A program made the position numbers and the translations under genes. The notes under the pieces are model-generated. The model did no database searches. It had not been told where the DNA came from and worked only from the letters and a program-made list of their open reading frames with translations. Below are positions 1-64,000 of a stretch of 64,000 nt of DNA, piece by piece (positions within the stretch are counted from its first letter, which is position 1; every line of letters begins with the position of its first letter). The stretch is from Gammaproteobacteria bacterium (GTDB taxonomy: Bacteria > Pseudomonadota > Gammaproteobacteria > Eutrophobiales > Eutrophobiaceae), in NCBI GenBank assembly GCA_965200295.1, contig OZ241347.1, positions 3,244,639 to 3,308,638 on the forward strand, written 5' to 3'.

Positions 1-1
1 G

Positions 2-3000
2 ACCGGCGACATCACGGTGACCGGCGGCGCGAAGGGTGCGCTGACCGACGGCACGGACAACTACGAACTGTCGGTCACCCCGACAGGCGATGCCGACGTG
101 GTGATCACGGTGGCGGCGAACGCCGCGACCGACGGCGTCAACACCGGCCCGGCCGGCGACGTGACGGCGACGGCGACCTGGATCCCGCCGGGCGTGACCA
201 CGGCGCAGCCTGCGGACAGGACAGTGACGGAAGGCGACACGTCGGACACGGCGACCTTCACCGTGGCGCTCGCCACCGAGCCTTCAAGCGCCGTGGCGGT
301 GACGGTCACCGCGCCCGCCGGGCTGGAACTCGACGGCCCCGACAGCTCGACCGCCTTCAGTTCCAGCGAGACGCTGAGCTTCGCCACGAACGCTTGGAGC
401 ACGCCACAAACCGTAAGGGTGCGCGCCACCGACGACAGCGCGGACAGCCCGCGCGGGCGCCAACTGGCCGTCACCTACGCCGCCACCTCGTCGGACGGCG
501 GCTACAGTGGACTGACCGGCACGGCGGCGACGGTCACGGTGATCGACGACGACGCCACCGAGGTGACCCTCGCGGGCGCCGATGGCAACGTCGAGGAGGG
601 GGACACCAAGGAGTTCACCCTGACCCTGAACCGCGGCCTGGTCAACGGCGAGGCGCTGCCCGTGCCGCTCAACTTCGGCGGCGCGGCCACCCGCGGCACG
701 GACTACACCACCGCCTGCCCGTCCCCCCTGCCCGACGGCGTGACGTGCAACAACCTGAACACCGCCACCACCCCGACAGTCACCTTCACCGGCCCTAGCA
801 CGGGCGCGACCGCCACCAGCGTCACGCTGACGCTGAGCGCGACCGGCGACAGCATGGAGGAGGGCAGCGAGACGGTGACCATCGGCCTCGGCGCGCTGGA
901 CGCGAACTCCGGCAGCGGCCTCGGCGGCGGCGCGTCCGGCAGCGGCAGCCTCGACTTCTCCATCACCGACCCCAACCGCGCCCCGACGGTGGACAAGGCG
1001 CTGCCCGACCGCCAGGCGCCCGTCGGCCAGGCGTTCAGCTACCAGTTCCCGGCCGACGCCTTCACGGACGCCGACGGCGACACGCTGGACTACACGGCCA
1101 CCCGAGGCGACGGCACGGCGCTGCCCACTTGGCTGACCTTCACCGAAGCCACCCGCACCTTCTCCGGCACGCCGCAGTCGGGGAACGCCGGCACCCTGAC
1201 GGTGCGGGTCACCGCCGACGACGGCAACGGCGGCACGGTGCAGGACACCTTCACCCTCGTCGTGGCGGCGGCCGCGGCCACGGTCTCGCTGGGCATCGAC
1301 TTCCCTCCCCTGGAGGGTTTTGACAACAACGCCGAGGTGAAGGTGAGTCTGTCCCCGACGCTGTCCGCCGAGGTGGAGGTTTACCTCAGCGCCACCGACG
1401 TCACCGCCACCAAGGGCGACGACTACGCCGCCGGCACCCAGACCGGCCCCGACGGCACGACCGGCCTGTACAAGGTGACCCTCGCGGCGAACACGGCCAG
1501 CGCCACGCTGTCCATCGCCTTGACGAACGACACTCTCTTGGAAGGCGAAGAGACCTTCACGGTCGCCGTCGCCGACATCGTCAGCACCTCCGTCATCGGG
1601 CGCGCCGCACCCCTGACCATCGCCATCGGCGACGACGAGCACCCCTTTGTGGCCTCGGCCTACGAAGTGGTGGTCAGTGAAGAGTCGGGCAGCCGCGAGG
1701 GGTCCTACACCCTGAGGCTGTACGCCGAGCCCACGGCCGAGGTGACCGTGGCGGTCGTCCCGGCCCCGTCCGGCGTGGCCACGGCCGCCCCCGCCAGCCT
1801 GACGTTCACCGCCGACGACTGGAACGTCGCGCGGACGGTGACGGTCACCGCCTTAGACGACGACATCGTCAACCCGTTGAACTCGACGTTTGGAGCAAGA
1901 GGAAGGCTGACCGAAATTCGCCCCACGGGCACTTCGGACGACGGCCGGTTCGAGGGGCTGGCGCGGGCCACCGCCATCTTCGTCAACGACGACGACACCG
2001 CCGGCTTGGCCTTCACGCCCGCCGCCCTGACGGTGCCCGAGGGCGGCAGCAACACCTACACGGTGGCGCTGACCAGCGAGCCGAGCGCCACCGTCACGGT
2101 GGCGGTGGCCGGGGCCAGCGGCGAGGTGACGTTCGACACCGGTCCCGCGGACGGCGTCCAGACCACGCCCCTGACGTTCACCACCGACACCTGGAACACC
2201 CCGCAGACGGTGACGGTCCTGGCGGCGGACGACGCCGACACGACCAACGACAGCGCCACGCTCACCCACACGGCCAGCGGCGGCGACTACGCCAGCGTCA
2301 CCGGCGACCTGGAAGTCACCGTCACCGACGACGACTCGCCCTCGGTGACCCTGGCGGTCTCGGCGGCCAGCATCACCGAGGGCGGCACCGCCCTGACGCT
2401 CACCGCCACGCGCAGCGAGGCCAACGCGTCCGGCGCGGCCCTGGAATTCCCCATCCGGGTGAAGGCGGCCGGCACCACGGCCCAGCCCGCCGACTACACG
2501 CTGGGCGCCGCCAGCATCAGCATCCCCAACAACATGAGCAGCGGCACGACCACCTTCACGGCGATCGACGACAACGCGGACGAGCCGGCGGAGACGGTGG
2601 TGGTCGAGCTGCACACGCCGCCGTCCGGCACGGAGCTGGGCACCGCGACGGAGGTTGCGATCACCATCACCGACAACGACGCCACGGCGGTGACCCTGTC
2701 CGGCGATAACTTCCGGGTCTCCGAAGGGCGCAACGACAAGACCTTCACCGTGGCGCTGGGCCGCGGCCTGGAGGCCGGCGAGGCCCTGACCGTGCCGCTG
2801 ACCATCGCCGGCACGGCCACGCGCGGCACCGACTACACCCTGTCCTGCGATAGCGCCATCGGCGTCAGTTGCGAGGACCTGAACAACACCGCCATGAACA
2901 ACAACCCGCGGGTCGTCTTCACCGGCCCGGACGCGGGCGCGACCGCCGCGAGCGTGACGCTGAGGGTGGCGGCGGTGGACGACGGCATCTGGGAGACCAA

Positions 3001-6000
3001 CGGCGAGACGGTGGACATCGGCCCCGGCACGCCCACCGGCACGGGCCTCGGCGGCGGCGTCGCGGCCCCCGCCGACAACCTGCCGGTCTTCCGCATCCTC
3101 GATCCCTACGGCCTGGTCTTCACGCCGGCCGCCATCAACATGAACGAGGGCGCCACCGTCAACTACACGGTGGCGCTGAGCCGGGAGCCCAACCTCGCCG
3201 TGACGGTGACGGTGGCGAGCGACGACAGCGATGTGACGTTCGACACCGACTCCGGCATGGCCGGCAGCCAGAACACCCTGGGCTTCACCACGTCCGACTG
3301 GGCGACAGGGAAGACGGTGACCGTCTCGGCGGCGCAGGACGACGACACCGCGGACGACAGCGCGACGCTCACCCACACCGGCAGCGGCACGGGCAGCCTC
3401 TACGAAGGCGTCACCGGCGATCTGATGGTCACCGTCAACGACGCCGACGCCGACGGCGTGACGGTCGCCGAGACCGGCGGGGGCACGGCGGTGACCGAGG
3501 GCGGTGGCGACGAGGACACCTTCACGGTGGTTCTGGACACGCCGCCGGGAGGCCCTGCCGAGGTCTTCGCGGCCGCCGCTTCGGGCGTCGAGCTGGAGGG
3601 GCCGGACCCGAACCTCGACTTCAGCGCCAGCGAGCGGATTGGCTTCTCGAGGCAGACGGGCAACCCGGGGGGATGGGACGGCCCCCGGACCGTGCGGGTG
3701 CGGGCGACGGCCGCGTCGGAGAACGGGACGGACGCGCCCGGCTCGCGGACGGCGGTGGAGGTCACGTTCACGACCAACGAGCTTGGGGCAGGCACCGCCT
3801 ACGACGACCTCGACGTGCCGGCGCTGTCGGTGGACGTGATCGACAACGACCCCACTTCGGTGACGCTGGCGCGCACGGGCGGCACGGGCTTGGTGGCGGA
3901 GGGCGGCACGGCGACGCTGACGGTGACGCTCGGGCGCGACCTGATCGCCGGCGAGACGGTGACGGCGCCGCTGACGGTCTCCGGTACGGGCGTCACGCCC
4001 GGGGACTACACGCTCATCCTGGCGTCGGGCGGGAGCCTGAACAATGGAGTGACGCTGAACGCGGGCTCGCCATACACCGCCGCGCAGCCCGCTGTGGTGT
4101 TCACGGGGTCCGACACGGGTACGCAGCAGGTGGCGACGCTGACGCTGACGGCGGCCACCGACGGCGACGCCAACGAGACGCTCTCCATCGGCTTCGGCAG
4201 CGTGACGAGCAACCTCGACCGGGCGGACGCCTCCACCAGCGGCACGGGCGGCACGAGCACCGCCGGCGCGCCGGTCGCCATCACCGTCGGCACGGTGGAC
4301 ACCGCCGCCCCGACGGCCACGCTCACCAACGTGCCGGCCAAGATCAACGACCGCACGCCGTTCACGGCGACGGTCACCTTCAACGAGCCCGTGACCGGCT
4401 TCATCGCGGGCGACATCACGGTGGCGGGCGGCGCGAAGGGCGCGTTCACCCCGGTCAGCACGACCGAGTACACCCTGGTCGTCACCCCCGCCGGCGGCGC
4501 CGACGTGGTGGTGACCGTGCTGGCCGATTCGGCCACCGACGGCAACAGCAACACCGGCCCGGCCGCGGCGGTCGTCGAGACCGCGGTCTGGGACGCCACC
4601 GCGCCGACGCTCGACATCACCGGCCTGCCCGACAAGATCAACGACCGAACCGCGCGCACGGTGACCTTCACCTTCTCGGAGGCGGTGACGGGCTTCGCGA
4701 CGGGCGACGTGAGCGTGTCCGGCGGCGCGAAGGGCGCGTTCGCGGGCGACGACGGGGACACCGAGTACACCCTGCTCGTAACGCCTGCCGGCAGCGCCGA
4801 CATCGTGGTGACGGTGGCGGCGAACGCGGCGACGGACGGCGTGAACACCGGCCCGGCGAGCCAGCAGGCCGAGACGGCGGAGTGGGACACGACCGCGCCG
4901 ACGCTGAGCATCACCGGCCTGCCGGACAAGATCAACGACCGGACCGCGCGCACGGTGACCTTCACCTTCTCGGAGGCGGTGACGGGCTTCGCGACGGGCG
5001 ACGTGACCGTGTCCGGCGGCGTGAAGGGTGCGTTCACGGGCGGCGACGGGGACACGGAGTACACGCTGCTCGTGACGCCCAACGACGGCGCCGACGTGAC
5101 GGTGACGGTGGCGGCGAACGCGGCCACCGACGGCGCGAACACCGGCCCGGCGAGCCAGCAGTCGGAGACGGCGGAGTGGGACGCGACCACGCCGACGCTG
5201 GCTATCAGCGGCCTGCCGGAGAAGATCAACGACCGGACGGTTCGCACGGTGACCTTCACCTTCTCGGAGGCGGTGACGGGCTTCGCGACGGGGGACGTGA
5301 GCGTGTCTGGCGGCGTGAAGGGCGCGTTCACGGGCGGCGACGGGGACACGGAGTACACGCTGCTCGTGACGCCCAACGACGGCGCCGACGTGACGGTGAC
5401 GGTGGCGGCGAACGCGGCCACCGACGGCGCGAACACGGCCCCGGCGAGCCAGCAGTCGGAGACGGCGGAGTGGGATGCGACCGCGCCGACGCTGGAGATC
5501 AGCGGCCTGCCCGCGAGCATCGACAGCACCGCGGCGCTCACGGCGACCTTCACCTTCAGCGAGGCGGTGACCGGCTTCGCTGCCGATGACATCACCGTGG
5601 CGGGCGGCACGGCGGGCGTGTTCGCATCGACCAGCGCCACGGTGTACACCTTGATGGTGACCCCCGCCGGCAGCGCCAACGTGGTGGTGACGGTGCGCGC
5701 GGACGCGGCCACGGACGGCCTGAACACGGGGCCTGCGAGCGCGGAGGAGGCGGCGGCGGCGTGGGAGCCCCCCGCCGCGCCGACGGGCCTGACGGCGACG
5801 CCGGGCAACGCGCGGGTCTTCCTGAACTGGACAAACCCGTCCGACAGCGACATCGACAAGTACCAGGTCCGCCAAGGCACCGGCACGACCGTCACCTGGG
5901 GGGAGTGGACGGACATCGGGAGCAGCACGGCCACCACCATCGCCCACACGGTGACCGGCCTGACCAACGGCACGGCGTACAGCTTCCAGATCCGCGCCCT

Positions 6001-9000
6001 GGACGGCACGGCGGAGAGCACGGAGTCGAACACTGCGGTCGCCACGCCCGCCGCCGCGCTGGTATTCACGCCCGCCTCGCTCAACGTGAACGAGGGCATG
6101 GACCGCACCTACACCGTGGCGCTGGCCAGCCGGCCGACGGGCGGCGTCACGGTGACGGTGGCGAGCGACAACACCGACGTGACGGTGGACACCAACTCCG
6201 TCATGGCCGGCGACCAGAACACCCTGAGCTTCAGCACGACCAGCTGGGGCACCGCGCAGACGGTGACCGTCGCCGCGGCGCAGGACGTTGACACGACGAA
6301 CGACACCGCCACGCTGTCGCACAGCGCGACCGGCGGCGGCTACGGCTCGGTCACCGGCGATGTCACTGTCACCGTCACCGACGACGACTCGCCCTCGGTG
6401 ACCCTGTCGGCCTCCGCCGCCAGCATCACGGAGGGCGGCACCGCCCTGACGCTGACCGCGACGCGCAGCGCGGCCAACACGTCCGGCGCCACCCTGAACT
6501 TCCCCATCCGCGTCAAGACGGCGGACACCACCGCGCAGGGGAACGACTACACGGCGCTGGCCGCCAACATCGGCATCCTCAACAACGCCAGCACCGGCAC
6601 CGCCACCTTCGCGGTGACCGACGACAACGTGGACGAGCCGCCGGAGACGGTGGTCGTCGAGCTGCACACGCCGCCGTCCGGCACGGTGTTAGGCGCCACC
6701 AGGGAAGTCGAGATTACCCTCACCGACAACGACGCCACCGCGGTGACGCTCAGCGTGCCGGACGCCAGCGCCGCCGAAGGCAGCAGCACGGACCGGGCCA
6801 CGCTGCGGTTGAGCTTAGACCGCGCCTTGCGCGCCGGGGAGAGTCTGGGCATCCCGCTGGCGTTCACGGGCGGCGCCGTGGGCACGGACTTCACCCTGGC
6901 CCTCTCGGGTAGTCCCACGGGCGTGGCGTTGAGCGGCAGCACGGTGACGTTCACGGGCAGCGGCGGCGGCTCGGCCACAAGTGCCGACATATTGCTGAGC
7001 GCCTCCGCGGACGCGGACGGCACGGACGAGACGGTGACGGTGGGCATCCCCGCCGCCTCGTCCGGCACGCCGCCCATCCTGGCGGCCGCTAGCTTAGATG
7101 GCGGCGCCACGGGCCGCCGCACCGGCGACGGGCAGATTGTCCTGAGCGACACCACCCCGGTGGTGAGCTTTGCCACAAGCAGCGGCACCGTGGCGGAGAA
7201 CGGGGGCACGCGCAATGTGGCGCTGAGCATCAGCCCGGCCCCCACCGCCACCATCACGGTCAACTACACCGTGACCGGCTCTGCTACGGAAGACGCTGAC
7301 TTCTCCATCACCGGCTCGGGCACGGTGACGGTGGCGGCCACTGCCGGCAGTGTGAACATCCCGGTGGTCGTCACGGACGACAACGCGGACGAATCTGCCG
7401 AGACGGTGATTTTGACCTTGAGCAGCGGCACGGGCTACGCCGTGGGCAGCGCCAATGTGCATACCCTCACCCTCACGGACAATGACACGCCGGCGTTGGT
7501 GTTCAGCGCCCCGTCCCTGACGGTGGACGAGGGGAGTAGCGCCACCTACATGGTGAAGCTGGCCACCCTGCCCACGGGTAGCGTCACGGTGACGGTGGCG
7601 AGCGACAACACCGACGTGACGGTGGACACCGACACCGGCACGAACGGCAACCAGAACACCATGAGCTTCAGCACCACCACCTGGAACACCGCGCAGACGG
7701 TGACGGTGGCGGCGGCGCAGGACGACGACACCACCAACGACACCGCCACGCTGTCGCACAGCGCAACCGGCGGCGGCTACAACTCGGTCACCGGCAATGT
7801 GGCCGTCACCGTCACCGACGACGACTCGCCATCGGTGACCCTGTCGGTCTCCGCCGCCAGCATCACCGAAGGCGGGACCGTCCTGACGCTGACCGCGACG
7901 CGCAGCGAGGCCAACACGTCCGGCGCCACCCTGAACTTCCCCATCCGCGTCAAGACGGCGGACACCACCGCGCAGGGGAACGACTACACGGCGCTGGCCG
8001 GCAGCATCGGCATCGCCAACAACGACAGCAGCGGCACCACCACCTTCGCCGTCACCGACGACAGCAATGACGAGCCGCCGGAGACGGTGGTCATCGAGCT
8101 GCACACGCCGCCGTCCGGCACGGTGCTCGGCGCCACCAGGGAAGTCGAGATTACCATCACCGACAACGACGCCACTACCGTGACCCTGGCGGGCGCGGCG
8201 GGCAACGTCGCCGAGGGCGACACCAAGACCTTCACCGTGACCTTAGGGCGCGCCCTGGTCAGTGGCGAGAGCCTGCCCGTGCCGCTGACCTTCGCCGGCA
8301 CGGCCACGCGCAACACCGACTACACCAGCGCCTGCGCCACCGCCACCGGCGTGGCCTGCCAGGACTTGAACAATGTCGCCCAGGGTAACAACCCCCGCGT
8401 CACCTTCACCGGCCCATCGGCCAACGCAGTCACGCTGACTTTGAGCGCCACCGCCGACAACACCGCCGAGACCGGCGATGAGACGGTGGACATTGACCTG
8501 GGCACGCTGAATGCCAACTCCGGCACCGGCTTAGGCGGCGGCGCCTCCGGCAGCACCACCCTGGCCACGTTCTCCATCACCGATCCCAGCGCCCTCCCGG
8601 TGCTGACCCTCAGCGGCGGGGCGGCGGTGACCGAGGGGGCCGCGGCGAGCTTCACGGTGACGGCCGTCCCAACGCCGACCTCCACCCTGATTATCAACCG
8701 CAACATCGCGGACGCGCCGGGCGCGGACTTCTTAGCGGACACGGACGAGGGGGACAACGACTTCTGGGTCTTCTCGAGTGGCCAGTCCTCGCGCACCTTC
8801 ACCATCTCCACCGTGGCCGACAGCGTCGATGAGCCCAGCGGCCCGGTCACCGTGACCCTTAGGCCGCGCCCGAGCGAGTACACCTTGGGCGCCCCGGCCA
8901 GCGCCACGGTGACGGTGAACGACGACGATGGCGACACCACCCCAGTGGTGAGCTTTGCGGCAGGGACCGGCACGGTGGCGGAGAACGGGGGCACGCGCAA

Positions 9001-12000
9001 CGTGGCGCTGAGCATCAGCCCGGCCCCCACCGCCACCATCACGGTCAACTACACGGTGAGCGGCACTGCGGGGAGCAGTGACTTCTCCATCACCGGCTCG
9101 GGCACGGTGACGGTGGCAGCCACTGCCACCAGCGTGAACATCCCGGTGGCCGTCACGGACGACAACGCAGACGAATCCGCCGAGACGGTGATTTTGACCT
9201 TGAGCAGCGGCACGGGCTACACCGTGGGCAGTACCAATGTGCATACCCTCACCCTCACGGACAACGACACGCCGGCACTGGTGTTCAGCGCCCCGTCCCT
9301 GACGGTGGACGAGGGGAGCAGCGCCACCTACACGGTGAAGCTGGCCACCGAGCCCACGGGCAGCGTCACGGTGACGGTGGCGAGCGACAACACCGACGTG
9401 ACGGTGGACACCGACACCGGCACGAACGGCAACCAGAGCACCCTGAGCTTCACCACCACCACCTGGGACACCGCGCAGACGGTGACGGTGGCGGCGGGGC
9501 AGGACGACGACACCACCAACGACACCGCCACGCTCACCCACAGCGCCAGCGGCGGTGGCTACAACAGTGTCACGGGTAACGTGGCGGTCACGGTGACGGA
9601 TGACGACGCGCCCGTTGTGCCGGTACTGACCCTCCGTGGCGGCGCGACGGTGGTCGAGGGCAGCAATGCGGTGTTCACGGTGACGGCCAGCCCGGCGCCC
9701 GCGTCCACCCTGACCATCAACCGCAACGTCGCCGACGCGTCGGGCGCGGACTTCCTGGCCGCCTCCGTCGAAGGCGACACCGATACCTGGCGCTTCCCGA
9801 GCGGGCAGACCGCGCAGACCTTCACCATCCCCACCATCGGCGACAGTGTCGATGAGCCCAGCGGCCCGATCACCGTGACCCTGCGCCCGCGCGCTGGCAG
9901 CTACACCTTGGGTACCCCAGCCACGGCCACCGTGACAGTCAGTGATGACGACAGTGGCGGCGACCCTGAGCCCGACCCGACCCCCGATCTTGACGACAAC
10001 GGCGGTGGCGGTGGCGGCGGCGGTGGTGGTGGTGGCGGTGGCGGTGGCAACCCCGACCCGACGCCAGAGCCCGAGACTGAGCCCGAGCCCGAGCCCGACC
10101 CCACGCCGGCGCCCGACTCCGACCCCACCCCCGGCCCGTTAACGCTGACGCTCACTGTAGGCGGGCCCGGCCATACTGTCGCGCCCGCTGCCCCCGGCGC
10201 CATGGCTTCTGCGGACAGCCTGGTCCTGGCGCTCGCGCCGCCGCCGGTGACTGACCGCCCCGGCAACACCGATGACAGCGGACAGGGCGACGCCGCCGGC
10301 GTCACGCCGGCAGCGCCGCGCCGCAGCAGCTATCAGGTGCGCTTAGGCGCCCGCCCGACCGGGCCGGTGACTCTCATTCCGATAAGCTCAGACCCGGCCG
10401 TGCTGGCGGTCGGCGGGCCGGTGCGGATTACCCCGGACGAGTGGACCGTGCCGCAACGTATTACCCTGACGCCATTGGCCGCCGGCTGGGTGAGCATTAC
10501 CCACCGCATCCGTGGCGGGGGTTACGACGGGCAGAGCTTACCCGAAGTCATTGTGCGCGTAGGCGATGGCGGCGTGGACCTGCGCAAGACGCAGAGCTTC
10601 GATTCAGACCCGGCCGCCACTGCCGCGGGCATCGTGGCGCCGGACCCCGACGGTGACGACAACGGTGAGGGCGCGAACGCCGATACCGAGGAGGGTGCGA
10701 CAGACTCCGGTAGTGATGACGGCGCGACAGACCCCGAGGACGGCACGGCGGACACCGATGCCAGTGACGGTACGACCGACGGCGAGGGCGCGACCCCTGC
10801 GGGCGACGGCGACGCCGGCGCGACCGACGCCGAGGACACCGGCACGGCGGGTCAAACCCTCGATACCGAGGACGGCGACGGCGAAGGGGCTGCTGCGGAC
10901 GCCGATGATGCCGACGCCGATGCGGCCACGCCGGACACGGACACAGGGGTCGCTGAGAACGACCTGACGCCTACCACGCAAGCCGCCCCGCCTGCGCCGC
11001 CCGCCCCGCTCCCCACCGGCGTGTTAGCCACCCTGGCCCGCGGCCATCTTGACAGCGCTCATGCGGTGCTGGGTCGTCGCTTCACGGCCGGGACCAATGA
11101 GTCCGAGCGCTTAACCTTAGCCGGGCGCACGCTGTCATTAGGGGCGCTGCTCGGCCGGGACGGCCCCGGCGGGATGTCCGGCGCGACCTTCAACCCCGAC
11201 ACCTTAGCGCCCCCATATCCGGGCGGTCTGTCCTGGCGCGAGGCCACCGGGCGCTGTGTGTCCTGGACGACGGTCGCCTGCGGCACGGACGTATCTTCTG
11301 ACCCGGCCACCCCGGCCAGTGGTCAGGCCGGGCTGTGGGAGACGCTGGTCTATCAACTGCTGACCGGGCAGTTACGCGGGGCGGGTCTTAATGCCGATGC
11401 CCTGTGGCGCGACAGTGGGTTTGCCTTGACGCTGGGTGGGTCTGACGCCCCCGGCGTGGCCCCCACTCGGCGTTGGACGCTGTGGGGACAGGGCCATGTG
11501 CATACTCTGACCGGTGTAGCCGGCAGCAGTGTCTTGGATACTGCACTGCGCACCGGTTATCTGGGGCTGGACACGGCCTTGGGCGAGTCGGGCCGAGTGG
11601 GTCTGGCGTTGTCCCAGGGGGATGATGCCAGTGCGCTGCGCACGGTGCACCCGTACCTGTCCTGGTCACACGGGGCGTTGCGCGTCTCGGCCTTAGGCGG
11701 GATTGGGCGCAGTACCGGGCGTAGCGCCACGCGCACGGGGTGGGAGTCCTACCGTGAGGCGGGGCTGGGGCATCGTGTCACGCCCCGGTTCGATACAGTA
11801 GCGGGCGATGCGTTAGCCAGCGCCCAGGCTGACAGCGCCCACGGCGATACCTTATCCCACCACTTGACCGCCCAGCCCTTACGTCTGCATTTAGGCCGGG
11901 TGGATATCGCCCGCCCGTTAGGCGCGCTAGGCGGGATGACGTTCGATGCTCGCGCCGATGCCGCCTGGGCGCACTTAGCGCGCACTGATGAGGCCGGGCA

Positions 12001-12622
12001 CACCGTGCAGGCCGAGACCGTGCGCACCGTGCGGGTGGGGGTAGCCGCCGGGGGCAGTCTGTCGGCCTTAGCCGCTCTGCCGGGCTTAACACTCACCCCA
12101 TCGCTGGCCGCACACCTGCGTGAAGACGCCGGCGACGGCCCGTCCGGGCGCGCCCTGGAGCTGGCCGGGGGGATAGACGCCGGGCATGGCCTGTGGCGTT
12201 TAACGCTCAAAGGGCGCGTATTGGCGATGCACAGTGAGGCGGCCTATCGTGAACAGGGCGCTGCGGCTACTTTAGCCCGCGGCCAGCCCGGCCAGTTAGG
12301 GCCGTCGCTCAGTGTCAGCGCCCGCTGGGGGGATAATGCCGGGGGTGGGAACACCTTGTGGGCTGAGCGGTTGCACTACCGCCGCGGTCAGACCGTCCGC
12401 CCGGCCTGGACTCTCGACACGCACGCCGGGTACGGCTGGCGTCTGCGTGGGGGCACTGAGCTGCTCGGCGCTGTGCGCGTCAGTCACGACGGCGCCGGCG
12501 CCGATGCCTTGCTGACCCTCGAGCTGCGCCCTGGCCTGGCATTGCGGGTTGCGCGCGCGGGGGCGGTTGAGACGTCCCGCCCGGCGCCCACCACACCGGC
12601 GCCTACCACAGCGGAGCCTTGA
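2..12622 (+). CDS. Giant repeat-rich surface/adhesin-like protein, 5'-truncated by the window edge. Contains Calx-beta-like, Ig-like and FN3 modules, a Gly/Pro/acidic linker and an autotransporter-like C-terminal beta-domain.
   Basis: A single 12.6-kb open frame that stays open back to base 2. Recurrent '...EGxxxxFTVxLxxxxxxxVTVxYxTxxGTAxxGxDY'-type Calx-beta-like modules. Five 294-bp Ig-like units. An FN3-like segment (PAAPTGLTATPGNARVFLNWTNP...YSFQIRALD). The C-terminal ~520 aa has alternating beta-strand-like motifs (RWTLWGQG, GYLGLDTALG, LSVSARWG). Confidence 0.85.
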   Translation, partial: TGDITVTGGAKGALTDGTDNYELSVTPTGDADVVITVAANAATDGVNTGPAGDVTATATWIPPGVTTAQPADRTVTEGDTSDTATFTVALATEPSSAVAVTVTAPAGLELDGPDSSTAFSSSETLSFATNAWSTPQTVRVRATDDSADSPRGRQLAVTYAATSSDGGYSGLTGTAATVTVIDDDATEVTLAGADGNVEEGDTKEFTLTLNRGLVNGEALPVPLNFGGAATRGTDYTTACPSPLPDGVTCNNLNTATTPTVTFTGPSTGATATSVTLTLSATGDSMEEGSETVTIGLGALDANSGSGLGGGASGSGSLDFSITDPNRAPTVDKALPDRQAPVGQAFSYQFPADAFTDADGDTLDYTATRGDGTALPTWLTFTEATRTFSGTPQSGNAGTLTVRVTADDGNGGTVQDTFTLVVAAAAATVSLGIDFPPLEGFDNNAEVKVSLSPTLSAEVEVYLSATDVTATKGDDYAAGTQTGPDGTTGLYKVTLAANTASATLSIALTNDTLLEGEETFTVAVADIVSTSVIGRAAPLTIAIGDDEHPFVASAYEVVVSEESGSREGSYTLRLYAEPTAEVTVAVVPAPSGVATAAPASLTFTADDWNVARTVTVTALDDDIVNPLNSTFGARGRLTEIRPTGTSDDGRFEGLARATAIFVNDDDTAGLAFTPAALTVPEGGSNTYTVALTSEPSATVTVAVAGASGEVTFDTGPADGVQTTPLTFTTDTWNTPQTVTVLAADDADTTNDSATLTHTASGGDYASVTGDLEVTVTDDDSPSVTLAVSAASITEGGTALTLTATRSEANASGAALEFPIRVKAAGTTAQPADYTLGAASISIPNNMSSGTTTFTAIDDNADEPAETVVVELHTPPSGTELGTATEVAITITDNDATAVTLSGDNFRVSEGRNDKTFTVALGRGLEAGEALTVPLTIAGTATRGTDYTLSCDSAIGVSCEDLNNTAMNNNPRVVFTGPDAGATAASVTLRVAAVDDGIWETNGETVDIGPGTPTGTGLGGGVAAPADNLPVFRILDPYGLVFTPAAINMNEGATVNYTVALSREPNLAVTVTVASDDSDVTFDTDSGMAGSQNTLGFTTSDWATGKTVTVSAAQDDDTADDSATLTHTGSGTGSLYEGVTGDLMVTVNDADADGVTVAETGGGTAVTEGGGDEDTFTVVLDTPPGGPAEVFAAAASGVELEGPDPNLDFSASERIGFSRQTGNPGGWDGPRTVRVRATAASENGTDAPGSRTAVEVTFTTNELGAGTAYDDLDVPALSVDVIDNDPTSVTLARTGGTGLVAEGGTATLTVTLGRDLIAGETVTAPLTVSGTGVTPGDYTLILASGGSLNNGVTLNAGSPYTAAQPAVVFTGSDTGTQQVATLTLTAATDGDANETLSIGFGSVTSNLDRADASTSGTGGTSTAGAPVAITVGTVDTAAPTATLTNVPAKINDRTPFTATVTFNEPVTGFIAGDITVAGGAKGAFTPVSTTEYTLVVTPAGGADVVVTVLADSATDGNSNTGPAAAVVETAVWDATAPTLDITGLPDKINDRTARTVTFTFSEAVTGFATGDVSVSGGAKGAFAGDDGDTEYTLLVTPAGSADIVVTVAANAATDGVNTGPASQQAETAEWDTTAPTLSITGLPDKINDRTARTVTFTFSEAVTGFATGDVTVSGGVKGAFTGGDGDTEYTLLVTPNDGADVTVTVAANAATDGANTGPASQQSETAEWDATTPTLAISGLPEKINDRTVRTVTFTFSEAVTGFATGDVSVSGGVKGAFTGGDGDTEYTLLVTPNDGADVTVTVAANAATDGANTAPASQQSETAEWDATAPTLEISGLPASIDSTAALTATFTFSEAVTGFAADDITVAGGTAGVFASTSATVYTLMVTPAGSANVVVTVRADAATDGLNTGPASAEEAAAAWEPPAAPTGLTATPGNARVFLNWTNPSDSDIDKYQVRQGTGTTVTWGEWTDIGSSTATTIAHTVTGLTNGTAYSFQIRALDGTAESTESNTAVATPAAALVFTPASLNVNEGMDRTYTVALASRPTGGVTVTVASDNTDVTVDTNSVMAGDQNTLSFSTTSWGTAQTVTVAAAQDVDTTNDTATLSHSATGGGYGSVTGDVTVTVTDDDSPSVTLSASAASITEGGTALTLTATRSAANTSGATLNFPIRVKTADTTAQGNDYTALAANIGILNNASTGTATFAVTDDNVDEPPETVVVELHTPPSGTVLGATREVEITLTDNDATAVTLSVPDASAAEGSSTDRATLRLSLDRALRAGESLGIPLAFTGGAVGTDFTLALSGSPTGVALSGSTVTFTGSGGGSATSADILLSASADADGTDETVTVGIPAASSGTPPILAAASLDGGATGRRTGDGQIVLSDTTPVVSFATSSGTVAENGGTRNVALSISPAPTATITVNYTVTGSATEDADFSITGSGTVTVAATAGSVNIPVVVTDDNADESAETVILTLSSGTGYAVGSANVHTLTLTDNDTPALVFSAPSLTVDEGSSATYMVKLATLPTGSVTVTVASDNTDVTVDTDTGTNGNQNTMSFSTTTWNTAQTVTVAAAQDDDTTNDTATLSHSATGGGYNSVTGNVAVTVTDDDSPSVTLSVSAASITEGGTVLTLTATRSEANTSGATLNFPIRVKTADTTAQGNDYTALAGSIGIANNDSSGTTTFAVTDDSNDEPPETVVIELHTPPSGTVLGATREVEITITDNDATTVTLAGAAGNVAEGDTKTFTVTLGRALVSGESLPVPLTFAGTATRNTDYTSACATATGVACQDLNNVAQGNNPRVTFTGPSANAVTLTLSATADNTAETGDETVDIDLGTLNANSGTGLGGGASGSTTLATFSITDPSALPVLTLSGGAAVTEGAAASFTVTAVPTPTSTLIINRNIADAPGADFLADTDEGDNDFWVFSSGQSSRTFTISTVADSVDEPSGPVTVTLRPRPSEYTLGAPASATVTVNDDDGDTTPVVSFAAGTGTVAENGGTRNVALSISPAPTATITVNYTVSGTAGSSDFSITGSGTVTVAATATSVNIPVAVTDDNADESAETVILTLSSGTGYTVGSTNVHTLTLTDNDTPALVFSAPSLTVDEGSSATYTVKLATEPTGSVTVTVASDNTDVTVDTDTGTNGNQSTLSFTTTTWDTAQTVTVAAGQDDDTTNDTATLTHSASGGGYNSVTGNVAVTVTDDDAPVVPVLTLRGGATVVEGSNAVFTVTASPAPASTLTINRNVADASGADFLAASVEGDTDTWRFPSGQTAQTFTIPTIGDSVDEPSGPITVTLRPRAGSYTLGTPATATVTVSDDDSGGDPEPDPTPDLDDNGGGGGGGGGGGGGGGGNPDPTPEPETEPEPEPDPTPAPDSDPTPGPLTLTLTVGGPGHTVAPAAPGAMASADSLVLALAPPPVTDRPGNTDDSGQGDAAGVTPAAPRRSSYQVRLGARPTGPVTLIPISSDPAVLAVGGPVRITPDEWTVPQRITLTPLAAGWVSITHRIRGGGYDGQSLPEVIVRVGDGGVDLRKTQSFDSDPAATAAGIVAPDPDGDDNGEGANADTEEGATDSGSDDGATDPEDGTADTDASDGTTDGEGATPAGDGDAGATDAEDTGTAGQTLDTEDGDGEGAAADADDADADAATPDTDTGVAENDLTPTTQAAPPAPPAPLPTGVLATLARGHLDSAHAVLGRRFTAGTNESERLTLAGRTLSLGALLGRDGPGGMSGATFNPDTLAPPYPGGLSWREATGRCVSWTTVACGTDVSSDPATPASGQAGLWETLVYQLLTGQLRGAGLNADALWRDSGFALTLGGSDAPGVAPTRRWTLWGQGHVHTLTGVAGSSVLDTALRTGYLGLDTALGESGRVGLALSQGDDASALRTVHPYLSWSHGALRVSALGGIGRSTGRSATRTGWESYREAGLGHRVTPRFDTVAGDALASAQADSAHGDTLSHHLTAQPLRLHLGRVDIARPLGALGGMTFDARADAAWAHLARTDEAGHTVQAETVRTVRVGVAAGGSLSALAALPGLTLTPSLAAHLREDAGDGPSGRALELAGGIDAGHGLWRLTLKGRVLAMHSEAAYREQGAAATLARGQPGQLGPSLSVSARWGDNAGGGNTLWAERLHYRRGQTVRPAWTLDTHAGYGWRLRGGTELLGAVRVSHDGAGADALLTLELRPGLALRVARAGAVETSRPAPTTPAPTTAEP

Positions 12623-12623
12623 C

Positions 12624-14504
12624 ATGACGATACTCATTGAGCCCCCCGCCCGGGACGCCCCGGCGAGCGCCGAGACCCCCTACCGCTTAAACGTCGGGCA
12701 GACCCTGCGCGGCGCCCTGTCTGACCGCAGTGACGAAGACCGGGTGGGCATTGACCTGCAGGCCGGGCAGACTTATACCCTCACCTTACACGGCATCGGC
12801 CCTAACCCGGTGAGCGATACTGTGCTGCGGGTGTATAACGCCGAGGGCGCCCAGGTGGCGCTCAATGACGATGCGGATGTGACCACCCGGCAGTTGTACT
12901 CGCAGCTGACCTTCACCCCGGACAGTGACGGGGTGTACTATCTCAGTGTGGCGGCTTATAGCGGCGTGGGGGCGACCGGGGGACGCTATGAGCTGCGCGT
13001 CTATGACGCCGCTAACGCCGCGCCCCGTACGGTGACCGGCACGGCCGGGGATGATGCGTTGTTAGCGGGCGGGCCGGGGGACGATACCTTACGGGGAGGC
13101 ATGGGGGACGATGTGCTGGTGGGTGGGCCGGGGGGCGATAGTCTCTCTGGCGGCCCGGGGCAGGACACGGCCTTTTATGGCTACGCCGGAGGTGGGGTGA
13201 CCGTGAACCTGACCACCGGGCAGGCCGAGGGCGCTGAGGCGCAGGGGGATGTCTTTGTGCCGGGGCCGCACACGGTCACGGATGTGTTAGGGCGCCCCCG
13301 GCGGTTGGTCGATATTGAGCATCTGCACGGCTCGGGCCATGCGGATGTGTTAACCGGCCATGCCTTAGCTAATACCTTACACGGCGATGCCGGGGAGGAT
13401 GTGCTGCATGGCGGGGCGGGCAATGACTGGCTCATTGGCGGGGCTGGGGGCGATGTCATTCACGGCGGGGTGGGCTTCGATACCGTGAGCTATGCCGGCT
13501 CCCCGGTGGGGGTGACGGTCAATCTGGCAGACGGCACGGGTACAGGCGGGGATGCACAGGGGGATACCTTCCCGGGCGTGAAGACGCTGCGGGCCACCGA
13601 TGCCGCCGGGCGCTTACAGCTCGTGCAGGTCTCTGACATTGAATACATAGACGGCTCGCCATACCCCGATACGCTGGTAGGAGACAGTGGCCCGAACCGG
13701 CTCGAAGGGCGCGGCGGGGATGACACCTTGCACGGCGGCGGCGGGGATGACTGGCTGGTCGGGGAGGCCGGGGGCGATGTCCTGCACGGCGGGGCGGGAG
13801 ACGATACCGCCTCGTACCGCAGCTCACCGGCGGGCGTGGTGGTGCGGCTGCACAGTGGGCAGGCGCGCGGTGGGGATGCTGAAGGGGATGCCTTCGCGCT
13901 GACGGACACTATAACGGTCACGGGTGAAGACGGCGCCACTATGACTGTCGCCGTGCCGGATATTGAGCATCTGCACGGCTCGGGCCATGCCGATGTGCTG
14001 GCCGGGGACGGGCGGGATAATGTGCTCGACGGCGGGGCTGGGGATGACATCCTCTACGGCGGGCCGGACGGCGGGGATGATACGCTCTGGGGCGGCGTGG
14101 GTGATGACCGGCTGTTCGGGGGGTTAGGGGATGATACCTTACGCGGGGGCGCCGGGGACGATACCCTCTGGGGCGGGCCGGGCGACGATGTGCTCGACGG
14201 CGGGCGCACGGGGGATGATAGCCTCAACGGCGGAACCGGTAATGATACCTTCATCTTTGCCCCCGGTGCCGGGGCAGATACCGTGGTGGACTTCGGGCGC
14301 GGCGACAACCGGCTGGACCTGCGCGCCTTTGACAGCATTACCTCGTTGGAAGACCTCAACCTGCAACCCGGCCCGGACGGGCTGCGTATTACCCTCCCCG
14401 GCTATGACGGCGACAGCATTACCCTGGCCGATGTCGATGCCGATGCGCTCAGCGAAGCAGCGCTTATCTTTGCCGATGCCGATGCGGACGCCCTGATGGG
14501 TTAA
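12624..14504 (+). CDS. RTX-type calcium-binding repeat protein with an N-terminal pre-peptidase-C-terminal (PPC)-like domain
   Basis: Many GGxGxD nonapeptide repeats (GGPGDDTLRGGMGDDVLVGGPGGDSLSGGPGQD and others). The N-terminus YRLNVGQTLRGAL...YYLSVAAYSG..GRYELRVYD is PPC-like. The ATG lies 1 nt after the stop of the giant gene. Confidence 0.85.
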   Translation: MTILIEPPARDAPASAETPYRLNVGQTLRGALSDRSDEDRVGIDLQAGQTYTLTLHGIGPNPVSDTVLRVYNAEGAQVALNDDADVTTRQLYSQLTFTPDSDGVYYLSVAAYSGVGATGGRYELRVYDAANAAPRTVTGTAGDDALLAGGPGDDTLRGGMGDDVLVGGPGGDSLSGGPGQDTAFYGYAGGGVTVNLTTGQAEGAEAQGDVFVPGPHTVTDVLGRPRRLVDIEHLHGSGHADVLTGHALANTLHGDAGEDVLHGGAGNDWLIGGAGGDVIHGGVGFDTVSYAGSPVGVTVNLADGTGTGGDAQGDTFPGVKTLRATDAAGRLQLVQVSDIEYIDGSPYPDTLVGDSGPNRLEGRGGDDTLHGGGGDDWLVGEAGGDVLHGGAGDDTASYRSSPAGVVVRLHSGQARGGDAEGDAFALTDTITVTGEDGATMTVAVPDIEHLHGSGHADVLAGDGRDNVLDGGAGDDILYGGPDGGDDTLWGGVGDDRLFGGLGDDTLRGGAGDDTLWGGPGDDVLDGGRTGDDSLNGGTGNDTFIFAPGAGADTVVDFGRGDNRLDLRAFDSITSLEDLNLQPGPDGLRITLPGYDGDSITLADVDADALSEAALIFADADADALMG

Positions 14505-14520
14505 GGTGCTGTTTCATCTA

Positions 14521-14552
14521 CTGGATGCCGGGTCAAGCCCGGCGTGACGAAC
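14521..14552. repeat. REP-like hairpin (ctggatgccgggtcaagcccggcgtgacgaac)
   Basis: Palindromic motif. It recurs at 17540-17571 and, inverted and diverged, at 59211-59245. Confidence 0.6.
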
Positions 14553-14641
14553 GAAGAGCGCCGACATGACAAACAATCCGCGCTAATCTGCGCCATCTGA
14601 GGGCAAAACACAAAAACGATCTGTGTTAATCTGTACAGCCT

Positions 14642-16414
14642 GTGAAAAACCATATCATGTACAGATTTTGCCTGTTATCAGGCCTGCTGTCCGGCTTGCT
14701 GTCCGCAGGCGCGACGGAGGTTTATCCCAAGGCGGATTGGCAGCCACGCCCGTCGCCGTTTGCCAGCGCTGACGCCTACCCTGGCGGGGAATTCAAATTC
14801 TGGTCGGGGCCGTTTCCCAAGAGTTTTAATTACTACCTGGACACCACTGTGACCTCCAGCCGGGTGTTCAACCTGTTGTTTGAAACCCTGCTCAGCAACA
14901 ACGGCCTGACGCTGGAGTTTGAACCGGGGCTGGCGGCATCCTGGTCGGTGTCGGCGGACCGGATGAACTTTGAGTTCCGGCTGGACGAGCGCGCCAGGTG
15001 GAGCGACGGCGTGCCGGTCAGCGCCCACGATGTGGCCTGGACTTACGCCGCAGTGATGAACCCGAAAAACCTCACCGGGCCGCACAAGATCAGTTTTGAG
15101 CGCTTTCATGCACCAGAGGTGATCGATGACCGGACAATACGCTTCACGGCCAGGGAAGTGCACTGGAAGAACCTGCTGGCGCTGGGGTCGTTCCACGTGC
15201 TGCCGGCGCATGTCTTCAAGGACCAGGATTTCAACAAAATCAACTTCGAGTTTCCGGTAGTGGCGGGGCCTTATACGGTGGAAACGATCCGGGAAGGGCG
15301 CGCGCTGATCCTCAAGCGCCGGGAAGACTGGTGGCAACGGCAGCTGCCGAGCGCTACCGGCATTGCCAATTTCGAGCGCCTGAAGTTCCGCTTTTTTGCC
15401 GAGCGGGAAAACGCGTTCGCCGAGTTCAAGACCGGCAACCTGGACTTCTACCCGGTCTATACGGCGTCGCGCTGGGCCGCGGAAACCCGCGGCGAGGCCT
15501 ACGACAACAACTGGATCATCAAGCAGGAGGTGTACAACTACAACCCCATCGGTTTCCAGGGCTTTGCCATGAACCTGCGCCGCGACAAGTTTGCCGACCG
15601 ACGCGTGCGCCTGGCCCTGGCACACCTGCTGAACCGGGAAAAAATGAACCGCACGCTGATGTATGAATCCTATTTTCTGCATCGCTGTTACTTCGAAGAC
15701 CTGTACGACGAGGACACGCCCTGTCGCGGGCCGGCGCTGCGCTTCGATAAGGAACAGGCCCGGCGCCTGCTGGCCGCAGCCGGCTGGCGCGCCGACCCGA
15801 ACACCGGCCTGCTGGGAAAAGACGGCCAACCCTTCATCATCCACTTCCTGACCCGCAACCAAACCTCGGACAAGTACCTGGCCATCTACCGGGAAGACCT
15901 CAATGATGTCGGCATTCAACTGGAGATCGTGCGCAAGGACTGGGCAGCCTGGGTGAAGGATATGGACGAGTTCAATTTCGATATGACCTGGGCGGCCTGG
16001 GGCGCGTCCATGTTCAAGGACCCGGAATCGCTGTGGCATTCCCGGGAAGCCGACCGCCCCGGCGGGCAGAACATCACCGGTTATAAAAACCCGGCGGTGG
16101 ATGCCATGATAGATGGCTTGCGCACCGAGTTTGACCTCAACCGGCGCCACGCCACCATCAGAGAGATTGACGCTATCTTAGCCAACGACATCCCCTATGT
16201 GCTGCTCTGGAACCTGAACTACCGGCGCCTGCTGTACTGGAACAAGTTCGGCATGCCGGACACCGTGCTACCCAAGTATGCCGGCGAGGCCGGCGCCTAC
16301 CTGTTCTGGTGGTACGACGAGGATGCTGTGGCGGATCTGGAATATGCACAGGAGACGCAACTGCCGTTGCCGGGACGGGACGCGGTGATCCGTTTTGATG
16401 AAGTCTTTAAGTAG
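14642..16414 (+). CDS. yejA: ABC transporter substrate-binding protein, family 5 (peptide/microcin type, YejA-like)
   Basis: 590 aa with an N-terminal signal-like segment. Family-5 SBP-like sequence, followed by YejB/E/F-like genes. GTG start. Confidence 0.8.
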   Translation: MKNHIMYRFCLLSGLLSGLLSAGATEVYPKADWQPRPSPFASADAYPGGEFKFWSGPFPKSFNYYLDTTVTSSRVFNLLFETLLSNNGLTLEFEPGLAASWSVSADRMNFEFRLDERARWSDGVPVSAHDVAWTYAAVMNPKNLTGPHKISFERFHAPEVIDDRTIRFTAREVHWKNLLALGSFHVLPAHVFKDQDFNKINFEFPVVAGPYTVETIREGRALILKRREDWWQRQLPSATGIANFERLKFRFFAERENAFAEFKTGNLDFYPVYTASRWAAETRGEAYDNNWIIKQEVYNYNPIGFQGFAMNLRRDKFADRRVRLALAHLLNREKMNRTLMYESYFLHRCYFEDLYDEDTPCRGPALRFDKEQARRLLAAAGWRADPNTGLLGKDGQPFIIHFLTRNQTSDKYLAIYREDLNDVGIQLEIVRKDWAAWVKDMDEFNFDMTWAAWGASMFKDPESLWHSREADRPGGQNITGYKNPAVDAMIDGLRTEFDLNRRHATIREIDAILANDIPYVLLWNLNYRRLLYWNKFGMPDTVLPKYAGEAGAYLFWWYDEDAVADLEYAQETQLPLPGRDAVIRFDEVFK

Positions 16415-16416
16415 TA

Positions 16417-17460
16417 ATGGAACGCACCCACTACATCATCAGACGCCTGCTGCTGGTCATTCCCACCTTTATCGGTATTACCTTTGCCTGTTTCGCGTTG
16501 TGCCAGTTCATCCCTGGCGGGCCCGTAGAGCAGGCGCTTATGACCATGCGCGGCATTGGCGAGGGGTCGGTGGACGCCGCCGCGAGCGCCGGGCCCAGCG
16601 GCATCTCGCCGGAGCAGCGCCAGGCGCTGGAGCGGCATTTCGGTTTTGACAAGCCGCTGCTGCAACGCTACTGGAAATGGCTGGCGCAAGACCGCATCGG
16701 CATGACGGTGAGCTCCTGGAAGTACCCCAACAAAACCGTGCTGGAGCTCATCGTAGAACGCTTTCCGGTATCGCTCATCTTCGGCCTTGCCGGGTTCTTT
16801 CTGACCTACCTGGTGTGTATTCCGCTGGGGGTGGCCAAGGCCATCCGCAACGGTTCCTGGTTCGATATCTCCAGCAGCGTGCTGGTGTTCATCGGTTACG
16901 CCATCCCCGCGTTTGCATTCGGTATGTTGCTGAAGATGATGCTGTCCGGCACCACCGAGGGGTTGTGGGACATCTTCCCGGTGAGCGGCTTTACCTCCGA
17001 GAACTTCGCCGAACTGTCCGTCGCAGACCAGGCCAAGGACCTGTTCATGCACATGTGCCTGCCGGTCACCTGCTACATGATCGGCAACTTCGCAGTGCTG
17101 ACCCTGCTCATGAAAAACAGCTTGCTGGAGCAGATCAGCCAGGATTACGTGCGCACCGTGCTGGCCAAGGGCGCCACTTTCCGGCGCGCAATATGGGGAC
17201 ATGCGTTCCGTAATTCATTGATCCCCATCGCCACTGGCTTTGGCAGCATCTTCACCCTGATCTTCGCCGGTTCAGTGCTGATAGAGAAGGTGTTTGAAAT
17301 CCCTGGCATGGGCCTGCTCAGTCTGGAGGCTATCGTCAGCCGCGACTACATGGTGTTCATGGGCATCCTGGCGCTGACTTCAATACTGGGACTGGTGGGC
17401 AGGATTTTTTCGGACCTCTGCTACATGTTCGTGGACCCGCGCATACATTTTGACGCATGA
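16417..17460 (+). CDS. yejB: ABC transporter permease (YejB-like)
   Basis: Polytopic membrane protein. N-terminus RRLLLVIPTFIGITF is typical of DppB/OppB/YejB permeases. Starts 3 nt after the SBP gene. Confidence 0.85.
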   Translation: MERTHYIIRRLLLVIPTFIGITFACFALCQFIPGGPVEQALMTMRGIGEGSVDAAASAGPSGISPEQRQALERHFGFDKPLLQRYWKWLAQDRIGMTVSSWKYPNKTVLELIVERFPVSLIFGLAGFFLTYLVCIPLGVAKAIRNGSWFDISSSVLVFIGYAIPAFAFGMLLKMMLSGTTEGLWDIFPVSGFTSENFAELSVADQAKDLFMHMCLPVTCYMIGNFAVLTLLMKNSLLEQISQDYVRTVLAKGATFRRAIWGHAFRNSLIPIATGFGSIFTLIFAGSVLIEKVFEIPGMGLLSLEAIVSRDYMVFMGILALTSILGLVGRIFSDLCYMFVDPRIHFDA

Positions 17461-17471
17461 TGCCTCATATT

Positions 17472-17571
17472 CCGTCATTCCCGTGCAGGCGGGAATCCAG
17501 TGCAGCAAAGGGTCGCCTCTCGGGCGACACCATATTTCACTGGATGCCGGGTCAAGCCTGGCATGACGAAC
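17472..17571. repeat. Cluster of three REP-like hairpins in the yejB-yejE spacer
   Basis: The hairpins are gtcattcccgtgcaggcgggaatcc, gtcgcctctcgggcgac and ctggatgccgggtcaagcctggcatgacgaac. Confidence 0.6.
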
Positions 17572-17593
17572 AACAAGGAGGCGGACCATTTTC

Positions 17594-19183
17594 ATGAGCA
17601 GAATAACAGCCGACTGGATTGACCCGATCACGCGCAAGCGTTTGCAGCGGTTTCGCGCCTACCGGCGCGCCTATTATTCCTTGCTGATTATCGTCTTTTT
17701 GTACCTGACCAGCCTGGTGGCAGAGGTGTTCTGCAACGATCGGCCGCTGTACGTGCAGTACCAGGGCAAGTCTTATTTCCCGGTGCTGTTCTTCTACCCG
17801 GAGGATACCTTTACCGGCAACGGTCTGCTCACGCGCCCGGACTACAAGGCCATCCATGCCACGCCCGCGTTTGCGCACAACGAGGAGAATTTCATGATCT
17901 TCCCACTGCTGCCGTTCGGCCCGCAGGAGGTCATCAAGGCCGAGTCCATCCCGGTAGGCAACGAGGTGCAGATCCGGGTGCGCCGCACCCCCCGGGTGGG
18001 TTCCGTGAACATCGACGCCGACCTGAGCATCCGCCGTGAGCAGCGCGCCGCGTGGTTTTTCCCGCCGGAGTATGAAGCTGTCGTGGGGACTAACTTCGGC
18101 GCGGTGTATGTGTTGCCGGAGCCATTTCTGCAGGCCTTAGGACAGCGCTTTGATAATCTGGCGGCCGACTCATACATGCAGGTTTTCACGGACCTGCCAG
18201 CAGTGGAACTGCATCTGTCACCGTACCGACCTCGCAACCGGCGCCCGGAAACGGTGCGCATGGTGCTGCGGGAACGCGCGGCGCAGCAGCAGGAAGAAAT
18301 TTGGCTGTACACGCCTGAGGCCGGGCAGGTCAGCGCCGCGGGGGCTTTGTGGCAGGGGCTGACAGGCGCGCAGCGGGAAGACATCCGGCGGCTGGCCGGG
18401 AACCGGGTGACGGCGCCGGTCGGTGACCTGCGTCTGGAGCATGAGGGCGCGCAGTACCGCCTTAGCTTTGAGAAGGAAGATGTGCGCTTCCCGTTCCGTC
18501 CGGTGGGGCCGCACCTGTTCGGGCTGGACGACACCGGTCGGGATGTGCTGGCGCGCATCTTCTACGGCCTGCGCACCTCGCTCAACTTCGGCTTGCTGCT
18601 GGTGGTGACCTCGCTGCTCATCGGTACCGTCATCGGCGCTGTTCAGGGCTACTACGGCGGCAGGATCGACCTCACCGGCCAGCGCCTGACCGAAATCTGG
18701 GAGGCCCTGCCGTTCCTGTACGTGCTGATCCTGCTGGGTTCGGTGTATGGTCAGAGTTTCACGCTGTTGCTGCTGGTGTACGGCCTGTTCAACTGGATTG
18801 GCATCTCCTATTACATGCGCGCCGAGTTTCTGCGTCTGCGCAACCAGCAGTTTGTCGAGGCAGCCCGCTGCCTGGGGCTGCCGGACCGGAAAATCCTGTT
18901 TCGTCATATTCTGCCCAACGCGCTGGTGCCGCTGACCACCTTCTTTCCGTTCTCTCTGGTCGGCGCCATCGGCACCCTGGCGGCGCTGGACTATCTGGGC
19001 TTCGGCCTGCCACCACCCACCGCCTCCTGGGGGCAGTTGCTGGCCCAGGCGCAGGGGCAGGCGTACTGGTGGTTGATTTTGTACCCCAGTCTGGCGCTGT
19101 TCCTGGTCATCCTGCTGTGCGTGTTTGTCGGCGAGGGAGTGCGCAATGCGTTCGATCCAAAGCAGTTTACGCGGCTGGAGTGA
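17594..19183 (+). CDS. yejE: ABC transporter permease with long periplasmic N-terminal region (YejE-like)
   Basis: 529 aa. The C-terminal half has a DppC/OppC-type permease core (GLDDTGRDVLARIFYG...). Confidence 0.85.
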   Translation: MSRITADWIDPITRKRLQRFRAYRRAYYSLLIIVFLYLTSLVAEVFCNDRPLYVQYQGKSYFPVLFFYPEDTFTGNGLLTRPDYKAIHATPAFAHNEENFMIFPLLPFGPQEVIKAESIPVGNEVQIRVRRTPRVGSVNIDADLSIRREQRAAWFFPPEYEAVVGTNFGAVYVLPEPFLQALGQRFDNLAADSYMQVFTDLPAVELHLSPYRPRNRRPETVRMVLRERAAQQQEEIWLYTPEAGQVSAAGALWQGLTGAQREDIRRLAGNRVTAPVGDLRLEHEGAQYRLSFEKEDVRFPFRPVGPHLFGLDDTGRDVLARIFYGLRTSLNFGLLLVVTSLLIGTVIGAVQGYYGGRIDLTGQRLTEIWEALPFLYVLILLGSVYGQSFTLLLLVYGLFNWIGISYYMRAEFLRLRNQQFVEAARCLGLPDRKILFRHILPNALVPLTTFFPFSLVGAIGTLAALDYLGFGLPPPTASWGQLLAQAQGQAYWWLILYPSLALFLVILLCVFVGEGVRNAFDPKQFTRLE

Positions 19184-19193
19184 GGGGGGATAA

Positions 19194-21021
<1,828 letters not shown>

Positions 21022-21032
<11 letters not shown>

Positions 21033-22656
21033 CGTGTTACGTTGCGTAGTTGCGGCAGCGGCCCTGCTGCTGGCCTCGTGCAGCTTCGACTACGAAACCA
21101 ACGTGGCCAGCGGCACGCGCCAGGGCATCCTGCATATCGGCAACGGTGACGAGCCGCAGGAACTGGACCCGCATATCGTCACCGGGCATATTGAGCACAA
21201 GCTGTGTCTGGCTTTGCTGGAGGGGCTGCTGGCGCTGCACCCGCAACACCTGCAGGTCGTGCCCGGCGTGGCCCGCGCCTGGCAGGTGAGTGAGGATGGC
21301 AGAACCTATCACTTCCACCTGCGGGACGATGCCCGGTGGTCCAATGGCGACCCGGTCACGGCCGCGGACTTTGTCTATTCCTGGCGCCGGGCGCTGCTGC
21401 CGGCGCTGGGCAACAACTATGCCTACATGCTGTATTACCTGAGCAATGCCGAAGCCTTCCACCGCGGGGAGCTCACGGATTTCTCCAAGGTAGGCGTGCA
21501 GGCTTTGGACGACCTCACCCTGGAAGTCAAACTGGACAACCCGACGCCGTTCTTTCCGCACCTGCTCACGCACATGAGCTATTACCCGGTGCACCAGGCC
21601 ACTATCGAAGCCTTTGGCGCCGCGGACGCGCGCGGCACGCGCTGGACGCGTCCGGGTAACTTCGTGGGCAACGGCCCCTTCAAGTTACAGGAATGGACGC
21701 TGAACCGCCGTATCGTGGTGAAAAAAAATGAACAGTACTGGGATGCCGACACGGTGCGGCTGAACGGGATCGTATTCTACCCGGTGCAGAACGCCACCAC
21801 CGAGGAACGCATGTTTCGCGCCGGACAGTTACACATCACCGGTACCATACCTACCGACAAGATCGCACGCTATCGGCGCGAGTGGCCGCAGGTACTGAAA
21901 CTGCATCCCTTTTTCTCCACTTATTACTACCTGTTCAACACCGCCGCCGCGCCGCTGCATCAGGTGCAAGTCAGGCAGGCTTTGAGCCTGGCCATCGACC
22001 GGCAGCAGCTGACGGACAAGATCACCATGGCAGGTGAGTTGCCAGCCTACAGTTACACGCCCCCGGAGGTGAACGGCTATACGGCCGACCCGGTACTGCG
22101 CCATGACGTGCACCAGGCGCGGGCGCTGCTGGCCGCGGCCGGTTATGCCGACGGCGCCGGTTTCCCGCCGCTGGAACTGATGTACAACACTTCGGAAGGG
22201 CACCGCCGCATCGCCATTGCGGTGCAACAGATGTGGAAGACCAACCTGAATATCGACATCACGCTGGTCAACCAGGACTGGAAGGTGTATCTGGATAAAC
22301 GCGACAGTCGCGACTACCAGGTGGCGCGCGCCGGCTGGATCGGCGATTACCTGGACCCCAACACCTTCCTCGACATGTACACCTCACACAGCGGCAACAA
22401 CGATACCGGCTGGTCCAACCCGCGCTACGACGCGCTGATCGCCCAGGCCGCACAGACGACGGAGCAGCAACGCCGCTTCGCCCTGTTCCGGGCAGCGGAG
22501 AACATCCTCATGGCGGAACTGCCCATCATGCCTATTTACACCTACGTCAACAAGGCCCTGGTATCCCCGGAGGTGCGCGGCTGGCACCCGAACCTGCTGG
22601 ATATTCATCCTTATAAGTACATTTCCCTGGTGTCCTCCGCAAATGACACAGACTGA
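21022..22656 (+). CDS. Second family-5 substrate-binding lipoprotein (OppA/DppA/SapA-like)
   Basis: Lipobox LLLASC near the N-terminus and family-5 SBP-like sequence. The start overlaps the yejF stop by 11 nt. Confidence 0.85.
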
Positions 22657-22692
22657 TACAGGAAATAAGGCGTCGCCCCTTATTTAACCGAC

Positions 22693-23617
22693 ATGGTCAG
22701 TTTCATTTTCAGGCGTTTGTTGCAGGCCATCCCGGTATTATTTGCCGTTAGCCTCATCACCTTCCTGCTCATCCATGCCGCGCCCGGGGGGCCGTTTGCT
22801 GCGGAGAAGGCGGTGCCGGCGGAGATTCTGGAGCGCTTAAATGAGCGTTACAACCTGGACCAGCCCATTCACGTGCAGTTTTACGACTACCTCAGTCACG
22901 CTGTGCGCGGCGACCTGGGGCCGTCGTTCCGGTATCCGGGGCGGACGGTGAATGAAATTATCGCGGCCGGCTTTCCGGTCACGCTGGAACTGGGCTGTTA
23001 CGCCCTGCTGTTCGCCCTGCTGATCGGCATCGGCAGCGGCGTGTGCGCGGCCTTGCGACCGAACACCTGGCAGGACTACCTGCCCATGACATTTGCCACC
23101 ATAGGCTTATGCCTGCCCGCCTATGTGCTGGGGCCGTTGCTGGCGCTGGTATTCGGCATCTGGCTGGAGTGGCTGCCGGTGGCCGGCTGGGAACTGATTC
23201 CCGGGGACAAGATCCTGCCGTCTGTGACCTTAGGATCGGTGTATGCCGCTTATATCGCTCGCCTGAGCCGCGGCGGCATGCTGGAAACCCTGTCCCGGGA
23301 CTTCATCCGCACCGCCCGCGCCAAGGGCCTGCCGGAGGCCGTGATCATTACCCGCCACGCCCTGCGCGTGGGGCTGTTGCCGGTGGTGTCATTCCTGGGG
23401 CCGGCGCTGGCGGGGTTATTGAGCGGCTCATTCGTGGTGGAGACCATTTTCCAGATCCCCGGCCTGGGACGGTACTTTGTGCAAGGCGCGTTCAACCGGG
23501 ATTACACCTTGATCATGGGCACCACTTTGTTGTTTGCCGGTTTGATTATCCTGTTCAACATCATCGCCGACGTACTGTTGGCCTGGCTCGACCCCAAAGT
23601 GCGCGCCGAGACTGTCC

Positions 23618-23625
<8 letters not shown>
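22693..23625 (+). CDS. Peptide ABC transporter permease (OppB/DppB/SapB-like)
   Basis: N-terminus FIFRRLLQAIPVLFAVSLITFLLIH and the permease motif RTARAKGL. Confidence 0.9.
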
Positions 23626-24466
<841 letters not shown>

Positions 24467-24631
24467 ACCTGGGCAGCTTGTGAGTGCACTTCCGGCGACC
24501 TCATCGGTAACTTGGAATGGGGTTTTCAGAGTCGATTGTGCTATAGTCATCCTGCGTTAATCTGCATCATCTGCGGACATGTACAACTCCTGCCCTGCGT
24601 GGTATAATGCGCCGATGAACAAGGTTAAGTC

Positions 24632-25417
24632 ATGGGTTTGCTGACCGGTAAACGGGCGTTGATTGTTGGGGTTGCCAGCAATCGTTCGATTGCCTGGGGG
24701 ATTGCGCAGGCGATGCAGCGGGAAGGGGCGGAGTTGGCATTTACCTACCAGAATGACAAACTGCAGGGGCGGGTGGAGAAGTTCGCGGCGCAGACCGGTT
24801 CGGATATTGCCCTGCCTTGTGATGTGGCCGCAGAAGGCGCCATTGAGGGCATGTTTGCCCGCCTCAGTGAGCGCTGGGAGCGTCTGGACATACTGGTGCA
24901 TTCGGTTGCGTTCGCCGACCGGGAGCTGCTGGAGGGCGATTACCTGAACAGCATTACCCGCACCGGGTTTTTGCAGGCGCAGGACATCAGCGCCTACAGT
25001 TTCGCGGCGCTGGGCAAGACGGCGCGCCCGTTTATGCAGGGCGGCAACGGCGCCATGCTCACCCTGACCTATATCGGCTCGGTGCGGGCCATGCCCAATT
25101 ACAACGTGATGGGCATTGCCAAGGCCAGCCTGGAGGCCAATGTACGTTACATGGCCGCCGACCTGGGGCCGGAGGGCATTCGCGTGAATGCCATCTCGGC
25201 CGGACCTATCCGCACCCTGGCCGCCTCCGGCATCAAGGGGTTGCGCGGGTTTCTTAACCACGTGGAAAAAGTATCCCCTCTGCGCCGTAACGTTACCATC
25301 GAAGAAGTCGGTAACGTGGGTGCGTTCCTGTGTTCTGACTACGCCTCCGCCGTCACCGGCGAGATTACCTACGTTGATTGCGGTTATAACGTCGTGGGCA
25401 GCGAAGGCACGGAGTAA
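24632..25417 (+). CDS. fabI: Enoyl-[acyl-carrier-protein] reductase (NADH)
   Basis: [28 protein letters not shown]... and the Y..M..AK catalytic region ([12 protein letters not shown]). 261 aa. Confidence 0.95.
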
Positions 25418-25425
25418 ACTGCACC

Positions 25426-26637
25426 ATGCACAATAACAACTGGCTGTTATGGGCACTGCTCGCCGCCGCCATTACCGGTATCTTCTGTGGCTGGTTTTTC
25501 GGTCAATCGATGCTTGCCATTGCCTGGATGGGCGAGTTGTTCCTCGATGCCCTGAAAATGGTCATCATCCCGCTCATCGTCGCCGCCGTTATCAGCGGCA
25601 TTGCTTCCCTGGGCGGGGCTGACGGCGGCTTGAAGCGGCTCGGTGGCTTCACCGTGCTGTATTATTTCTGCACCACTGCCATCGCCGTGCTGCTGGGCCT
25701 GATTATCGTGAACATTATCCAGCCCGGCGCCGGCATCACCGAAGTAAGCCAGGTGGTTCCCGACCGGGTCAGCGGCAAGGAGGACACCGGCTTTATTGAC
25801 ATCATCCGCTCGCTGGTGGGCGACAATATCATTGCCTCGGCAGCCGAAACCAAACTGCTGGAAGTGATCGTGTTTGCCATCCTGTTTGCCGCCGCCCTGA
25901 CCACGCTCGGGGAACGCGGCAAGCCCCTGGTGGCCTTTTTCGAGGCCATGAACGACGTGATGATAAAAATCGTCGTCTGGATCATGTACTTTGCTCCCAT
26001 CGGCATCTTTGCCTTAGTCTCATCGAAGCTCGGAAGCAGCGGCGGCGGTGAACAGTTCTGGCAGGAAATCCTGGGGGTGGGCAAATACATGCTGACAGTC
26101 ATCGTCGGCCTGACGCTGCATTTTTTCGTGCTGATGACCATCCTCATTGTCGTCAGCCGGCGTGGCCGGCAGTTCATTGCCACCATGTCCAAAGCCTTGA
26201 TTACCGCGTTCGGCACCGCCAGTTCCTCAGCGACCCTGCCGCTGACCCTGGAATGTGCACAGGAAGCCGGCGTGGACAAACGCGCGGCCAAGTTCGTGCT
26301 GCCACTGGGCTCCACCGTGAATATGGACGGCACCGCCCTGTATGAGGCCGTAGCCGTGATGTTTATCGCCCAGGCCTACGGCATACACATGGCGCCTATG
26401 GACCAGGTAGTCATTTTCATCACCGCCACCCTGGCAGCCATCGGCGCCGCCGGCATCCCCGAGGCGGGCCTGGTCACCATGGTCATCGTGCTGACTGCTG
26501 TGGGCCTGCCTATGGAAGGCATTGGCCTGTTGCTGGCTGTGGACTGGTTCCTGGATCGGATCAGAACTACTGTAAACGTATGGGGCGACAGCGTGGGTTC
26601 GACGGTGATAGAGAGAATCTGCTTTAAGAGTTCCTGA
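25426..26637 (+). CDS. Dicarboxylate/amino acid:cation symporter (DAACS family)
   Basis: Polytopic protein with the hallmark motifs SSSATLP and MDGTALYEAVA and a DR.RT..NV.GD tail. Confidence 0.9.
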   Translation: MHNNNWLLWALLAAAITGIFCGWFFGQSMLAIAWMGELFLDALKMVIIPLIVAAVISGIASLGGADGGLKRLGGFTVLYYFCTTAIAVLLGLIIVNIIQPGAGITEVSQVVPDRVSGKEDTGFIDIIRSLVGDNIIASAAETKLLEVIVFAILFAAALTTLGERGKPLVAFFEAMNDVMIKIVVWIMYFAPIGIFALVSSKLGSSGGGEQFWQEILGVGKYMLTVIVGLTLHFFVLMTILIVVSRRGRQFIATMSKALITAFGTASSSATLPLTLECAQEAGVDKRAAKFVLPLGSTVNMDGTALYEAVAVMFIAQAYGIHMAPMDQVVIFITATLAAIGAAGIPEAGLVTMVIVLTAVGLPMEGIGLLLAVDWFLDRIRTTVNVWGDSVGSTVIERICFKSS

Positions 26638-26816
26638 CCCTGCCTGTCATCCCCGAGCGCATCGTCCTTGGGCGCATCGTCTCCGGGTGCGTTATTACTG
26701 AGCGCATTGTCTTTGGGCGCGCATCCTTGGGCGCGGCTTGTACGCAATAACCTGATTGTGATAGCGTATATATAACAAACTGGTTTATATTTAGTTTTTT
26801 TTACTTTTTTGTTATA

Positions 26817-26967
26817 GGGAACCTCTAAAAATGCCCTCCGTGGCATTTTTAGAGACGGAAATGAAAAAATGTGATTTTTCATTTCCTTCATTTTCAGTCA
26901 CTTACGTGACTAAAAATGGCAGCATATCCTTATGCTGCACGGCCACCTCTAATTTTTAGAGGTGGCC
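26817..26967 (+). repeat. Five-hairpin MITE-like element, copy A
   Basis: gggaacctctaaaaatgccctccgtggcatttttagagacggaaatgaaaaaatgtgatttttcatttcc...ggccacctctaatttttagaggtggcc. The termini are inverted repeats of each other. Confidence 0.85.
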
Positions 26968-27025
26968 TATAGTTATGCACGCATTTTAATACGACAATCA
27001 TCGTTATCAATCGGATTCATCAGCT

Positions 27026-27532
27026 ATGCACATTCAAACCAAATCGGGAGAAAAACTTGTCAAGGATGAGTTGGCTCTGGAAGATTCAGTCACCTACCTT
27101 ATCTTCCGCATCAATAATGTCCTGAATCACAATTTTCGCAGCGACCTGGGGCCTGTCAAGGTTTCTAATCAGGAGTGGAGTGTATTGTCCAGCCTGAAAT
27201 CACGCGGTGGCCGCAGCACCATCAGCGAATTGGCCGCCTGCACTACGATCAAACAACCCGTGATTAGCCGGATCGTCACGGAGATGCAGGAAAACGGCCT
27301 GGTGCAGAAAAACCAGAATGCAAAGGATCGGCGTATCACCCAGGTTAAACTCATGAGCAAGGGGAACAAGCTGTTCAAGGCCATCCTGCCAACTGCCGAA
27401 CGGCATCGGGATATTGCCCTGACCGGGGTCAGCGCGACAGAACTCGGCCAGGCCCGCAGGATACTGAAAAAAATACAGGCCAACCTGGGGATAAAACCCG
27501 CTACGGAACGCTTGCCCGGGATCGCAAAATAG
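27026..27532 (+). CDS. MarR family transcriptional regulator
   Basis: 168 aa. Winged-helix region SISELAACTTIKQPVISRIVTEMQENGLVQKNQNAKDRR. Confidence 0.85.
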   Translation: MHIQTKSGEKLVKDELALEDSVTYLIFRINNVLNHNFRSDLGPVKVSNQEWSVLSSLKSRGGRSTISELAACTTIKQPVISRIVTEMQENGLVQKNQNAKDRRITQVKLMSKGNKLFKAILPTAERHRDIALTGVSATELGQARRILKKIQANLGIKPATERLPGIAK

Positions 27533-27559
27533 CCGGGATTGCAAGGCCGGGGGCGGCGG

Positions 27560-29464
27560 CTAAAGCAGTTCCCGGAAGACTGTAATATCTGCTGCGGCTT
27601 TCAGATTGTCGTTGTAGGCTTCCCAAGCGGCGGTGACCTGCGCTTGCAGTAGCTGAGCGCGCACTGCATCGGACTGTTCTTCCTCCAATGTATCGGGGTC
27701 AGCCGGGGTGACCGTATGGACAATGACAACGGCATAGTCCCCCGTGCCCATGGAAGCGCCTTCGTACACCGGGCCCGAGGCATCAGGTACGCCGGCCCGA
27801 AACGCGGTGCGCAGCACGGCCCGGTTGACGCTGTCGTCGTCTTGTGTGACAGCCTGCGCCGAATTCCAGTTCAGGGCGAACTCCAGAGCCAGATCGTCTT
27901 TTGACTCACCCTGTTGCAGCCGTTCCAGCAGCGTCTCCCCCTGCGTCCGGGTCTGGTCTCTGGCCTGCTCAAACTTCAAACGCGTAATAATTTCCGCGCG
28001 CACCTCAGCAAGCGGCTTCTTGAAACTGCTCAGGCGCTCGAGCAACCGCAATACGATATAGCGGTTGTTGTCCAGTTCGATCAGTTCACTGTTACTCTCT
28101 TCCAGCAACACTTCATCACTGAATGCCGCCGCGATGACGCCCGGTTCAGAGACAATGCCAGCGCCGGGGTCGGTCCGGGTCAGGTAATCACTGGTTTGTA
28201 TTGCCAACCCCAGTTCCTCCGCCGCTACTTCCAAGGTATCGGGGTTGGCAAAAGTCAGGTCTGACAGGCGGTCGGTCAGCTCGTAGAGTTGCTGTTCGGC
28301 CTTTTCCTGACGCAAGTCCTGCTCCACCTCGTCGCGCAGATTGTCCAGGTCGGCCTGCGCGCCACCCTGGATTTCATCCACCGCCATGATATGGAAGCCC
28401 AGCGGGGACGTTATCGGCTCACTGATGGCGCCACTGTCCATGGCAAACACCACCTGTTCCACTTCCGCTTCCATGACGCCCTTGCTGAGGAAGCCAAATT
28501 CACTGAACTCGACCGCGTTCTCATAGACGCCGGATTGATTGACCACGATGCTTTCCCAATCCTCGCCAGCCCGGACCCGTGCATACAGTTCGTTGGCTTT
28601 TGCCTGCATCTGCGCGCGCAGTTCATCCGTAGGCTCCTCGGGCAGCTTGACCAGGATCTGTCTTACTTTGCGGGTTTCCTCTACTTCGTAATTTTGCCTG
28701 TTCTCGGCGAACCAGGTTTCCAGTTCACCCTCTTCTAAGTAAACTTCTTCGGCGACTTTGGCCGCGGACAATACCAGGTAGGCGATTCTGACCCGTTCCG
28801 GTTCCAGGTAACGGCCCTCCTGTTCATAATAGGCTTGAATTTGCTCATCCGTAACCGTTACGGTTTCCTTGAGCTCGTCGGAAGACAACACGGTGTAGGA
28901 GAAATCACGAGTCTGGTGCAGCAGGCCCGCATACCCCGCCACTTCGGGCTGGGTCACGAAATCCGTAGCCAGCAGCGCGGTGCGCAGTTGTTCCACCGCC
29001 ATATCCTGCTTGATCCGACCCATAAATCCGGCCGGCGTCAGACCGCTCTGGCTTGCCGCGACTTCGAACCTCATCATGTTAAAGCCGTTGTCGTCGTTGA
29101 ACACGGGTATCTGCCGGATAACTTCCCAGGCCTCAGCGTCGCCCACCAGCAGCCCTGCCTTGTCTCCGGCCTGCTGCAACAACTGCACCCGAATCAGGTC
29201 TTCGGTGACCCGTTGTTTGAGCAACGGCTCAGTCTCCTCGGTCAGCGGCGCGCCGGATGCAGCCTGCCACTGCTGGCGCATATCCTGGTATGCGCGTTGA
29301 AAGTCAGCCAGGGTAACTTCCTCGCCATTCACCTCAAGCGCGACCACCCCACCCGACTGCTCGAAGTAATAGTTGATACCCCAGAATGCGAAGGGAATGA
29401 TCAGGATAGAAAAAATAACGACCGCCACCCAGCCTTTCAACTGGTCCCTTATCGCCTGTAACAT
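27560..29464 (-). CDS. ppiD: Periplasmic chaperone / peptidyl-prolyl isomerase PpiD
   Basis: N-terminus MLQAIRDQLKGWVAVVIFSILIIPFAFWG with a parvulin-like middle segment. The ORF-track extension to 29704 runs through two tRNA genes, so the ATG at 29464 is used. Confidence 0.85.
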   Translation of the reverse strand: MLQAIRDQLKGWVAVVIFSILIIPFAFWGINYYFEQSGGVVALEVNGEEVTLADFQRAYQDMRQQWQAASGAPLTEETEPLLKQRVTEDLIRVQLLQQAGDKAGLLVGDAEAWEVIRQIPVFNDDNGFNMMRFEVAASQSGLTPAGFMGRIKQDMAVEQLRTALLATDFVTQPEVAGYAGLLHQTRDFSYTVLSSDELKETVTVTDEQIQAYYEQEGRYLEPERVRIAYLVLSAAKVAEEVYLEEGELETWFAENRQNYEVEETRKVRQILVKLPEEPTDELRAQMQAKANELYARVRAGEDWESIVVNQSGVYENAVEFSEFGFLSKGVMEAEVEQVVFAMDSGAISEPITSPLGFHIMAVDEIQGGAQADLDNLRDEVEQDLRQEKAEQQLYELTDRLSDLTFANPDTLEVAAEELGLAIQTSDYLTRTDPGAGIVSEPGVIAAAFSDEVLLEESNSELIELDNNRYIVLRLLERLSSFKKPLAEVRAEIITRLKFEQARDQTRTQGETLLERLQQGESKDDLALEFALNWNSAQAVTQDDDSVNRAVLRTAFRAGVPDASGPVYEGASMGTGDYAVVIVHTVTPADPDTLEEEQSDAVRAQLLQAQVTAAWEAYNDNLKAAADITVFRELL

Positions 29465-29526
29465 AGTGTGATCCTGATGTTTTCTATTTAGAGGCGCCCT
29501 TATGATAATGGGCGAGACCGAATGTA

Positions 29527-29604
29527 TGGCGGAGTGGACGGGACTCGAACCCGCGACCCCCGGCGTGACAGGCCGGTATTCTAACCAAACTGAACTACCA
29601 CTCC
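29527..29604 (-). tRNA. tRNA-Asp (GTC)
   Basis: The reverse complement reads GGAGTGGTAGTTCAGTTTGGTTAGAATACCGGCCTGTCACGCCGGGGGTCGCGGGTTCGAGTCCCGTCCACTCCGCCA. The anticodon loop is CTGTCAC and the sequence folds as a cloverleaf. Confidence 0.95.
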
Positions 29605-29613
29605 GTAAACCAA

Positions 29614-29689
29614 TGGTGGGTGCTGAGGGGCTTGAACCCCCGACCTCCGCCTTGTAAGGGCGGCGCTCTCCCAACTGAGCTAAGCACCC
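29614..29689 (-). tRNA. tRNA-Val (TAC)
   Basis: The reverse complement reads GGGTGCTTAGCTCAGTTGGGAGAGCGCCGCCCTTACAAGGCGGAGGTCGGGGGTTCAAGCCCCTCAGCACCCACCA. The anticodon loop is CTTACAA. Confidence 0.95.
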
Positions 29690-29693
29690 TAGT

Positions 29694-29815
29694 ACTCTTT
29701 CCATTTAATTCTGACCGGTTCAGCGGGTCGGGAAGCGGTTGCACGCAAGGCACGCCGCGCCTTGTCTTGGCGGCGCTGGTTAGCTCTGAACCGGTCAGAA
29801 TTAAATGGAAAGAGT
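29694..29815. repeat. Perfect 30-bp inverted repeat with a 62-nt spacer, abutting the tRNA-Val 5' end
   Basis: Left arm actctttccatttaattctgaccggttcag (29694-29723). Right arm ctgaaccggtcagaattaaatggaaagagt (29786-29815). There is an internal caaggc/gccttg hairpin. Confidence 0.9.
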
Positions 29816-29860
29816 ATCAGTGGCGAATTATAACAAAAAAGCGCCTGTTCGGGGAAAATT

Positions 29861-30076
29861 TTATCGTTCGGGCTGCAATACCTGCTCCGGCAGTTGCCAC
29901 CCGTACCTGCGTCTCAGCGCGGGTTGGTGCGTGGCCTCATCGAGTTTTTCCAGCGTCATGACTGCCGCGGGGAGCTCTTGGGGCGGGTGAATTATCAGCG
30001 CCCTGGCGTCGCGGCCCAGTTCCCAGCCCAGATACAGCAGGTTGGCGACCAGCAATGACAATGCTATCCATCTCAT
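29861..30076 (-). CDS. Small membrane protein resembling only the N-terminal anchor of the SPOR-domain proteins found downstream of coaX
   Basis: MRWIALSLLVANLLYLGWELG is a TM-like N-terminus. The protein is 71 aa with no SPOR domain. Confidence 0.4.
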   Translation of the reverse strand: MRWIALSLLVANLLYLGWELGRDARALIIHPPQELPAAVMTLEKLDEATHQPALRRRYGWQLPEQVLQPER

Positions 30077-30212
30077 GGGGCTATGTTACCACTTTTTCAA
30101 ACCTTAACTGCCTCTCACCCAACCTGTTTACAGGCCCGTGGCTGAATAGTGGCCAGTGCATGGCCGGCACGACGAGCGGTGGGCTTGGTCATCGTTGGCA
30201 TGAGTGGGATGC

Positions 30213-30983
30213 TCATTGAAGATGCGCGTCCTGCAGTCCTTCCAGCACCAGGTGCGGTTCGTGCAGGGTTTGTTCCGGTAGTAATGGCAGAATTTGTGCC
30301 GCGGCGCCGCCAGTGACGATGAACAGCGGTTCGGCGCCCTGCTCTTCCTTGAGTTTACCGGCGCAGTATGCCAGCAGGCCGGTAAGCGCGCAGGCAAAGC
30401 CATTGTTGATGCAGGCTGCGGTGGAACGGCCGAAGTCCGCTTGCAAGGCCTGCTCCCGATGTTCATGGGCGCCATGTTCATGGATGCTTTGTTCATGGAT
30501 GCCTTGGGTTTCCTGCGCCAGCGTCGCCGCGGTGAGCGTCAGGCCGGGCAGGATGAAGCCGCCGGCGTGCCGGCCGTTGCCGAGGATAACGTCTATCGTG
30601 AGCGCGGTGCCGCAGTCAAGCACACATAACGGTCGGTGGTGCCGGCGCCAGGCTGCCAGCAGCGCCAACCAGCGGTCCACGCCCATGGTGTTGACGTCGT
30701 GATAGGCATTGCGCAAACCGGCCTGCTCCCGGGCAGTGACGGCCAGCTGCGCTTCCAGGTTCCAGGTGGAACGCACATATCCGCATAGCGCGGCCGTGGT
30801 GGCGCTAGCGGCCACGCTGGCAACGTGAACCTGTTGCGGCGCTTGCAGAGCGCGCCAGTGGACCAGCAGTAATGCGGCCAGCGTGTCCGGCGTGTAGGCA
30901 CACGCGTTGTGCCCGAACAGAACGTTATCTTCTGCACAGGCCCACTTGATCCGGGTGTTGCCGATATCTACCAGTAAATTCAT
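30213..30983 (-). CDS. coaX: Type III pantothenate kinase
   Basis: MNLLVDIGNTRIKWA N-terminus and TGGAA near the C-terminus. Overlaps the birA stop by 4 nt. Confidence 0.9.
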   Translation of the reverse strand: MNLLVDIGNTRIKWACAEDNVLFGHNACAYTPDTLAALLLVHWRALQAPQQVHVASVAASATTAALCGYVRSTWNLEAQLAVTAREQAGLRNAYHDVNTMGVDRWLALLAAWRRHHRPLCVLDCGTALTIDVILGNGRHAGGFILPGLTLTAATLAQETQGIHEQSIHEHGAHEHREQALQADFGRSTAACINNGFACALTGLLAYCAGKLKEEQGAEPLFIVTGGAAAQILPLLPEQTLHEPHLVLEGLQDAHLQ

Positions 30984-31975
30984 GTTATTGGCTTGAATCC
31001 CCCATTTTTAGAGATTGGTCTGACCCGCAACTCACCACTGCTGAACTTGCTGAGTCCGGCGCCGGTCTTTAGCAGTAACAAACCGTTATCGTCCACGCCC
31101 TGGACGCGACCACTGAGCGTCTGCTCCGGCAGGTGCAGTTCCACCTGTCGATCACAAAGATAGTCCCGTGCGCGCCATGCCGCCACATAGTCGGCCATCC
31201 CGCCGCCGGCGACGCGCGCCAGCGTGGCCAGTTGTTCCACCAGGATACTGCTTGCCAGCCGACTGCGGCCGGGGCGCGTGCCATAGTGAGCGGCCAGATC
31301 TGTGACCGGTTGATCCAGCGCGGCTTTCAGCGCGCACGGCAGGCGCACGTTGAGACCGATACCGATGACCACATCGCAGGTGGACGCGGTTTCGCTACGC
31401 GCCTCCAGCAGTATGCCGCCGGTTTTTTTCCCGTCGAGCATCAGGTCATTGGGCCATTTCAGTTGTATGCCATCCAGGCCCAGCCCGGTCAGCGCCTGCG
31501 CCACGGCCACCCCGCAAGCCAGAGACAGCGCGTTCAGAGAGGTCGGAGCCATATCGAAATGCCAGCCCAGCGACAGATACAGGCCGCCGGCAAAAGGCGA
31601 CACCCACACCCTGCCGCGGCGGCCCTTGCCACCGTGTTGATGCTCGGCCAGGACTATCTGCCGGTGCAGGTCCGCTTGCCCGAACCGGTCGGTGAGGCAT
31701 TGGTTGGTTGATGCGGTTTCCAGCAGCGCCTCGAGTCGGCAACCGTTGGCCGCCGCGCCCATGCCGTCAAGGATTGCAGACCGTTCCAGCAGGTCGATCT
31801 CATCTAACAGGCGATATCCCTTGCTGTGCCCAGCCTCAATATCCAGGCCCAGCGCGCGCAAGCGTTTGATGTTCTTCCAGATAACGGTCCTGCTTACGCC
31901 CAGTTGCGCAGCCAGGGCGTGACCTGAATGCCAGGCGTTGTCCAGCAGGCAACCTAACAGCGCCCTGCTATCCAT
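30980..31975 (-). CDS. birA: Bifunctional biotin-[acetyl-CoA-carboxylase] ligase / biotin operon repressor
   Basis: N-terminal HTH (SGHALAAQLGVSRTVIWKNIKRLRALG) and the GGKGRRGR biotin-ligase motif. The start is set at MDSRALL (31975) because the longer ORF would overlap the upstream gene. Confidence 0.9.
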   Translation of the reverse strand: MDSRALLGCLLDNAWHSGHALAAQLGVSRTVIWKNIKRLRALGLDIEAGHSKGYRLLDEIDLLERSAILDGMGAAANGCRLEALLETASTNQCLTDRFGQADLHRQIVLAEHQHGGKGRRGRVWVSPFAGGLYLSLGWHFDMAPTSLNALSLACGVAVAQALTGLGLDGIQLKWPNDLMLDGKKTGGILLEARSETASTCDVVIGIGLNVRLPCALKAALDQPVTDLAAHYGTRPGRSRLASSILVEQLATLARVAGGGMADYVAAWRARDYLCDRQVELHLPEQTLSGRVQGVDDNGLLLLKTGAGLSKFSSGELRVRPISKNGGFKPIT

Positions 31976-32825
31976 TAGCGCCGGTATCAGGCTCGCACCC
32001 GACCGCAACCGGCCGCGCCGGGTCTGTGCACCATTCGCTCCAGGAACCGGCATAGAGTCTGGGCAGCGGGTAACCGGCGTGCACTGCGGCCAGCAGGTTG
32101 TGGCAGGCCGAGACGCCGGACCCGCAGTAAAAGGTAACGTCCGGCGCGGCGATGTCGGCATACAAACCGGCGAATGCCTGCCGCAGGCGTTGCGGCGAAT
32201 GAAATTTACCCTGTGCGTCCAGGTTATCTTTCCAGGGGCGATTCCAGGCCCCGGGAATGTGCCCCGCCACCGGGTCTATCGGCTCTGCCGCGCCGGCATA
32301 CCGGGGGGCTTCGCGCGAGTCCACCAGACGCGGGATGGCGTGCACTTCCTGCAGCTGCACCAGGCGTCCACTGTTCAAGGTGGCAGTGAAACGCCCGTCA
32401 GTGACCTGCGTCTCTATTGCAGCCGTTGCATAACCGGCCTGCTGCCAGGCTTGCAGTCCGCCGTCCAGCACTGCCACCCGCTCATGCCCGGCGTAGTTGA
32501 GCAACCACCACAGGCGCGCCGCGAAAGCGCCGCCGGCATTATCATAAGCCACCACCTGTTTGTGGTTGCTGACACCCAGCGCCGAGAGTTGCCGTTCCAG
32601 TTGCGCTACGGATGGCATGGGGTGACGGCCGCGGTCGGTAACGGGATGCGGGCTGCTGAGGTCGCGCTGCAAGTCCGCATACACGGCACCAGGGACATGT
32701 TCCGCCAGATAGCGCTGGTAGCCGGCGCTCTTGTCCGTGAGGTCATACTGGCAGTCCACAACCAGCCAGTCCGGCGCGGCGCGGTGTAGCGCCAGGGTCT
32801 GCGCGTCGATTAAGGTATTATACAT
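31968..32825 (-). CDS. sseA: Tandem-rhodanese sulfurtransferase (3-mercaptopyruvate/thiosulfate sulfurtransferase-like)
   Basis: Two rhodanese-like halves. Active-site loop YCGSGVSACH. Confidence 0.8.
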   Translation of the reverse strand: MYNTLIDAQTLALHRAAPDWLVVDCQYDLTDKSAGYQRYLAEHVPGAVYADLQRDLSSPHPVTDRGRHPMPSVAQLERQLSALGVSNHKQVVAYDNAGGAFAARLWWLLNYAGHERVAVLDGGLQAWQQAGYATAAIETQVTDGRFTATLNSGRLVQLQEVHAIPRLVDSREAPRYAGAAEPIDPVAGHIPGAWNRPWKDNLDAQGKFHSPQRLRQAFAGLYADIAAPDVTFYCGSGVSACHNLLAAVHAGYPLPRLYAGSWSEWCTDPARPVAVGCEPDTGANG

Positions 32826-32870
32826 GGTTGCTGGTTGCCTGTAAGGAGATACATCTAAGGATTAGATATA

Positions 32871-33021
32871 GTAACCTCTAAAAATGCCCTCCGTGGCATT
32901 TTTAGAGACGGTAACGAAAAAATGCGATTTTTCGTTACCGTCATTTTCAAGCACTGACGTGCTTAAAAATGGCAGCATATCCATAATGCTGCACGGCCAC
33001 CTCTAATTTTTAGAGGTGGCC
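32871..33021 (+). repeat. Five-hairpin MITE-like element, copy B
   Basis: gtaacctctaaaaatgccctccgtggcatttttagagacggtaacgaaaaaatgcgatttttcgttacc...ggccacctctaatttttagaggtggcc. Confidence 0.85.
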
Positions 33022-33200
33022 ATATACCAAAAAAGCATAACAATAGCTTTTCTTATTATTGATTGGAATAGAAAGCATGGTTAAAATGCCGCCTTTTTAA
33101 CGGTTGCCCATGAGTATGGCCTTGGGCATACCTGTGGGCATAGCTGTAACCATACACAGTATTTTGCCCATACACAATTTTACCCACATACAATCTTACT

Positions 33201-33926
33201 ATGACAAATACATCATTTGACATTGAGGCCCATGCTCAGGACTTCCAGGATAAAGGGCCGGCTGACATTCTGCGCTTTGCTTTTGATAATTTTGACAATA
33301 TTGCCATTTCCTTCAGTGGCGCCGAGGATGTCGTGCTGATCGACATTGCCAGGCGGATCAACCCGGAGGTCAAGGTGTTTTCTCTGGATACCGGCCGCCT
33401 GCACAGCGAAACCTACCGCTTCTTAGAGCAGGTGCGGGAACATTATGGCGTGGAACTGGACGTATTGTCCCCGGATGCGGCACAACTGGAGCCCTTTGTG
33501 CGGGAAAAAGGCTTGTACAGTTTCTACAAAGATGGACACAAGGAATGCTGCGGCATCCGTAAAATCGCACCCTTGCGCCGCAAGCTGGAAACGCTGGACG
33601 CCTGGGTCACCGGGCAGCGCAAGGACCAGAGCCCGACCCGCGCCAACGTCAGCGTGATGGAAACCGATGGGGCGTTCTCCGGTCCCAATCACACCCTGCA
33701 CAAGTTCAACCCCCTGGCAAACTGGACTTCAAAACAGGTATGGAGCTATATCCGCGCCAACGATGTGCCCTATAACGAGCTACACAGCCGCGGCTACATC
33801 AGTATTGGTTGTGAACCCTGCACCCGCCAGGTGCTGCCCAACCAGCATGAGCGCGAAGGCCGCTGGTGGTGGGAAGAAGAAACCCTGAAGGAATGCGGGT
33901 TGCACGCGGGGAATTTAGAGAGTTAA
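33201..33926 (+). CDS. cysH: Assimilatory adenylyl-sulfate (APS) reductase, CysH family with Fe-S cysteine pairs
   Basis: [12 protein letters not shown] and SIGCEPCT cysteine pairs, plus the C-terminal ECGLH motif. Confidence 0.9.
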
Positions 33927-33945
33927 GCCTCCAAAAAAAACGCCC

Positions 33946-34920
33946 TTAATACGCCGGCAGTTCCAGCTCGCGGAACAGGCGGTCCAGTCCCTTCCTGTCA
34001 TCGGTTTGAGCTGCTTGTTGCACCAGTTTGCGGGTCAGGTGCGGGGCAAATAATTCGATGAATTCGTACATGTAGTTGCGCAGGAATATGCCGCGCCGAA
34101 AGCCGATGCGAGTGGTGGCCTGCTGGAACAGGTGGCTGGCATCCAGGCAGGCCAGGTCCTCATCCAGTTCCGGATCGTAAGCCAGGCTTGCTACAATGCC
34201 GATACCCATGCCGGCCCTGACGTAGGTCTTGATAACATCGGCGTCGGTAGCGGTAAACACGACTCGCGGTTCCAGTTTGGCCCGATTGAAGGCGCGATCC
34301 AGTTGCGAGCGGCCGGTAAACCCGAATACGTAAGTCACGATGGGATAGGCCGCGAGGGCTCTTAAGGTCAGCCGTTCAAGCTCTGTCAGGGGATGGTCGC
34401 GGGGCACGATCACGCTCCGGTTCCAATGATAGCAGGGCATCATAACCAGATTGTCGAACAGTTCCAACGCCTCGGTGGCAATAGCAAACTCGACCGTGCC
34501 GCGGGCGGCCAGTTCCGAGATCTGCACCGGGGTGCCCTGGTGCATGTGCAGGCTCACTTCCGGGTACTTTTTACGGAAACCGCTGACTATGGTCGGCAGC
34601 ACGTAACGGGCCTGGGTGTGGGTAGTGGCGATGGCCAGTGTGCCCTTCTGTTCATCGGTGTATTCCTGTGCCACCTGCTGCAGCTTGTCCACTTGCTCCA
34701 GGATATTGTCGGCCAGGTCGATAATCACCTCGCCGGCCTGGGTAATTTCAGTGAGGTGCTTGCCGCCGCGCTGAAAGATTTTCAGGCCCAGTTCATCTTC
34801 CAGCATACGGATTTGTTTACTGATGCCCGATTGGGACGTGTACAGGCTGTCAGCCGTGGCCGACACGTTCAGGCCGTGCCTGGCAACTTCCCGGATAAAA
34901 CGTAATTGCTGTAGTTTCAT
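33946..34920 (-). CDS. cysB: LysR family transcriptional regulator, CysB/Cbl-like
   Basis: MKLQQLRFIREVARHGLNVSATADSLYTSQSGISKQIRMLEDELG. 324 aa, adjacent to cysH. Confidence 0.8.
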   Translation of the reverse strand: MKLQQLRFIREVARHGLNVSATADSLYTSQSGISKQIRMLEDELGLKIFQRGGKHLTEITQAGEVIIDLADNILEQVDKLQQVAQEYTDEQKGTLAIATTHTQARYVLPTIVSGFRKKYPEVSLHMHQGTPVQISELAARGTVEFAIATEALELFDNLVMMPCYHWNRSVIVPRDHPLTELERLTLRALAAYPIVTYVFGFTGRSQLDRAFNRAKLEPRVVFTATDADVIKTYVRAGMGIGIVASLAYDPELDEDLACLDASHLFQQATTRIGFRRGIFLRNYMYEFIELFAPHLTRKLVQQAAQTDDRKGLDRLFRELELPAY

Positions 34921-35111
34921 GTTGTGCGTAGCGTCACTTGCAAACTTCCATCAGCGCCGTGGCGGAATATGGGCGCCCCTAAAAATTGGCGGCGCTTTTA
35001 GAGGTGGCCTTATTATATCATTTAGTTCTAAAAATAGCTAAAACTATCGCTTTTCAGTATAGATAATTAGCGTTAGAGTGACACCCTGTTTGCTTCGGAC
35101 ACGTTCCAGTC

Positions 35112-35897
35112 GTGGATTTTGCGTTTACATTTGCCGGTTTTGTGGTCGGCTTTGTCATTGGTCTTACCGGTGTGGGCGGCGGTTCCCTGATGACACCGGC
35201 GCTGGTGCTGATATTCGGCGTCAAGCCGGCAGTGGCGGTGGGCACAGACCTGTTGTACGCGGCGATTACCAAAGGGGGCGGGATTTTCCCTCACCACAGG
35301 CAAGGGACCATCGACTGGAGAGTCGTGCGGCTGTTGGCATCGGGCAGTATCCCGGCTACCTTGATCGCGCTGGTGGTGTTGAAAAAACTGGCCGCCATGG
35401 GCATCAACTATGAATCCATCATCACCTCCACGCTCAGCATCGCCCTGATTTTGACCTCCCTGGTGATCCTGTTCAAAAGCCAGTTGCAGTCTCTGGGCAA
35501 AGCCGAGCCGTTCCAGTTCATACGCATCATGCACAGACGGTTACGCGTGCCGATAACCATTCTGGCCGGGGTTATCATCGGCACCCTGGTCACTCTCTCT
35601 TCAGTCGGCGCCGGCGCCCTGGGCGCGGCTTTCCTGTTTTTTCTTTATCCCCGCTTCAACACCGTCAGGATCGTGGGCACCGATCTGGCTCATGCAGTGC
35701 CAATCACCGCAATCGCCGGCCTGGGTCACTGGCACCTGGGTTCGGTGGACTTCCAACTCCTGCTCAGCCTGATCATCGGATCGCTACCGGGTATCTACCT
35801 GGGCAGCCACGCCGGGGTACAGTTACCGGAAAAATTCATGCGCACGCTGCTTGCGCTGATGCTGCTGCTGATTGGCGGTCGCCTGGCAGTGGTATAA
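35112..35897 (+). CDS. TauE/SafE family sulfite/anion exporter-like membrane protein
   Basis: Polytopic protein with GVGGGSLMTPALV at the N-terminus and a repeated half-architecture. Confidence 0.8.
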   Translation: MDFAFTFAGFVVGFVIGLTGVGGGSLMTPALVLIFGVKPAVAVGTDLLYAAITKGGGIFPHHRQGTIDWRVVRLLASGSIPATLIALVVLKKLAAMGINYESIITSTLSIALILTSLVILFKSQLQSLGKAEPFQFIRIMHRRLRVPITILAGVIIGTLVTLSSVGAGALGAAFLFFLYPRFNTVRIVGTDLAHAVPITAIAGLGHWHLGSVDFQLLLSLIIGSLPGIYLGSHAGVQLPEKFMRTLLALMLLLIGGRLAVV

Positions 35898-35925
35898 AAA
35901 AACCCGCTCATGCGGGGTTTTTTTA
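35896..35925 (+). terminator. Rho-independent terminator
   Basis: aaaaaaacccgctcatgcggggttttttt lies immediately after the tauE-like stop. Confidence 0.8.
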
Positions 35926-35926
35926 C

Positions 35927-36077
35927 AGGTAACCTCTAAAAATGCCATCCGTGGCATTTTTAGAGACGGAAACGGAAAAATGCGATTTTCCGTTTCCTTC
36001 ATTTTCAAGCACTTACGTGCTTAAAAATGGCAGCATATCCTTATGCTGCACGGCCACCTCTAATTTTTAGAGGTGGC
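35927..36077 (+). repeat. Five-hairpin MITE-like element, copy C
   Basis: ggtaacctctaaaaatgccatccgtggcatttttagagacggaaacggaaaaatgcgattttccgtttcc...ggccacctctaatttttagaggtggcc. Confidence 0.85.
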
Positions 36078-36105
36078 CTATACATAAACACCAGCGCAGC
36101 AGACC

Positions 36106-36333
36106 TCAGCCGGTATGCGTCTGGCGGTATTGACTGATCATTGCCGCCATCTGGTCTTTGAGGTGCAGTTTTTCTTTTTTCAGGTTATCCAGAACATATC
36201 CATCCACGGGTGTTACGCCGGAATTGGCCTGGTTGACTTGTTGCTTCAATTCACCATGCTTTGAATGCAGTCGCTTAAAATTTTCGTTTTCGTTCAATAA
36301 TGCATCGACTATCTCCTGCTCATATTCAAACAT
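36106..36333 (-). CDS. DUF465/YdcH-like small coiled-coil protein
   Basis: 75 aa. LLNENENFKRLHSKHGELKQQV...LKKEKLHLKDQM pattern. Confidence 0.65.
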   Translation of the reverse strand: MFEYEQEIVDALLNENENFKRLHSKHGELKQQVNQANSGVTPVDGYVLDNLKKEKLHLKDQMAAMISQYRQTHTG

Positions 36334-36459
36334 AGAGGCCTCCTTCAGGTCAGGTTTTCAGGGTTTAAGCAATCTCTAATTTTTAGAGGTTACCTTATAG
36401 TGCCTACAGCCTTAAAGTTAGTCCAAATTTCCCCAGACTACAAGGAAAAAATTTTCTAT

Positions 36460-36609
36460 GGTAACCTCTAAAAATGCCCTCCGTGGCATTTTTAGACACG
36501 GAAACGGAAAAGTATGATTTTCCGTTTCCTTCATTTTCAATCACTTACGTGATTAAAAATGGCAGTATATCCCTATACTGCACGGGCATCTCTGATTTTT
36601 AGAGGTACC
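36460..36609 (+). repeat. Five-hairpin MITE-like element, copy D (most diverged)
   Basis: ggtaacctctaaaaatgccctccgtggcatttttagacacggaaacggaaaagtatgattttccgtttcc...gggcatctctgatttttagaggtaccc. Confidence 0.8.
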
Positions 36610-36623
36610 CTTATTATAAGCAC

Positions 36624-37562
36624 ATGCGCGCGGCAACGTTTATCAACATCGTGTTTTATCTGCTGTCTGCCTCAGGCGGACACCTTCATGCTACTGAAAA
36701 ACATGATAAAACGTTCAGCCTCACCGAGGTCAGCGCCGGTATTTACGTACACCAGGGCAAGCATGTGGGGCTGGAGCATGACCACAGCGACGATATTGCC
36801 AACATCGGCTTCATCGTCGGCGAGCAATGTATTGCCGTTATCGACACCGGCGGTTCGGTGGCTATTGGCCAGGCCTTGCAAAAAGCCATGCGTAGCGTCT
36901 CATCCCTGCCTGTTTGCTACGTGATCAATACCCATATACATTTTGACCATGTACTGGGAAACGCCGCTTTCAAGGCTGCTGAGCCGGTCTTCGTCGGGCA
37001 CGAAAACCTGGCGCTGGAAATGGCGCATAACCGCGCGTTTTTCCTGTCGGAGTTTCGCGCCAACCTCGGTGAAAATCCCTCGGCAGCCTCGATCATCGGC
37101 CCGGACCTCACCGTTGCCAATACGCTGGAACTGGATCTGGGCAACCGGATAATTACCCTGCGCGCTTACCCGCCCTCCCATTCCCATACGGATTTATCGG
37201 TGTATGACCATAACACTGCGACGTTATGGCTCTCTGACCTGCTGTTCGTGGACCGGATTCCCGCCCTCGACGGCAGTCTCAAAGGCTGGCTGGAGACGCT
37301 GGACCTGCTGACCGCACAGCCGGCCCGGCGCGTTATTCCCGGTCACGGCCCTGTCAGCCTGCCCTGGCCGGATGCAGCCGATGCCCAGGATACCTACCTG
37401 CGTATGTTGCTGGCCCGCACCAGAGAAGAAATCGCCAAGGGGGCATTCATGGAGGACATCATTGAGACCGTGGGTAACACAGAGAAAACCCAATGGCTGC
37501 TGCATGAGGAAAACCACCGACGCAACGTTACCCGGGCGTTTACTGAGTTAGAGTGGGAGTGA
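36624..37562 (+). CDS. Secreted MBL-fold metallo-hydrolase
   Basis: Signal-like N-terminus. THIHFDHVLG (HxHxDH) motif and a later HGP motif. Confidence 0.8.
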   Translation: MRAATFINIVFYLLSASGGHLHATEKHDKTFSLTEVSAGIYVHQGKHVGLEHDHSDDIANIGFIVGEQCIAVIDTGGSVAIGQALQKAMRSVSSLPVCYVINTHIHFDHVLGNAAFKAAEPVFVGHENLALEMAHNRAFFLSEFRANLGENPSAASIIGPDLTVANTLELDLGNRIITLRAYPPSHSHTDLSVYDHNTATLWLSDLLFVDRIPALDGSLKGWLETLDLLTAQPARRVIPGHGPVSLPWPDAADAQDTYLRMLLARTREEIAKGAFMEDIIETVGNTEKTQWLLHEENHRRNVTRAFTELEWE

Positions 37563-37573
37563 AATAGTACCGG

Positions 37574-37679
37574 AAGAAGTCGGCATGGTCTCGTCAGGAT
37601 GGTCGCCAGCCGGGATGGCTGGCGCAAAGCGTACCGGCACGTATTCACAGCGCTCCTGACGAAACCATGCCGACTTCTT
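37574..37679. repeat. Long-arm inverted repeat (26-nt arms, 1 mismatch) between convergent genes
   Basis: Arms aagaagtcggcatggtctcgtcagga and tcctgacgaaaccatgccgacttctt. There is an internal cgccagcc/ggctggcg hairpin. Confidence 0.8.
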
Positions 37680-37694
37680 GACCAACTTCATGGC

Positions 37695-39359
37695 CTACAT
37701 CCCCGGATAGTTGGGTCCGCCACCACCTTCCGGGGGCACCCAGACGATGTTCTGGGTGGGGTCTTTGATATCACAGGTCTTGCAGTGCACGCAGTTCTGG
37801 GCGTTGATCCGCAATGCGGGGGCGTCGTCTTCGGTAACAATCTCGTAAACACCCGCGGGGCAATAGCGTTGCTCGGGCGCGGCATAGCGTTCCAGGTTGG
37901 TGGCAATCGGGATGGTCTCATTCTTCAGCGTAAGGTGACAAGGCTGATCTTCTTCGTGGTTGGTATTGGAGATGAAGACTGATGAGAGTTTGTCGAAACT
38001 CAGCTTGCCATCCGGTTTGGGATAATCAATGGGTTCGCAATCCGCGGCGGCCTTCAGGCAGGTGTGGTCCGGGTGTCGGTCGTGCAGGGTGAATGGCAGT
38101 CGCCCGGCAAAAACGGACTGGTCGGCCAGGTTGAACGCAGCGCCCAGGTACATGCCAAACCGGTGCAGGGCTGCGCCGAAATTGCGGGAGCGATAAATAT
38201 CATCATAAGCCCAGCAGGCGCGGAAGTTGTCGTCGAATGCCGACAGGTTTGCGGCCGCTTGCTCACCCCCGGCGCCCCTACTGGCTGGCAGCGCGGTGAT
38301 CAGGGTTTGCGCGGCAACCATGCCGGACTTCATGGCCGTGTGCGTGCCCTTGATCTTGGCGAAATTCAAGGTGCCGGCGTCACACCCAACCAGTAACGCG
38401 CCGGGCATGGACATTTTCGGCAATGAGTTCAAACCGCCTTTGGTGATGGAGCGGGCGCCGTAGGCCAGACGTCGCCCGCCGGCCAGGGTCTGCGCAATCA
38501 AAGGGTGGTGTTTGAGGCACTGGAATTCATCGAATGGGCTGAGGTAGGGGTTGGCGTAATTCAGATCGATGATCAAACCGACCACGACCTGATTGGGCGC
38601 CAGATGGTACAGAAAAAAGCCGCCGGAAGCCTGTTTGGACAGCGGCCAACCGGAACCGTGCACGACCAGGCCGGGTCGGAAGTTGTCTGCGTCCACCTCC
38701 CATAACTCCTTGATACCCAATCCGTAATGCTGCGGATCACGGCCTTGGTCAAGCTCATACTTGTCAATGAGCTGGCGGCCTAAGTGCCCGCGGCTGCCCT
38801 CGGCAAAAACCGTATAGCGCCCGTGCAGTTCCATACCCGGCTCGAAGCTGTCTTTCTCCTCACCCGTTACGGCACGTCCCATGTCTCCGGTTGCGACGCC
38901 TTTGACCCGCCCATTGTCGTCGAACAGCGCTTGGGCGGCGGCAAAGCCGGGGTAAATCTCCACCTCCAGCGCCTCTGCCTGCTCGGCCAACCAGCGGCAT
39001 ACGTTGCCCAGGCTGACGATGTAATTGCCCTGGTTGTGCATGCTCGCAGGCACCAGCGGGCCGGGAATTTTTATGGCTGAGTTATGACTGGTCAGGAAAT
39101 AGACCTGGTCCTGGCTGACGGGTGTGTGCAACGGCGCGCCACGCTCTTTCCAGTCGGGGATCAACTCATCTAAGGCACGCGTTTCCAGCACCGCGCCGGA
39201 CAGGATATGAGCGCCGATCTCAGAGCCTTTTTCCAGCAGGCAAACGCTGAGCTCCTGCTCCCGTTGCTGCGCCAGGGTCTTGAGATGAATGGCTGTTGCG
39301 AGTCCTGCCGGGCCTCCGCCTACGATAACAACATCGTATTCCATGACCTCACGTTGCAT
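37695..39359 (-). CDS. Electron-transfer flavoprotein:ubiquinone oxidoreductase (ETF-QO)
   Basis: YDVVIVGGGPAGL FAD motif. C-terminal 4Fe-4S segment CPAGVYE...INAQNCVHCKTCDIKDP...GGGPNY. Confidence 0.95.
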   Translation of the reverse strand: MQREVMEYDVVIVGGGPAGLATAIHLKTLAQQREQELSVCLLEKGSEIGAHILSGAVLETRALDELIPDWKERGAPLHTPVSQDQVYFLTSHNSAIKIPGPLVPASMHNQGNYIVSLGNVCRWLAEQAEALEVEIYPGFAAAQALFDDNGRVKGVATGDMGRAVTGEEKDSFEPGMELHGRYTVFAEGSRGHLGRQLIDKYELDQGRDPQHYGLGIKELWEVDADNFRPGLVVHGSGWPLSKQASGGFFLYHLAPNQVVVGLIIDLNYANPYLSPFDEFQCLKHHPLIAQTLAGGRRLAYGARSITKGGLNSLPKMSMPGALLVGCDAGTLNFAKIKGTHTAMKSGMVAAQTLITALPASRGAGGEQAAANLSAFDDNFRACWAYDDIYRSRNFGAALHRFGMYLGAAFNLADQSVFAGRLPFTLHDRHPDHTCLKAAADCEPIDYPKPDGKLSFDKLSSVFISNTNHEEDQPCHLTLKNETIPIATNLERYAAPEQRYCPAGVYEIVTEDDAPALRINAQNCVHCKTCDIKDPTQNIVWVPPEGGGGPNYPGM

Positions 39360-39377
39360 GGAGACGGCCGGCGCCCC

Positions 39378-40718
39378 TCAACTGCGGCGGCGTTGTTTCA
39401 GGCTCTCTTCCAGTTGTTTCTTGCGTTCTTTTTCACTGTTGACGTAGCCGAGCCAGGTTTGTGCGGCCTTGTAGCTGCGCTCGTCCTTGCTGGCTTCGGC
39501 GAAGGCTGCGATGGAGGCGTCGAACTTCTGTATCTCAAACAGAGCCAGACCCAGCATGATGTTGGCCTGGTCGCTACGCTTGAGGCCGCCTTTCTTGAAT
39601 GCCGTGCGCAATGACGCCACGGCTTCGTCATACCGGTACAGGTTGATATAGGCCTGAGCCAGACGCATATCCAGCTCGCCGTCCTTGGACAGCTTGGCAG
39701 CTTGTATCAACGGCGGGAGTGATTTTTCATTTTCCTGGGCCTGTAACCAGGCTTGCGAAAGCAGCCTTAAGTTCCTGATATTTTGCTCTATTTTTTCCTC
39801 TTTCATGCCCTTGTCCAGCAATACTGCCGCCTTGTAGGGCGCCTCGTGCAACATGTACAGGTTAGCCAGATTCAACTGCTGGTTGCCCCGTTCCAACTGC
39901 CCGGCTTCATACAGCATCTCCAGGATGGACATCTGCTTGTCCAGACGCTTGAGCTCGGAATAGGTGCCGGCCATGGTCAACCAGTATTCCTGCTTGGGGT
40001 AATATTCGACCAGTTCCTTGAGTACTGCGAGCATGTTCTCATAATCGTTGAGATTGAAATAATCCACGCGCAACAGCAGCAACAGGTTTTCCTTAGGTAT
40101 ATCGCCGCGTGCCTTGACCATGGCGTAAGCCTTTTTCAACGGCACCAGCGAGTTCTCGTATTCTTCCAACTGGTAGTAACCCTGACCCAGCAGCATATAG
40201 GCATTTTCAGTCGGCTTTTCCGTCACCGCGAACCACTTGTTGATGATGTCCACCGCCTTGCGATAGTTCTCGATAATAAAATACAACTGGGCAAGGGTGT
40301 ATAAGGAATTGGTTTCCAGCGCTTCGGGCAGGTCGGGTTGTGCCAGCACCTGCTCATACGACGCAATGGCGTCTTCGTATCGTTCCAGGGTGAAATACGT
40401 GTAAGCAAAGTAATTGTACAACTGTGCCTTTTCGTAGTTCGACAGCTTGGGTTCCCGGGCCAGATCGTCCAGGGCTGCCAGGCCCTCCTCGTAGTTTTTG
40501 GCCTCGATCAATTCCTGCGCTTCGGTCAACTTCTTGTAAACCTTCTCGCTCATAGAAGGGGTTTTGCGGGTCTTGCGCTCCTTGCCCCCCGCTGAGCCTT
40601 CCTGCGCCACCACCGCCGGCGTCGTGGCGGTAATGAATACGGGCAACAGCGCCAGCGCACAGGCCAGCAAGACGCTGCGTATGAAAAGAGATTTAACTGC
40701 CGTGCAAAAAATACCCAT
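39378..40718 (-). CDS. TPR-repeat protein at the end of the TonB cluster (TtpD-like position)
   Basis: Signal-like N-terminus and multiple TPR-like A..Y....Y..A repeats. Directly downstream of tonB. The start is chosen at MGIFCTAV. Confidence 0.7.
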   Translation of the reverse strand: MGIFCTAVKSLFIRSVLLACALALLPVFITATTPAVVAQEGSAGGKERKTRKTPSMSEKVYKKLTEAQELIEAKNYEEGLAALDDLAREPKLSNYEKAQLYNYFAYTYFTLERYEDAIASYEQVLAQPDLPEALETNSLYTLAQLYFIIENYRKAVDIINKWFAVTEKPTENAYMLLGQGYYQLEEYENSLVPLKKAYAMVKARGDIPKENLLLLLRVDYFNLNDYENMLAVLKELVEYYPKQEYWLTMAGTYSELKRLDKQMSILEMLYEAGQLERGNQQLNLANLYMLHEAPYKAAVLLDKGMKEEKIEQNIRNLRLLSQAWLQAQENEKSLPPLIQAAKLSKDGELDMRLAQAYINLYRYDEAVASLRTAFKKGGLKRSDQANIMLGLALFEIQKFDASIAAFAEASKDERSYKAAQTWLGYVNSEKERKKQLEESLKQRRRS

Positions 40719-40764
40719 GAGTATCAATCTCCGTACTATATCTAACGTTACCAATCGGTCTATG

Positions 40765-40796
40765 CCCGTCATTCCTGCACAAGCAGGAATGACAAG
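40765..40796. repeat. REP-like hairpin
   Basis: gtcattcctgcacaagcaggaatgac has a perfect 11-bp stem. It is related to the hairpin at 17475-17497. Confidence 0.6.
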
Positions 40797-40820
40797 CCAT
40801 GATGCGGCATGACCGCGCCG

Positions 40821-41450
40821 CTAATCTTCCAGTTCAAACGTAATCTTGTTCTGCACGCCCGGCACTTCGATGGGCTGTCCCTCAACGACTCGCGGCTTGT
40901 ACTTGAACTTGGCAGCCGCAGCAATGGAGGCCCTGTCAAAAACACCCGGCGGCACCGACTCGACCACGCGGATATCCTTGGTGGTGCCCGATTTGGTCAC
41001 GGTGAACTCAACGATGACGTAACCCTCAATGCCGCGTGACTGCGCGCGCCGCGGATAAATAGGCTGAACCTTAACGATAGGCAGGTATTCACCATCGCTG
41101 GGCGCTAAGCCAAAGCCGCTTGCATCCAGGTTGATGTTGGTGTTTACGGGCGCTGCCGACACCTGTACGCTCTGCGCTTCCGGCGTCACGTTATCCATTG
41201 ACGGCGGCGGGGGTTCCGGGGGCGGCTGATCCGGCGGCGGGGGTTTCTTGGGCGGCGGCTTGCGGCGGTTGACCACCTCTTCCGGGTTGATCCGCACAAA
41301 CTCAAGCATCCTGCCGGGGTCGTCATGGTCCAGGTCGCGGTCAGCGATGTTAATCAGGTATTGCATCAGCCAGAACAGGCCGAATACGACCATCAGGGCG
41401 CACGCGCCGGCGATAAAGTAACGGCCTGCAGTGAGGGTACGCGCAACCAT
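40821..41450 (-). CDS. tonB: TonB family energy transducer
   Basis: N-terminal TM segment, Pro-rich spacer (KPPPKKPPPPDQPPPEPPPP) and a C-terminal TonB domain (YPRRAQSRGIEGYVIVEFTV). Confidence 0.85.
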   Translation of the reverse strand: MVARTLTAGRYFIAGACALMVVFGLFWLMQYLINIADRDLDHDDPGRMLEFVRINPEEVVNRRKPPPKKPPPPDQPPPEPPPPSMDNVTPEAQSVQVSAAPVNTNINLDASGFGLAPSDGEYLPIVKVQPIYPRRAQSRGIEGYVIVEFTVTKSGTTKDIRVVESVPPGVFDRASIAAAAKFKYKPRVVEGQPIEVPGVQNKITFELED

Positions 41451-41459
41451 CGCCGGCGC

Positions 41460-41861
41460 TCAGTTCTCGGCGGCCAGCGCGATGTTATAGACGCCGGCCT
41501 GACGCACCGCGTCCATGACCTCGACCAGCATCTTGTTCTTGGATTCCTCATCGGCCTGTATCACCACCGACCCTTGCGGATTCTCGGCGCGCAAGCGTTT
41601 GATGTTCGGAACCACGGAACGGATGTCGATCTTGCGGCGATCCAGCCAGATACTGTTATTGGCGTCAATGGCGATCAGGATGTTCGCCTTCTTCTTCACT
41701 TCCGCAGTCGGCGCATCGGGTTTGTTGACATCGATGCCGGCTTCCTTGACGAAGGTCGCAGTGACGATGAAGAAAATCAGCATGATGAAGACAATGTCGA
41801 TCAGCGGCGTGATGTTTACTTCTGATTCGTCATCAGCGGAGACACTGGTGATTCTACGCAT
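41460..41861 (-). CDS. exbD: ExbD/TolR family biopolymer transport protein
   Basis: EVNITPLIDIVFIMLIFFIV motif. 133 aa. Confidence 0.9.
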   Translation of the reverse strand: MRRITSVSADDESEVNITPLIDIVFIMLIFFIVTATFVKEAGIDVNKPDAPTAEVKKKANILIAIDANNSIWLDRRKIDIRSVVPNIKRLRAENPQGSVVIQADEESKNKMLVEVMDAVRQAGVYNIALAAEN

Positions 41862-41927
41862 AATTGTATTCCTCGTTGGTACGCCGGATGTTAGTACTAA
41901 TGGTAACCTCTAATTTTTAGAGGCGCC

Positions 41928-42509
41928 CTAATGGTCCATGGTCAGGCGCTCGCTCAGTTTTTCAACTTCGGAGTCAGCCCTGCTCTGTAACCCGACACTG
42001 ATAAAGTAACCGGACAACGCCGCCACCATACCGGACATGGTCGGCACTGTTGCCTGCGACACGCCGGCGGCCATGGCCCGGGCATTGCCGGTACCCAGGA
42101 ACGCCATCACCTCAAACACGGTAACCATGCCGGTCACCGTGCCAAGCAAGCCGACCAGCGGGCACAGCGCGACACAGACTTTGATCGTGCCGAGGAACTG
42201 GTTGGCCTGAATCCTGACATCCGAGATCATGGCCTCCCGTACCCGATGTGCGTTCCAGGAGACTCTTTCTGCGCGTGCATCCCAGCGTTTGATTGCGTCC
42301 CTGGACAGGCGCCACTGTTGTGTGGAAAAGAAAATCAGCCGTTCCACGATGCACAACCACATAATGGCCAGCACCACCGCCACCAGGTACAGCACCGGCC
42401 CGCCCAGTTCCAGGAAGTCACGAATGGCTTCCCACATGTTGATGAAGCCCTGTTCCAGGCCCACCAGCGAGGTGATACCGCGCAGGATTGAATAGATAAG
42501 ATCAGTCAT
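41928..42509 (-). CDS. exbB: MotA/TolQ/ExbB proton-channel protein
   Basis: GLLGTVTGMV and ATVPTMSGMVAA motifs. The start is set at MTDLIYS to avoid overlap with the upstream gene. Confidence 0.85.
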   Translation of the reverse strand: MTDLIYSILRGITSLVGLEQGFINMWEAIRDFLELGGPVLYLVAVVLAIMWLCIVERLIFFSTQQWRLSRDAIKRWDARAERVSWNAHRVREAMISDVRIQANQFLGTIKVCVALCPLVGLLGTVTGMVTVFEVMAFLGTGNARAMAAGVSQATVPTMSGMVAALSGYFISVGLQSRADSEVEKLSERLTMDH

Positions 42510-42537
42510 TATGTCGTTAGCTGTTGCGGCGGTGTCT

Positions 42538-43914
42538 TCACGCAGCCTTGTGCTGCTGCTCTGAAGCCTGGGCCACAAAGCCGGTAGCCTGACCTTCCAG
42601 TATTTCGATAATCCTGCGGCTTTGGCCTGCCATCATGCTGTGCAGGAACACCGTAGGAATGGCTACGCACAAGCCCAGCATGGTAGTGATCAAGGCCTGG
42701 GAAATACCGCCGGCCATGAGTTTCGGATCACCGGTGCCGAACAGGGTGATGGACTGGAACGTAACGATCATGCCAATCACCGTACCTAACAGGCCGAGCA
42801 ACGGCGCCACCACGGAGATAACCTTGATCAACGTGTTCAAGCGGCTCAGCTTGGGCACTTCCCGCAACACCGCCTCGCCCATCTTCAATTCCAGCGATTC
42901 CACATCGATATCCTTGTTTTCGTGGTAGGCCAGCAACACCCGACCTAATGGGTTTTTGGCGGACGGGTTACCCAGATTGCGCACCTGGCTTTGCACTGAC
43001 ATGCTGACGGTCATCATGTAGAGAATCCTGAGCAGCGCCACGGCAATGCCGAAAATGCCCAGACCGATGATGATCCAACCGACCGTGCCACCCTGGGTGG
43101 TGGAGCGCTCATACCAGCTTGGCACGTCAACCAGCTGCGCCAGCAACTGCCCCTTGGTCGGGTCCAGCCCGATCGAGACGAAGCCGTCTTCAACCTCAGT
43201 CAGCTCTTCAGCGCCTTTGACAAACCGGTCTTCGGGCTGACGCAGCAACTCGGAGATGGTCTGTGTTTCCGGGTCGTATTTCAGGTACTTGCCGTCGGCA
43301 ATCAGGTTAAATACACCTACCCGGATGATTTCTTTTTGCAATTCCTCCCCGTCCGGCATGATGACATTGCCCTGGAAGCGCTTGACCTTGCCGGTTTCGG
43401 TCATTTCCCGCTGGATCTCGAACCAGAGTTGCTCGATTTCTTCCAGCGAAGCCAACTCGCTGCCAGAACCCATCTTCTCAGCCAGTTCGGTGAGAAAATC
43501 GCCGCGTCCGGGGTATTCGATATTGGTCAATGAGGCGTCGAACGTGGCGCGGGAATCGCCGGCCGCAGTCTGCAACACGCCGAACAGTTCCTTCAATGAG
43601 CCCAGCGCCTGCTGCAAGTCCTGCTTCAACAGGTCTATGTCGTCCTGGTTGGCTTCAAATTGCTTTTCCAGGGCCTCACTGATTGCCTCCTGCGCAGCCC
43701 GTTCGTTATTGGCCTGTTGCAACAGGCCGGCCTGTCTGCCCTTGTTCTGCTTGAACTCTTCTTCCCGGGCCTGATTTTCTTTTGATTCATCGATCCGACC
43801 CTGTTGCACCTGTTGCAGCAACGCGTCCAGGGACATTGCGTCCTGCGCCAGCGATGCGGGCGCAAGGAAGCAGGCAATCAAACCGCTGAGAACTGTGTGT
43901 CTGAAGTTTGTCAT
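42538..43914 (-). CDS. Large MotA/TolQ/ExbB-domain protein with a long periplasmic N-terminal region (TtpC-like)
   Basis: Signal peptide, coiled-coil-like N-terminal half and a C-terminal ExbB-type channel domain (LLGLLGTVIGMI..., ALITTMLGL). Confidence 0.8.
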   Translation of the reverse strand: MTNFRHTVLSGLIACFLAPASLAQDAMSLDALLQQVQQGRIDESKENQAREEEFKQNKGRQAGLLQQANNERAAQEAISEALEKQFEANQDDIDLLKQDLQQALGSLKELFGVLQTAAGDSRATFDASLTNIEYPGRGDFLTELAEKMGSGSELASLEEIEQLWFEIQREMTETGKVKRFQGNVIMPDGEELQKEIIRVGVFNLIADGKYLKYDPETQTISELLRQPEDRFVKGAEELTEVEDGFVSIGLDPTKGQLLAQLVDVPSWYERSTTQGGTVGWIIIGLGIFGIAVALLRILYMMTVSMSVQSQVRNLGNPSAKNPLGRVLLAYHENKDIDVESLELKMGEAVLREVPKLSRLNTLIKVISVVAPLLGLLGTVIGMIVTFQSITLFGTGDPKLMAGGISQALITTMLGLCVAIPTVFLHSMMAGQSRRIIEILEGQATGFVAQASEQQHKAA

Positions 43915-43927
43915 GTCCGTGTCTCCT

Positions 43928-44707
43928 CTATTCCGCGGCGCTGACCGGCAGGATAAAAATGTCGGGGGGAAGTTGCTTGCGGGCGATTTTCAAGCCCTGG
44001 CGGATATAGTTGCGGAACTCCGGGGCTTCGAGCGGCGCCCACTGGCGCGTCGCCTGGTCCCAAACCCCGTTCTCCTTGCCGTCGTCGGTCTGGTAAACCA
44101 GCACCATGCGGCCAAAGCGAAGGATGTTCACCGGCCGCTCCTGACCGTTGATTTCCAGTACTTCGCTGTACTCATCCAGGTCGCTGCCGTAGCTGGTCTC
44201 AATGCGATAAGCCTCCAGCACCAGACGCAGTTTTTCCGCGGCGCTGATGCCGGCATCGCCGATATAGGCTTTCAGGTCGGCGACGCGTTTGCGGCGTTCT
44301 TCCAGATGGAACGGGCGGTCGAGTTCGACAAACTGTTCCAGGGCATTTGCCATTCTGAGCATGAGCGGGAAGATCTGCCGTTCCACTACCGCGATTTCAT
44401 CGATGGATTCACGAATCGTGAGCTTTTCCTGATTCTGGTCGTCCACCTGTTTCTGCAGCAACGCGTTATAGACCTTGAGGCCATCGATCACTTTCAATTC
44501 ACGCCGGTAGCGCGAGACCAGCTTCTCCGTCTCGCCGGCAGTGGCGTCGATGCGCTGTTGTGACTCCACCGCATCCTGGTTGCGGGCCAGCCCTTCGCCC
44601 ACGACCTGCTCAATCTGATCCTGGGCCGACACCGCCGAACTGAATCCGACAAGTACACCCAACATTAATAGCTTTCTGCAAGCTACTAATAGCTTAGTAG
44701 TATCCAT
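43928..44707 (-). CDS. DUF3450-like periplasmic coiled-coil protein (TtpB-like position)
   Basis: Signal peptide and coiled-coil sequence. First gene of the six-gene TonB cluster. An alternative start lies at 44743. Confidence 0.65.
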   Translation of the reverse strand: MDTTKLLVACRKLLMLGVLVGFSSAVSAQDQIEQVVGEGLARNQDAVESQQRIDATAGETEKLVSRYRRELKVIDGLKVYNALLQKQVDDQNQEKLTIRESIDEIAVVERQIFPLMLRMANALEQFVELDRPFHLEERRKRVADLKAYIGDAGISAAEKLRLVLEAYRIETSYGSDLDEYSEVLEINGQERPVNILRFGRMVLVYQTDDGKENGVWDQATRQWAPLEAPEFRNYIRQGLKIARKQLPPDIFILPVSAAE

Positions 44708-44827
44708 AAGACAATAACCTCCCCGGGGATTATTTAGGGTCAATTATAAAAACCTGTTTCAAAATGGCCTGTGCTGCGTCCGTGTGCCACTCTACTATAA
44801 ACGACAAAGCCGTGCAAACACAAATCC

Positions 44828-44977
44828 GGCCACCTCTAAAAATTAGAGGTGGCCGTGCAGCATAGGGATGTGCTGCCATTTTTAAGCACGTAAGAGCTTG
44901 AAAATGAAGGAAACGGAAAATCGCACTTTTCCGTTTCCGTCTCTAAAAATGCCACGGAGGGCATTTTTAGAGGTTCC
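44828..44977 (-). repeat. Five-hairpin MITE-like element, copy E (inverted orientation)
   Basis: ggccacctctaaaaattagaggtggccgtgcagcatagggatgtgctgcc...tctaaaaatgccacggagggcatttttagaggttccc. Confidence 0.85.
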
Positions 44978-45022
44978 CATCCGGGAATTGCGTAAAGTGT
45001 GCGTGTGTGCGATTCTGCCTTA

Positions 45023-46081
45023 ATGTCGGAACATCATTCCTGCGCGCAAATCCGGTCCGTGCTGGCGGCTTATACCCTGGAGCCGGTGCGGGTGCAACCC
45101 ATTGTGTCCGGCCTCATCAACAAAACCTACCGGGTCACGGCCACGGACGGCCAGGATTACATACTGCAAGCGGTGCATCCGATGTTTCCGGCCGCGGTCA
45201 ACCTGGATATCGATGTGGTCACCCGCCACTTGCAGCGCACCGGCCTGTCGGCGCCGCGCTTGCTGCAACACCGCGCCGGGGCGGTGTATCACCACCGCGA
45301 CGGTGGCGTATGGCGGTTGTTCAATTACATCGATGGCACGGTCCATGAGCGCCTGCAACAACCGGCGCTGGCCGGGGCGGCCGGGGCGCTGCTGGGGCGC
45401 GTGCATCACGCGCTGGCACAGCTTGATTATGACTTGCGGGCGCCCAAACCGGATGTGCATGACACGTCGCGCCATCTGCGACACCTGCAACAAACCCTGA
45501 AAACGCGCGGCAACCACAGCAACTATGCGCGCCTCAAACCCCTGGGTGAGGCCATCCTCGAACGTTTACGTCAGGCGCCAGCGCTGCCCGACACGGTCCC
45601 GCGACTGGTGCACGGCGACCCCAAGATTTCCAACTTCATATTCAGCGCTGATAACCGGGAAGCGCTGTGCATGGTCGATTTCGATACCCTTAACCGGATG
45701 CCTGTTTACCTGGAACTGGGTGATGCATTGCGATCCTGGTGCAATCCGTGCGGGGAAGATCACGCGCACAGCTATTTTTCCATGGCACATTGCCGCGCCG
45801 CGCTGACCGGTTATGCCCAACATGTCGGGACGCTGCTCACCCCGCCGGAGTGGCGCGCCATTCCGGCCGCGACGCTGGTTATCTGCTTGGAACTGGCTGC
45901 CCGTTTCTGCGCCGATGCCTTAAATGAAGATTATTTTTCCTGGGATCCGCAACGTTTCGACAGCCACAGCGAGCATAGTGAAACCCGGGCGAAGAGCCAG
46001 TTCAACATGGCCGGCTCCCTGCTGGAACAGTATGAAGAAATGAGTGATATGGTTATGGGTAATAGTAACACCCCACGGTAA
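45023..46081 (+). CDS. Phosphotransferase-family (APH/choline/homoserine-kinase-like) protein
   Basis: Brenner-type motif LVHGDPKISNFIF followed by MVDFDT. Confidence 0.7.
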   Translation: MSEHHSCAQIRSVLAAYTLEPVRVQPIVSGLINKTYRVTATDGQDYILQAVHPMFPAAVNLDIDVVTRHLQRTGLSAPRLLQHRAGAVYHHRDGGVWRLFNYIDGTVHERLQQPALAGAAGALLGRVHHALAQLDYDLRAPKPDVHDTSRHLRHLQQTLKTRGNHSNYARLKPLGEAILERLRQAPALPDTVPRLVHGDPKISNFIFSADNREALCMVDFDTLNRMPVYLELGDALRSWCNPCGEDHAHSYFSMAHCRAALTGYAQHVGTLLTPPEWRAIPAATLVICLELAARFCADALNEDYFSWDPQRFDSHSEHSETRAKSQFNMAGSLLEQYEEMSDMVMGNSNTPR

Positions 46082-46389
46082 AATTCTGATGGCAAAATTC
46101 TGATTGACTCACACATTACGCCTGTTTAGAATGCCCGCAAACGGAGGTTTCCGTCCACGCGGAGACCCCTGAACAGGAGCCTCTGAAGACGCCCGTCCCG
46201 GCATTTTCGGAAGCGCTGATGTATAACTATAATGATGCTGTTGCTGAAGGAAATGCCAGGAGTACGCTACAAGAGGATGGACCTGCCTGTACTGAATCCT
46301 GAACAGGCTGGCGCGATACCGGAATGTGTTGGCGCCCCTGTGGGCGCGCGTTTATCCTCCGTACCGGCAACCCTGTCACTATTACTGCG

Positions 46390-47547
46390 ATGGAATGCTC
46401 CCTGACCCGCACTCCAGCATGTGTCTGCGCGCCTGCCCAGCGTCCGGAACGTCGCTACCTGACCATCCTGTTCTGTGATCTGGTCGGTTATACGTACCTG
46501 ACCACCCGCCTGGACCCGGAAAACCTGCTGCAACTGATCCGCTCATATCGGCGCCTGTGCACCGAGATTATCACCAATCATGGCGGTTTCATCGCCCATT
46601 TCATTGGGGATGGCGTGATGATTTATTTTGGCTATCCGCGCACCCGTGAAGATGACGCTGAGCGGGCGGTAGGCGCGGCGCTGAATTTGCTCAAGGCGCT
46701 TAACGGGCGCAACTTTTCCTGCGGTGAAGCGAGGCAGAACAGTATCTCCATACGCATGGGCATCGCCTCCGGCCTGGTGCTGCTCGACGTTCCCAACGAA
46801 ATAGTCATTGGCGCAGCGCCGAACCTGGCCGCGCGACTTCAGGCTGCGGCACAACCCGACACCATCGTCATCAGCGACGCGACCCGTAGCATGGTCAAGA
46901 ACCTGTTCCGGCTGCAAAACGTCGGCATGTACTCGCTGCACGGGTACCAACAACCCATCAGGCTGTGGCGGGTCATCAGCAAGGTGCACACGCGCAACCT
47001 CGCCGCCGTACCGGTCAACCTGTCCGAACCGTTGAGTCATGCGGCCGCAGCGACGTTTATCCGGCGCCTTGCCGGCAAGCGCCGCCTGCCGCCTCACATC
47101 AGTCAGGAAATTATTACCAGAAGTGATGGCATCCCCTTGTTTCTGAAAGAACTAACCAGGGCGGCGCTACACACATCGGGCAGCGCCGACAGCCCGTCGC
47201 CAGCGCTAGTGGGGGAGCCAGAAATACCCGAAAAAGTGTGTGCCATGTTAATGGCGAAACTGGACCGGCAACCGCTTCAAACCCGCTGCGCGGCACAGAT
47301 TGGCGCAACCCTGGGGCGCGAGTTCGGTTACGCGCTGCTTGCGGCGCTATGGCCGTACCCGCGCGCGCAACTCGACCACGCGCTGGAGCTGCTGTGTGGC
47401 GCCGAAGTGTTGGTACAGATGGGAACGGGGAATGACGCCAACTACCGCTTCAAGTGGGGCTTGATGCAGGAAGTGGCGTACCAGAGTACATTAAAAGAGG
47501 TGCGACAGGGGTTGCGCAGGCAAATAGACCGAATTGATACGAATTAA
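46390..47547 (+). CDS. Class III adenylate/guanylate cyclase domain protein with a C-terminal remnant of a STAND-ATPase-type extension
   Basis: Cyclase motifs ILFCDLVGYT, GDGVMIYFGYP and RMGIASG. The downstream GIPLFLKELT motif occurs without any P-loop. The start is uncertain (46324 or 46390). Confidence 0.75.
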   Translation: MECSLTRTPACVCAPAQRPERRYLTILFCDLVGYTYLTTRLDPENLLQLIRSYRRLCTEIITNHGGFIAHFIGDGVMIYFGYPRTREDDAERAVGAALNLLKALNGRNFSCGEARQNSISIRMGIASGLVLLDVPNEIVIGAAPNLAARLQAAAQPDTIVISDATRSMVKNLFRLQNVGMYSLHGYQQPIRLWRVISKVHTRNLAAVPVNLSEPLSHAAAATFIRRLAGKRRLPPHISQEIITRSDGIPLFLKELTRAALHTSGSADSPSPALVGEPEIPEKVCAMLMAKLDRQPLQTRCAAQIGATLGREFGYALLAALWPYPRAQLDHALELLCGAEVLVQMGTGNDANYRFKWGLMQEVAYQSTLKEVRQGLRRQIDRIDTN

Positions 47548-48307
47548 GCTGAAAAGCTTACAGGAGGGGATACCAGTGACAAAAAGAGCCATTGAAATAT
47601 CGGCAGGCCTGTTATCTGCAATTGAGGTGTTTTATGACCTCTCCAGTTATGACCGCAAGGTGGTCGCAGACCGCTGTCGCGGCTTCCGGTTTGCACCCGG
47701 AGATACCATCACCGCTTGTGACGACATTTACAGCGACGTTTATTTCATTATCAGCGGCAAGGTGCGCATCACATTTTATTCATCTTCAGGACGGGAAGTC
47801 TATTTTGGCGAACAGCAAGCCGGTGGGATGTTCGGTGAAGTCGCAGCAGTGGACCGGAAACCCCGCTCCGCCTGCGTGGTGAGCGAGGACGAAACCATAC
47901 TTGCGGCCATGACCGCCGATAACTTTTCCTGGATCATGCAGTTGTATCCCTCGATCATGACCCGTACCCTGATCCGCTTTGCCGAGCTGGTCAGGCATTT
48001 GTCGCAGCGCGTGGTTGAGTTCAGTTCCCTGGACGTCAGAAACCGGCTGTATGCAGAGCTGTTACGATTGGCCTGGGATAACCTGAATGACGCCGACAAT
48101 ACCGCAACCATTTCGCCGGCGCCCAGACAACTGGAACTGGCCAACCGTATCAGCAGCCATCGCGAAGCCGTTTCGCGCGAGATGACGGAACTCACCTCAG
48201 CCGGCGTGATACGCAAGGGCGGGAACTGCTTGCGCATCAATGACGTTGGCCGCCTGGAAAATATGGTGCGTGAAACCGCGGCAAGGTATAAAAAAGCATC
48301 GGTCTGA
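47534..48307 (+). CDS. Crp/Fnr family transcriptional regulator (cNMP-binding domain plus C-terminal HTH)
   Basis: FGEVAAVDRKPRSACVV cNMP-binding-like motif and C-terminal HTH SHREAVSREMTELTSAGVI. Overlaps the cyclase gene end; the start is uncertain. Confidence 0.8.
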   Translation: MIRIKLKSLQEGIPVTKRAIEISAGLLSAIEVFYDLSSYDRKVVADRCRGFRFAPGDTITACDDIYSDVYFIISGKVRITFYSSSGREVYFGEQQAGGMFGEVAAVDRKPRSACVVSEDETILAAMTADNFSWIMQLYPSIMTRTLIRFAELVRHLSQRVVEFSSLDVRNRLYAELLRLAWDNLNDADNTATISPAPRQLELANRISSHREAVSREMTELTSAGVIRKGGNCLRINDVGRLENMVRETAARYKKASV

Positions 48308-48356
48308 GCCGGTTTTATTAAAAATCTGGTCGGTTTTGCATTTTTTTTCGCAAAAA

Positions 48357-48372
48357 TGTGACTTTTCTCACA
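48357..48372. promoter_or_regulatory. Perfect CRP-consensus palindrome TGTGA-N6-TCACA
   Basis: tgtgacttttctcaca, 50 nt downstream of the Crp-family gene stop. Confidence 0.5.
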
Positions 48373-48607
48373 GACATTAACTAAAAATACCGGCAGACTC
48401 GTCCTGCCTGTCCACAAGATGGAGCTTGTTACGAACTCATCACATTTTGCTGGACAACACCGGCACAGGAAGCGCCGGGGCAGCGCCGGAATTGCCATGA
48501 CCGGCGGCGCCGCGTTCGCCCGGGAGTCCGACAGGAGGTCGTACTGCCGGGTGACTTTAGGGAACCTGATTTTTAGAAATGCCCTTTAGCGGCGCCCCTG
48601 AAAATGC

Positions 48608-49879
48608 TCAGCGAAATGGCGCCGGCAGCGATTTTTCCCCGGCATAGTACGGGCGCCAGAACTTGATCGCCAGGGGTACTGCCACGTTTAACCAGAAGAT
48701 GGTGAACATCAGTGTGTAGAAGACTTCCTCGGTAAAGATACCGTATTGCGTATAGGCAATATTGATGACCACAAACGCCAGTTCTGCCCGCCCCAGCATG
48801 CCAAACCCGATCATGGTAGCATCCGGCCAGTTGAAACCACCGGTATAACGCGCCGCCAGGGAGGCGGCAAGTATCTGGGCCACCGCCACACAGCCAAGCA
48901 GGATCAGGGTTTCCTCCAGCACTGTGGTAAAAATTGCCGGGTCGAAGATGAGTTGCGCACCTAAGTTGACAAAAAAGATAGGACCAATCCAGGAGAAAGC
49001 AACATCGTCGATGATCCTGCGGGTGTCTCGATACAGAGTGCGCTGATTTTCCTTTTTGCCGAAATGAAAGTATTCCTCCCTGATGATCAGTCCCGCCATG
49101 TAGGCGCCGATGGCTGCGTGCAGTCCCAGCTGGTGGGCCAACAGGCTGATGGAAACGGCGACCAGTAAAATGACCAGGGTGGCTTTGCTGCCGTCATCTA
49201 TGGCAAGCAGGTTGACCATCCCGAACCGTTGCAATACGGGGTAACGGGACAACAACCCCTGCTCGGCGCTGTGTGGCATGAACCAGACCGCAATAATGAT
49301 GACCAGGATAAAGAATAACAGCGCGCGCAGTAATGTCATCCCGATCCCGACGCCGGACAGGTCGCCCGGCCCCGTGGCGAGGGGTATCACCACTGCAACT
49401 AACGCCAGGGACACGAAGCTGTCTATCACCGCCGCCGTCATGATGCCACTGGCGGCGCCGGACAGATGCAGGTTTTCGCTACGCAACGAAACCATGGTCA
49501 GGGATACCGCCGTGGCGGTCATGGTCAGGCCGCACAGCAAGGCAATTTTGTCATCCCCCCAGAAATACTGCGCGCAGGACCAGGCCGCAATACCTGGCGC
49601 CAGCGCTCCGAACAGAGCAATCCCCCAACTGCGTCTGGCGCTGCGCAGAAAATGTCCGGGGTTGGATTCAAACCCCAGCGCGAACATGATCAGGATCAGA
49701 CCGACCTCGGACAAGCCCTGTATAAAAGGCGAGCTGTCGCTGGGCAGCCAGCCCAGATTGGCCATGAGACAACCGGCGGCCAGGAAATACAGCACCGAGG
49801 TCAGCCGGGTCTTTGCCGCCAGCCAGGAAGCGATAAATACGCTGGCCCAGATCAGAGCCAGTTCTTGCAGATCGTGCAT
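48608..49879 (-). CDS. Cation:proton antiporter (Na+/H+ exchanger / CPA family)
   Basis: 423 aa and about 12 TM segments. Typical sodium/hydrogen-exchanger-family hydrophobic pattern. Confidence 0.8.
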   Translation of the reverse strand: MHDLQELALIWASVFIASWLAAKTRLTSVLYFLAAGCLMANLGWLPSDSSPFIQGLSEVGLILIMFALGFESNPGHFLRSARRSWGIALFGALAPGIAAWSCAQYFWGDDKIALLCGLTMTATAVSLTMVSLRSENLHLSGAASGIMTAAVIDSFVSLALVAVVIPLATGPGDLSGVGIGMTLLRALLFFILVIIIAVWFMPHSAEQGLLSRYPVLQRFGMVNLLAIDDGSKATLVILLVAVSISLLAHQLGLHAAIGAYMAGLIIREEYFHFGKKENQRTLYRDTRRIIDDVAFSWIGPIFFVNLGAQLIFDPAIFTTVLEETLILLGCVAVAQILAASLAARYTGGFNWPDATMIGFGMLGRAELAFVVINIAYTQYGIFTEEVFYTLMFTIFWLNVAVPLAIKFWRPYYAGEKSLPAPFR

Positions 49880-49931
49880 GGTCGGATGTCTTTTACTAGT
49901 GTTGTGTGGTTCGTTTGTCAGTCTTCCTGAA

Positions 49932-50660
49932 GGCCACCTCTAAAAATTAGAGGTGGCCGTGCAGCATAGGGATATGCTGCCATTTTTAAGCACGTAAGTG
50001 CTTGAAAATGACAAATCGTCAGGATAGACGATTTGCAAACTACATCCGTGTAGTTTGCCCCGATGGGGCCAGCTGCGCTGTCCAAATTCGTTCCGGACGA
50101 ATTTGTGCAAACTACATCCGTGTAGTTTGCCCCGATGGGGCCAGCTGCGCTGTCCAAATTCGTTCCGGACGAATTTGTGCAAACTACATCCGTGTAGTTT
50201 GCCCCGATGGGGCCAGCTGCGCTGTCCAAATTCGTTCCGGACGAATTTGTGCAAACTACATCCGTGTAGTTTGCCCCGATGGGGCCAGCTGCGCTGTCCA
50301 AATTCGTTCCGGACGAATTTGTGCAAACTACATCCGTGTAGTTTGCCCCGATGGGGCCAGCTGCGCTGTCCAAATTCGTTCCGGACGAATTTGTGCAAAC
50401 TACATCCGTGTAGTTTGCCCCGATGGGGCCAGCTGCGCTGTCCAAATTCGTTCCGGACGAATTTGTGCAAACTACATCCGTGTAGTTTGCCCCAATGGGG
50501 CCAGCTGCGCTGTCCAAATTCGTTCCGGACGAATTTGTGCACAGCGATAGCTGCCCGTAGGGTTGCGTCCACGGATGGACGCAATGAGGGAAATAAAAAA
50601 TCACACTTTTTCATTTCCGTCTCTGCTTATGTGCCACGGAGGGCATTTTTAGAGGTTCCC
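49932..50660 (-). repeat. Five-hairpin MITE-like element, copy F, split by a ~530-bp hairpin-module insertion
   Basis: The left part (49932-50009) matches hairpins 5-3 of copy E. The right part (about 50586-50660) matches hairpins 2-1. Confidence 0.85.
50036..50539. repeat. Tandem array of 7 x 72 bp, near-identical units
   Basis: The unit is caaactacatccgtgtagtttgccccgatggggccagctgcgctgtccaaattcgttccggacgaatttgtg. The period was verified at 50041/50113/50185/... . Only unit 7 differs, by one base (ccccaatgggg). Confidence 0.95.
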
Positions 50661-50806
50661 TGAATGGAGTCATCATCGGCCAGCAGCCGGTGCGACGGCG
50701 CTTCGAGGTCATCGTACTGGCCGCTTTTGACAGTCCAGTAAAACGCGCAGGATATTGCCGCCACCAGCGCCAGGGAAATACCGATCAGCAGGTAGATTAT
50801 TTCCAT
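50627..50806 (-). CDS. ccoS: cbb3 oxidase maturation protein CcoS/FixS
   Basis: MEIIYLLIGISLALVAAISCAFYWTVKSGQYDDLE. The ATG overlaps the ccoI stop (TAATG). The last ~11 codons and the stop lie inside MITE copy F. Confidence 0.8.
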   Translation of the reverse strand: MEIIYLLIGISLALVAAISCAFYWTVKSGQYDDLEAPSHRLLADDDSIQGTSKNALRGT

Positions 50807-53076
50807 TATTGCCCGGCGCCAGTACCGGTCTGCATCAGCCGCAACGCATTGAGGACGACCAACAGTGAGCTCAGGGACATGCCAATGGCAGCCATCCACG
50901 GCGTCAGGTAGCCCAGGCAGGCCGCTGGCAGCGCACCCAGGTTGTAGCCCACGGCCCAGGCGATATTCTGTTTGATGATGTTCATGGTACGACGCGCCAG
51001 CAATACGATAAAGGCGACATTGTCCACGTTATCGTTCAAGATAACAATATCAGAATGCACTTGCGCCAGATCGGTGGCGTCATTCATGGAGATGGCCACG
51101 TCCGCGGCTGCCAGCGCCGGCACATCGTTAATGCCGTCACCAAACATGACTGCGCGGCGGCCGGCGGCGGCGTTACGCTGCAATAACGCCAGCTTCTCGG
51201 CGGGGTCAAGTTCGCCGTGACGCTCATCGAACCCCAACGACGCAGACAGCTGCGTGACCGCGGCGCGCCGGTCGCCACTCAGCAACACGGTGCGCTTGCC
51301 GGCCTGCCTGATGCGACCGAGCAGCGCGGCAATGCCGGGGCGCAGCTCATCGGCAAAGGAGAACGCAGCCAGGACGCCGCCGGCATCAGCCAGGAACGCC
51401 AGGGTGGCCGGGTCCGGCGCGGCCTCGGGCGGCGTCAGGCCTGTCTGCGCCTTAATGAAACGCCTGCTGCCGAGGTAATAGCGGCGTCCATCCACACGCC
51501 CGCACAGGCCGCCGCCGGGATAGTTTACCAGGTCGTCCGCAATGCAGTGACCCGCAGCGCCGGCGCGCGCCAGCGCCCGCCCCAGGGGATGTTCCGAATC
51601 CTGCTCCAGGGCTGCGGCAACAGCCAGACATTGCGCTGCCGACATTGCCGCGCACGGCCTGACCTCGTGCAGTTGCAGCGCGCCGGTGGTGAGCGTACCG
51701 GTTTTGTCGAAGATAAAGTCGTCGCTTGCGGCGACCCGTTCCAGCGCGTCGGCGGAGGTGCAGGCAATACCGCGTTGCAGCAGGGCGGCTGAGGCTGAAG
51801 CCACCGCGCTGGGCGTTGCCAGCGCCAACGCACAAGGACAGGTGACCACCAGCACCGAGATGGTGACCGGCAAGGCCAGCGCTGGATCCGCCTGCCACCA
51901 GTACAAACTGACCACGGCGGCAAGCGCCAGCACACCCACAACAAACCACGATGCCACCCGGTCGGCAAACCCGGTGAGCCGGGATTTATGTGCCTGTGCC
52001 CGTTCGGCCAGCCGGGTAATCTGCCTCAGCACGGAACCCTCGCCCACCTGTTCCACTCGCATTCGCAAGGGCGAAGCGATATTCACGCTGCCGCCGACCA
52101 GACGCGCGCCCGGCCCTTTCGCTACCGGCAGGCTTTCCCCGGTGATAAGCGCCTCATCCACCTGGGATTGCCCGCGCAGCACGACACCATCCGCCGGGAT
52201 GATCTCACCAGCGCGCAGCGCCACACAGTCACCGGGTTGCAGGTCTGCCACGGGTACGGTTTCCCGTTGCCGGGTCGCGCCGGCGCCTACCAAGCGGCGC
52301 GCAGTGGCAGGTATGATTTTTTTCAAACCGGCCAGTTGCGCGTTGGCTTTGTGCCTCGCCATGAACTCCAGATAACGGCTCAGCGAAAGGAAAAACACCA
52401 GCATGACCACGGAATCAAAATAGACATGCCCGGCCTGTGTCCAGGTCGCCCACAGACTGCCGAGATATGCCAGGGTGAGGCCCAGGCTCACCGGCACGTC
52501 CATGCCGGGCGCCAGGTTACGCAAGCCGTGCATGGCGCCCAGGTAAAACGGGCGCGCGCAATACACCAGCACCGGCAGCGTCAACAACGCCGCCACCCAA
52601 CGCAGAAAGTCTCTCAACTCAGCATCCATAGCGCCCCCCTGCCCGGCATACAGGCCGATGGAGATCATCATAACCTGCATGGCCAGCACGCCTGCCAAAC
52701 CGATGCGCAGCAGGCCGGCGCGGCGACTTTCGGCAAACTGCGCCTGTTCCTGCTCCCCCCCACAGGGAAACGCGCGGTAGCCGAGTCTGGCTATTTCCGC
52801 GAGGATGCCGCTCAAGCGCAACCGCCGGGGGTCCCAGCGCACACGCGCCTGGTGACTGCTGAAGTTGATAGCACAGGCAGACACGCCGCCCAGCGCGGCC
52901 AGACCCTGCTCAATTTTGCGGATACAGGACGGGCAGGTAATGCCTTCTACCAGCAGCGTGGTCTCCCGGGTCGCAACATCCACCTTGCGTACAAAGCTGT
53001 CCTGGACCCGTTCATTATCATAGACGCTCAGGGGCGCCGGCGCATTCATAAAATCCTGCCTGGAAGTGTTGTACAT
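50806..53076 (-). CDS. ccoI: Copper-translocating P-type ATPase CcoI/FixI
   Basis: HMA motif GITCPSCIRKIE, CPC transmembrane motif, DKTGTLT phosphorylation site and a GDGINDVPAL hinge. Confidence 0.9.
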   Translation of the reverse strand: MYNTSRQDFMNAPAPLSVYDNERVQDSFVRKVDVATRETTLLVEGITCPSCIRKIEQGLAALGGVSACAINFSSHQARVRWDPRRLRLSGILAEIARLGYRAFPCGGEQEQAQFAESRRAGLLRIGLAGVLAMQVMMISIGLYAGQGGAMDAELRDFLRWVAALLTLPVLVYCARPFYLGAMHGLRNLAPGMDVPVSLGLTLAYLGSLWATWTQAGHVYFDSVVMLVFFLSLSRYLEFMARHKANAQLAGLKKIIPATARRLVGAGATRQRETVPVADLQPGDCVALRAGEIIPADGVVLRGQSQVDEALITGESLPVAKGPGARLVGGSVNIASPLRMRVEQVGEGSVLRQITRLAERAQAHKSRLTGFADRVASWFVVGVLALAAVVSLYWWQADPALALPVTISVLVVTCPCALALATPSAVASASAALLQRGIACTSADALERVAASDDFIFDKTGTLTTGALQLHEVRPCAAMSAAQCLAVAAALEQDSEHPLGRALARAGAAGHCIADDLVNYPGGGLCGRVDGRRYYLGSRRFIKAQTGLTPPEAAPDPATLAFLADAGGVLAAFSFADELRPGIAALLGRIRQAGKRTVLLSGDRRAAVTQLSASLGFDERHGELDPAEKLALLQRNAAAGRRAVMFGDGINDVPALAAADVAISMNDATDLAQVHSDIVILNDNVDNVAFIVLLARRTMNIIKQNIAWAVGYNLGALPAACLGYLTPWMAAIGMSLSSLLVVLNALRLMQTGTGAGQ

Positions 53077-53173
53077 GGCATGGCCCTATAGTATATTAGT
53101 AATCCTGAAAATGCCATGACGAATTCGATGACGGAGTTGCAACTTTGATCCTACCGGCAGTAAGATGTAGCTG

Positions 53174-53722
53174 ATGGCAGCCCTGATTGACACCCTGCAG
53201 CGGGACCACAAGAACTATGCGCAACTGCTGAGCCTGTTGAGCAGGGAGGCGGACAAACTGGATGCGGGAGACGCGCCTGATTTTGTCCTTATGTATGACA
53301 TAATGAATTACATGGTCAATTATCCGGACCTCCACCACCACCCCCATGAAGAACTCATCTTTGAGGTTCTGGGCGCGCTGGACCCGGACTGCTTGGCCGA
53401 TGTGGGCAGACTGACCGAGGAACACCAGCAACAGGCTGCAACAGGGCTGGCCCTCAAGGACTCGCTGGATGCGGTGGTCAACGGCGCCATTGTTCCCTTA
53501 GACAGCATCCTGCGCCGCACCAGAGCCTACATCGATTTGTTTCGCCGCCACATAAGCCTGGAACAAGGGAGTGTTTTTCCCAAGGCTAAAGCCACCTTGG
53601 AGGACTCGGAGTGGCAACTGATCAACGATAAAATTTCCCAGGTGGAGGATCCGTTGTTCGGTGAGGTGGCGCTCGGCCAGTACCGGAAACTCTACGAGGG
53701 TATCGTTCGTGGTAACCTCTAA
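53174..53722 (+). CDS. Hemerythrin-like metal-binding domain protein
   Basis: DHKNYAQLL..., HHHPHEELIF and H..LE motifs. The stop codon lies inside a 20-nt fragment of the MITE terminus (ggtaacctctaaaaatg). Confidence 0.7.
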   Translation: MAALIDTLQRDHKNYAQLLSLLSREADKLDAGDAPDFVLMYDIMNYMVNYPDLHHHPHEELIFEVLGALDPDCLADVGRLTEEHQQQAATGLALKDSLDAVVNGAIVPLDSILRRTRAYIDLFRRHISLEQGSVFPKAKATLEDSEWQLINDKISQVEDPLFGEVALGQYRKLYEGIVRGNL

Positions 53723-53752
53723 AAATGTCCTCATAACACCAACGCCTGAGGC

Positions 53753-55198
53753 ATGGCGCTTATGACCGCAACCAACGTACCAGCAACGGGAGAGACGTAT
53801 AACTACAAGGTAGTACGGCAGTTTGCTGTGATGACTCTGGTCTGGGCCGTGGTGGGCATGGCGGTCGGTGTCCTCATCGCCGCGCAGATGGTCTGGCCGG
53901 CGCTGAATTTCGATGTTCCCTGGCTCAGTTTCGGCCGCTTGCGCCCGCTGCACACCAACGCCGTGATCTTTGCCTTCGGCGGCAGCGCCCTGTTTGCCAC
54001 GTCTTACTACATTGTGCAACGCACCTGCCATGTCAGGCTTTGCAGCGACGGTTTGGCCGCGTTCACCTTCTGGGGCTGGCAGGCGGTTATCGTACTGGCG
54101 GCCATCACCCTGCCTCTGGGCATTACTACTTCCAAGGAATACGCGGAGTTGGAATGGCCCATCGACATACTCATTACCATTGTCTGGGTGGCTTATGCGC
54201 TGGTGTTCTTTGGCACCCTCAAACGCCGCCGCATCAAACACATCTACGTTGCCAACTGGTTTTATGCCGCCTTTATCGTCACCATCGCGGTGCTGCATAT
54301 CTTTAACAGCCTGGCCATTCCGGTCAGCCTGACCAAGTCCTATTCCATTTATGCCGGCGTACAGGACGCCATGGTGCAATGGTGGTACGCCCATAATGCC
54401 GTGGGCTTCTTCCTCACCGCCGGCTTTCTCGGCATGATGTATTACTTCATTCCCAAGCAGGCCAACCGCCCGGTGTATTCCTACCGGCTGTCCATCGTAC
54501 ATTTCTGGTCACTGATCTTTACCTACATCTGGGCCGGGCCACACCACCTGCATTATACCGCCCTGCCGGAATGGACGCAGACCCTGGGCATGATCATGTC
54601 GATCATCCTGTTGGCGCCGTCCTGGGGCGGGATGATTAACGGCATCATGACCTTGTCGGGCGCCTGGCATAAACTGCGCACCGACCCGATCCTGCGTTTT
54701 TTGATTATTGCCGTTTCGTTTTACGGCATGTCCACGTTTGAAGGGCCGATGATGTCTATCAAGACGGTCAATGCGCTGTCGCACTACACGGACTGGACCA
54801 TAGGCCATGTGCATTCCGGGGCGCTGGGCTGGGTGGCGATGATCTCGCTGGGCGCCATTTACTATCTCATTCCACGCCTGTTCGGGCGGGAGATATACAG
54901 CGTCAAGCTGATCGAGGTGCATTTCTGGACCTCCACCATCGGCGTCGTGCTGTATATCACCGCCATGTGGGTAGCCGGCATCATGCAGGGGTTGATGTGG
55001 CGGGCGGTCAACGATGACGGCACCCTGACCTACAACTTCGTCGAAACCGTGCAGGCCATGCACCCGTTTTACCTGATCCGCTTTTTGGGCGGCGCCCTGT
55101 TCCTGCTGGGCGTGCTGGTAATGGTCTATAATGTGTGCAAGACCATCGCCGGCGCCAAACCGACGGACGCGCCCATACCACAGCCCGTGCACGCATGA
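53753..55198 (+). CDS. ccoN: Cytochrome c oxidase cbb3-type, subunit I
   Basis: 481 aa and 12 or more TM segments. Motifs [30 protein letters not shown] and [10 protein letters not shown]. Confidence 0.95.
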
Positions 55199-55211
55199 CC
55201 GGCAGGCAGCC

Positions 55212-55826
55212 TTGAACATCTCCCACGACAAGGTAGAAACCCATATCGGTTACATGATCATACTGATCATTATGGTGATCAGTATCGGCGGTCTGGTGCA
55301 GATCGTGCCGCTGTTTTTCATGCACTCTACCACGGAACCGGTAGCCGGCTTGCAACCCTATACCGCCTTGCAGCTTGCCGGACGCGACGTTTACGTCAAG
55401 GAGGGCTGCTACACCTGCCATTCACAGATGATCCGCCCGTTTCGCGCAGAGACAGAACGCTACGGCCATTACTCACTGGCCGGTGAGTTTGTTTATGACC
55501 GCCCGTTCCAGTGGGGGTCAAAACGCACCGGGCCCGACCTGCATCGGGTAGGGGGGCGGTATAACGACGAGTGGCACCGCATCCACCTGGTCAATCCCAG
55601 GGATGTGGTGCCGGAATCCATCATGCCCGGCTATCCCTGGCTGGAAGAGACCGCGTTGGACCCAACCACCATCAGGACGAAAATGCGGGCGTTGCGCCGC
55701 CTGGGCGCGCCTTATACCGACGCGGACCTGGAAAATGCGCCGGAAGAGTTGCGCGACAAAACCGAAATGGATGCCATCATTGCCTACCTGCAGGTCTTGG
55801 GAACGGCAGTGAAGACCCGGCGCTGA
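55212..55826 (+). CDS. ccoO: Cytochrome c oxidase cbb3-type, subunit II (monoheme)
   Basis: [17 protein letters not shown]...VPLFF N-terminus and heme motif CYTCHSQ. The only plausible start is TTG at 55212; the upstream ATG would overlap ccoN by 68 nt. Confidence 0.9.
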
Positions 55827-55828
55827 CC

Positions 55829-55984
55829 ATGAGTATTGCCCTCATTCAGACCTTATGGACGCTGGTGATCGCGGCGCTGTTCGTGGCAATCGTCATCTGG
55901 GCCTACAGCGGCAAACGGAAAAAACACTTCGAAGACGCCGGCAATATCCCACTGCAGGAAGACCCGGACGAGCGCCATGGCTGA
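55829..55984 (+). CDS. ccoQ: cbb3 oxidase small subunit CcoQ
   Basis: 51 aa with a single TM (MSIALIQTLWTLVIAALFVAIVIWAYSGKRKKHFE). Positioned between ccoO and ccoP. Confidence 0.7.
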   Translation: MSIALIQTLWTLVIAALFVAIVIWAYSGKRKKHFEDAGNIPLQEDPDERHG

Positions 55985-56885
55985 TTTTACCAGTCCTTTC
56001 TGGAGCATCTTCATCGTAGTTGCGACCATCGTCTCGCTCGTTGCGTTGGTGATACTGTTCGCCGTATTCAAAGGGGGCAAGACTTCTTCCGGCGCCGCTG
56101 AAGAAGCCGATACCACGGGGCATGTGTGGGATGAAGACCTGCGCGAATACAACAAACCGATGCCGAGCTGGTGGCTGAACCTGTTTTATATCACGCTCGT
56201 CTTCAGCGTCATTTACCTGGCGCTGTATCCTGGCCTGGGCGCGTTCGGCGGCATCCTCGGCTGGAGTCAAATCAAGCAGTATGAGGAAGAAATACAAGCT
56301 GCAGAAGATACTTATGGCCCGCTGTTCAATCGTTACCTGAATGAAGATCTCAAAACTCTGGCGCGCAACCCCGAGGCGGTGGAGGTTGGCCGGCGACTGT
56401 TTTCCAACTATTGCAGCACCTGCCACGGTTCTGATGCACGCGGAGCTCGGGGGTTTCCCAACCTGCGCGATGATGACTGGCTCTACGGCGGCGACCCCGA
56501 AACCATCAAGACCACCATCCTCAAGGGTCGGGAAGGGCTGATGCCCGGCTGGAAAGATATTATCAGTGCACAGGACATTGATGACATCACGCACCACGTG
56601 CTGTCGCTGAGTGATCGCTTGTTTGACCCGGCCGCGGCGGCCCGGGGCGGCCCCATCTTCCAGTCTTACTGTGCGGTCTGTCATGGCGCAGACGGCGCTG
56701 GCAACCAGACGCTGGGCGCGCCTAATCTGGCTGATGATATATGGTTGCACGGCGCCTCCAAGCAACGCATCGTGCAGGGCATCGGCAATGGGTTTGACAA
56801 TATCATGCCGCCGCACGAGGCGTTCCTGGGCGAGGCTAAATCGCACCTGCTCGCCGCCTACGTGTACAGCCTGTCTGCTAACTGA
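55977..56885 (+). CDS. ccoP: Cytochrome c oxidase cbb3-type, subunit III (diheme)
   Basis: Two CxxCH motifs (CSTCHG, CAVCHG) and an N-terminal TM segment. Confidence 0.9.
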   Translation: MADFTSPFWSIFIVVATIVSLVALVILFAVFKGGKTSSGAAEEADTTGHVWDEDLREYNKPMPSWWLNLFYITLVFSVIYLALYPGLGAFGGILGWSQIKQYEEEIQAAEDTYGPLFNRYLNEDLKTLARNPEAVEVGRRLFSNYCSTCHGSDARGARGFPNLRDDDWLYGGDPETIKTTILKGREGLMPGWKDIISAQDIDDITHHVLSLSDRLFDPAAAARGGPIFQSYCAVCHGADGAGNQTLGAPNLADDIWLHGASKQRIVQGIGNGFDNIMPPHEAFLGEAKSHLLAAYVYSLSAN

Positions 56886-56892
56886 AGTCCTG

Positions 56893-57138
56893 ATGACCAA
56901 TAACCGCAAAACACCGGCGCCACTGCAAGTTGCCATAGTTCTGTGGCTGTCATTCCTGCTGGCGATAGCGCCTACCGGCATAGTGTTCAGCTTGTTCGAC
57001 CCCAATGCTGTCAGCGCCTGTCTGACGGTGCCGGAAGTCAGCCCTCTGGCCGCCTACAGTATCGGTTTTTTCGCCTTCTGGCTGCTCTGCGCCGGCGCCG
57101 GCCTGCTCTGTGTGTATTTCCTGTCCGGCGGGGAATGA
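56893..57138 (+). CDS. Hypothetical small membrane protein between ccoP and ccoG
   Basis: 81 aa with two hydrophobic segments. Followed by the hairpin ccctctc...gagaggg plus T's. No recognisable family. Confidence 0.4.
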   Translation: MTNNRKTPAPLQVAIVLWLSFLLAIAPTGIVFSLFDPNAVSACLTVPEVSPLAAYSIGFFAFWLLCAGAGLLCVYFLSGGE

Positions 57139-57238
57139 GTTGTATGACTCCCTCTCACTCTGAGAGAGAGGGTTTAGCTCGTATATCCCACTCGGCCGCT
57201 TGTTGTCTTATGAAACATGATTGCTATCAATAAGTGTC

Positions 57239-58612
57239 ATGTCTGCATCCGTAGAAGCATCACTTTTCGAGAAACGGCAGAAAGTCTATCCCCGTGAGGT
57301 GCATGGCAGGTTTGCCCTGCTGCGGGTCAGCGCCGTGCTCGGCTTGCTGGGACTGTACTACGCCTTGCCCTGGGTGGCATGGTCGGGGCGACAGGCCGTG
57401 CTGCTGGACCTGCCGGCGCGCAAGTTTTACCTGTTCGGGCTCACCTTGTGGCCCCAGGACTTTCCCCTGCTGACGCTACTGCTCATCAGCGCAGCCTTGT
57501 CCCTGTTCTTTTTCACCGCGCTGGCAGGACGCTTGTGGTGCGGCTATGCCTGCCCCCAGACCGTGTGGACGGAAGTGTTTTTGTGGATTGAACGCCACCT
57601 CGAGGGGAGCCGTACCCGGCAAATGCGGCTGGACCAAGGGCCGCTCAATGTCAGGAAATTCCGGATTAAAGCCACCAAGCATACGGTCTGGCTGCTGTTC
57701 TCCCTATGGACCGGCTTTACTTTCGTCGCCTATTTCACGCCGGCCCGGGAGCTGGCGGCAAAAACCCTGGCGCTGCAACTCGGCCCCTGGGAGAGTTTCT
57801 GGCTGCTGTTCTACAGCTTCGCCACCTACGGCAATGCCGGCTGGATGCGCGAGCAAGTGTGCAAGTACATGTGCCCTTATGCGCGCTTTCAGAGCGCCAT
57901 GTTCGATGCCGATACCCTGGTCATTTCCTACGATAAGAAACGCGGCGAGCCACGCGGCGCGCGCCGGCCCGAGGTCAACCCTGCGCAACAAGGTCTGGGG
58001 GATTGCATCAACTGCACGCTGTGCGTACAGGTCTGTCCGACCGGCATTGATATCCGCGACGGTCTACAATACGAATGCATTGGCTGTTCGGCCTGTATCG
58101 ACGTGTGCAACGACGTCATGGATAAGATGAATTATGCCAAAGGCCTGATCCGCTATACCACGCCGAATGCCCTGGAAGGCAAAGCCACCCGCGTGCTGCG
58201 CCCCAGGATTATTATTTACGGCGCCATTTTGCTGGGCTTGTTAGCGATCTTGCTGTTCGCTCTCGCCAACCGCACGCCGCTGGCTCTGGACGTGATCCGG
58301 GATCGCAATCAGCTTTACCGGGAAACGCGGGAGGGCCTGATAGAAAACGTATATACCTTAAAGGTGATGAATATGGATGACAAAACCCGGTCTTACATCC
58401 TGGACGTGACCGGCATCGACGGCATCACCGTGCATACCGACCAGGACCCGATCAGGGCCACCGGCGGCGAGGTGCTTAGTGTGCCGGTACGGGTACGCGC
58501 CGCTGAGTTCAACCTGACGGCGCGCTCCAGTGCGATCGAGTTCATACTGACCACAGCAGATGAGGAACTCTCCGTGACCGAAACCGCCCGCTTCCTGGGG
58601 CCGACTCCCTGA
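57239..58612 (+). CDS. ccoG: cbb3 oxidase accessory protein CcoG/FixG (4Fe-4S ferredoxin-type)
   Basis: LFEKRQKVYPREVHGRFALLR N-terminus, with CGYACPQ, CKYMCPYARFQ, CINCTLCVQVCP and CIGCSACIDVC motifs. Confidence 0.9.
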   Translation: MSASVEASLFEKRQKVYPREVHGRFALLRVSAVLGLLGLYYALPWVAWSGRQAVLLDLPARKFYLFGLTLWPQDFPLLTLLLISAALSLFFFTALAGRLWCGYACPQTVWTEVFLWIERHLEGSRTRQMRLDQGPLNVRKFRIKATKHTVWLLFSLWTGFTFVAYFTPARELAAKTLALQLGPWESFWLLFYSFATYGNAGWMREQVCKYMCPYARFQSAMFDADTLVISYDKKRGEPRGARRPEVNPAQQGLGDCINCTLCVQVCPTGIDIRDGLQYECIGCSACIDVCNDVMDKMNYAKGLIRYTTPNALEGKATRVLRPRIIIYGAILLGLLAILLFALANRTPLALDVIRDRNQLYRETREGLIENVYTLKVMNMDDKTRSYILDVTGIDGITVHTDQDPIRATGGEVLSVPVRVRAAEFNLTARSSAIEFILTTADEELSVTETARFLGPTP

Positions 58613-58613
58613 C

Positions 58614-59138
58614 GTGAATACCCCGGCGCCAGAGCAACAACGGCATTGGACCAGGGAACCTTATGTCTGGCTGATCCTGCTGTTCCCGCTGGCGGCCGTG
58701 GTCGGCGGCATCATCACCACCTGGCTGGCAGTCACGTCCGACGACGGCCTGGTTGTGGATGATTACTACAAACGCGGGCTGGAGATAAACCGTACCTTAG
58801 AGCGTGACCGGGTCGCGCAAACTTATGCCTTGAAATCGATCATACAAACCACTGCGGACGACCGGCAAATCCGCGTCATACTGCAAGGCAACCCGCGGTT
58901 CCGCGCGCCGCAACAAATCAGCCTGCGCCTGCTGCACCCGACCCGCGACGGTCACGACAAAACACTGCTACTGGAACAGGATGGGAAAGGGCTGTACCAT
59001 GGCGACCTGCCACCGTTAATCAAGGGCAACTGGCACGTGCTGATCGAGGCCGAAGACTGGCGGGTGCTGGACTTTTTGTTTATTCTACAAGACAGAGATG
59101 TACAGGATATACAGGATAAGAATGCGGTACAATCCTGA
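58614..59138 (+). CDS. ccoH: FixH/CcoH family protein
   Basis: N-terminal TM segment followed by DDYYKRGLEINR. GTG start 2 nt after ccoG. Confidence 0.75.
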   Translation: MNTPAPEQQRHWTREPYVWLILLFPLAAVVGGIITTWLAVTSDDGLVVDDYYKRGLEINRTLERDRVAQTYALKSIIQTTADDRQIRVILQGNPRFRAPQQISLRLLHPTRDGHDKTLLLEQDGKGLYHGDLPPLIKGNWHVLIEAEDWRVLDFLFILQDRDVQDIQDKNAVQS

Positions 59139-59210
59139 CCTGTACTCCCCGATAGAATGTCAGTTTGTCCCTTGAATTTACATAGCAAACCGTCAAAAAC
59201 GGCGTCTTTG

Positions 59211-59245
59211 GTTCGTCATTCCGGGCTTGAGCCGGAAGCTAGTGG
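59211..59245. repeat. REP-like hairpin (inverted, diverged copy of the 14521/17540 motif)
   Basis: gttcgtcattccgggcttgagccggaagctagtg. Confidence 0.45.
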
Positions 59246-59270
59246 AGCAACTGTCCTGTAGGCACACCTT

Positions 59271-60401
59271 ATGATGACACTTGCATTAACCAGAGAACTT
59301 ATCGCCAGAGCCTCAGTCACGCCCGACGATGCCGGTTGCCAGCAGTTGCTCGGCGAGCGGCTGAGGAAAACCGGCTTCAACGTCACTCACCTGCCCTGTG
59401 CAGATGTGAGCAACCTGTGGGCCACCCACGGCCGGGGCGCGCCCGTGTTCACGTTCTTGGGACATACCGATGTCGTGCCGCCGGGCGCGCAGGCCGACTG
59501 GGCCTCCCCACCGTTTGCACCGGAGGAACGGGACGGCTACCTGTACGGGCGCGGCGCCGCCGACATGAAAGGCAGCGTGGCCGCCATGGTGGTGGCGCTG
59601 GAACGTTTTGTCGCGAACCACCCGCAGCATCACGGCACTGTCAGCCTGTTGTTGACCAGTGACGAGGAAGGTCTGGCCGTGAACGGGACTAAAAAAGTGG
59701 TGGAGTACCTGGCACGCAACGATATTGGCATTGACTGGTGTCTGGTCGGCGAGCCCTGCAGCGACACTGTGCTCGGTGACGTCATCAAAAACGGCCGGCG
59801 CGGTTCCCTGTCGGGCGTGCTCACGGTCACCGGCATCCAAGGCCATACTGCCTACCCGGCGCGGGCAAGAAATCCGGTGCACCTGCTCAGTCCGGCCCTG
59901 CTGGAACTGACACAAAAGGTCTGGGACGAAGGCAACGACCACTATCCTCCCAGCAGCTTCCAGGTCTCCAACATCCGTGCTGGAACCGGCGCCGAAAATG
60001 TCATTCCAGGCACGGCGGAAGTCAGCTTCAACCTGCGTTTCTCCACGCAGTGGACCGAAGCAAGCCTCAAGGCCGCCATCACGACGCTGCTGGAGCGGCA
60101 TAAACTTAACTACGACCTGCTCTGGCGCCCATGCAGCCAGCCGTTCCTGACACCATCCGGACAACTGCTGGATGCCGTCCGGGACGCCGTGACAGAAATA
60201 TGCGGCATCACCCCACAACTGTCCACCGCCGGCGGCACCTCCGACGGCCGCTTCATCGCCCCCACCGGCGCCGAAGTAGCAGAACTGGGCCCGGTCAACG
60301 CCACCATCCACAAGGTCAACGAATGCGTGCGTCGCGCCGATCTGGAAAGGCTGCCAAACATCTATGAGAACATCCTGACCCGACTGATGACGGGGGCTTG
60401 A
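59271..60401 (+). CDS. dapE: Succinyl-diaminopimelate desuccinylase
   Basis: LIARASVTPDDAGCQ, GHTDVVP and GRGAADMKGS motifs. 376 aa, M20 peptidase family. Confidence 0.95.
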   Translation: MMTLALTRELIARASVTPDDAGCQQLLGERLRKTGFNVTHLPCADVSNLWATHGRGAPVFTFLGHTDVVPPGAQADWASPPFAPEERDGYLYGRGAADMKGSVAAMVVALERFVANHPQHHGTVSLLLTSDEEGLAVNGTKKVVEYLARNDIGIDWCLVGEPCSDTVLGDVIKNGRRGSLSGVLTVTGIQGHTAYPARARNPVHLLSPALLELTQKVWDEGNDHYPPSSFQVSNIRAGTGAENVIPGTAEVSFNLRFSTQWTEASLKAAITTLLERHKLNYDLLWRPCSQPFLTPSGQLLDAVRDAVTEICGITPQLSTAGGTSDGRFIAPTGAEVAELGPVNATIHKVNECVRRADLERLPNIYENILTRLMTGA

Positions 60402-60410
60402 GGAACCGGA

Positions 60411-60638
60411 TTGGCAACTTACTCCAAATACAAAACGGCAGGCATGACGCAGCTCAAGCCCGCATTCAAAAAAGAGCCTGTGAATGAGCCTCCGGCCGGA
60501 CCTGATGACAAGACCAGTGAGGATAAGGGCGTAAGCCTTTATGCGCGCATATTCGGCGCGCTCAAGGGAACGGTCACGATTGCGCCAGGGGTTAACCTGA
60601 CTCAGCCGACAGGGGAGAAATGGAACGCAGAGCAATAG
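60411..60638 (+). CDS. Doubtful small ORF (TTG start) with an antitoxin-tail-like C-terminus
   Basis: The only support is the motif IFGALKGTVTIAPGVNLTQPTGEKW, which resembles C-terminal tails of some type II antitoxins. There is no N-terminal DNA-binding domain and no toxin partner. Confidence 0.2.
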   Translation: MATYSKYKTAGMTQLKPAFKKEPVNEPPAGPDDKTSEDKGVSLYARIFGALKGTVTIAPGVNLTQPTGEKWNAEQ

Positions 60639-60660
60639 TCTGACAGGATGGATTACCACC

Positions 60661-61593
60661 TTATATCCGTTGAACGCTTCCGCCAGGCAAAACTTCCAGC
60701 ACGGGGGCAATCAGTCTGTAAGTTTCAGAATGACGGTCAAATGCAGTCAGTTTCTCGCGGCATAATTCAGAGTCCAGTAATGTCAAAAGCACTTTTTGAT
60801 GAGAACCTTCTGCTGAAAACCCGGCATCAACACTTACACCTCCGAGTTCAGTAAGCAAAAATCTTGCATGGAAGTCTGCTCCCTTTTCCTTCTCCTGCCA
60901 CACAAATAATTTTACGCACATTCCCTCTGGCATAATGTCGGCAAGCCAGACGCCGACATTTTGTTCTGTGAAATTGAGAGAGGGCCTCTCTTTATGATCA
61001 TGCCAGTGGATTTCACAACTCACGTCGGTTAATTGCCTTTTCGAAATTACGGAAAAGAATTCCTTCAAGGTCTCTTTATAGCGCTCATCTTGAAGGTCAA
61101 AATACCGGTCAATAAACAACACTTTTTTTGCATGCTTGAGCAGAAGTGACATAGCGTTCGCAAGCGCTTTCCCTGTTCGGGGAACTTCCCGACTGCTTGA
61201 TGCTCTCATCAATGGAGTGTCACCGTCAATATCGTAAGCTACCAGAATAAAATCTCTTTCTCCCCGGTTTTCAGAGGCAATAATCGCATGGAACGGATTA
61301 GGCTTGTGTTGACGTATAGCATTATCCAGCCAGTCGCCGGCAGCAGGATTATAGTCACGGCCGCTCGGAATCAGCGCGTGCTTTTTTGCCTCGTTCAATT
61401 TTTCAACGAGCGATTTGAACCTGACTTCTTTCATCCCCGATTGCCTGGCGGACTCAATCACCTGCTGCGTCCATTTTTTTGGGAATCGGGAGATCAATCT
61501 CCCACGGTCAAAACCGAACTTTTCAATCAAGTACCTGAAGTTTTCCCAACTCGCTCCGATTGCCTTGGGTTCTACTGCATATTCGTACAACAT
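60661..61593 (-). CDS. Uncharacterised 310-aa protein, translationally coupled partner of the upstream ATPase
   Basis: ATGA start/stop overlap with the ATPase gene. The frame is clean and open in AT-rich DNA. I cannot recognise any catalytic motif. Confidence 0.75.
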   Translation of the reverse strand: MLYEYAVEPKAIGASWENFRYLIEKFGFDRGRLISRFPKKWTQQVIESARQSGMKEVRFKSLVEKLNEAKKHALIPSGRDYNPAAGDWLDNAIRQHKPNPFHAIIASENRGERDFILVAYDIDGDTPLMRASSSREVPRTGKALANAMSLLLKHAKKVLFIDRYFDLQDERYKETLKEFFSVISKRQLTDVSCEIHWHDHKERPSLNFTEQNVGVWLADIMPEGMCVKLFVWQEKEKGADFHARFLLTELGGVSVDAGFSAEGSHQKVLLTLLDSELCREKLTAFDRHSETYRLIAPVLEVLPGGSVQRI

Positions 61594-63278
61594 CAGAATA
61601 ACTCGTCCGTGCGTTCGTCAAAAAACCCCTTTGGCCAACGGTCGATAAACTCGCCTTCTTCATCCACCCGCAAGTTACGAAGCACGACGCCTGCTTCCGT
61701 CTTATCTACATAGACTACGGATAAATCATCAGGCTTGAGACCCACGGCGCCGGGCGGTAGTTCGTTCTCTGTAGTTTCACGAATTCGACGCAGTATGCGC
61801 AGGATGATGTGTTCGCTATGGGTTTCAATAAAGACAGACTTTTCGGAACCGACATAATCCCCCTCTGATAGCGCCGTGTGAATAAAGAGATCGCCCAGCT
61901 TTACTTGAATGGCCGGATGGATATGCAGTTCGGGCTGTTCGATAACCAGCAGGCCGGCCTTGTTTCTAAGACAACTCACAAGCACGGGTATCATTTGCGA
62001 AATACCCACTCCCACGTCACAGGGCATGATAACAATCCCCTTGTCTGACTCACGTAGTGCGATCTCCGTGCGGGTATTCAAGGTGGCATAGAGTTCCTGT
62101 AAATCTCCCAGGTCATCCTCGGTTGGATTACCGTTCAACAGGTTATGAAAAGGACCCGGAACAGGAATTTCCCGGATTTCTGTTCTTTCCAGTTGATAGC
62201 CGGTCTGCAAACGTGTTTCATCAGACAACCAGGAGTTGACGTTATGCAATAATTTTTCATCCGTGTTTGCGTACAGCAAATCCCAGGCAGCCAGCCCTTG
62301 TGCCCAACGGGACTCGTCTGCGGAAAGACGTGGCCGATACCCGCGGTCGGGAATATCACGCAGCGGCCCGATGTAAGTCAGTTTATTCAGGCAGTCACGC
62401 ACAATTCTGACCGGCCCTAGGGTAATCTCATCAAGAAGACGGCGAAGACCTATAGCACGAGGGGTTCTCGTTTCAAGTTCATGCTGCTTTACGTCAGGGT
62501 CTCGCACTTCTGTCTTCAATTCACTATCCAGAATGGGAAGGGCGCCGACAGGTGTATCCACTGCAAGGGTGAGTTGCTCGCGGTCCGGGCTGATTTCTGT
62601 ACTGGAAAAAACATGCTGGGCGAAATGTCTCACTTCGCTTTGCAAAGGGCTCTCCATCGATTCGCCCTCCTCGTCCGGTTCGTAAGTTGGCTCGTAGCTC
62701 GCGGCGAATAAGGGATGAGAGAAATTAAAATCAGTCAACCGGGCATGTCCTTTTTGTGCAGGCGATTTGATAGCCAGAGCGTCTGCCCCATCAATACCAA
62801 TTTTCAACGCAGAAACAAATGGAGATTGAATTAAATCACTCCAACGAACTTCGATCTCCAACGTAATTTCCTGGGCAATAGCGTAGTCCTGAAGCTCTGT
62901 ATTTTCACCAACAAGATAACGGATAGAAACTTCCCTGAAGTCTTCATGTTCAAGACTCGTTCCCGAATTTAACGGCAGAAACTCACTCCCTTGTTCATCC
63001 GCCAGATCTACTGTTACCTGCAAACGAATGGGAAGCGCTTTATCCTGGTTATGCACAAAGGATGCAAAGCCACCTAAGTCAGTCAAACCGCCCGCAATAG
63101 TCTGGTCGGGGTTGATATTTCGACGTTCCAGAATTTCACGCAGGTATTGCAGGGCTTGAAGAATAGTACTCTTACCGGCGCTGTTGGGGCCAAATAGCAG
63201 GGTAATCGGCTTTAAGTCGATGGATTGACGTGCGCCAATGCCTTTGAAGTTTTCAATTTCGATACGGGTTAGACGCAT
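61593..63278 (-). CDS. ABC/SMC-like AAA_15/AAA_21-type ATPase with a DUF3696-like C-terminal tail
   Basis: N-terminus MRLTRIEIENFKGIG. Walker A GPNSAGKST (aa 30-38), a Walker B-type motif LLVIEQPELHIHP, an H-loop-like ETHSEHI and the C-terminal tail FIDRWPKGFF. Confidence 0.85.
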   Translation of the reverse strand: MRLTRIEIENFKGIGARQSIDLKPITLLFGPNSAGKSTILQALQYLREILERRNINPDQTIAGGLTDLGGFASFVHNQDKALPIRLQVTVDLADEQGSEFLPLNSGTSLEHEDFREVSIRYLVGENTELQDYAIAQEITLEIEVRWSDLIQSPFVSALKIGIDGADALAIKSPAQKGHARLTDFNFSHPLFAASYEPTYEPDEEGESMESPLQSEVRHFAQHVFSSTEISPDREQLTLAVDTPVGALPILDSELKTEVRDPDVKQHELETRTPRAIGLRRLLDEITLGPVRIVRDCLNKLTYIGPLRDIPDRGYRPRLSADESRWAQGLAAWDLLYANTDEKLLHNVNSWLSDETRLQTGYQLERTEIREIPVPGPFHNLLNGNPTEDDLGDLQELYATLNTRTEIALRESDKGIVIMPCDVGVGISQMIPVLVSCLRNKAGLLVIEQPELHIHPAIQVKLGDLFIHTALSEGDYVGSEKSVFIETHSEHIILRILRRIRETTENELPPGAVGLKPDDLSVVYVDKTEAGVVLRNLRVDEEGEFIDRWPKGFFDERTDELF

Positions 63279-63290
63279 TGTACCGTCTTA

Positions 63291-64000
63291 TTATTCGCCA
63301 CCGAGAGCGTGGTGAGAGATAGAAGTTGACATCATTTCAAGAGCGTTGAGATGACGATTGCTAGTTTGCTGAAATGATTCCACTTTTTTTGAGCGCAACT
63401 GATATTCAATTTGAAGCGACAAGGGAGGTATTGGAATCTCAAGACTTCTCAATATCTTTGGATTCAAAAAAGAGAATGCCTTTTCTTTGCTGTTTGCAGC
63501 TAATGTAGTCAACCGATGAGGCAGGTAAGTAAATAATGCTACAAAATACTCGCCCAACAGAGACTCTGGATTAAACACCACGCGAACAAGATTCGTGCCG
63601 ATTATCGACCTGCTAACAGTAGGTCTGGCAACACACATCCGTCCTACAGTCCCAGCACGCGATATTAAAATATCGCCTGTCAAAACGTGATAACGATGTA
63701 GCTGCTCGAATTTTTCATCGCTAATGAACAGTTTCGGTTCGTTTACAAAACTGTTAATTTGGATATTGTCAATTCCCCATACTGGCACTCCTCGACTGAG
63801 ATACTCATATTTTTTCAGAGATGCGCCGAATGGGCCAGATTGGACCCCATTACGTTGGTTACTCAAATGATTTTGAATTTTATCAATCTTGAAATTATTA
63901 GGGTTTTTTACCGGGTCGCCAAACATCTCTACAAAAACCGATTTCAGTAGGCTATCGGTTAGCTCAATAATTTGTTTCCGTTTCCGGCGAATACCCTCGG
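63291..64000 (-). CDS. hsdS: Type I restriction-modification specificity subunit HsdS (3' portion; the N-terminus lies beyond the window)
   Basis: FGDPVKNP motif, a target-recognition-domain-like middle and the conserved C-terminal IPIPPLSLQ helix region. The frame stays open upstream to the window edge. Confidence 0.8.
   Translation of the reverse strand, partial: EGIRRKRKQIIELTDSLLKSVFVEMFGDPVKNPNNFKIDKIQNHLSNQRNGVQSGPFGASLKKYEYLSRGVPVWGIDNIQINSFVNEPKLFISDEKFEQLHRYHVLTGDILISRAGTVGRMCVARPTVSRSIIGTNLVRVVFNPESLLGEYFVALFTYLPHRLTTLAANSKEKAFSFLNPKILRSLEIPIPPLSLQIEYQLRSKKVESFQQTSNRHLNALEMMSTSISHHALGGE

Follow-up and report, generated by a model that had tools for sequence, protein, structure and literature searches.

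A mobile DNA repeat of 151 bases and five hairpins dispersed through a sponge-associated bacterial genome

What kind of sequence is the short, hairpin-rich repeat that recurs between the genes of this stretch of DNA (the window, 64,000 nucleotides), and why is its interior kept? Our analysis identifies a mobile DNA repeat of 151 bases, built of five hairpins and dispersed through a sponge-associated bacterial genome. The element is a MITE, a non-autonomous DNA transposon of ~151 bp, and represents what is apparently a new structural variant of the poorly understood 'TwoAYGGAY' repeat family. On balance, the reading that we favor is that of a MITE carrying, as its conserved cargo, a structured module that shows CsrA/RsmA-type GGA loops.

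Copies of the repeat and their five hairpins

The window contains six full copies and five fragments of the element within 27 kb, and all of the copies are intergenic. We keep the orientation of an earlier note on this DNA, in which the + strand of the copy under study (copy C) carries UCC loops; the GGA-loop strand of copy C is the '-' strand. Alignment confirmed all six full copies that had been placed previously. Their places were right, but the best-fitting ends of copies B, C, D and E differ by 1 nt from those given before. Copy C occupies 35928..36078 (+). Copy A (26817..26967, +) lies between SDF symporter and MarR genes, both on the + strand, and copy B (32870..33021, +) lies between divergent rhodanese and cysH genes. 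Copy D (36460..36610, +), the most diverged full copy within the window, has a DUF465 gene (-) and a metallo-beta-lactamase-fold gene (+) as neighbors, while copy E (44828..44978, -) is found between divergent DUF3450 and APH genes. These five unsplit copies can be aligned over ~151 bp with a mean column identity of 89%. The sixth copy (49932..50660, -), known previously as split, is a full element plus an insert: the 3' arm of its first hairpin (H1) is mutated, and a nested element lies between its second and third hairpins (H2 and H3).

The predicted fold of copy C consists of exactly five consecutive hairpins (H1 35934-35965, H2 35968-35997, H3 36000-36029, H4 36030-36049 and H5 36052-36078), as had been described. 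Its energy is -78 kcal/mol versus -31.6 for shuffled sequences (z = -12.5), and the opposite strand folds equally well (z = -12.9). H1 consists of the left end and an inverted copy of that end's inner half, onto which it folds back, with a small GCC/GGC hairpin mid-way, and H5 is the palindrome of the right end. In H2 and H3 the pairing is kept and the sequence is free, and we regard these two hairpins as spacers within a conserved five-hairpin module. The loops of H1 and H4 are conserved while their stems change. Read on the GGA strand, the H3 loops are mostly GNRA-like (GUAA, GUGA, GCAA).

Every stem variant quoted in the earlier note for hairpins 2, 3 and 4 is correct, and the compensatory changes exceed both shuffle and slide controls. 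In a near-identical set of 19 copies, drawn from the window plus other sources, 8 pairs and 25 cells have changed on both sides; none of 500 shuffles reaches this level, and slid controls give 0-2. The signal becomes overwhelming once divergent relatives are added. Changes on both sides are then observed in 44 of 56 pairs, and 93.8% of cells are paired compared to 37-48% when the partners are slid.

This covariation had been taken to imply selection on structure. The covariation itself is real, but part of it may have another source. Copies that are >90% identical show flips of G:C to C:G and of A:U to U:A, without mismatched intermediates (pairs 130/153 and 44/69), and in copy L036 the H1 loop has been turned round while its stem is otherwise unaltered, as is classically seen when a template switch crosses a palindrome. 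The G:C to C:G flips without intermediates, together with the inverted loop, suggest that hairpin-templated correction at the DNA level contributes to the covariation.

The same flips and inverted loop are what would be expected of purely selfish palindromic DNA, whose hairpins matter as DNA (cruciform or single-stranded, in transposition or replication), whose 'compensatory' changes are made by templated repair, and whose loops bind the transposase or a host DNA-binding protein. Such an element would also fold equally well on either strand, and its H1 and H5 would be made of the terminal repeats themselves, as they are here. Nor is there strand asymmetry in the mismatch counts: the divergent set contains ~15 G.U pairs in the earlier note's orientation versus ~14 A.C pairs, which equal G.U on the opposite strand. 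Copy E does contain, as reported before, a pair that is tolerated on one strand only, namely a C.A mismatch in H4 that reads as G.U on the opposite strand. It also has a T.T mismatch in H3 that the earlier note did not record. The single T-G pair of copy E gives no strand identity, and the overall G.U and A.C counts are balanced. However, palindrome correction leaves unexplained why the number, order, length and loops of the five hairpins are kept across relatives in which the stems and the G+C content (42% versus 65%) differ completely. We consider a purely selfish element rather unlikely, while granting it an appreciable chance; further evidence against it is given below.

Ends, target-site duplications and movement

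The earlier description of the repeat as MITE-like with inverted termini is borne out. The terminal inverted repeats are 16 bp long and imperfect (left RGKAACCTCTAAAAAT, right GGSYRCCTCTAAAAAT, read inward), with 14 of the 16 positions complementary, and the window contains the terminal motif CCTCTAAAAAT 21 times versus 0.43 expected. To this we add a target-site duplication of 4 bp, which is perfect in 15 of 21 copies and matches at 3 of 4 positions in four more. The duplicated target is A/T-rich and differs from copy to copy. By permutation, the mean number of perfect duplications is 1.6 and the maximum 9 in 100,000, none reaching 15. Copy A is flanked by TATA at 26813-26816 and 26968-26971, copy B by ATAT, copy E by GGAT and the split copy by TTCA; the flanking 4-mers are TACA and TATA for copy C (3/4 match) and CTAT and TTAT for copy D.

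The fragments preserve the ends of the element to varying degrees. Four of them are present where they had been reported, and the fifth, formerly placed at about 48559-48600, is confined to 48560..48584 (+). This last is a degenerate minimal element, GGGAACCTGATTTTTAGAAATGCCC, with a TTTA duplication at 48556-48559 and 48585-48588. At 41902..41928 (+), the left and right terminal repeats are fused into a 27-bp palindrome with a TAAT duplication, as would be left if a full copy lost the DNA between its ACCTCTAA direct repeats. A minimal element with a short GC-rich center, GGGCGCCCCTAAAAAT-TGGCGGCGC-TTTTAGAGGTGGCC, lies at 34971..35009 (+), and a minimal or degenerate terminal-repeat palindrome, GGTAACCTCTAAAAATTAGAGATT, lies between copies C and D at 36371..36396 (-). 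The remaining fragment is a solo left terminal repeat (GGTAACCTCTAAAAATG..., truncated) at 53711..53728 (+), between the hemerythrin and ccoN genes. Mini forms of this kind may arise by recombination among the four internal copies of the terminal repeat. Because target duplications also flank minimal elements that lack hairpins 1-4, the inner hairpins are dispensable for insertion, which counts against hairpins that matter only as selfish DNA.

The insert within the split copy is itself a smaller hairpin element (50012..50582, -) with a TCAT(T) duplication on its flanks. In strain L087 this nested element is 67 bp long, whereas here it holds a tandem array of a 72-bp unit repeated 7.1 times (50034-50541). 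The number of array units appears to vary by strain, being 0, at least 1, or 7. Each unit contains three hairpins, with the loops ACGGAU, UCCGGA and AUCG on the '-' strand, and so presents two GGA loops.

The element is mobile. At the copy B site, three other assemblies of the same species carry a 43-bp mini element consisting of the left end, the AYGGAY hairpin and the right end, framed by the same duplication, and strains appear to differ at two insertion sites, although the collapse of short reads in assembly may contribute to these differences. The repeat is also not genome-specific, as had been thought: copies that are 88-97% identical occur in other gammaproteobacterial MAGs and in metagenome contigs, and these matches cover the elements without extending into their flanks. 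Exact-match look-ups of window proteins recovered no wholly empty insertion site; short-read contigs of the species repeatedly break off inside elements.

These features place the repeat among known MITEs without equating it with any of them. Bacterial MITEs are about 100-200 bp long and non-coding, have terminal inverted repeats and target duplications, and give rise to deletion derivatives. Like Correia/NEMIS (Neisseria), ERIC (enterobacteria), RUP and BOX (pneumococcus) and the Tn3-derived TIMEs, the window element is a small intergenic sequence that is present in multiple copies, encodes no protein and has inverted repeats and a duplication. It shares its modularity with BOX, in which the number of inner units is variable. 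However, it has no sequence similarity to Correia, ERIC, RUP, BOX or TIMEs, and its duplication is 4 bp, whereas Correia and ERIC duplicate TA and TIMEs 5 bp. Its interior, in contrast to that of known MITEs, is not a single long foldback but five separate hairpins, and it is conserved by covariation even among highly divergent relatives, unusually for the interior of a MITE.

The enzyme responsible for movement would be a DDE-type transposase encoded elsewhere, given the inverted ends and the fixed length of the duplication. The 'GG' ends and the 4 bp lead us to guess at a parent of the IS5 group, with IS701 and IS1380 as other candidates. Neither the window nor about 100 kb of related loci yielded an autonomous parent that combines these ends with a transposase. 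Inverted end pairs at a suitable spacing were not found in the window or the gammaproteobacterial loci, and no transposase domain was detected among the window ORFs scanned against Pfam. Comparison with the plasmid collection and with the viral contigs brought up no match to the element.

The earlier note had suggested a cognate transposase of the TnpA-REP/RAYT or IS200/IS605 type. None was found in the window or the related loci, and the duplication and inverted repeats disfavor both. Single-strand transposition of the HUH type is not known to duplicate its target or to depend on inverted repeats at the ends. REPs are single palindromes of 20-40 nt with a conserved GTAG-type foot and without terminal repeats or target duplication. 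The window element resembles REP/BIME/REPIN sequences as an abundant intergenic palindrome, a class that can form arrays and affect transcripts, but differs from them in possessing both inverted repeats and a duplication. A REPIN-like element, mobilized through its single-stranded hairpins by a RAYT (TnpA-REP, an HUH tyrosine transposase) or by an enzyme of the IS200/IS605 type, would be hairpin-rich, multi-copy and intergenic, as this one is. However, terminal inverted repeats and target duplication are consistent features of the element, no conserved GTAG-type tetranucleotide is present at the feet of its hairpins, and no RAYT-like gene was found among the window ORFs scanned against Pfam. 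We judge a REPIN-like origin highly improbable, even though a preprint (10.64898/2026.09.22.753630) links REP arrays to TwoAYGGAY in Pseudomonas fluorescens SBW25.

We saw no coding constraint on the element, its variable columns being distributed 18/18/13 over the three codon positions. A 42-codon ORF (MPSVAFLETETEK...) does extend from ATG to stop across copies C and D and is open in most near-identical copies, and a small protein encoded by it was considered. This candidate was rejected, and we give it practically no chance: there are frameshifts in wB, L036 and L066 and an in-frame stop in L067, codon positions show no bias, and the changes occur as base-paired couples.

Relatives of the element and the AYGGAY hairpin

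The five-hairpin layout also occurs, with unrelated stem sequences, in MAGs of Pseudomonadales and Gemmatimonadales. A search with a covariance model of the near-identical copies recovers full-length relatives with unrelated stems (L050, L062, L063, L035, L032 and L030), and one divergent relative keeps the layout at 65% GC. In the Pseudomonadales type, a CTAG duplication fits two of three copies. In Bacillota copies of TwoAYGGAY, the conserved region runs past an inverted repeat of ~50 nt. The element has relatives in several phyla. That its interior is held by covariation across relatives of unrelated sequence argues that the cargo does something.

On the GGA strand, H1 is the AYGGAY hairpin known from two Rfam families, TwoAYGGAY and TD-2, a likeness missed by the earlier note. 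The TwoAYGGAY motif corresponds to Rfam RF01731 (Weinberg et al. 2010, PMC2864571), and TD-2 (Rfam RF03162) was described together with TD-1 as a motif of Treponema denticola (Weinberg et al. 2007, PMC1950547). H1 reads AAAAAUGCC-ACGGAU-GGCAUUUUU (24 nt) and is identical to the first hairpin of an RF01731 match in a Bacillota locus (L038). This match, which serves as a positive control, scores 53.2 bits against a gathering score of 43 and has H1 on its GGA-reading strand. The same 24-nt hairpin, again on the GGA strand, lies inside an RF03162 match in a Treponema MAG (L009), at a locus with three TD-2 matches. The UGCC/GGCA base of the H1 stem forms part of the RF01731 family consensus. When covariance model R1 was compared with the Treponema TD-2 locus, only the H1 part matched, at 31.5 bits.

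Rfam returned two tRNAs only over the window at gathering score. RF01731 gave no window match at gathering score, at E<=10 over 28.5 kb, or at E<=10 on a 176-nt slice; the window copies miss this model because their layout differs. The sole meaningful match at E<=10 was rsmX, below threshold (24 bits, E = 1.1), over H1 of copy C, and RF01731 belongs to Rfam clan CL00106 together with rsmX.

The element and TwoAYGGAY are alike in being multi-copy, intergenic and multi-hairpin, with GGA in terminal loops. The canonical GGA hairpins, however, are adjacent on a common basal stem, whereas those of the window element are the first and fourth of five, separated by two others and not gathered under one basal stem. 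Pairing of the terminal repeats into a basal stem is conceivable, but the predicted fold favors local H1 and H5. The H1 loop varies among ACGGAU, ACGGAG, CAGGAU and UAGGAU, and the H4 loop reads AAGGAU or AGGGAU, or AUGGAU in copy B, such that GGA is always present and strict AYGGAY is found in some copies only. The second loop is therefore usually ARGGAU rather than AYGGAY. The window element further differs in its demonstrated terminal inverted repeats and 4-bp target duplication. With TD-2 it shares the 24-nt hairpin and the character of multi-copy, covarying, modular hairpin motifs, while the remaining sequence and layout are different. The earlier note had allowed that the element might belong to a known family with a described function. 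Known relatives do exist in TwoAYGGAY and TD-2, but a described function does not come with them.

TwoAYGGAY loops have been proposed as CsrA sites (PMC4333381). A preprint of September 2026 likewise proposes them for Csr/Rsm binding, calls TwoAYGGAY "mobile-element-like", reports that its copy number varies enormously, and leaves the link between mobility and regulation open (10.64898/2026.09.22.753630). The same preprint describes a 'Minerva-extended' Pseudomonadota form with extra hairpins, a long basal stem and copy-number variation. The terms 'inverted repeat', 'target site duplication' and 'MITE' do not occur in the main text of that preprint.

GGA loops as candidate CsrA sites

The loops of H1 and H4 read CA(C/G)GGAUG on the GGA strand, giving two such loops per element. 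Schubert and colleagues reportedly defined in 2007 the CsrA/RsmA-RsmE recognition motif as (A/U)CANGGANG(U/A), and we take the CA(C/G)GGAUG loops of H1 and H4 to be this motif. The fit of the loops to a well-defined RNA-binding consensus weighs against purely selfish DNA, as does the choice of the GGA strand as the RNA strand by the curators of two independent Rfam families.

Transcription of the GGA strand, which is probably the functional one, would give each copy two high-affinity CsrA sites. The copies could then jointly act as a dispersed CsrA sponge, or they could put neighboring mRNAs under CsrA control, and the nested array of 7 x 72 bp, in which every unit has two GGA loops, would amount to a CsrB-like concentrate. 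The two GGA loops of an element are ~95 nt apart, which exceeds the optimal spacing reported for one CsrA dimer bridging two sites. The window and the related loci contained no csrA gene, and we assume its presence in the genome. A promoter scan revealed none that was consistent in or beside the element, and the window contains no relevant GacA/UvrY box (TGTAAGN6CTTACA). With CsrB and CsrC, and with RsmX, RsmY and RsmZ, the element shares a series of hairpins with A(N)GGA in their loops, a likeness that extends to the array. However, each of these sponge RNAs is the product of a single-copy gene, which has a GacA/UvrY-dependent promoter and a terminator of its own, whereas the repeat in the window is mobile and dispersed, its stems are long (8-13 bp), and a copy has only two GGA loops.

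The intergenic position of all copies would equally suit a REP/BIME-like or ERIC-like accessory that acts as a bidirectional terminator, an insulator or a stabilizer of mRNA 3' ends, with the GGA loops being incidental. A simple terminator pattern is seen at H2 followed by UUCAUUUUCA on one strand and at H4 followed by CAUUUUUAAG on the other, with 7 terminator-pattern sites versus 1.0 expected in 35800-36700, and A5 and U5 flank H1. Copies A and C and the split copy lie downstream of genes. However, the genes on either side of copies B, D and E are transcribed divergently, which leaves no obvious role for a terminator, and copy C is preceded by a separate, better terminator at 35895-35925. 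Termination would, moreover, require neither five hairpins nor conserved loops. We regard an accessory role of this kind as unlikely.

A further alternative is that the UCC strand is the functional RNA, its pyrimidine-rich loops (AUCCGU, AUCCUU) mimicking the anti-Shine-Dalgarno sequence and pairing with the ribosome-binding sites of mRNAs; the UCC loops would be complementary to sites of the AGGA type. Where neighboring genes run in the same direction, seven of nine copies are oriented for read-through transcripts carrying UCC loops, an orientation bias that is not significant and derives from crude ORF calls. On this strand the H3 loops read UNNC, which is no known stable loop class, versus GNRA-like on the GGA strand, and the related Rfam families are modeled on the GGA strand. 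The nested array carries its GGA loops on the UCC strand of its host copy, which makes the orientation logic inconsistent. A functional UCC-strand RNA is in our estimate very unlikely.

The reading that we favor remains a MITE with a structured, GGA-looped module as conserved cargo. TwoAYGGAY (2010) and TD-2 (2007) have been orphan structured-RNA motifs, and the window adds an anatomy for one TwoAYGGAY branch: inverted repeats, a 4-bp duplication, deletion derivatives, a nested insertion and apparent strain polymorphism. In practical terms, the repeats break short-read assemblies of this sponge-associated lineage at every copy. We also put forward, tentatively and as a real possibility rather than the expected outcome, that a single MITE superfamily, ancient and spread across phyla, may have as its cargo TwoAYGGAY and TD-2, along with related orphan RNA motifs, and so carry ready-made CsrA/RsmA-binding hairpins from place to place in genomes. 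With every insertion a transcript or a dispersed sponge would then gain a CsrA site, and tandem amplification of hairpin modules within a copy, as seen in the 7 x 72-bp array, would be a route for the birth of CsrB-like sponge RNAs. If the GGA loops bind CsrA, the repeat would by its movement distribute binding sites for a global post-transcriptional regulator and would be a bacterial counterpart of the regulatory sites borne by eukaryotic transposons.

Copies of the element and their ends

The five unsplit copies in the window (A, 26817-26967; B, 32870-33021; C, 35928-36078; and D, 36460-36610, plus strand; E, 44828-44978, minus strand) align end to end across ~151 bp with a mean column identity of 89%. 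The sixth copy named in the earlier note (49932-50660, minus strand) is a full element interrupted by an insert. All five fragments it listed were located (starting at 34971, 36371, 41902, 48560, and 53711), and each stem variant it quoted is correct. The window holds 21 occurrences of the terminal motif CCTCTAAAAAT, versus 0.43 expected. As the earlier note described for the element, the predicted fold of copy C contains exactly five consecutive hairpins (-78 kcal/mol, with shuffles at -31.6; z = -12.5). The complementary strand folds equally well (z = -12.9). A 42-codon ORF running through copies C and D was rejected as a protein gene due to frameshifts or a stop in other copies; its variable sites are spread 18/18/13 over the codon positions.

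Every copy is intergenic, and the surrounding genes are housekeeping in nature (SDF symporter, MarR, rhodanese, CysH, LysR, TauE, metallo-beta-lactamase-fold, DUF3450, APH, and Na/H exchanger). Just downstream of copy B and directly upstream of cysH, a 16-bp unit (CCATACACAATTTTAC) is present three times (33150-33199) and could be a set of regulator-binding sites. Elsewhere in the window, an ORF of >4,200 codons that runs off the window start (17-14504) contains Big_12, Calx-beta, and fn3 repeats and 294-bp tandem repeats (4.8 units), followed by an RTX calcium-binding protein (12549-14504). The ORF has ~70% G+C, against ~57% elsewhere in the window. It has the appearance of a giant adhesin and may have been acquired horizontally. 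The low G+C segment at 60661-63926 (46-51%) encodes an AAA_15/AAA_21/DUF3696 ATPase, a 310-aa protein without a Pfam match, and a type I restriction-modification specificity (HsdS) fragment, and looks like a small defence island.

With the element bounded by RGKAACCTCTAAAAAT and ATTTTTAGAGGYRSCC, 15 of the 21 copies compared, from the window and elsewhere, have identical 4-base flanks, and four more agree at three of four positions. The duplicated tetramers vary by copy (TATA, ATAT, TAAT, TTCA, GGAT, TTAA, ATGA, TGTA, TTGA, and others). When the flanks were re-paired at random, 1.6 perfect matches were obtained on average, and none of 100,000 trials gave 15. The inverted ends and this duplication bear out the earlier description of the element as MITE-like: it moved as DNA, and we file it as a MITE, a transposon derivative. 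Inverted ends together with a duplication of fixed length are the hallmark of a DDE-type transposase making staggered cuts, and because of these features we infer such an enzyme, which would act on the element in trans. No transposase was found in the window or in the related loci examined. The GG ends and 4-bp duplication are, we presume, reminiscent of the IS5 group. The 'solo hairpins' of the earlier note are minimal elements composed of left and right ends only, with their own duplications (TAAT at 41902, TTTA at 48560), and would be the expected remnants of deletion between the internal direct repeats ACCTCTAA.

Relatives in other genomes and changes in the stems

Scanning one genome per species with the 24-nt core of hairpin 1, with one wildcard, returned at least 59 loci. 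Several gammaproteobacterial MAGs and ten metagenome contigs carry full five-hairpin copies 88-97% identical to those in the window, with flanks that have no similarity to it. The element is therefore not specific to this genome, contrary to what had been claimed. A covariance model trained on 19 near-identical copies also recovers full-length relatives with entirely different stem sequences: locus L050 (65% G+C), three copies in L063 and two in L062, a Pseudomonadales type (L032, L035, L052), and a Gemmatimonadales type (L030). When sequences were folded singly, RNAfold recovered the five-hairpin layout best in L050, and the majority of the hairpins in the remaining relatives.

Within the 19 near-identical copies, both sides changed at 8 of 56 pairs and in 25 cells, and pairing is kept in 98.2% of cells. 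In 500 shuffles, 8 pairs/25 cells was never reached, and sliding the partners by 1-3 columns left 0-2 such cells. The stem of hairpin 1 is nearly invariant, with no change at 11 of 13 pairs. Ten divergent representatives show both-side changes at 44 of 56 pairs, with 93.8% of cells paired versus 37-48% when slid; this alignment was fitted by the covariance model and is biased towards structure, a bias that the effect far exceeds. The compensatory stem changes reported between copies are thus confirmed. Several parts stay constant as the stems vary: the loop of hairpin 1 (NTCCGT, in the orientation of the earlier note), the loop of hairpin 4 (CA-TCC[C/T]-TG, same orientation), the inner part of hairpin 3, and the A-run at the terminal repeat's inner end. 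The interior of the element is constrained for both pairing and loop sequence.

The main rival explanation is that the hairpins may matter solely as DNA, the 'compensation' stemming from hairpin-templated repair. G:C to C:G flips without intermediates occur among copies >90% identical, and in locus L036 the loop of hairpin 1 is inverted within an unchanged stem, as would result from a template switch or an inversion across a palindrome. That copy (L036:2720-2869) has the loop ACGGAT in the earlier note's orientation and has lost its left terminal repeat. Such repair probably contributes to the stem changes, and the step from covariation to selection on structure calls for caution. A role solely as DNA, however, does not explain the fixed order, size, and loop sequence of the five hairpins among relatives whose stems are unrelated and whose G+C differs widely, nor the insertion of minimal elements that have no inner hairpins.

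GGA loops and known RNA motifs

On the GGA strand, opposite to that of the earlier note, hairpin 1 reads AAAAAUGCC-ACGGAU-GGCAUUUUU. Bacillota loci among the matches listed in the hairpin 1 scan match TwoAYGGAY (Rfam RF01731; 53.2 bits versus a gathering score of 43), and in the alignment the same 24-mer forms the motif's first AYGGAY hairpin. In a Treponema locus, a match to TD-2 (RF03162) covers the same hairpin. The RNA strand in both matches is the GGA-reading strand. Rfam clan CL00106 holds RF01731 and rsmX, and the sole clan-related sub-threshold match in the window is rsmX on hairpin 1 of copy C (24 bits, E = 1.1). The two conserved GGA-strand loops, CACGGAUG and CA(A/G)GGAUG-like, fit the RsmE/CsrA recognition consensus (A/U)CANGGANG(U/A) reportedly described by Schubert et al. 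in 2007. The loops of hairpin 3 on this strand are mostly GUAA, GUGA, or GCAA, weak support for RNA on the GGA strand.

TwoAYGGAY appears in Weinberg et al. among probable RNAs, with occurrences in human gut sequences, gamma-proteobacteria, and Clostridiales (PMC2864571), and the same group described TD-1 and TD-2 as modular multi-copy motifs of unknown function (PMC1950547); Gardner and Eldai suggested that TwoAYGGAY is an RNA that binds CsrA (PMC4333381). The window copies gave no match to RF01731 at any threshold tried. Whereas the GGA hairpins are adjacent in RF01731, they occupy positions 1 and 4 in the window copies, and the second loop is usually ARGGAU rather than AYGGAY. For these reasons we do not count the element as a member of RF01731, and we regard the element as a new structural variant in a wider group of AYGGAY-hairpin repeats. 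A September 2026 preprint (10.64898/2026.09.22.753630) describes Pseudomonadota TwoAYGGAY with a long basal stem, a pseudoknot, and three hairpins beyond the canonical ones, in up to 202 copies per genome, with divergent doublets and an association with repeat arrays. The terms 'inverted repeat', 'target site duplication', and 'MITE' are absent from its main text. The preprint's extended model may already cover the layout of the window element. For L035, of the Pseudomonadales type, what is predicted as a 'basal stem' is just the two terminal repeats pairing with each other.

Several observations concern other hairpins. In Bacillota loci (L002-L055, e.g. L038:1741-1890) the Rfam 'basal stem' of canonical TwoAYGGAY is a ~50-nt inverted repeat (TGTTTTAGTGTCAAATGACGCAATTAC...), outside which conservation extends; some copies have extra ~60-nt hairpin-module inserts in two different places, and one (L012) lies ~220 nt from a 5S rRNA gene. 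Two solo GGA/TCC-loop hairpins lie outside the element copies in the window (37604-37624 and 29276-29295), one (cgccagccGGGATggctggcg) between convergent MBL-fold and ETF-QO genes, the other being gcgcataTCCTGGtatgcgc. They may be single modules of the same kind, or chance.

We propose that the GGA strand would be transcribed and that its loops would bind CsrA, making the copies a dispersed sponge or placing neighbouring mRNAs under CsrA control. No csrA gene was found in the window or related loci searched, and scans found no consistent promoter in or beside the element and no GacA box in the window. Counts of G.U versus A.C show no strand asymmetry. In tandem gene contexts, the UCC strand and not the GGA strand would be in read-through RNA for 7 of 9 copies, which is not significant. 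Terminator-pattern matches lend some support to a role as terminator or insulator, one that is hard to square with copies in divergent promoter regions.

Strain differences and the nested array

Exact-protein look-ups placed the sponge-metagenome MAGs GCA_026710345.1, GCA_026709385.1, and GCA_026708925.1 in the same species as the window, along with many short metagenome contigs (98-99% nucleotide identity). These contigs very often terminate within an element, as expected of a high-copy repeat. In three independent assemblies, site B carries not the window's full 152 bp but a 43-bp mini element that joins the left end, the small AYGGAY hairpin, and the right end; its ATAT(A) flanks are the same as in the window. 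At the split copy, the nested insert of the same-species scaffold L087 is 67 bp long, with a TCAT(T) duplication on its flanks and zero 72-bp units, compared to at least one unit in L088 and seven in the window. Both sites probably differ between strains, with collapse by short-read assemblers a less likely source of the differences. No completely empty insertion site was recovered among the same-species assemblies and contigs compared. The same-species contig L089 (1-60) has a different sequence upstream of the split copy's 'TCATTTTCAAGCAC' junction (...gttgggtgcccac|tcattttcaag), which suggests either that this TCAT site holds another insert there or that the contig is chimeric.

What interrupts the split copy is another, smaller hairpin element, which carries a duplication of its own. 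Inside it, a three-hairpin 72-bp module is amplified seven-fold in this strain (7.1 units, 99% identity). The module occurs once in L017. In L024 (7043-7955), each unit of a 173-bp tandem array (5.3 units) contains it; where the array begins, a tRNA-like sequence (GGTTCGAATCCCTCTCTCTCCGCCA) has its 3' end, and this tRNA 3' end recurs in every unit. In the window, each 72-bp unit displays two loops, ACGGAU and UCCGGA, on the strand that runs in the direction of the ccoS-like and Na/H-exchanger genes flanking the array.

The finding holds up and goes beyond a private repeat: the element, while not categorically new, belongs to a MITE superfamily with conserved structured cargo that is tied to long-standing orphan RNA motifs. 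If the CsrA proposal is true, the 72-bp array would be the window's strongest candidate sponge.

Follow-up and report, generated by a model that had tools for sequence, protein, structure and literature searches.

Examination of the distal end of the window, a stretch of 64,000 nucleotides of gammaproteobacterial DNA, revealed the 3' part of a type I restriction-modification (R-M) specificity gene followed by two further genes in the same orientation; all coordinates given here refer to features on the minus strand. The hsdS frame (63291..64000) is open up to the window edge, its stop ends at 63291, and its product matches Methylase_S in Pfam (3e-05) and Specificity_I in PADLOC (4e-35). A spacer of 12 nt, taagacggtaca (63279..63290), read directly from the sequence, separates it from a gene coding for an OLD/NsnB-type ABC ATPase of 561 amino acids with a DUF3696 C-terminal tail (61593..63278; Pfam, PADLOC and BLASTP). 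The called ORF of its partner, 310 amino acids long, comes next (60661..61593). The positions and sizes of these two ORFs, including the start of the ATPase 12 nt past the hsdS stop, had been claimed in an earlier note on this DNA and proved correct. Both are real genes rather than chance ORFs, because homologues of the partner are plentiful and the ATPase matches AAA_15, AAA_21 and DUF3696.

The three genes are closely packed. The hsdS gene and the ATPase gene are likely co-transcribed across the 12-nt spacer, which is also short (7 nt) in relative L001. The TGA stop of the ATPase (61593..61595) shares its A with the ATG of the partner, and this stop/start overlap reads as translational coupling of the two genes; the earlier note had rightly seen an overlap, the sequence of which is TGATG, with 1 nt in common, and not ATGA. 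The same 1-nt overlap is found in L001, L037, L038 and L040. As had also been noticed before, the AT content of the block exceeds that of the flanking DNA, its GC fraction being 0.468 vs 0.590 across 50000-60400. It ends 260 nt from the stop of the convergent gene dapE, and a promoter and terminator scan inside the block gave no signal exceeding shuffled expectation. The window covers the 3' part of hsdS only; in the nearest relatives (L004 and L005), located at the same dapE-adjacent site, BrxR-hsdR-hsdM-hsdS lies upstream of the pair.

The ATPase matches the Pfam families AAA_15 (2.7e-22), AAA_21 (8e-19) and, over residues 514-560, DUF3696 (3.5e-07). Its best PADLOC match is NsnB (7.1e-45), followed by PDC-M55A (9e-43), HEC-03B (4.7e-33) and AriA (4e-25), the last of which is confined to the N-terminus, while the PtuA match (5.7e-10) is restricted to the Walker A region. 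BLASTP against a canonical NsnB returned 36% identity over 143 amino acids (E 9e-18). The motifs reported earlier (Walker A GPNSAGKST, LLVIEQPELHIHP, ETHSEHI and a WPKGFF tail) were all recovered. The Walker A motif occupies residues 30-38 and includes K36 (63165..63191). A long variable insert (about residues 90-400; 62079..63011) splits the ATPase core in two. It is poorly aligned and indel-rich in the alignment of homologues, accounts for the roughly 200 amino acids by which the protein exceeds the canonical 369-amino acid NsnB, and is a candidate sensor region. The segment IGPLR (62358..62372) places an Arg at the Q-loop position and is kept in all aligned DUF3696 ATPases. The alignment further reveals DVGVGISQ, a GxG variant of the ABC signature motif (61995..62018), a Walker B variant LLVIEQPE, in which E-Q replaces D-E (61929..61952; IENPE in the canonical NsnB of L045), and the H-loop ETHSEH (61809..61826). 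The DUF3696 tail with WPKGFF (residues 514-560; 61599..61739) is predicted, by analogy with AF3 models of NsnB-NsnC from which the docking role of DUF3696 derives (Li et al. 2025, PMC12065111), to be the docking site for the N-terminal domain of the effector. The same study describes as NsnB variants the change of Walker B DE to acid-amide, of the Q-loop Gln to Arg and of SGG to GxG (PMC12065111). Because of the PADLOC match to NsnB (7e-45), the DUF3696 tail and the GPLR, GxG and IEQPE variants, we place the ATPase, by its sequence, in the NsnB (Menshen)/HEC-03 clade. The comparison with PARIS and Septu drawn earlier needs correction here: among named proteins the ATPase is nearest to NsnB, PDC-M55A and the ATPase of HEC-03, and not to AriA or PtuA.

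The partner belongs to a large family, with 486 homologues at E<=1e-3 in a 90%-clustered database and 2576 representative clusters in a 50%-clustered library, nearly all of 290-320 amino acids. It matches no family in Pfam or NCBIfam, its best match in PADLOC v2 is NsnC at E 0.028 (a model matched by one of 45 family members), and a sequence-profile search of the PDB gave chance matches only. Toprim, DUF4435, AriB, HNH and PtuB were likewise without a match in Pfam, PADLOC and NCBIfam, so that the absence of Toprim (AriB/RloB) and HNH (PtuB) signatures asserted earlier holds. The protein had also been described as carrying no motif that could be placed, a view which its predicted structure corrects. 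AlphaFold2 (AF2) yields two domains. The N-terminal one (residues 1-133; 61195..61593; pLDDT 79) is an alpha/beta domain, weakly PIN-like: its top Foldseek matches are the PIN proteins 1o4w, 3i8o, 2fe1 and 1v8o, at a non-significant level (TM 0.4-0.53, E 0.1-1), and 1V8O is the entry reported for the inPIN of NsnC. A diverse alignment of 45 members shows no conserved acidic tetrad (D-E-D-D) in this domain. Of the two domains of the partner it is the better conserved one.

The C-terminal domain (residues 134-310; 60664..61194; pLDDT 88.6, pTM 0.86) has a phospholipase D (PLD) superfamily fold with a single HKD-like motif. All 15 PDB chains retrieved by Foldseek at E<=1e-3 are of the PLD superfamily and include bacterial PLDs, PLD3 and SauUSI (E 2e-4, probability 1.0), with bacterial phospholipases D and phosphatidylserine synthase at the top. 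The putative catalytic motif, FHARFLLTELGG (60838..60873), reads H242-x-R244-x4-E249-x-GG and is modelled just before strand 5 of the PLD domain. H242, R244, G252 and G258 do not vary among 45 members of 26-59% identity, and position 249 is D or E. The canonical H-x-K-x4-D is not found in these 45 diverse members: the His and the acidic residue are kept and the Lys is invariantly Arg. In the family the middle residue of H-x-R is mostly Ala and sometimes Asp. A second conserved position, D162 in FIDRYF (61099..61116; at least 90% conserved), ends PLD strand 2. Three of 45 family members match BrxL in PADLOC (best 5e-6), DrmC is matched within the family as well, and one member matches MIT_C in Pfam; a tblastn search of plasmids with just the PLD domain as query returned no BrxL or NsnC relatives. 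By these sequence comparisons the motif is an HKD variant of the MIT_C/PB-PLD1 kind, and the partner is predicted from its model to be a phospholipase-D-like nuclease. Nuclease activity is not assured, since the Lys of HKD is replaced by Arg and the related MIT_C domain of MITD1 is a membrane-binding module.

The two genes travel together. In 39 of 40 loci of one set of relatives and 70 of 71 of the other, or 109/111 altogether, the ATPase lies immediately upstream of the partner; the genomic linkage that the earlier note had named as a point to check is tight. Where enough upstream DNA was available, hsdM/hsdS preceded the pair in 28/37 and 20/21 loci (48 of 58), in the order regulator-hsdR-hsdM-hsdS-ATPase-effector; that an ATPase/effector pair closes a type I R-M operon, a proposal of the earlier note, was thereby borne out. 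The regulator depends on the clade, being either BrxR or a sigma-54 activator, and the R-M-ATPase-effector order is kept. This linkage ranges over Alpha-, Gamma- and Deltaproteobacteria, Acidobacteria and plasmids, at partner identities down to 26%. Divergence of the ATPase tracks that of HsdM and HsdR (rho 0.84-0.86; for HsdM rho 0.84, Mantel p 0.001). Such long-term synteny could also result from co-transfer and co-regulation instead of signalling between the R-M system and the pair. The R-M system is not obligatory for the pair, because about 10 of the 58 loci are without it; there the pair is preceded by a Piwi-like gene, by a gene for a PLD protein with two HKD motifs or by nothing more than a sigma-54 activator. 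A phage-borne origin of the pair was considered and dropped, viral contigs containing only two relatives.

Several known systems resemble the pair in part. HEC-03, for which phage defence was shown by experiment and both genes are required (Payne et al. 2024, bioRxiv 10.1101/2024.01.29.577857), also consists of two genes, a DUF3696-tailed ABC ATPase (HMM match 5e-33) and a partner, embedded in a methylase-containing defence system. However, its host system is Hma and not type I R-M, and its partner is a VapC-like PIN-domain protein, in contrast to the PLD domain and the PIN-like domain without conserved catalytic acids found here; the HEC-03 component models matched neither the partner nor 45 of its relatives. 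PARIS, like PrrC an R-M guardian (PMC12707154), shares an OLD-family ABC ATPase (AriA, 4e-25) holding a nuclease effector that is freed on sensing the anti-restriction protein Ocr. Its effector is a Toprim/DUF4435 tRNA nuclease whereas the present one is PLD-like, AriA has no DUF3696 tail, and PARIS loci have no fixed tie to an hsd operon; identity with PARIS was rejected on the absence of a Toprim, DUF4435 or AriB match and on the PLD fold of the partner. Septu was rejected likewise, there being no HNH or PtuB match and a PtuA match only on the Walker A region.

PrrC and RloC offer a similar arrangement, an ABC-type ATPase module within a type I R-M operon that the R-M enzyme holds latent until a phage inhibits this enzyme (PMC12707154). 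In PrrC the anticodon nuclease is a domain of the same polypeptide, encoded between the hsd genes of a type IC system, whereas here two proteins, one a PLD effector, are encoded after hsdS in an EcoEI_R_C-type (IB-like) system. The separate proteins, the DUF3696 C-terminus of the ATPase and the lack of a PrrC or RloC match among the best 25 of 132 PADLOC or 14 NCBIfam matches led us to discard this identity. The C-terminal HKD/MIT_C-like domain of type 1 BREX BrxL is of the same single PLD-like domain subtype, but is fused to an MCM-like AAA+/Lon protein, and not, as here, to a PIN-like adaptor paired with an ABC ATPase. PDC-M55 is a three-gene cassette of which only the ATPase family matches, and the matches to MADS (MAD3, 41.9 bits vs a cut-off of 420 bits) and to retron-Eco8/PtuA are limited to the ATPase head; none of these was accepted as an identity.

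The closest counterpart is Menshen (NsnA-NsnB-NsnC), in which an ATPase with a DUF3696 tail and an inPIN/PLD effector of PB-PLD1 type have already been described (Li et al. 2025, PMC12065111). The PB-PLD1 domain of NsnC has a PLD fold with D/E after strand 2 and H-D-R before strand 5, a residue set interpreted as a nuclease site (PMC12065111). The ATPase of the window shares with NsnB an AAA_15/OLD-type core followed by a DUF3696 helix, as well as the Arg at the Q-loop (IGPLR), the GxG signature (DVGVGISQ) and the acid-amide Walker B (IEQPE). The partner, compared with PB-PLD1 by its published description only, is likewise encoded by an overlapping downstream gene and combines a weakly PIN-like N-domain with a PLD-type C-domain in which D162 ends strand 2 and H242-x-R244 precedes strand 5; as modelled, its architecture is that described for the "inPIN + PB-PLD1" NsnC effectors. 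R-M systems are, moreover, frequent neighbours of Menshen. Comparison by hhalign of the partner family profile gave a probability below 1% with the NsnC proteins of L045 and L046 and no similarity with the protein that accompanies a DUF3696 ATPase in an Acetobacter locus lacking NsnA; these results are uninformative, because those effectors, the canonical NsnC included, are probably of other inPIN or effector types.

The main difference from Menshen concerns the front end. No NsnA (ParB-DUF262 + ParBDB) came to light among 111 related loci: the bona fide NsnA proteins of L045 and L046, used as tblastn queries, had no match in 80 metagenome loci, and in 33 genome loci tblastn and ORF reading showed the upstream genes to be hsd/BrxR genes or extra ORFs. 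Pfam scans of sampled upstream ORFs of loci without R-M detected no DUF262. In the window and in its R-M-linked relatives, hsdS lies 7-12 nt upstream of the ATPase instead of NsnA, the pair forming the 3' end of the type I R-M operon. Other differences are the large insert of the ATPase, the N-domain, which is the more conserved effector domain here whereas the inPINs of Menshen are hypervariable, a motif that is mostly HAR vs HDR, and the lack of a significant match of the partner to the PADLOC NsnC model. The suggestion of a different, undescribed sensor-ATPase/effector pair stands in one part: no complete named system was recognised, PADLOC v2 seeing the ATPase only. In the other part it fails, since the NsnB/NsnC (PB-PLD1) architecture has already been described in PMC12065111, and the pair is not a different kind of sensor-ATPase/effector but a variant that lacks NsnA and is tied to type I R-M.

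On balance we favour the reading that the locus encodes a Menshen-like module without NsnA, in which an ATPase controls a PLD effector and which is hard-wired to a type I R-M operon; it would probably serve as a back-up or "R-M guardian" layer. We infer the physical binding of ATPase and effector, the trigger, the substrate and the outcome as follows. An oligomer of the ATPase would hold the effector through the DUF3696 tails and the effector's conserved N-domain, and the PLD domain would be kept inactive because it is monomeric, a single HKD-type domain needing a partner for a complete active site. A phage cue would be sensed via the long variable insert, the most plausible cue being anti-restriction proteins that interfere with the co-encoded type I R-M enzyme, as in PrrC and PARIS. 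Sensing would alter the ATP-bound state, and the released or activated effector would degrade nucleic acid, thereby aborting the infection and backing up restriction. In a bolder form of this proposal, which we put forward tentatively, the type I R-M complex would stand in for NsnA and supply the DNA-sensing input to an ATPase-effector module of Menshen type. The ATPase with its long insert would read whether the restriction enzyme is stalled, is engaged on unmodified DNA or has been blocked by a DNA mimic, and would turn this state into release of a PLD nuclease.

The pair might also act as an autonomous two-gene abortive-infection system, the ATPase itself sensing a phage product and activating the PLD effector while the R-M operon provides only shared regulation and mobility. 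This possibility, which we consider less likely, agrees with the presence of the pair without R-M in twelve loci (L024, L030, L031, L033, L034, L036, L038, L053, L071, L075, L077 and L101), with related DUF3696 ATPase-effector pairs standing alone on plasmids, and with TgvAB, which is embedded in type I R-M and is HsdR-independent. It accounts less well for a post-hsdS position kept in 48/58 loci at about 26-100% partner identity despite the change of regulator, and for a co-divergence of the ATPase with HsdM/HsdR that exceeds ordinary defence-island neighbourhood.

It is improbable that the PLD-like domain is non-catalytic or lipid-acting (MIT_C-like membrane binding or a phospholipase), so that the effector would target the membrane and not nucleic acids. 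The Lys to Arg change, the family member matching MIT_C and the lipid enzymes heading the Foldseek matches all fit such a role, but the (nearly) invariant His, Arg and Asp/Glu of the motif across 26-59% identity speak for catalysis, we saw no transmembrane or lipid-binding segment in the partner, and Li et al. take the same PB-PLD1 residue set as a nuclease site. A role as auxiliary restriction subunits is about as improbable. In this view the ATPase and the PLD nuclease would help the type I enzyme against incoming DNA, for instance by degrading it once HsdR has translocated or cleaved it, and would not cause abortive infection. PLD-fold restriction nucleases do exist (BfiI, and SauUSI among our Foldseek matches), BrxL-HKD fusions have been interpreted as BREX auxiliary endoDNases and the operon is tightly coupled, but HsdR of the R-M-linked relatives already brings along domains for cleavage and translocation (the nuclease and translocase domains HSDR_N, ResIII and EcoEI_R_C), NsnB-, PARIS- and Septu-type pairs are generally latent toxins, and the pair also occurs without R-M.

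Loci of this type are under-annotated, because to current PADLOC models they would look like an orphan NsnB-like ATPase and nothing more. If the hard-wired Menshen-like reading is true, selection would have held a defence module attached to one type I R-M operon family across several phyla, and the effector of this module would be a large unnamed family, whose roughly 2,600 clusters (50% identity) all bear the annotation hypothetical. The small set of "R-M guardians" (PrrC and PARIS) would gain a PLD-based member, and the ATPase-effector core of Menshen would be able to work behind a different front end, in an operon offering a simple genetic test of sensor-to-ATPase signalling. Should the R-M complex indeed replace NsnA, these loci would represent a widespread, hard-wired two-layer immune operon and a handle on how the Menshen sensor talks to NsnB.

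Examination of the end of the window bore out the two minus-strand ORFs that the earlier note had placed at 60661-63278, a 561-aa ABC ATPase gene (61593..63278) and a 310-aa partner gene (60661..61593), and the 12 nt between the hsdS stop and the ATPase ATG. Upstream of the ATPase lies the 3' part of hsdS, also on the minus strand, its frame open to the window edge (Methylase_S; PADLOC Specificity_I, 4e-35). The ATPase stop and partner start read TTC TGA TG, a 1-nt TGATG overlap and not the ATGA described previously. The block is AT-richer, as claimed (GC 0.468 vs 0.590 in the 10 kb before), and dapE is convergent with it, with its stop 260 nt from the block end. A 75-aa ORF (60411-60638, plus strand), for which Pfam and NCBIfam gave no match, occupies the gap between the dapE and partner stops; it is missing from L004 and L005, the nearest relative loci, in which dapE and the partner directly adjoin. 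At its other end, the window opens with a giant single ORF of 4201 aa (17-12622, plus strand) that fills its first 12.6 kb.

The ATPase carries the Pfam domains AAA_15, AAA_21 and a C-terminal DUF3696, and all motifs quoted for it earlier were found: GPNSAGKST (K36), LLVIEQPELHIHP, ETHSEHI and WPKGFF. Its best PADLOC models were NsnB of Menshen (7e-45), PDC-M55A (9e-43) and the HEC-03 ATPase (5e-33); matches to AriA (4e-25), GajA, Old and PtuA were confined to the head, as were those of NCBIfam, all sub-threshold. The window ATPase was aligned with DUF3696 ATPases from nine loci and compared with the bona fide NsnB of L045, a Photobacterium plasmid locus with the gene order DUF262-DUF3696-hypothetical. 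NsnB-specific features, according to Li et al. 2025 (PMC12065111), are a Q-loop Arg, GxG for SGG and an acid-amide Walker B. In the alignment the window ATPase has the Q-loop Arg (IGPLR) and the GxG signature (DVGVGISQ), as in NsnB, and an acid-amide Walker B, IEQPE, which is IENPE in the L045 protein. In contrast to canonical NsnB (about 370 aa), it has ~200 more residues in an insert between the core halves, which is poorly conserved among homologues.

The partner had no match in Pfam or NCBIfam and none significant in PADLOC, and its family (486 matches in the 90% database, 2576 clusters in the 50% library) is uniform in length and entirely unnamed. The earlier note could place no motif in it, a view overturned by an AlphaFold2 model built from 35 homologues, which was confident (pLDDT 88.6, pTM 0.86). 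Foldseek against the PDB returned, at E<=1e-3, the phospholipase D (PLD) superfamily exclusively (probability 1.0), including Streptomyces PLDs, the PLD3 ssDNA exonuclease and the SauUSI restriction nuclease, over the C-terminal ~170 residues. Among 45 members (26-59% identity), H242, R244, G252 and G258 are invariant and D162, H196 and R139 at least 90% conserved; H242-x-R244-x4-D/E249, invariant or nearly so, is an HKD motif with Arg replacing Lys. In the model, strand 2 of the PLD domain ends at D162 and H-x-R stands just ahead of strand 5. The PB-PLD1 domain of NsnC has the same residue positions and is related to MIT_C and the BrxL C-terminus (Li et al. 2025, PMC12065111); consistent with this kinship, three of the 45 members matched BrxL in PADLOC (best 5e-6), one DrmC and one Pfam MIT_C. 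A separate model of residues 1-133 (pLDDT 79) gave PIN proteins as best Foldseek matches, at an E of only 0.1-1 and TM up to 0.53, among them 1V8O, the entry retrieved by Li et al. for the NsnC inPIN domain (PMC12065111). The alignment of the 45 members holds no conserved acidic tetrad in this N-domain, whose median pairwise identity is 34% vs 27% for the PLD domain, residues 1-40 being especially conserved.

Linkage was followed in 33 reference-genome loci, four plasmid and two viral-bin loci, and 80 loci from metagenomes that represent a distant subfamily (~30% identity to the window partner). The co-occurrence that the earlier note proposed to test held: the ATPase directly precedes the partner in 39 of 40 and 70 of 71 loci, and the 1-nt overlap mostly recurs. 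In loci with sufficient upstream sequence, hsdM/hsdS lie ahead of the pair (28/37 and 20/21), and hsdR is found farther upstream. This order is kept in Bradyrhizobium, Methylocella, Terricaulis, Vibrio p337 and Azotobacter pAcX50d, the last two with a partner only ~26% identical to that of the window. Divergence of the ATPase runs parallel to that of HsdM and HsdR (Spearman 0.84-0.86, Mantel p 0.001). The partner follows the other proteins less closely (rho 0.41-0.54) and is the fastest-evolving of them, its median pairwise identity being 49% where the ATPase has 61% and HsdM 81%. The first operon gene is a BrxR/WYL regulator in the window's clade (23 loci) and a sigma-54 activator in the distant clade, with RtcR/CARF matches in L031. 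Such sigma-54-dependent activators take BrxR's place in L031, L033, L037, L039, L050 and many of the loci L051-L130. L004 and L005, from uncultured Gammaproteobacteria, carry the full operon, BrxR-hsdRMS-ATPase-partner, next to dapE, the site it has in the window, so the window operon very probably continues as BrxR-hsdRMS beyond the window edge. Although this site is common to the three genomes, whose dapE genes are 78-80% identical, the window island (60661-64000) has a GC of 0.47 vs 0.59-0.60; it is either old but unameliorated or a recurrent insertion hotspot. A cbb3 oxidase (cco) cluster follows dapE in the window and L005 and is missing from L004.

Rhizobiaceae-type loci (L009, L012, L013, L017 and L020, about 7645-8325; L029, 5820-8270) have an extra 186-aa ORF, without match in a family search, between hsdS and the ATPase, and L029 has DUF5655 and EVE/T5orf172 genes there as well; the junction thus tolerates insertions. 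In L034 (8118-12939) the partner lies between two paralogous ATPases of the DUF3696 type (625 and 669 aa). Downstream of the partner, giant genes of the YjiT/YjiV type (1151 aa and 2028 aa; DEAD helicase, MZB domain) are found in L001 (10973-20530), L007, L021 and L032, and L040 has SIR2 and DUF87 genes in that position; these neighbours are defence-island surroundings. Plasmids of Aeromonas, Azotobacter and Rhodococcus (L042, L043, L047) share a different recurring triad of DUF3696 ATPase, ~170-aa hypothetical and RNA-ligase-family protein, without NsnA or R-M.

About ten loci have no R-M genes; what precedes the pair there is a lone sigma-54 activator, a gene resembling Piwi/argonaute, or one for a two-HKD PLD protein. 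The activator lies immediately upstream in L031, L033, L053, L071, L075, L077 and L101. On Deinococcus sp. AJ005 plasmid p96k (L038, 5138-9897) the preceding gene encodes a 585-aa protein with weak matches to Piwi (Pfam, 2.8e-5) and argonaute (NCBIfam, 6.9e-6), which may be a pAgo-like front end of the same module. In L024 (4831-10927) a canonical two-HKD PLDc_2 protein is encoded in frame just upstream of the ATPase, with fusion or read-through possible, and is itself preceded by a 526-aa protein without family match.

Searches for an NsnA/DUF262 gene in the reference-genome, plasmid, viral-bin and metagenome loci sampled for linkage revealed none. The pair most likely represents the NsnB-NsnC core architecture of Menshen, in which a type I R-M operon occupies the genomic place of the missing NsnA. 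It could not be assigned to Menshen itself, whose defining NsnA gene is missing and whose available NsnC proteins are unlike the partner in sequence, nor to PARIS, Septu, HEC-03 or PrrC, in each case on the effector. PDC-M55 was rejected as an identity, being a three-gene cassette that has only the ATPase family in common. Both proteins belong to described architectural classes, and the "different, undescribed sensor-ATPase/effector pair" of the earlier note does not stand in that form; we found no literature description of an NsnB-type ATPase and PLD effector that, without NsnA, are consistently placed at the 3' end of type I R-M operons.

In its proposed working the pair resembles Menshen, HEC-03 and PARIS. 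AF3 models of NsnB4-NsnC2 have the DUF3696 tails clamping the inPIN domain (PMC12065111), and HEC-03, a pair whose ATPase is of the same clade, was validated by experiment (Payne et al. 2024, bioRxiv 10.1101/2024.01.29.577857). By analogy with NsnB-NsnC, with PARIS and Septu as covered in PMC12065111, and with HEC-03, we propose that the ATPase would sequester the effector by way of DUF3696 on its own side and the conserved N-domain on the effector's and, upon a phage cue, release or activate it; the single-HKD-type PLD domain would then work as a nuclease, probably once paired. Possible substrates are DNA, RNA or lipid, with abortive infection or direct restriction as candidate outcomes. PrrC and PARIS are guardians firing upon restriction inhibition (PMC12707154), and with these precedents the conserved position after hsdS makes anti-restriction activity the most attractive candidate trigger. 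Less probably, the pair may be an autonomous sensor acting without a signal from the R-M enzyme, a model to which its presence in loci without R-M and the independent action of other R-M-embedded pairs, e.g. TgvAB, lend some weight.

It is a well-established theme that OLD-type ABC ATPases pair with a variety of nucleases, which serve R-M-like systems as back-up effectors (Payne et al. 2024, bioRxiv 10.1101/2024.01.29.577857). Since the unnamed family is large and its R-M linkage strong, the ATPase-partner pair weighs well above an ordinary annotation gap.
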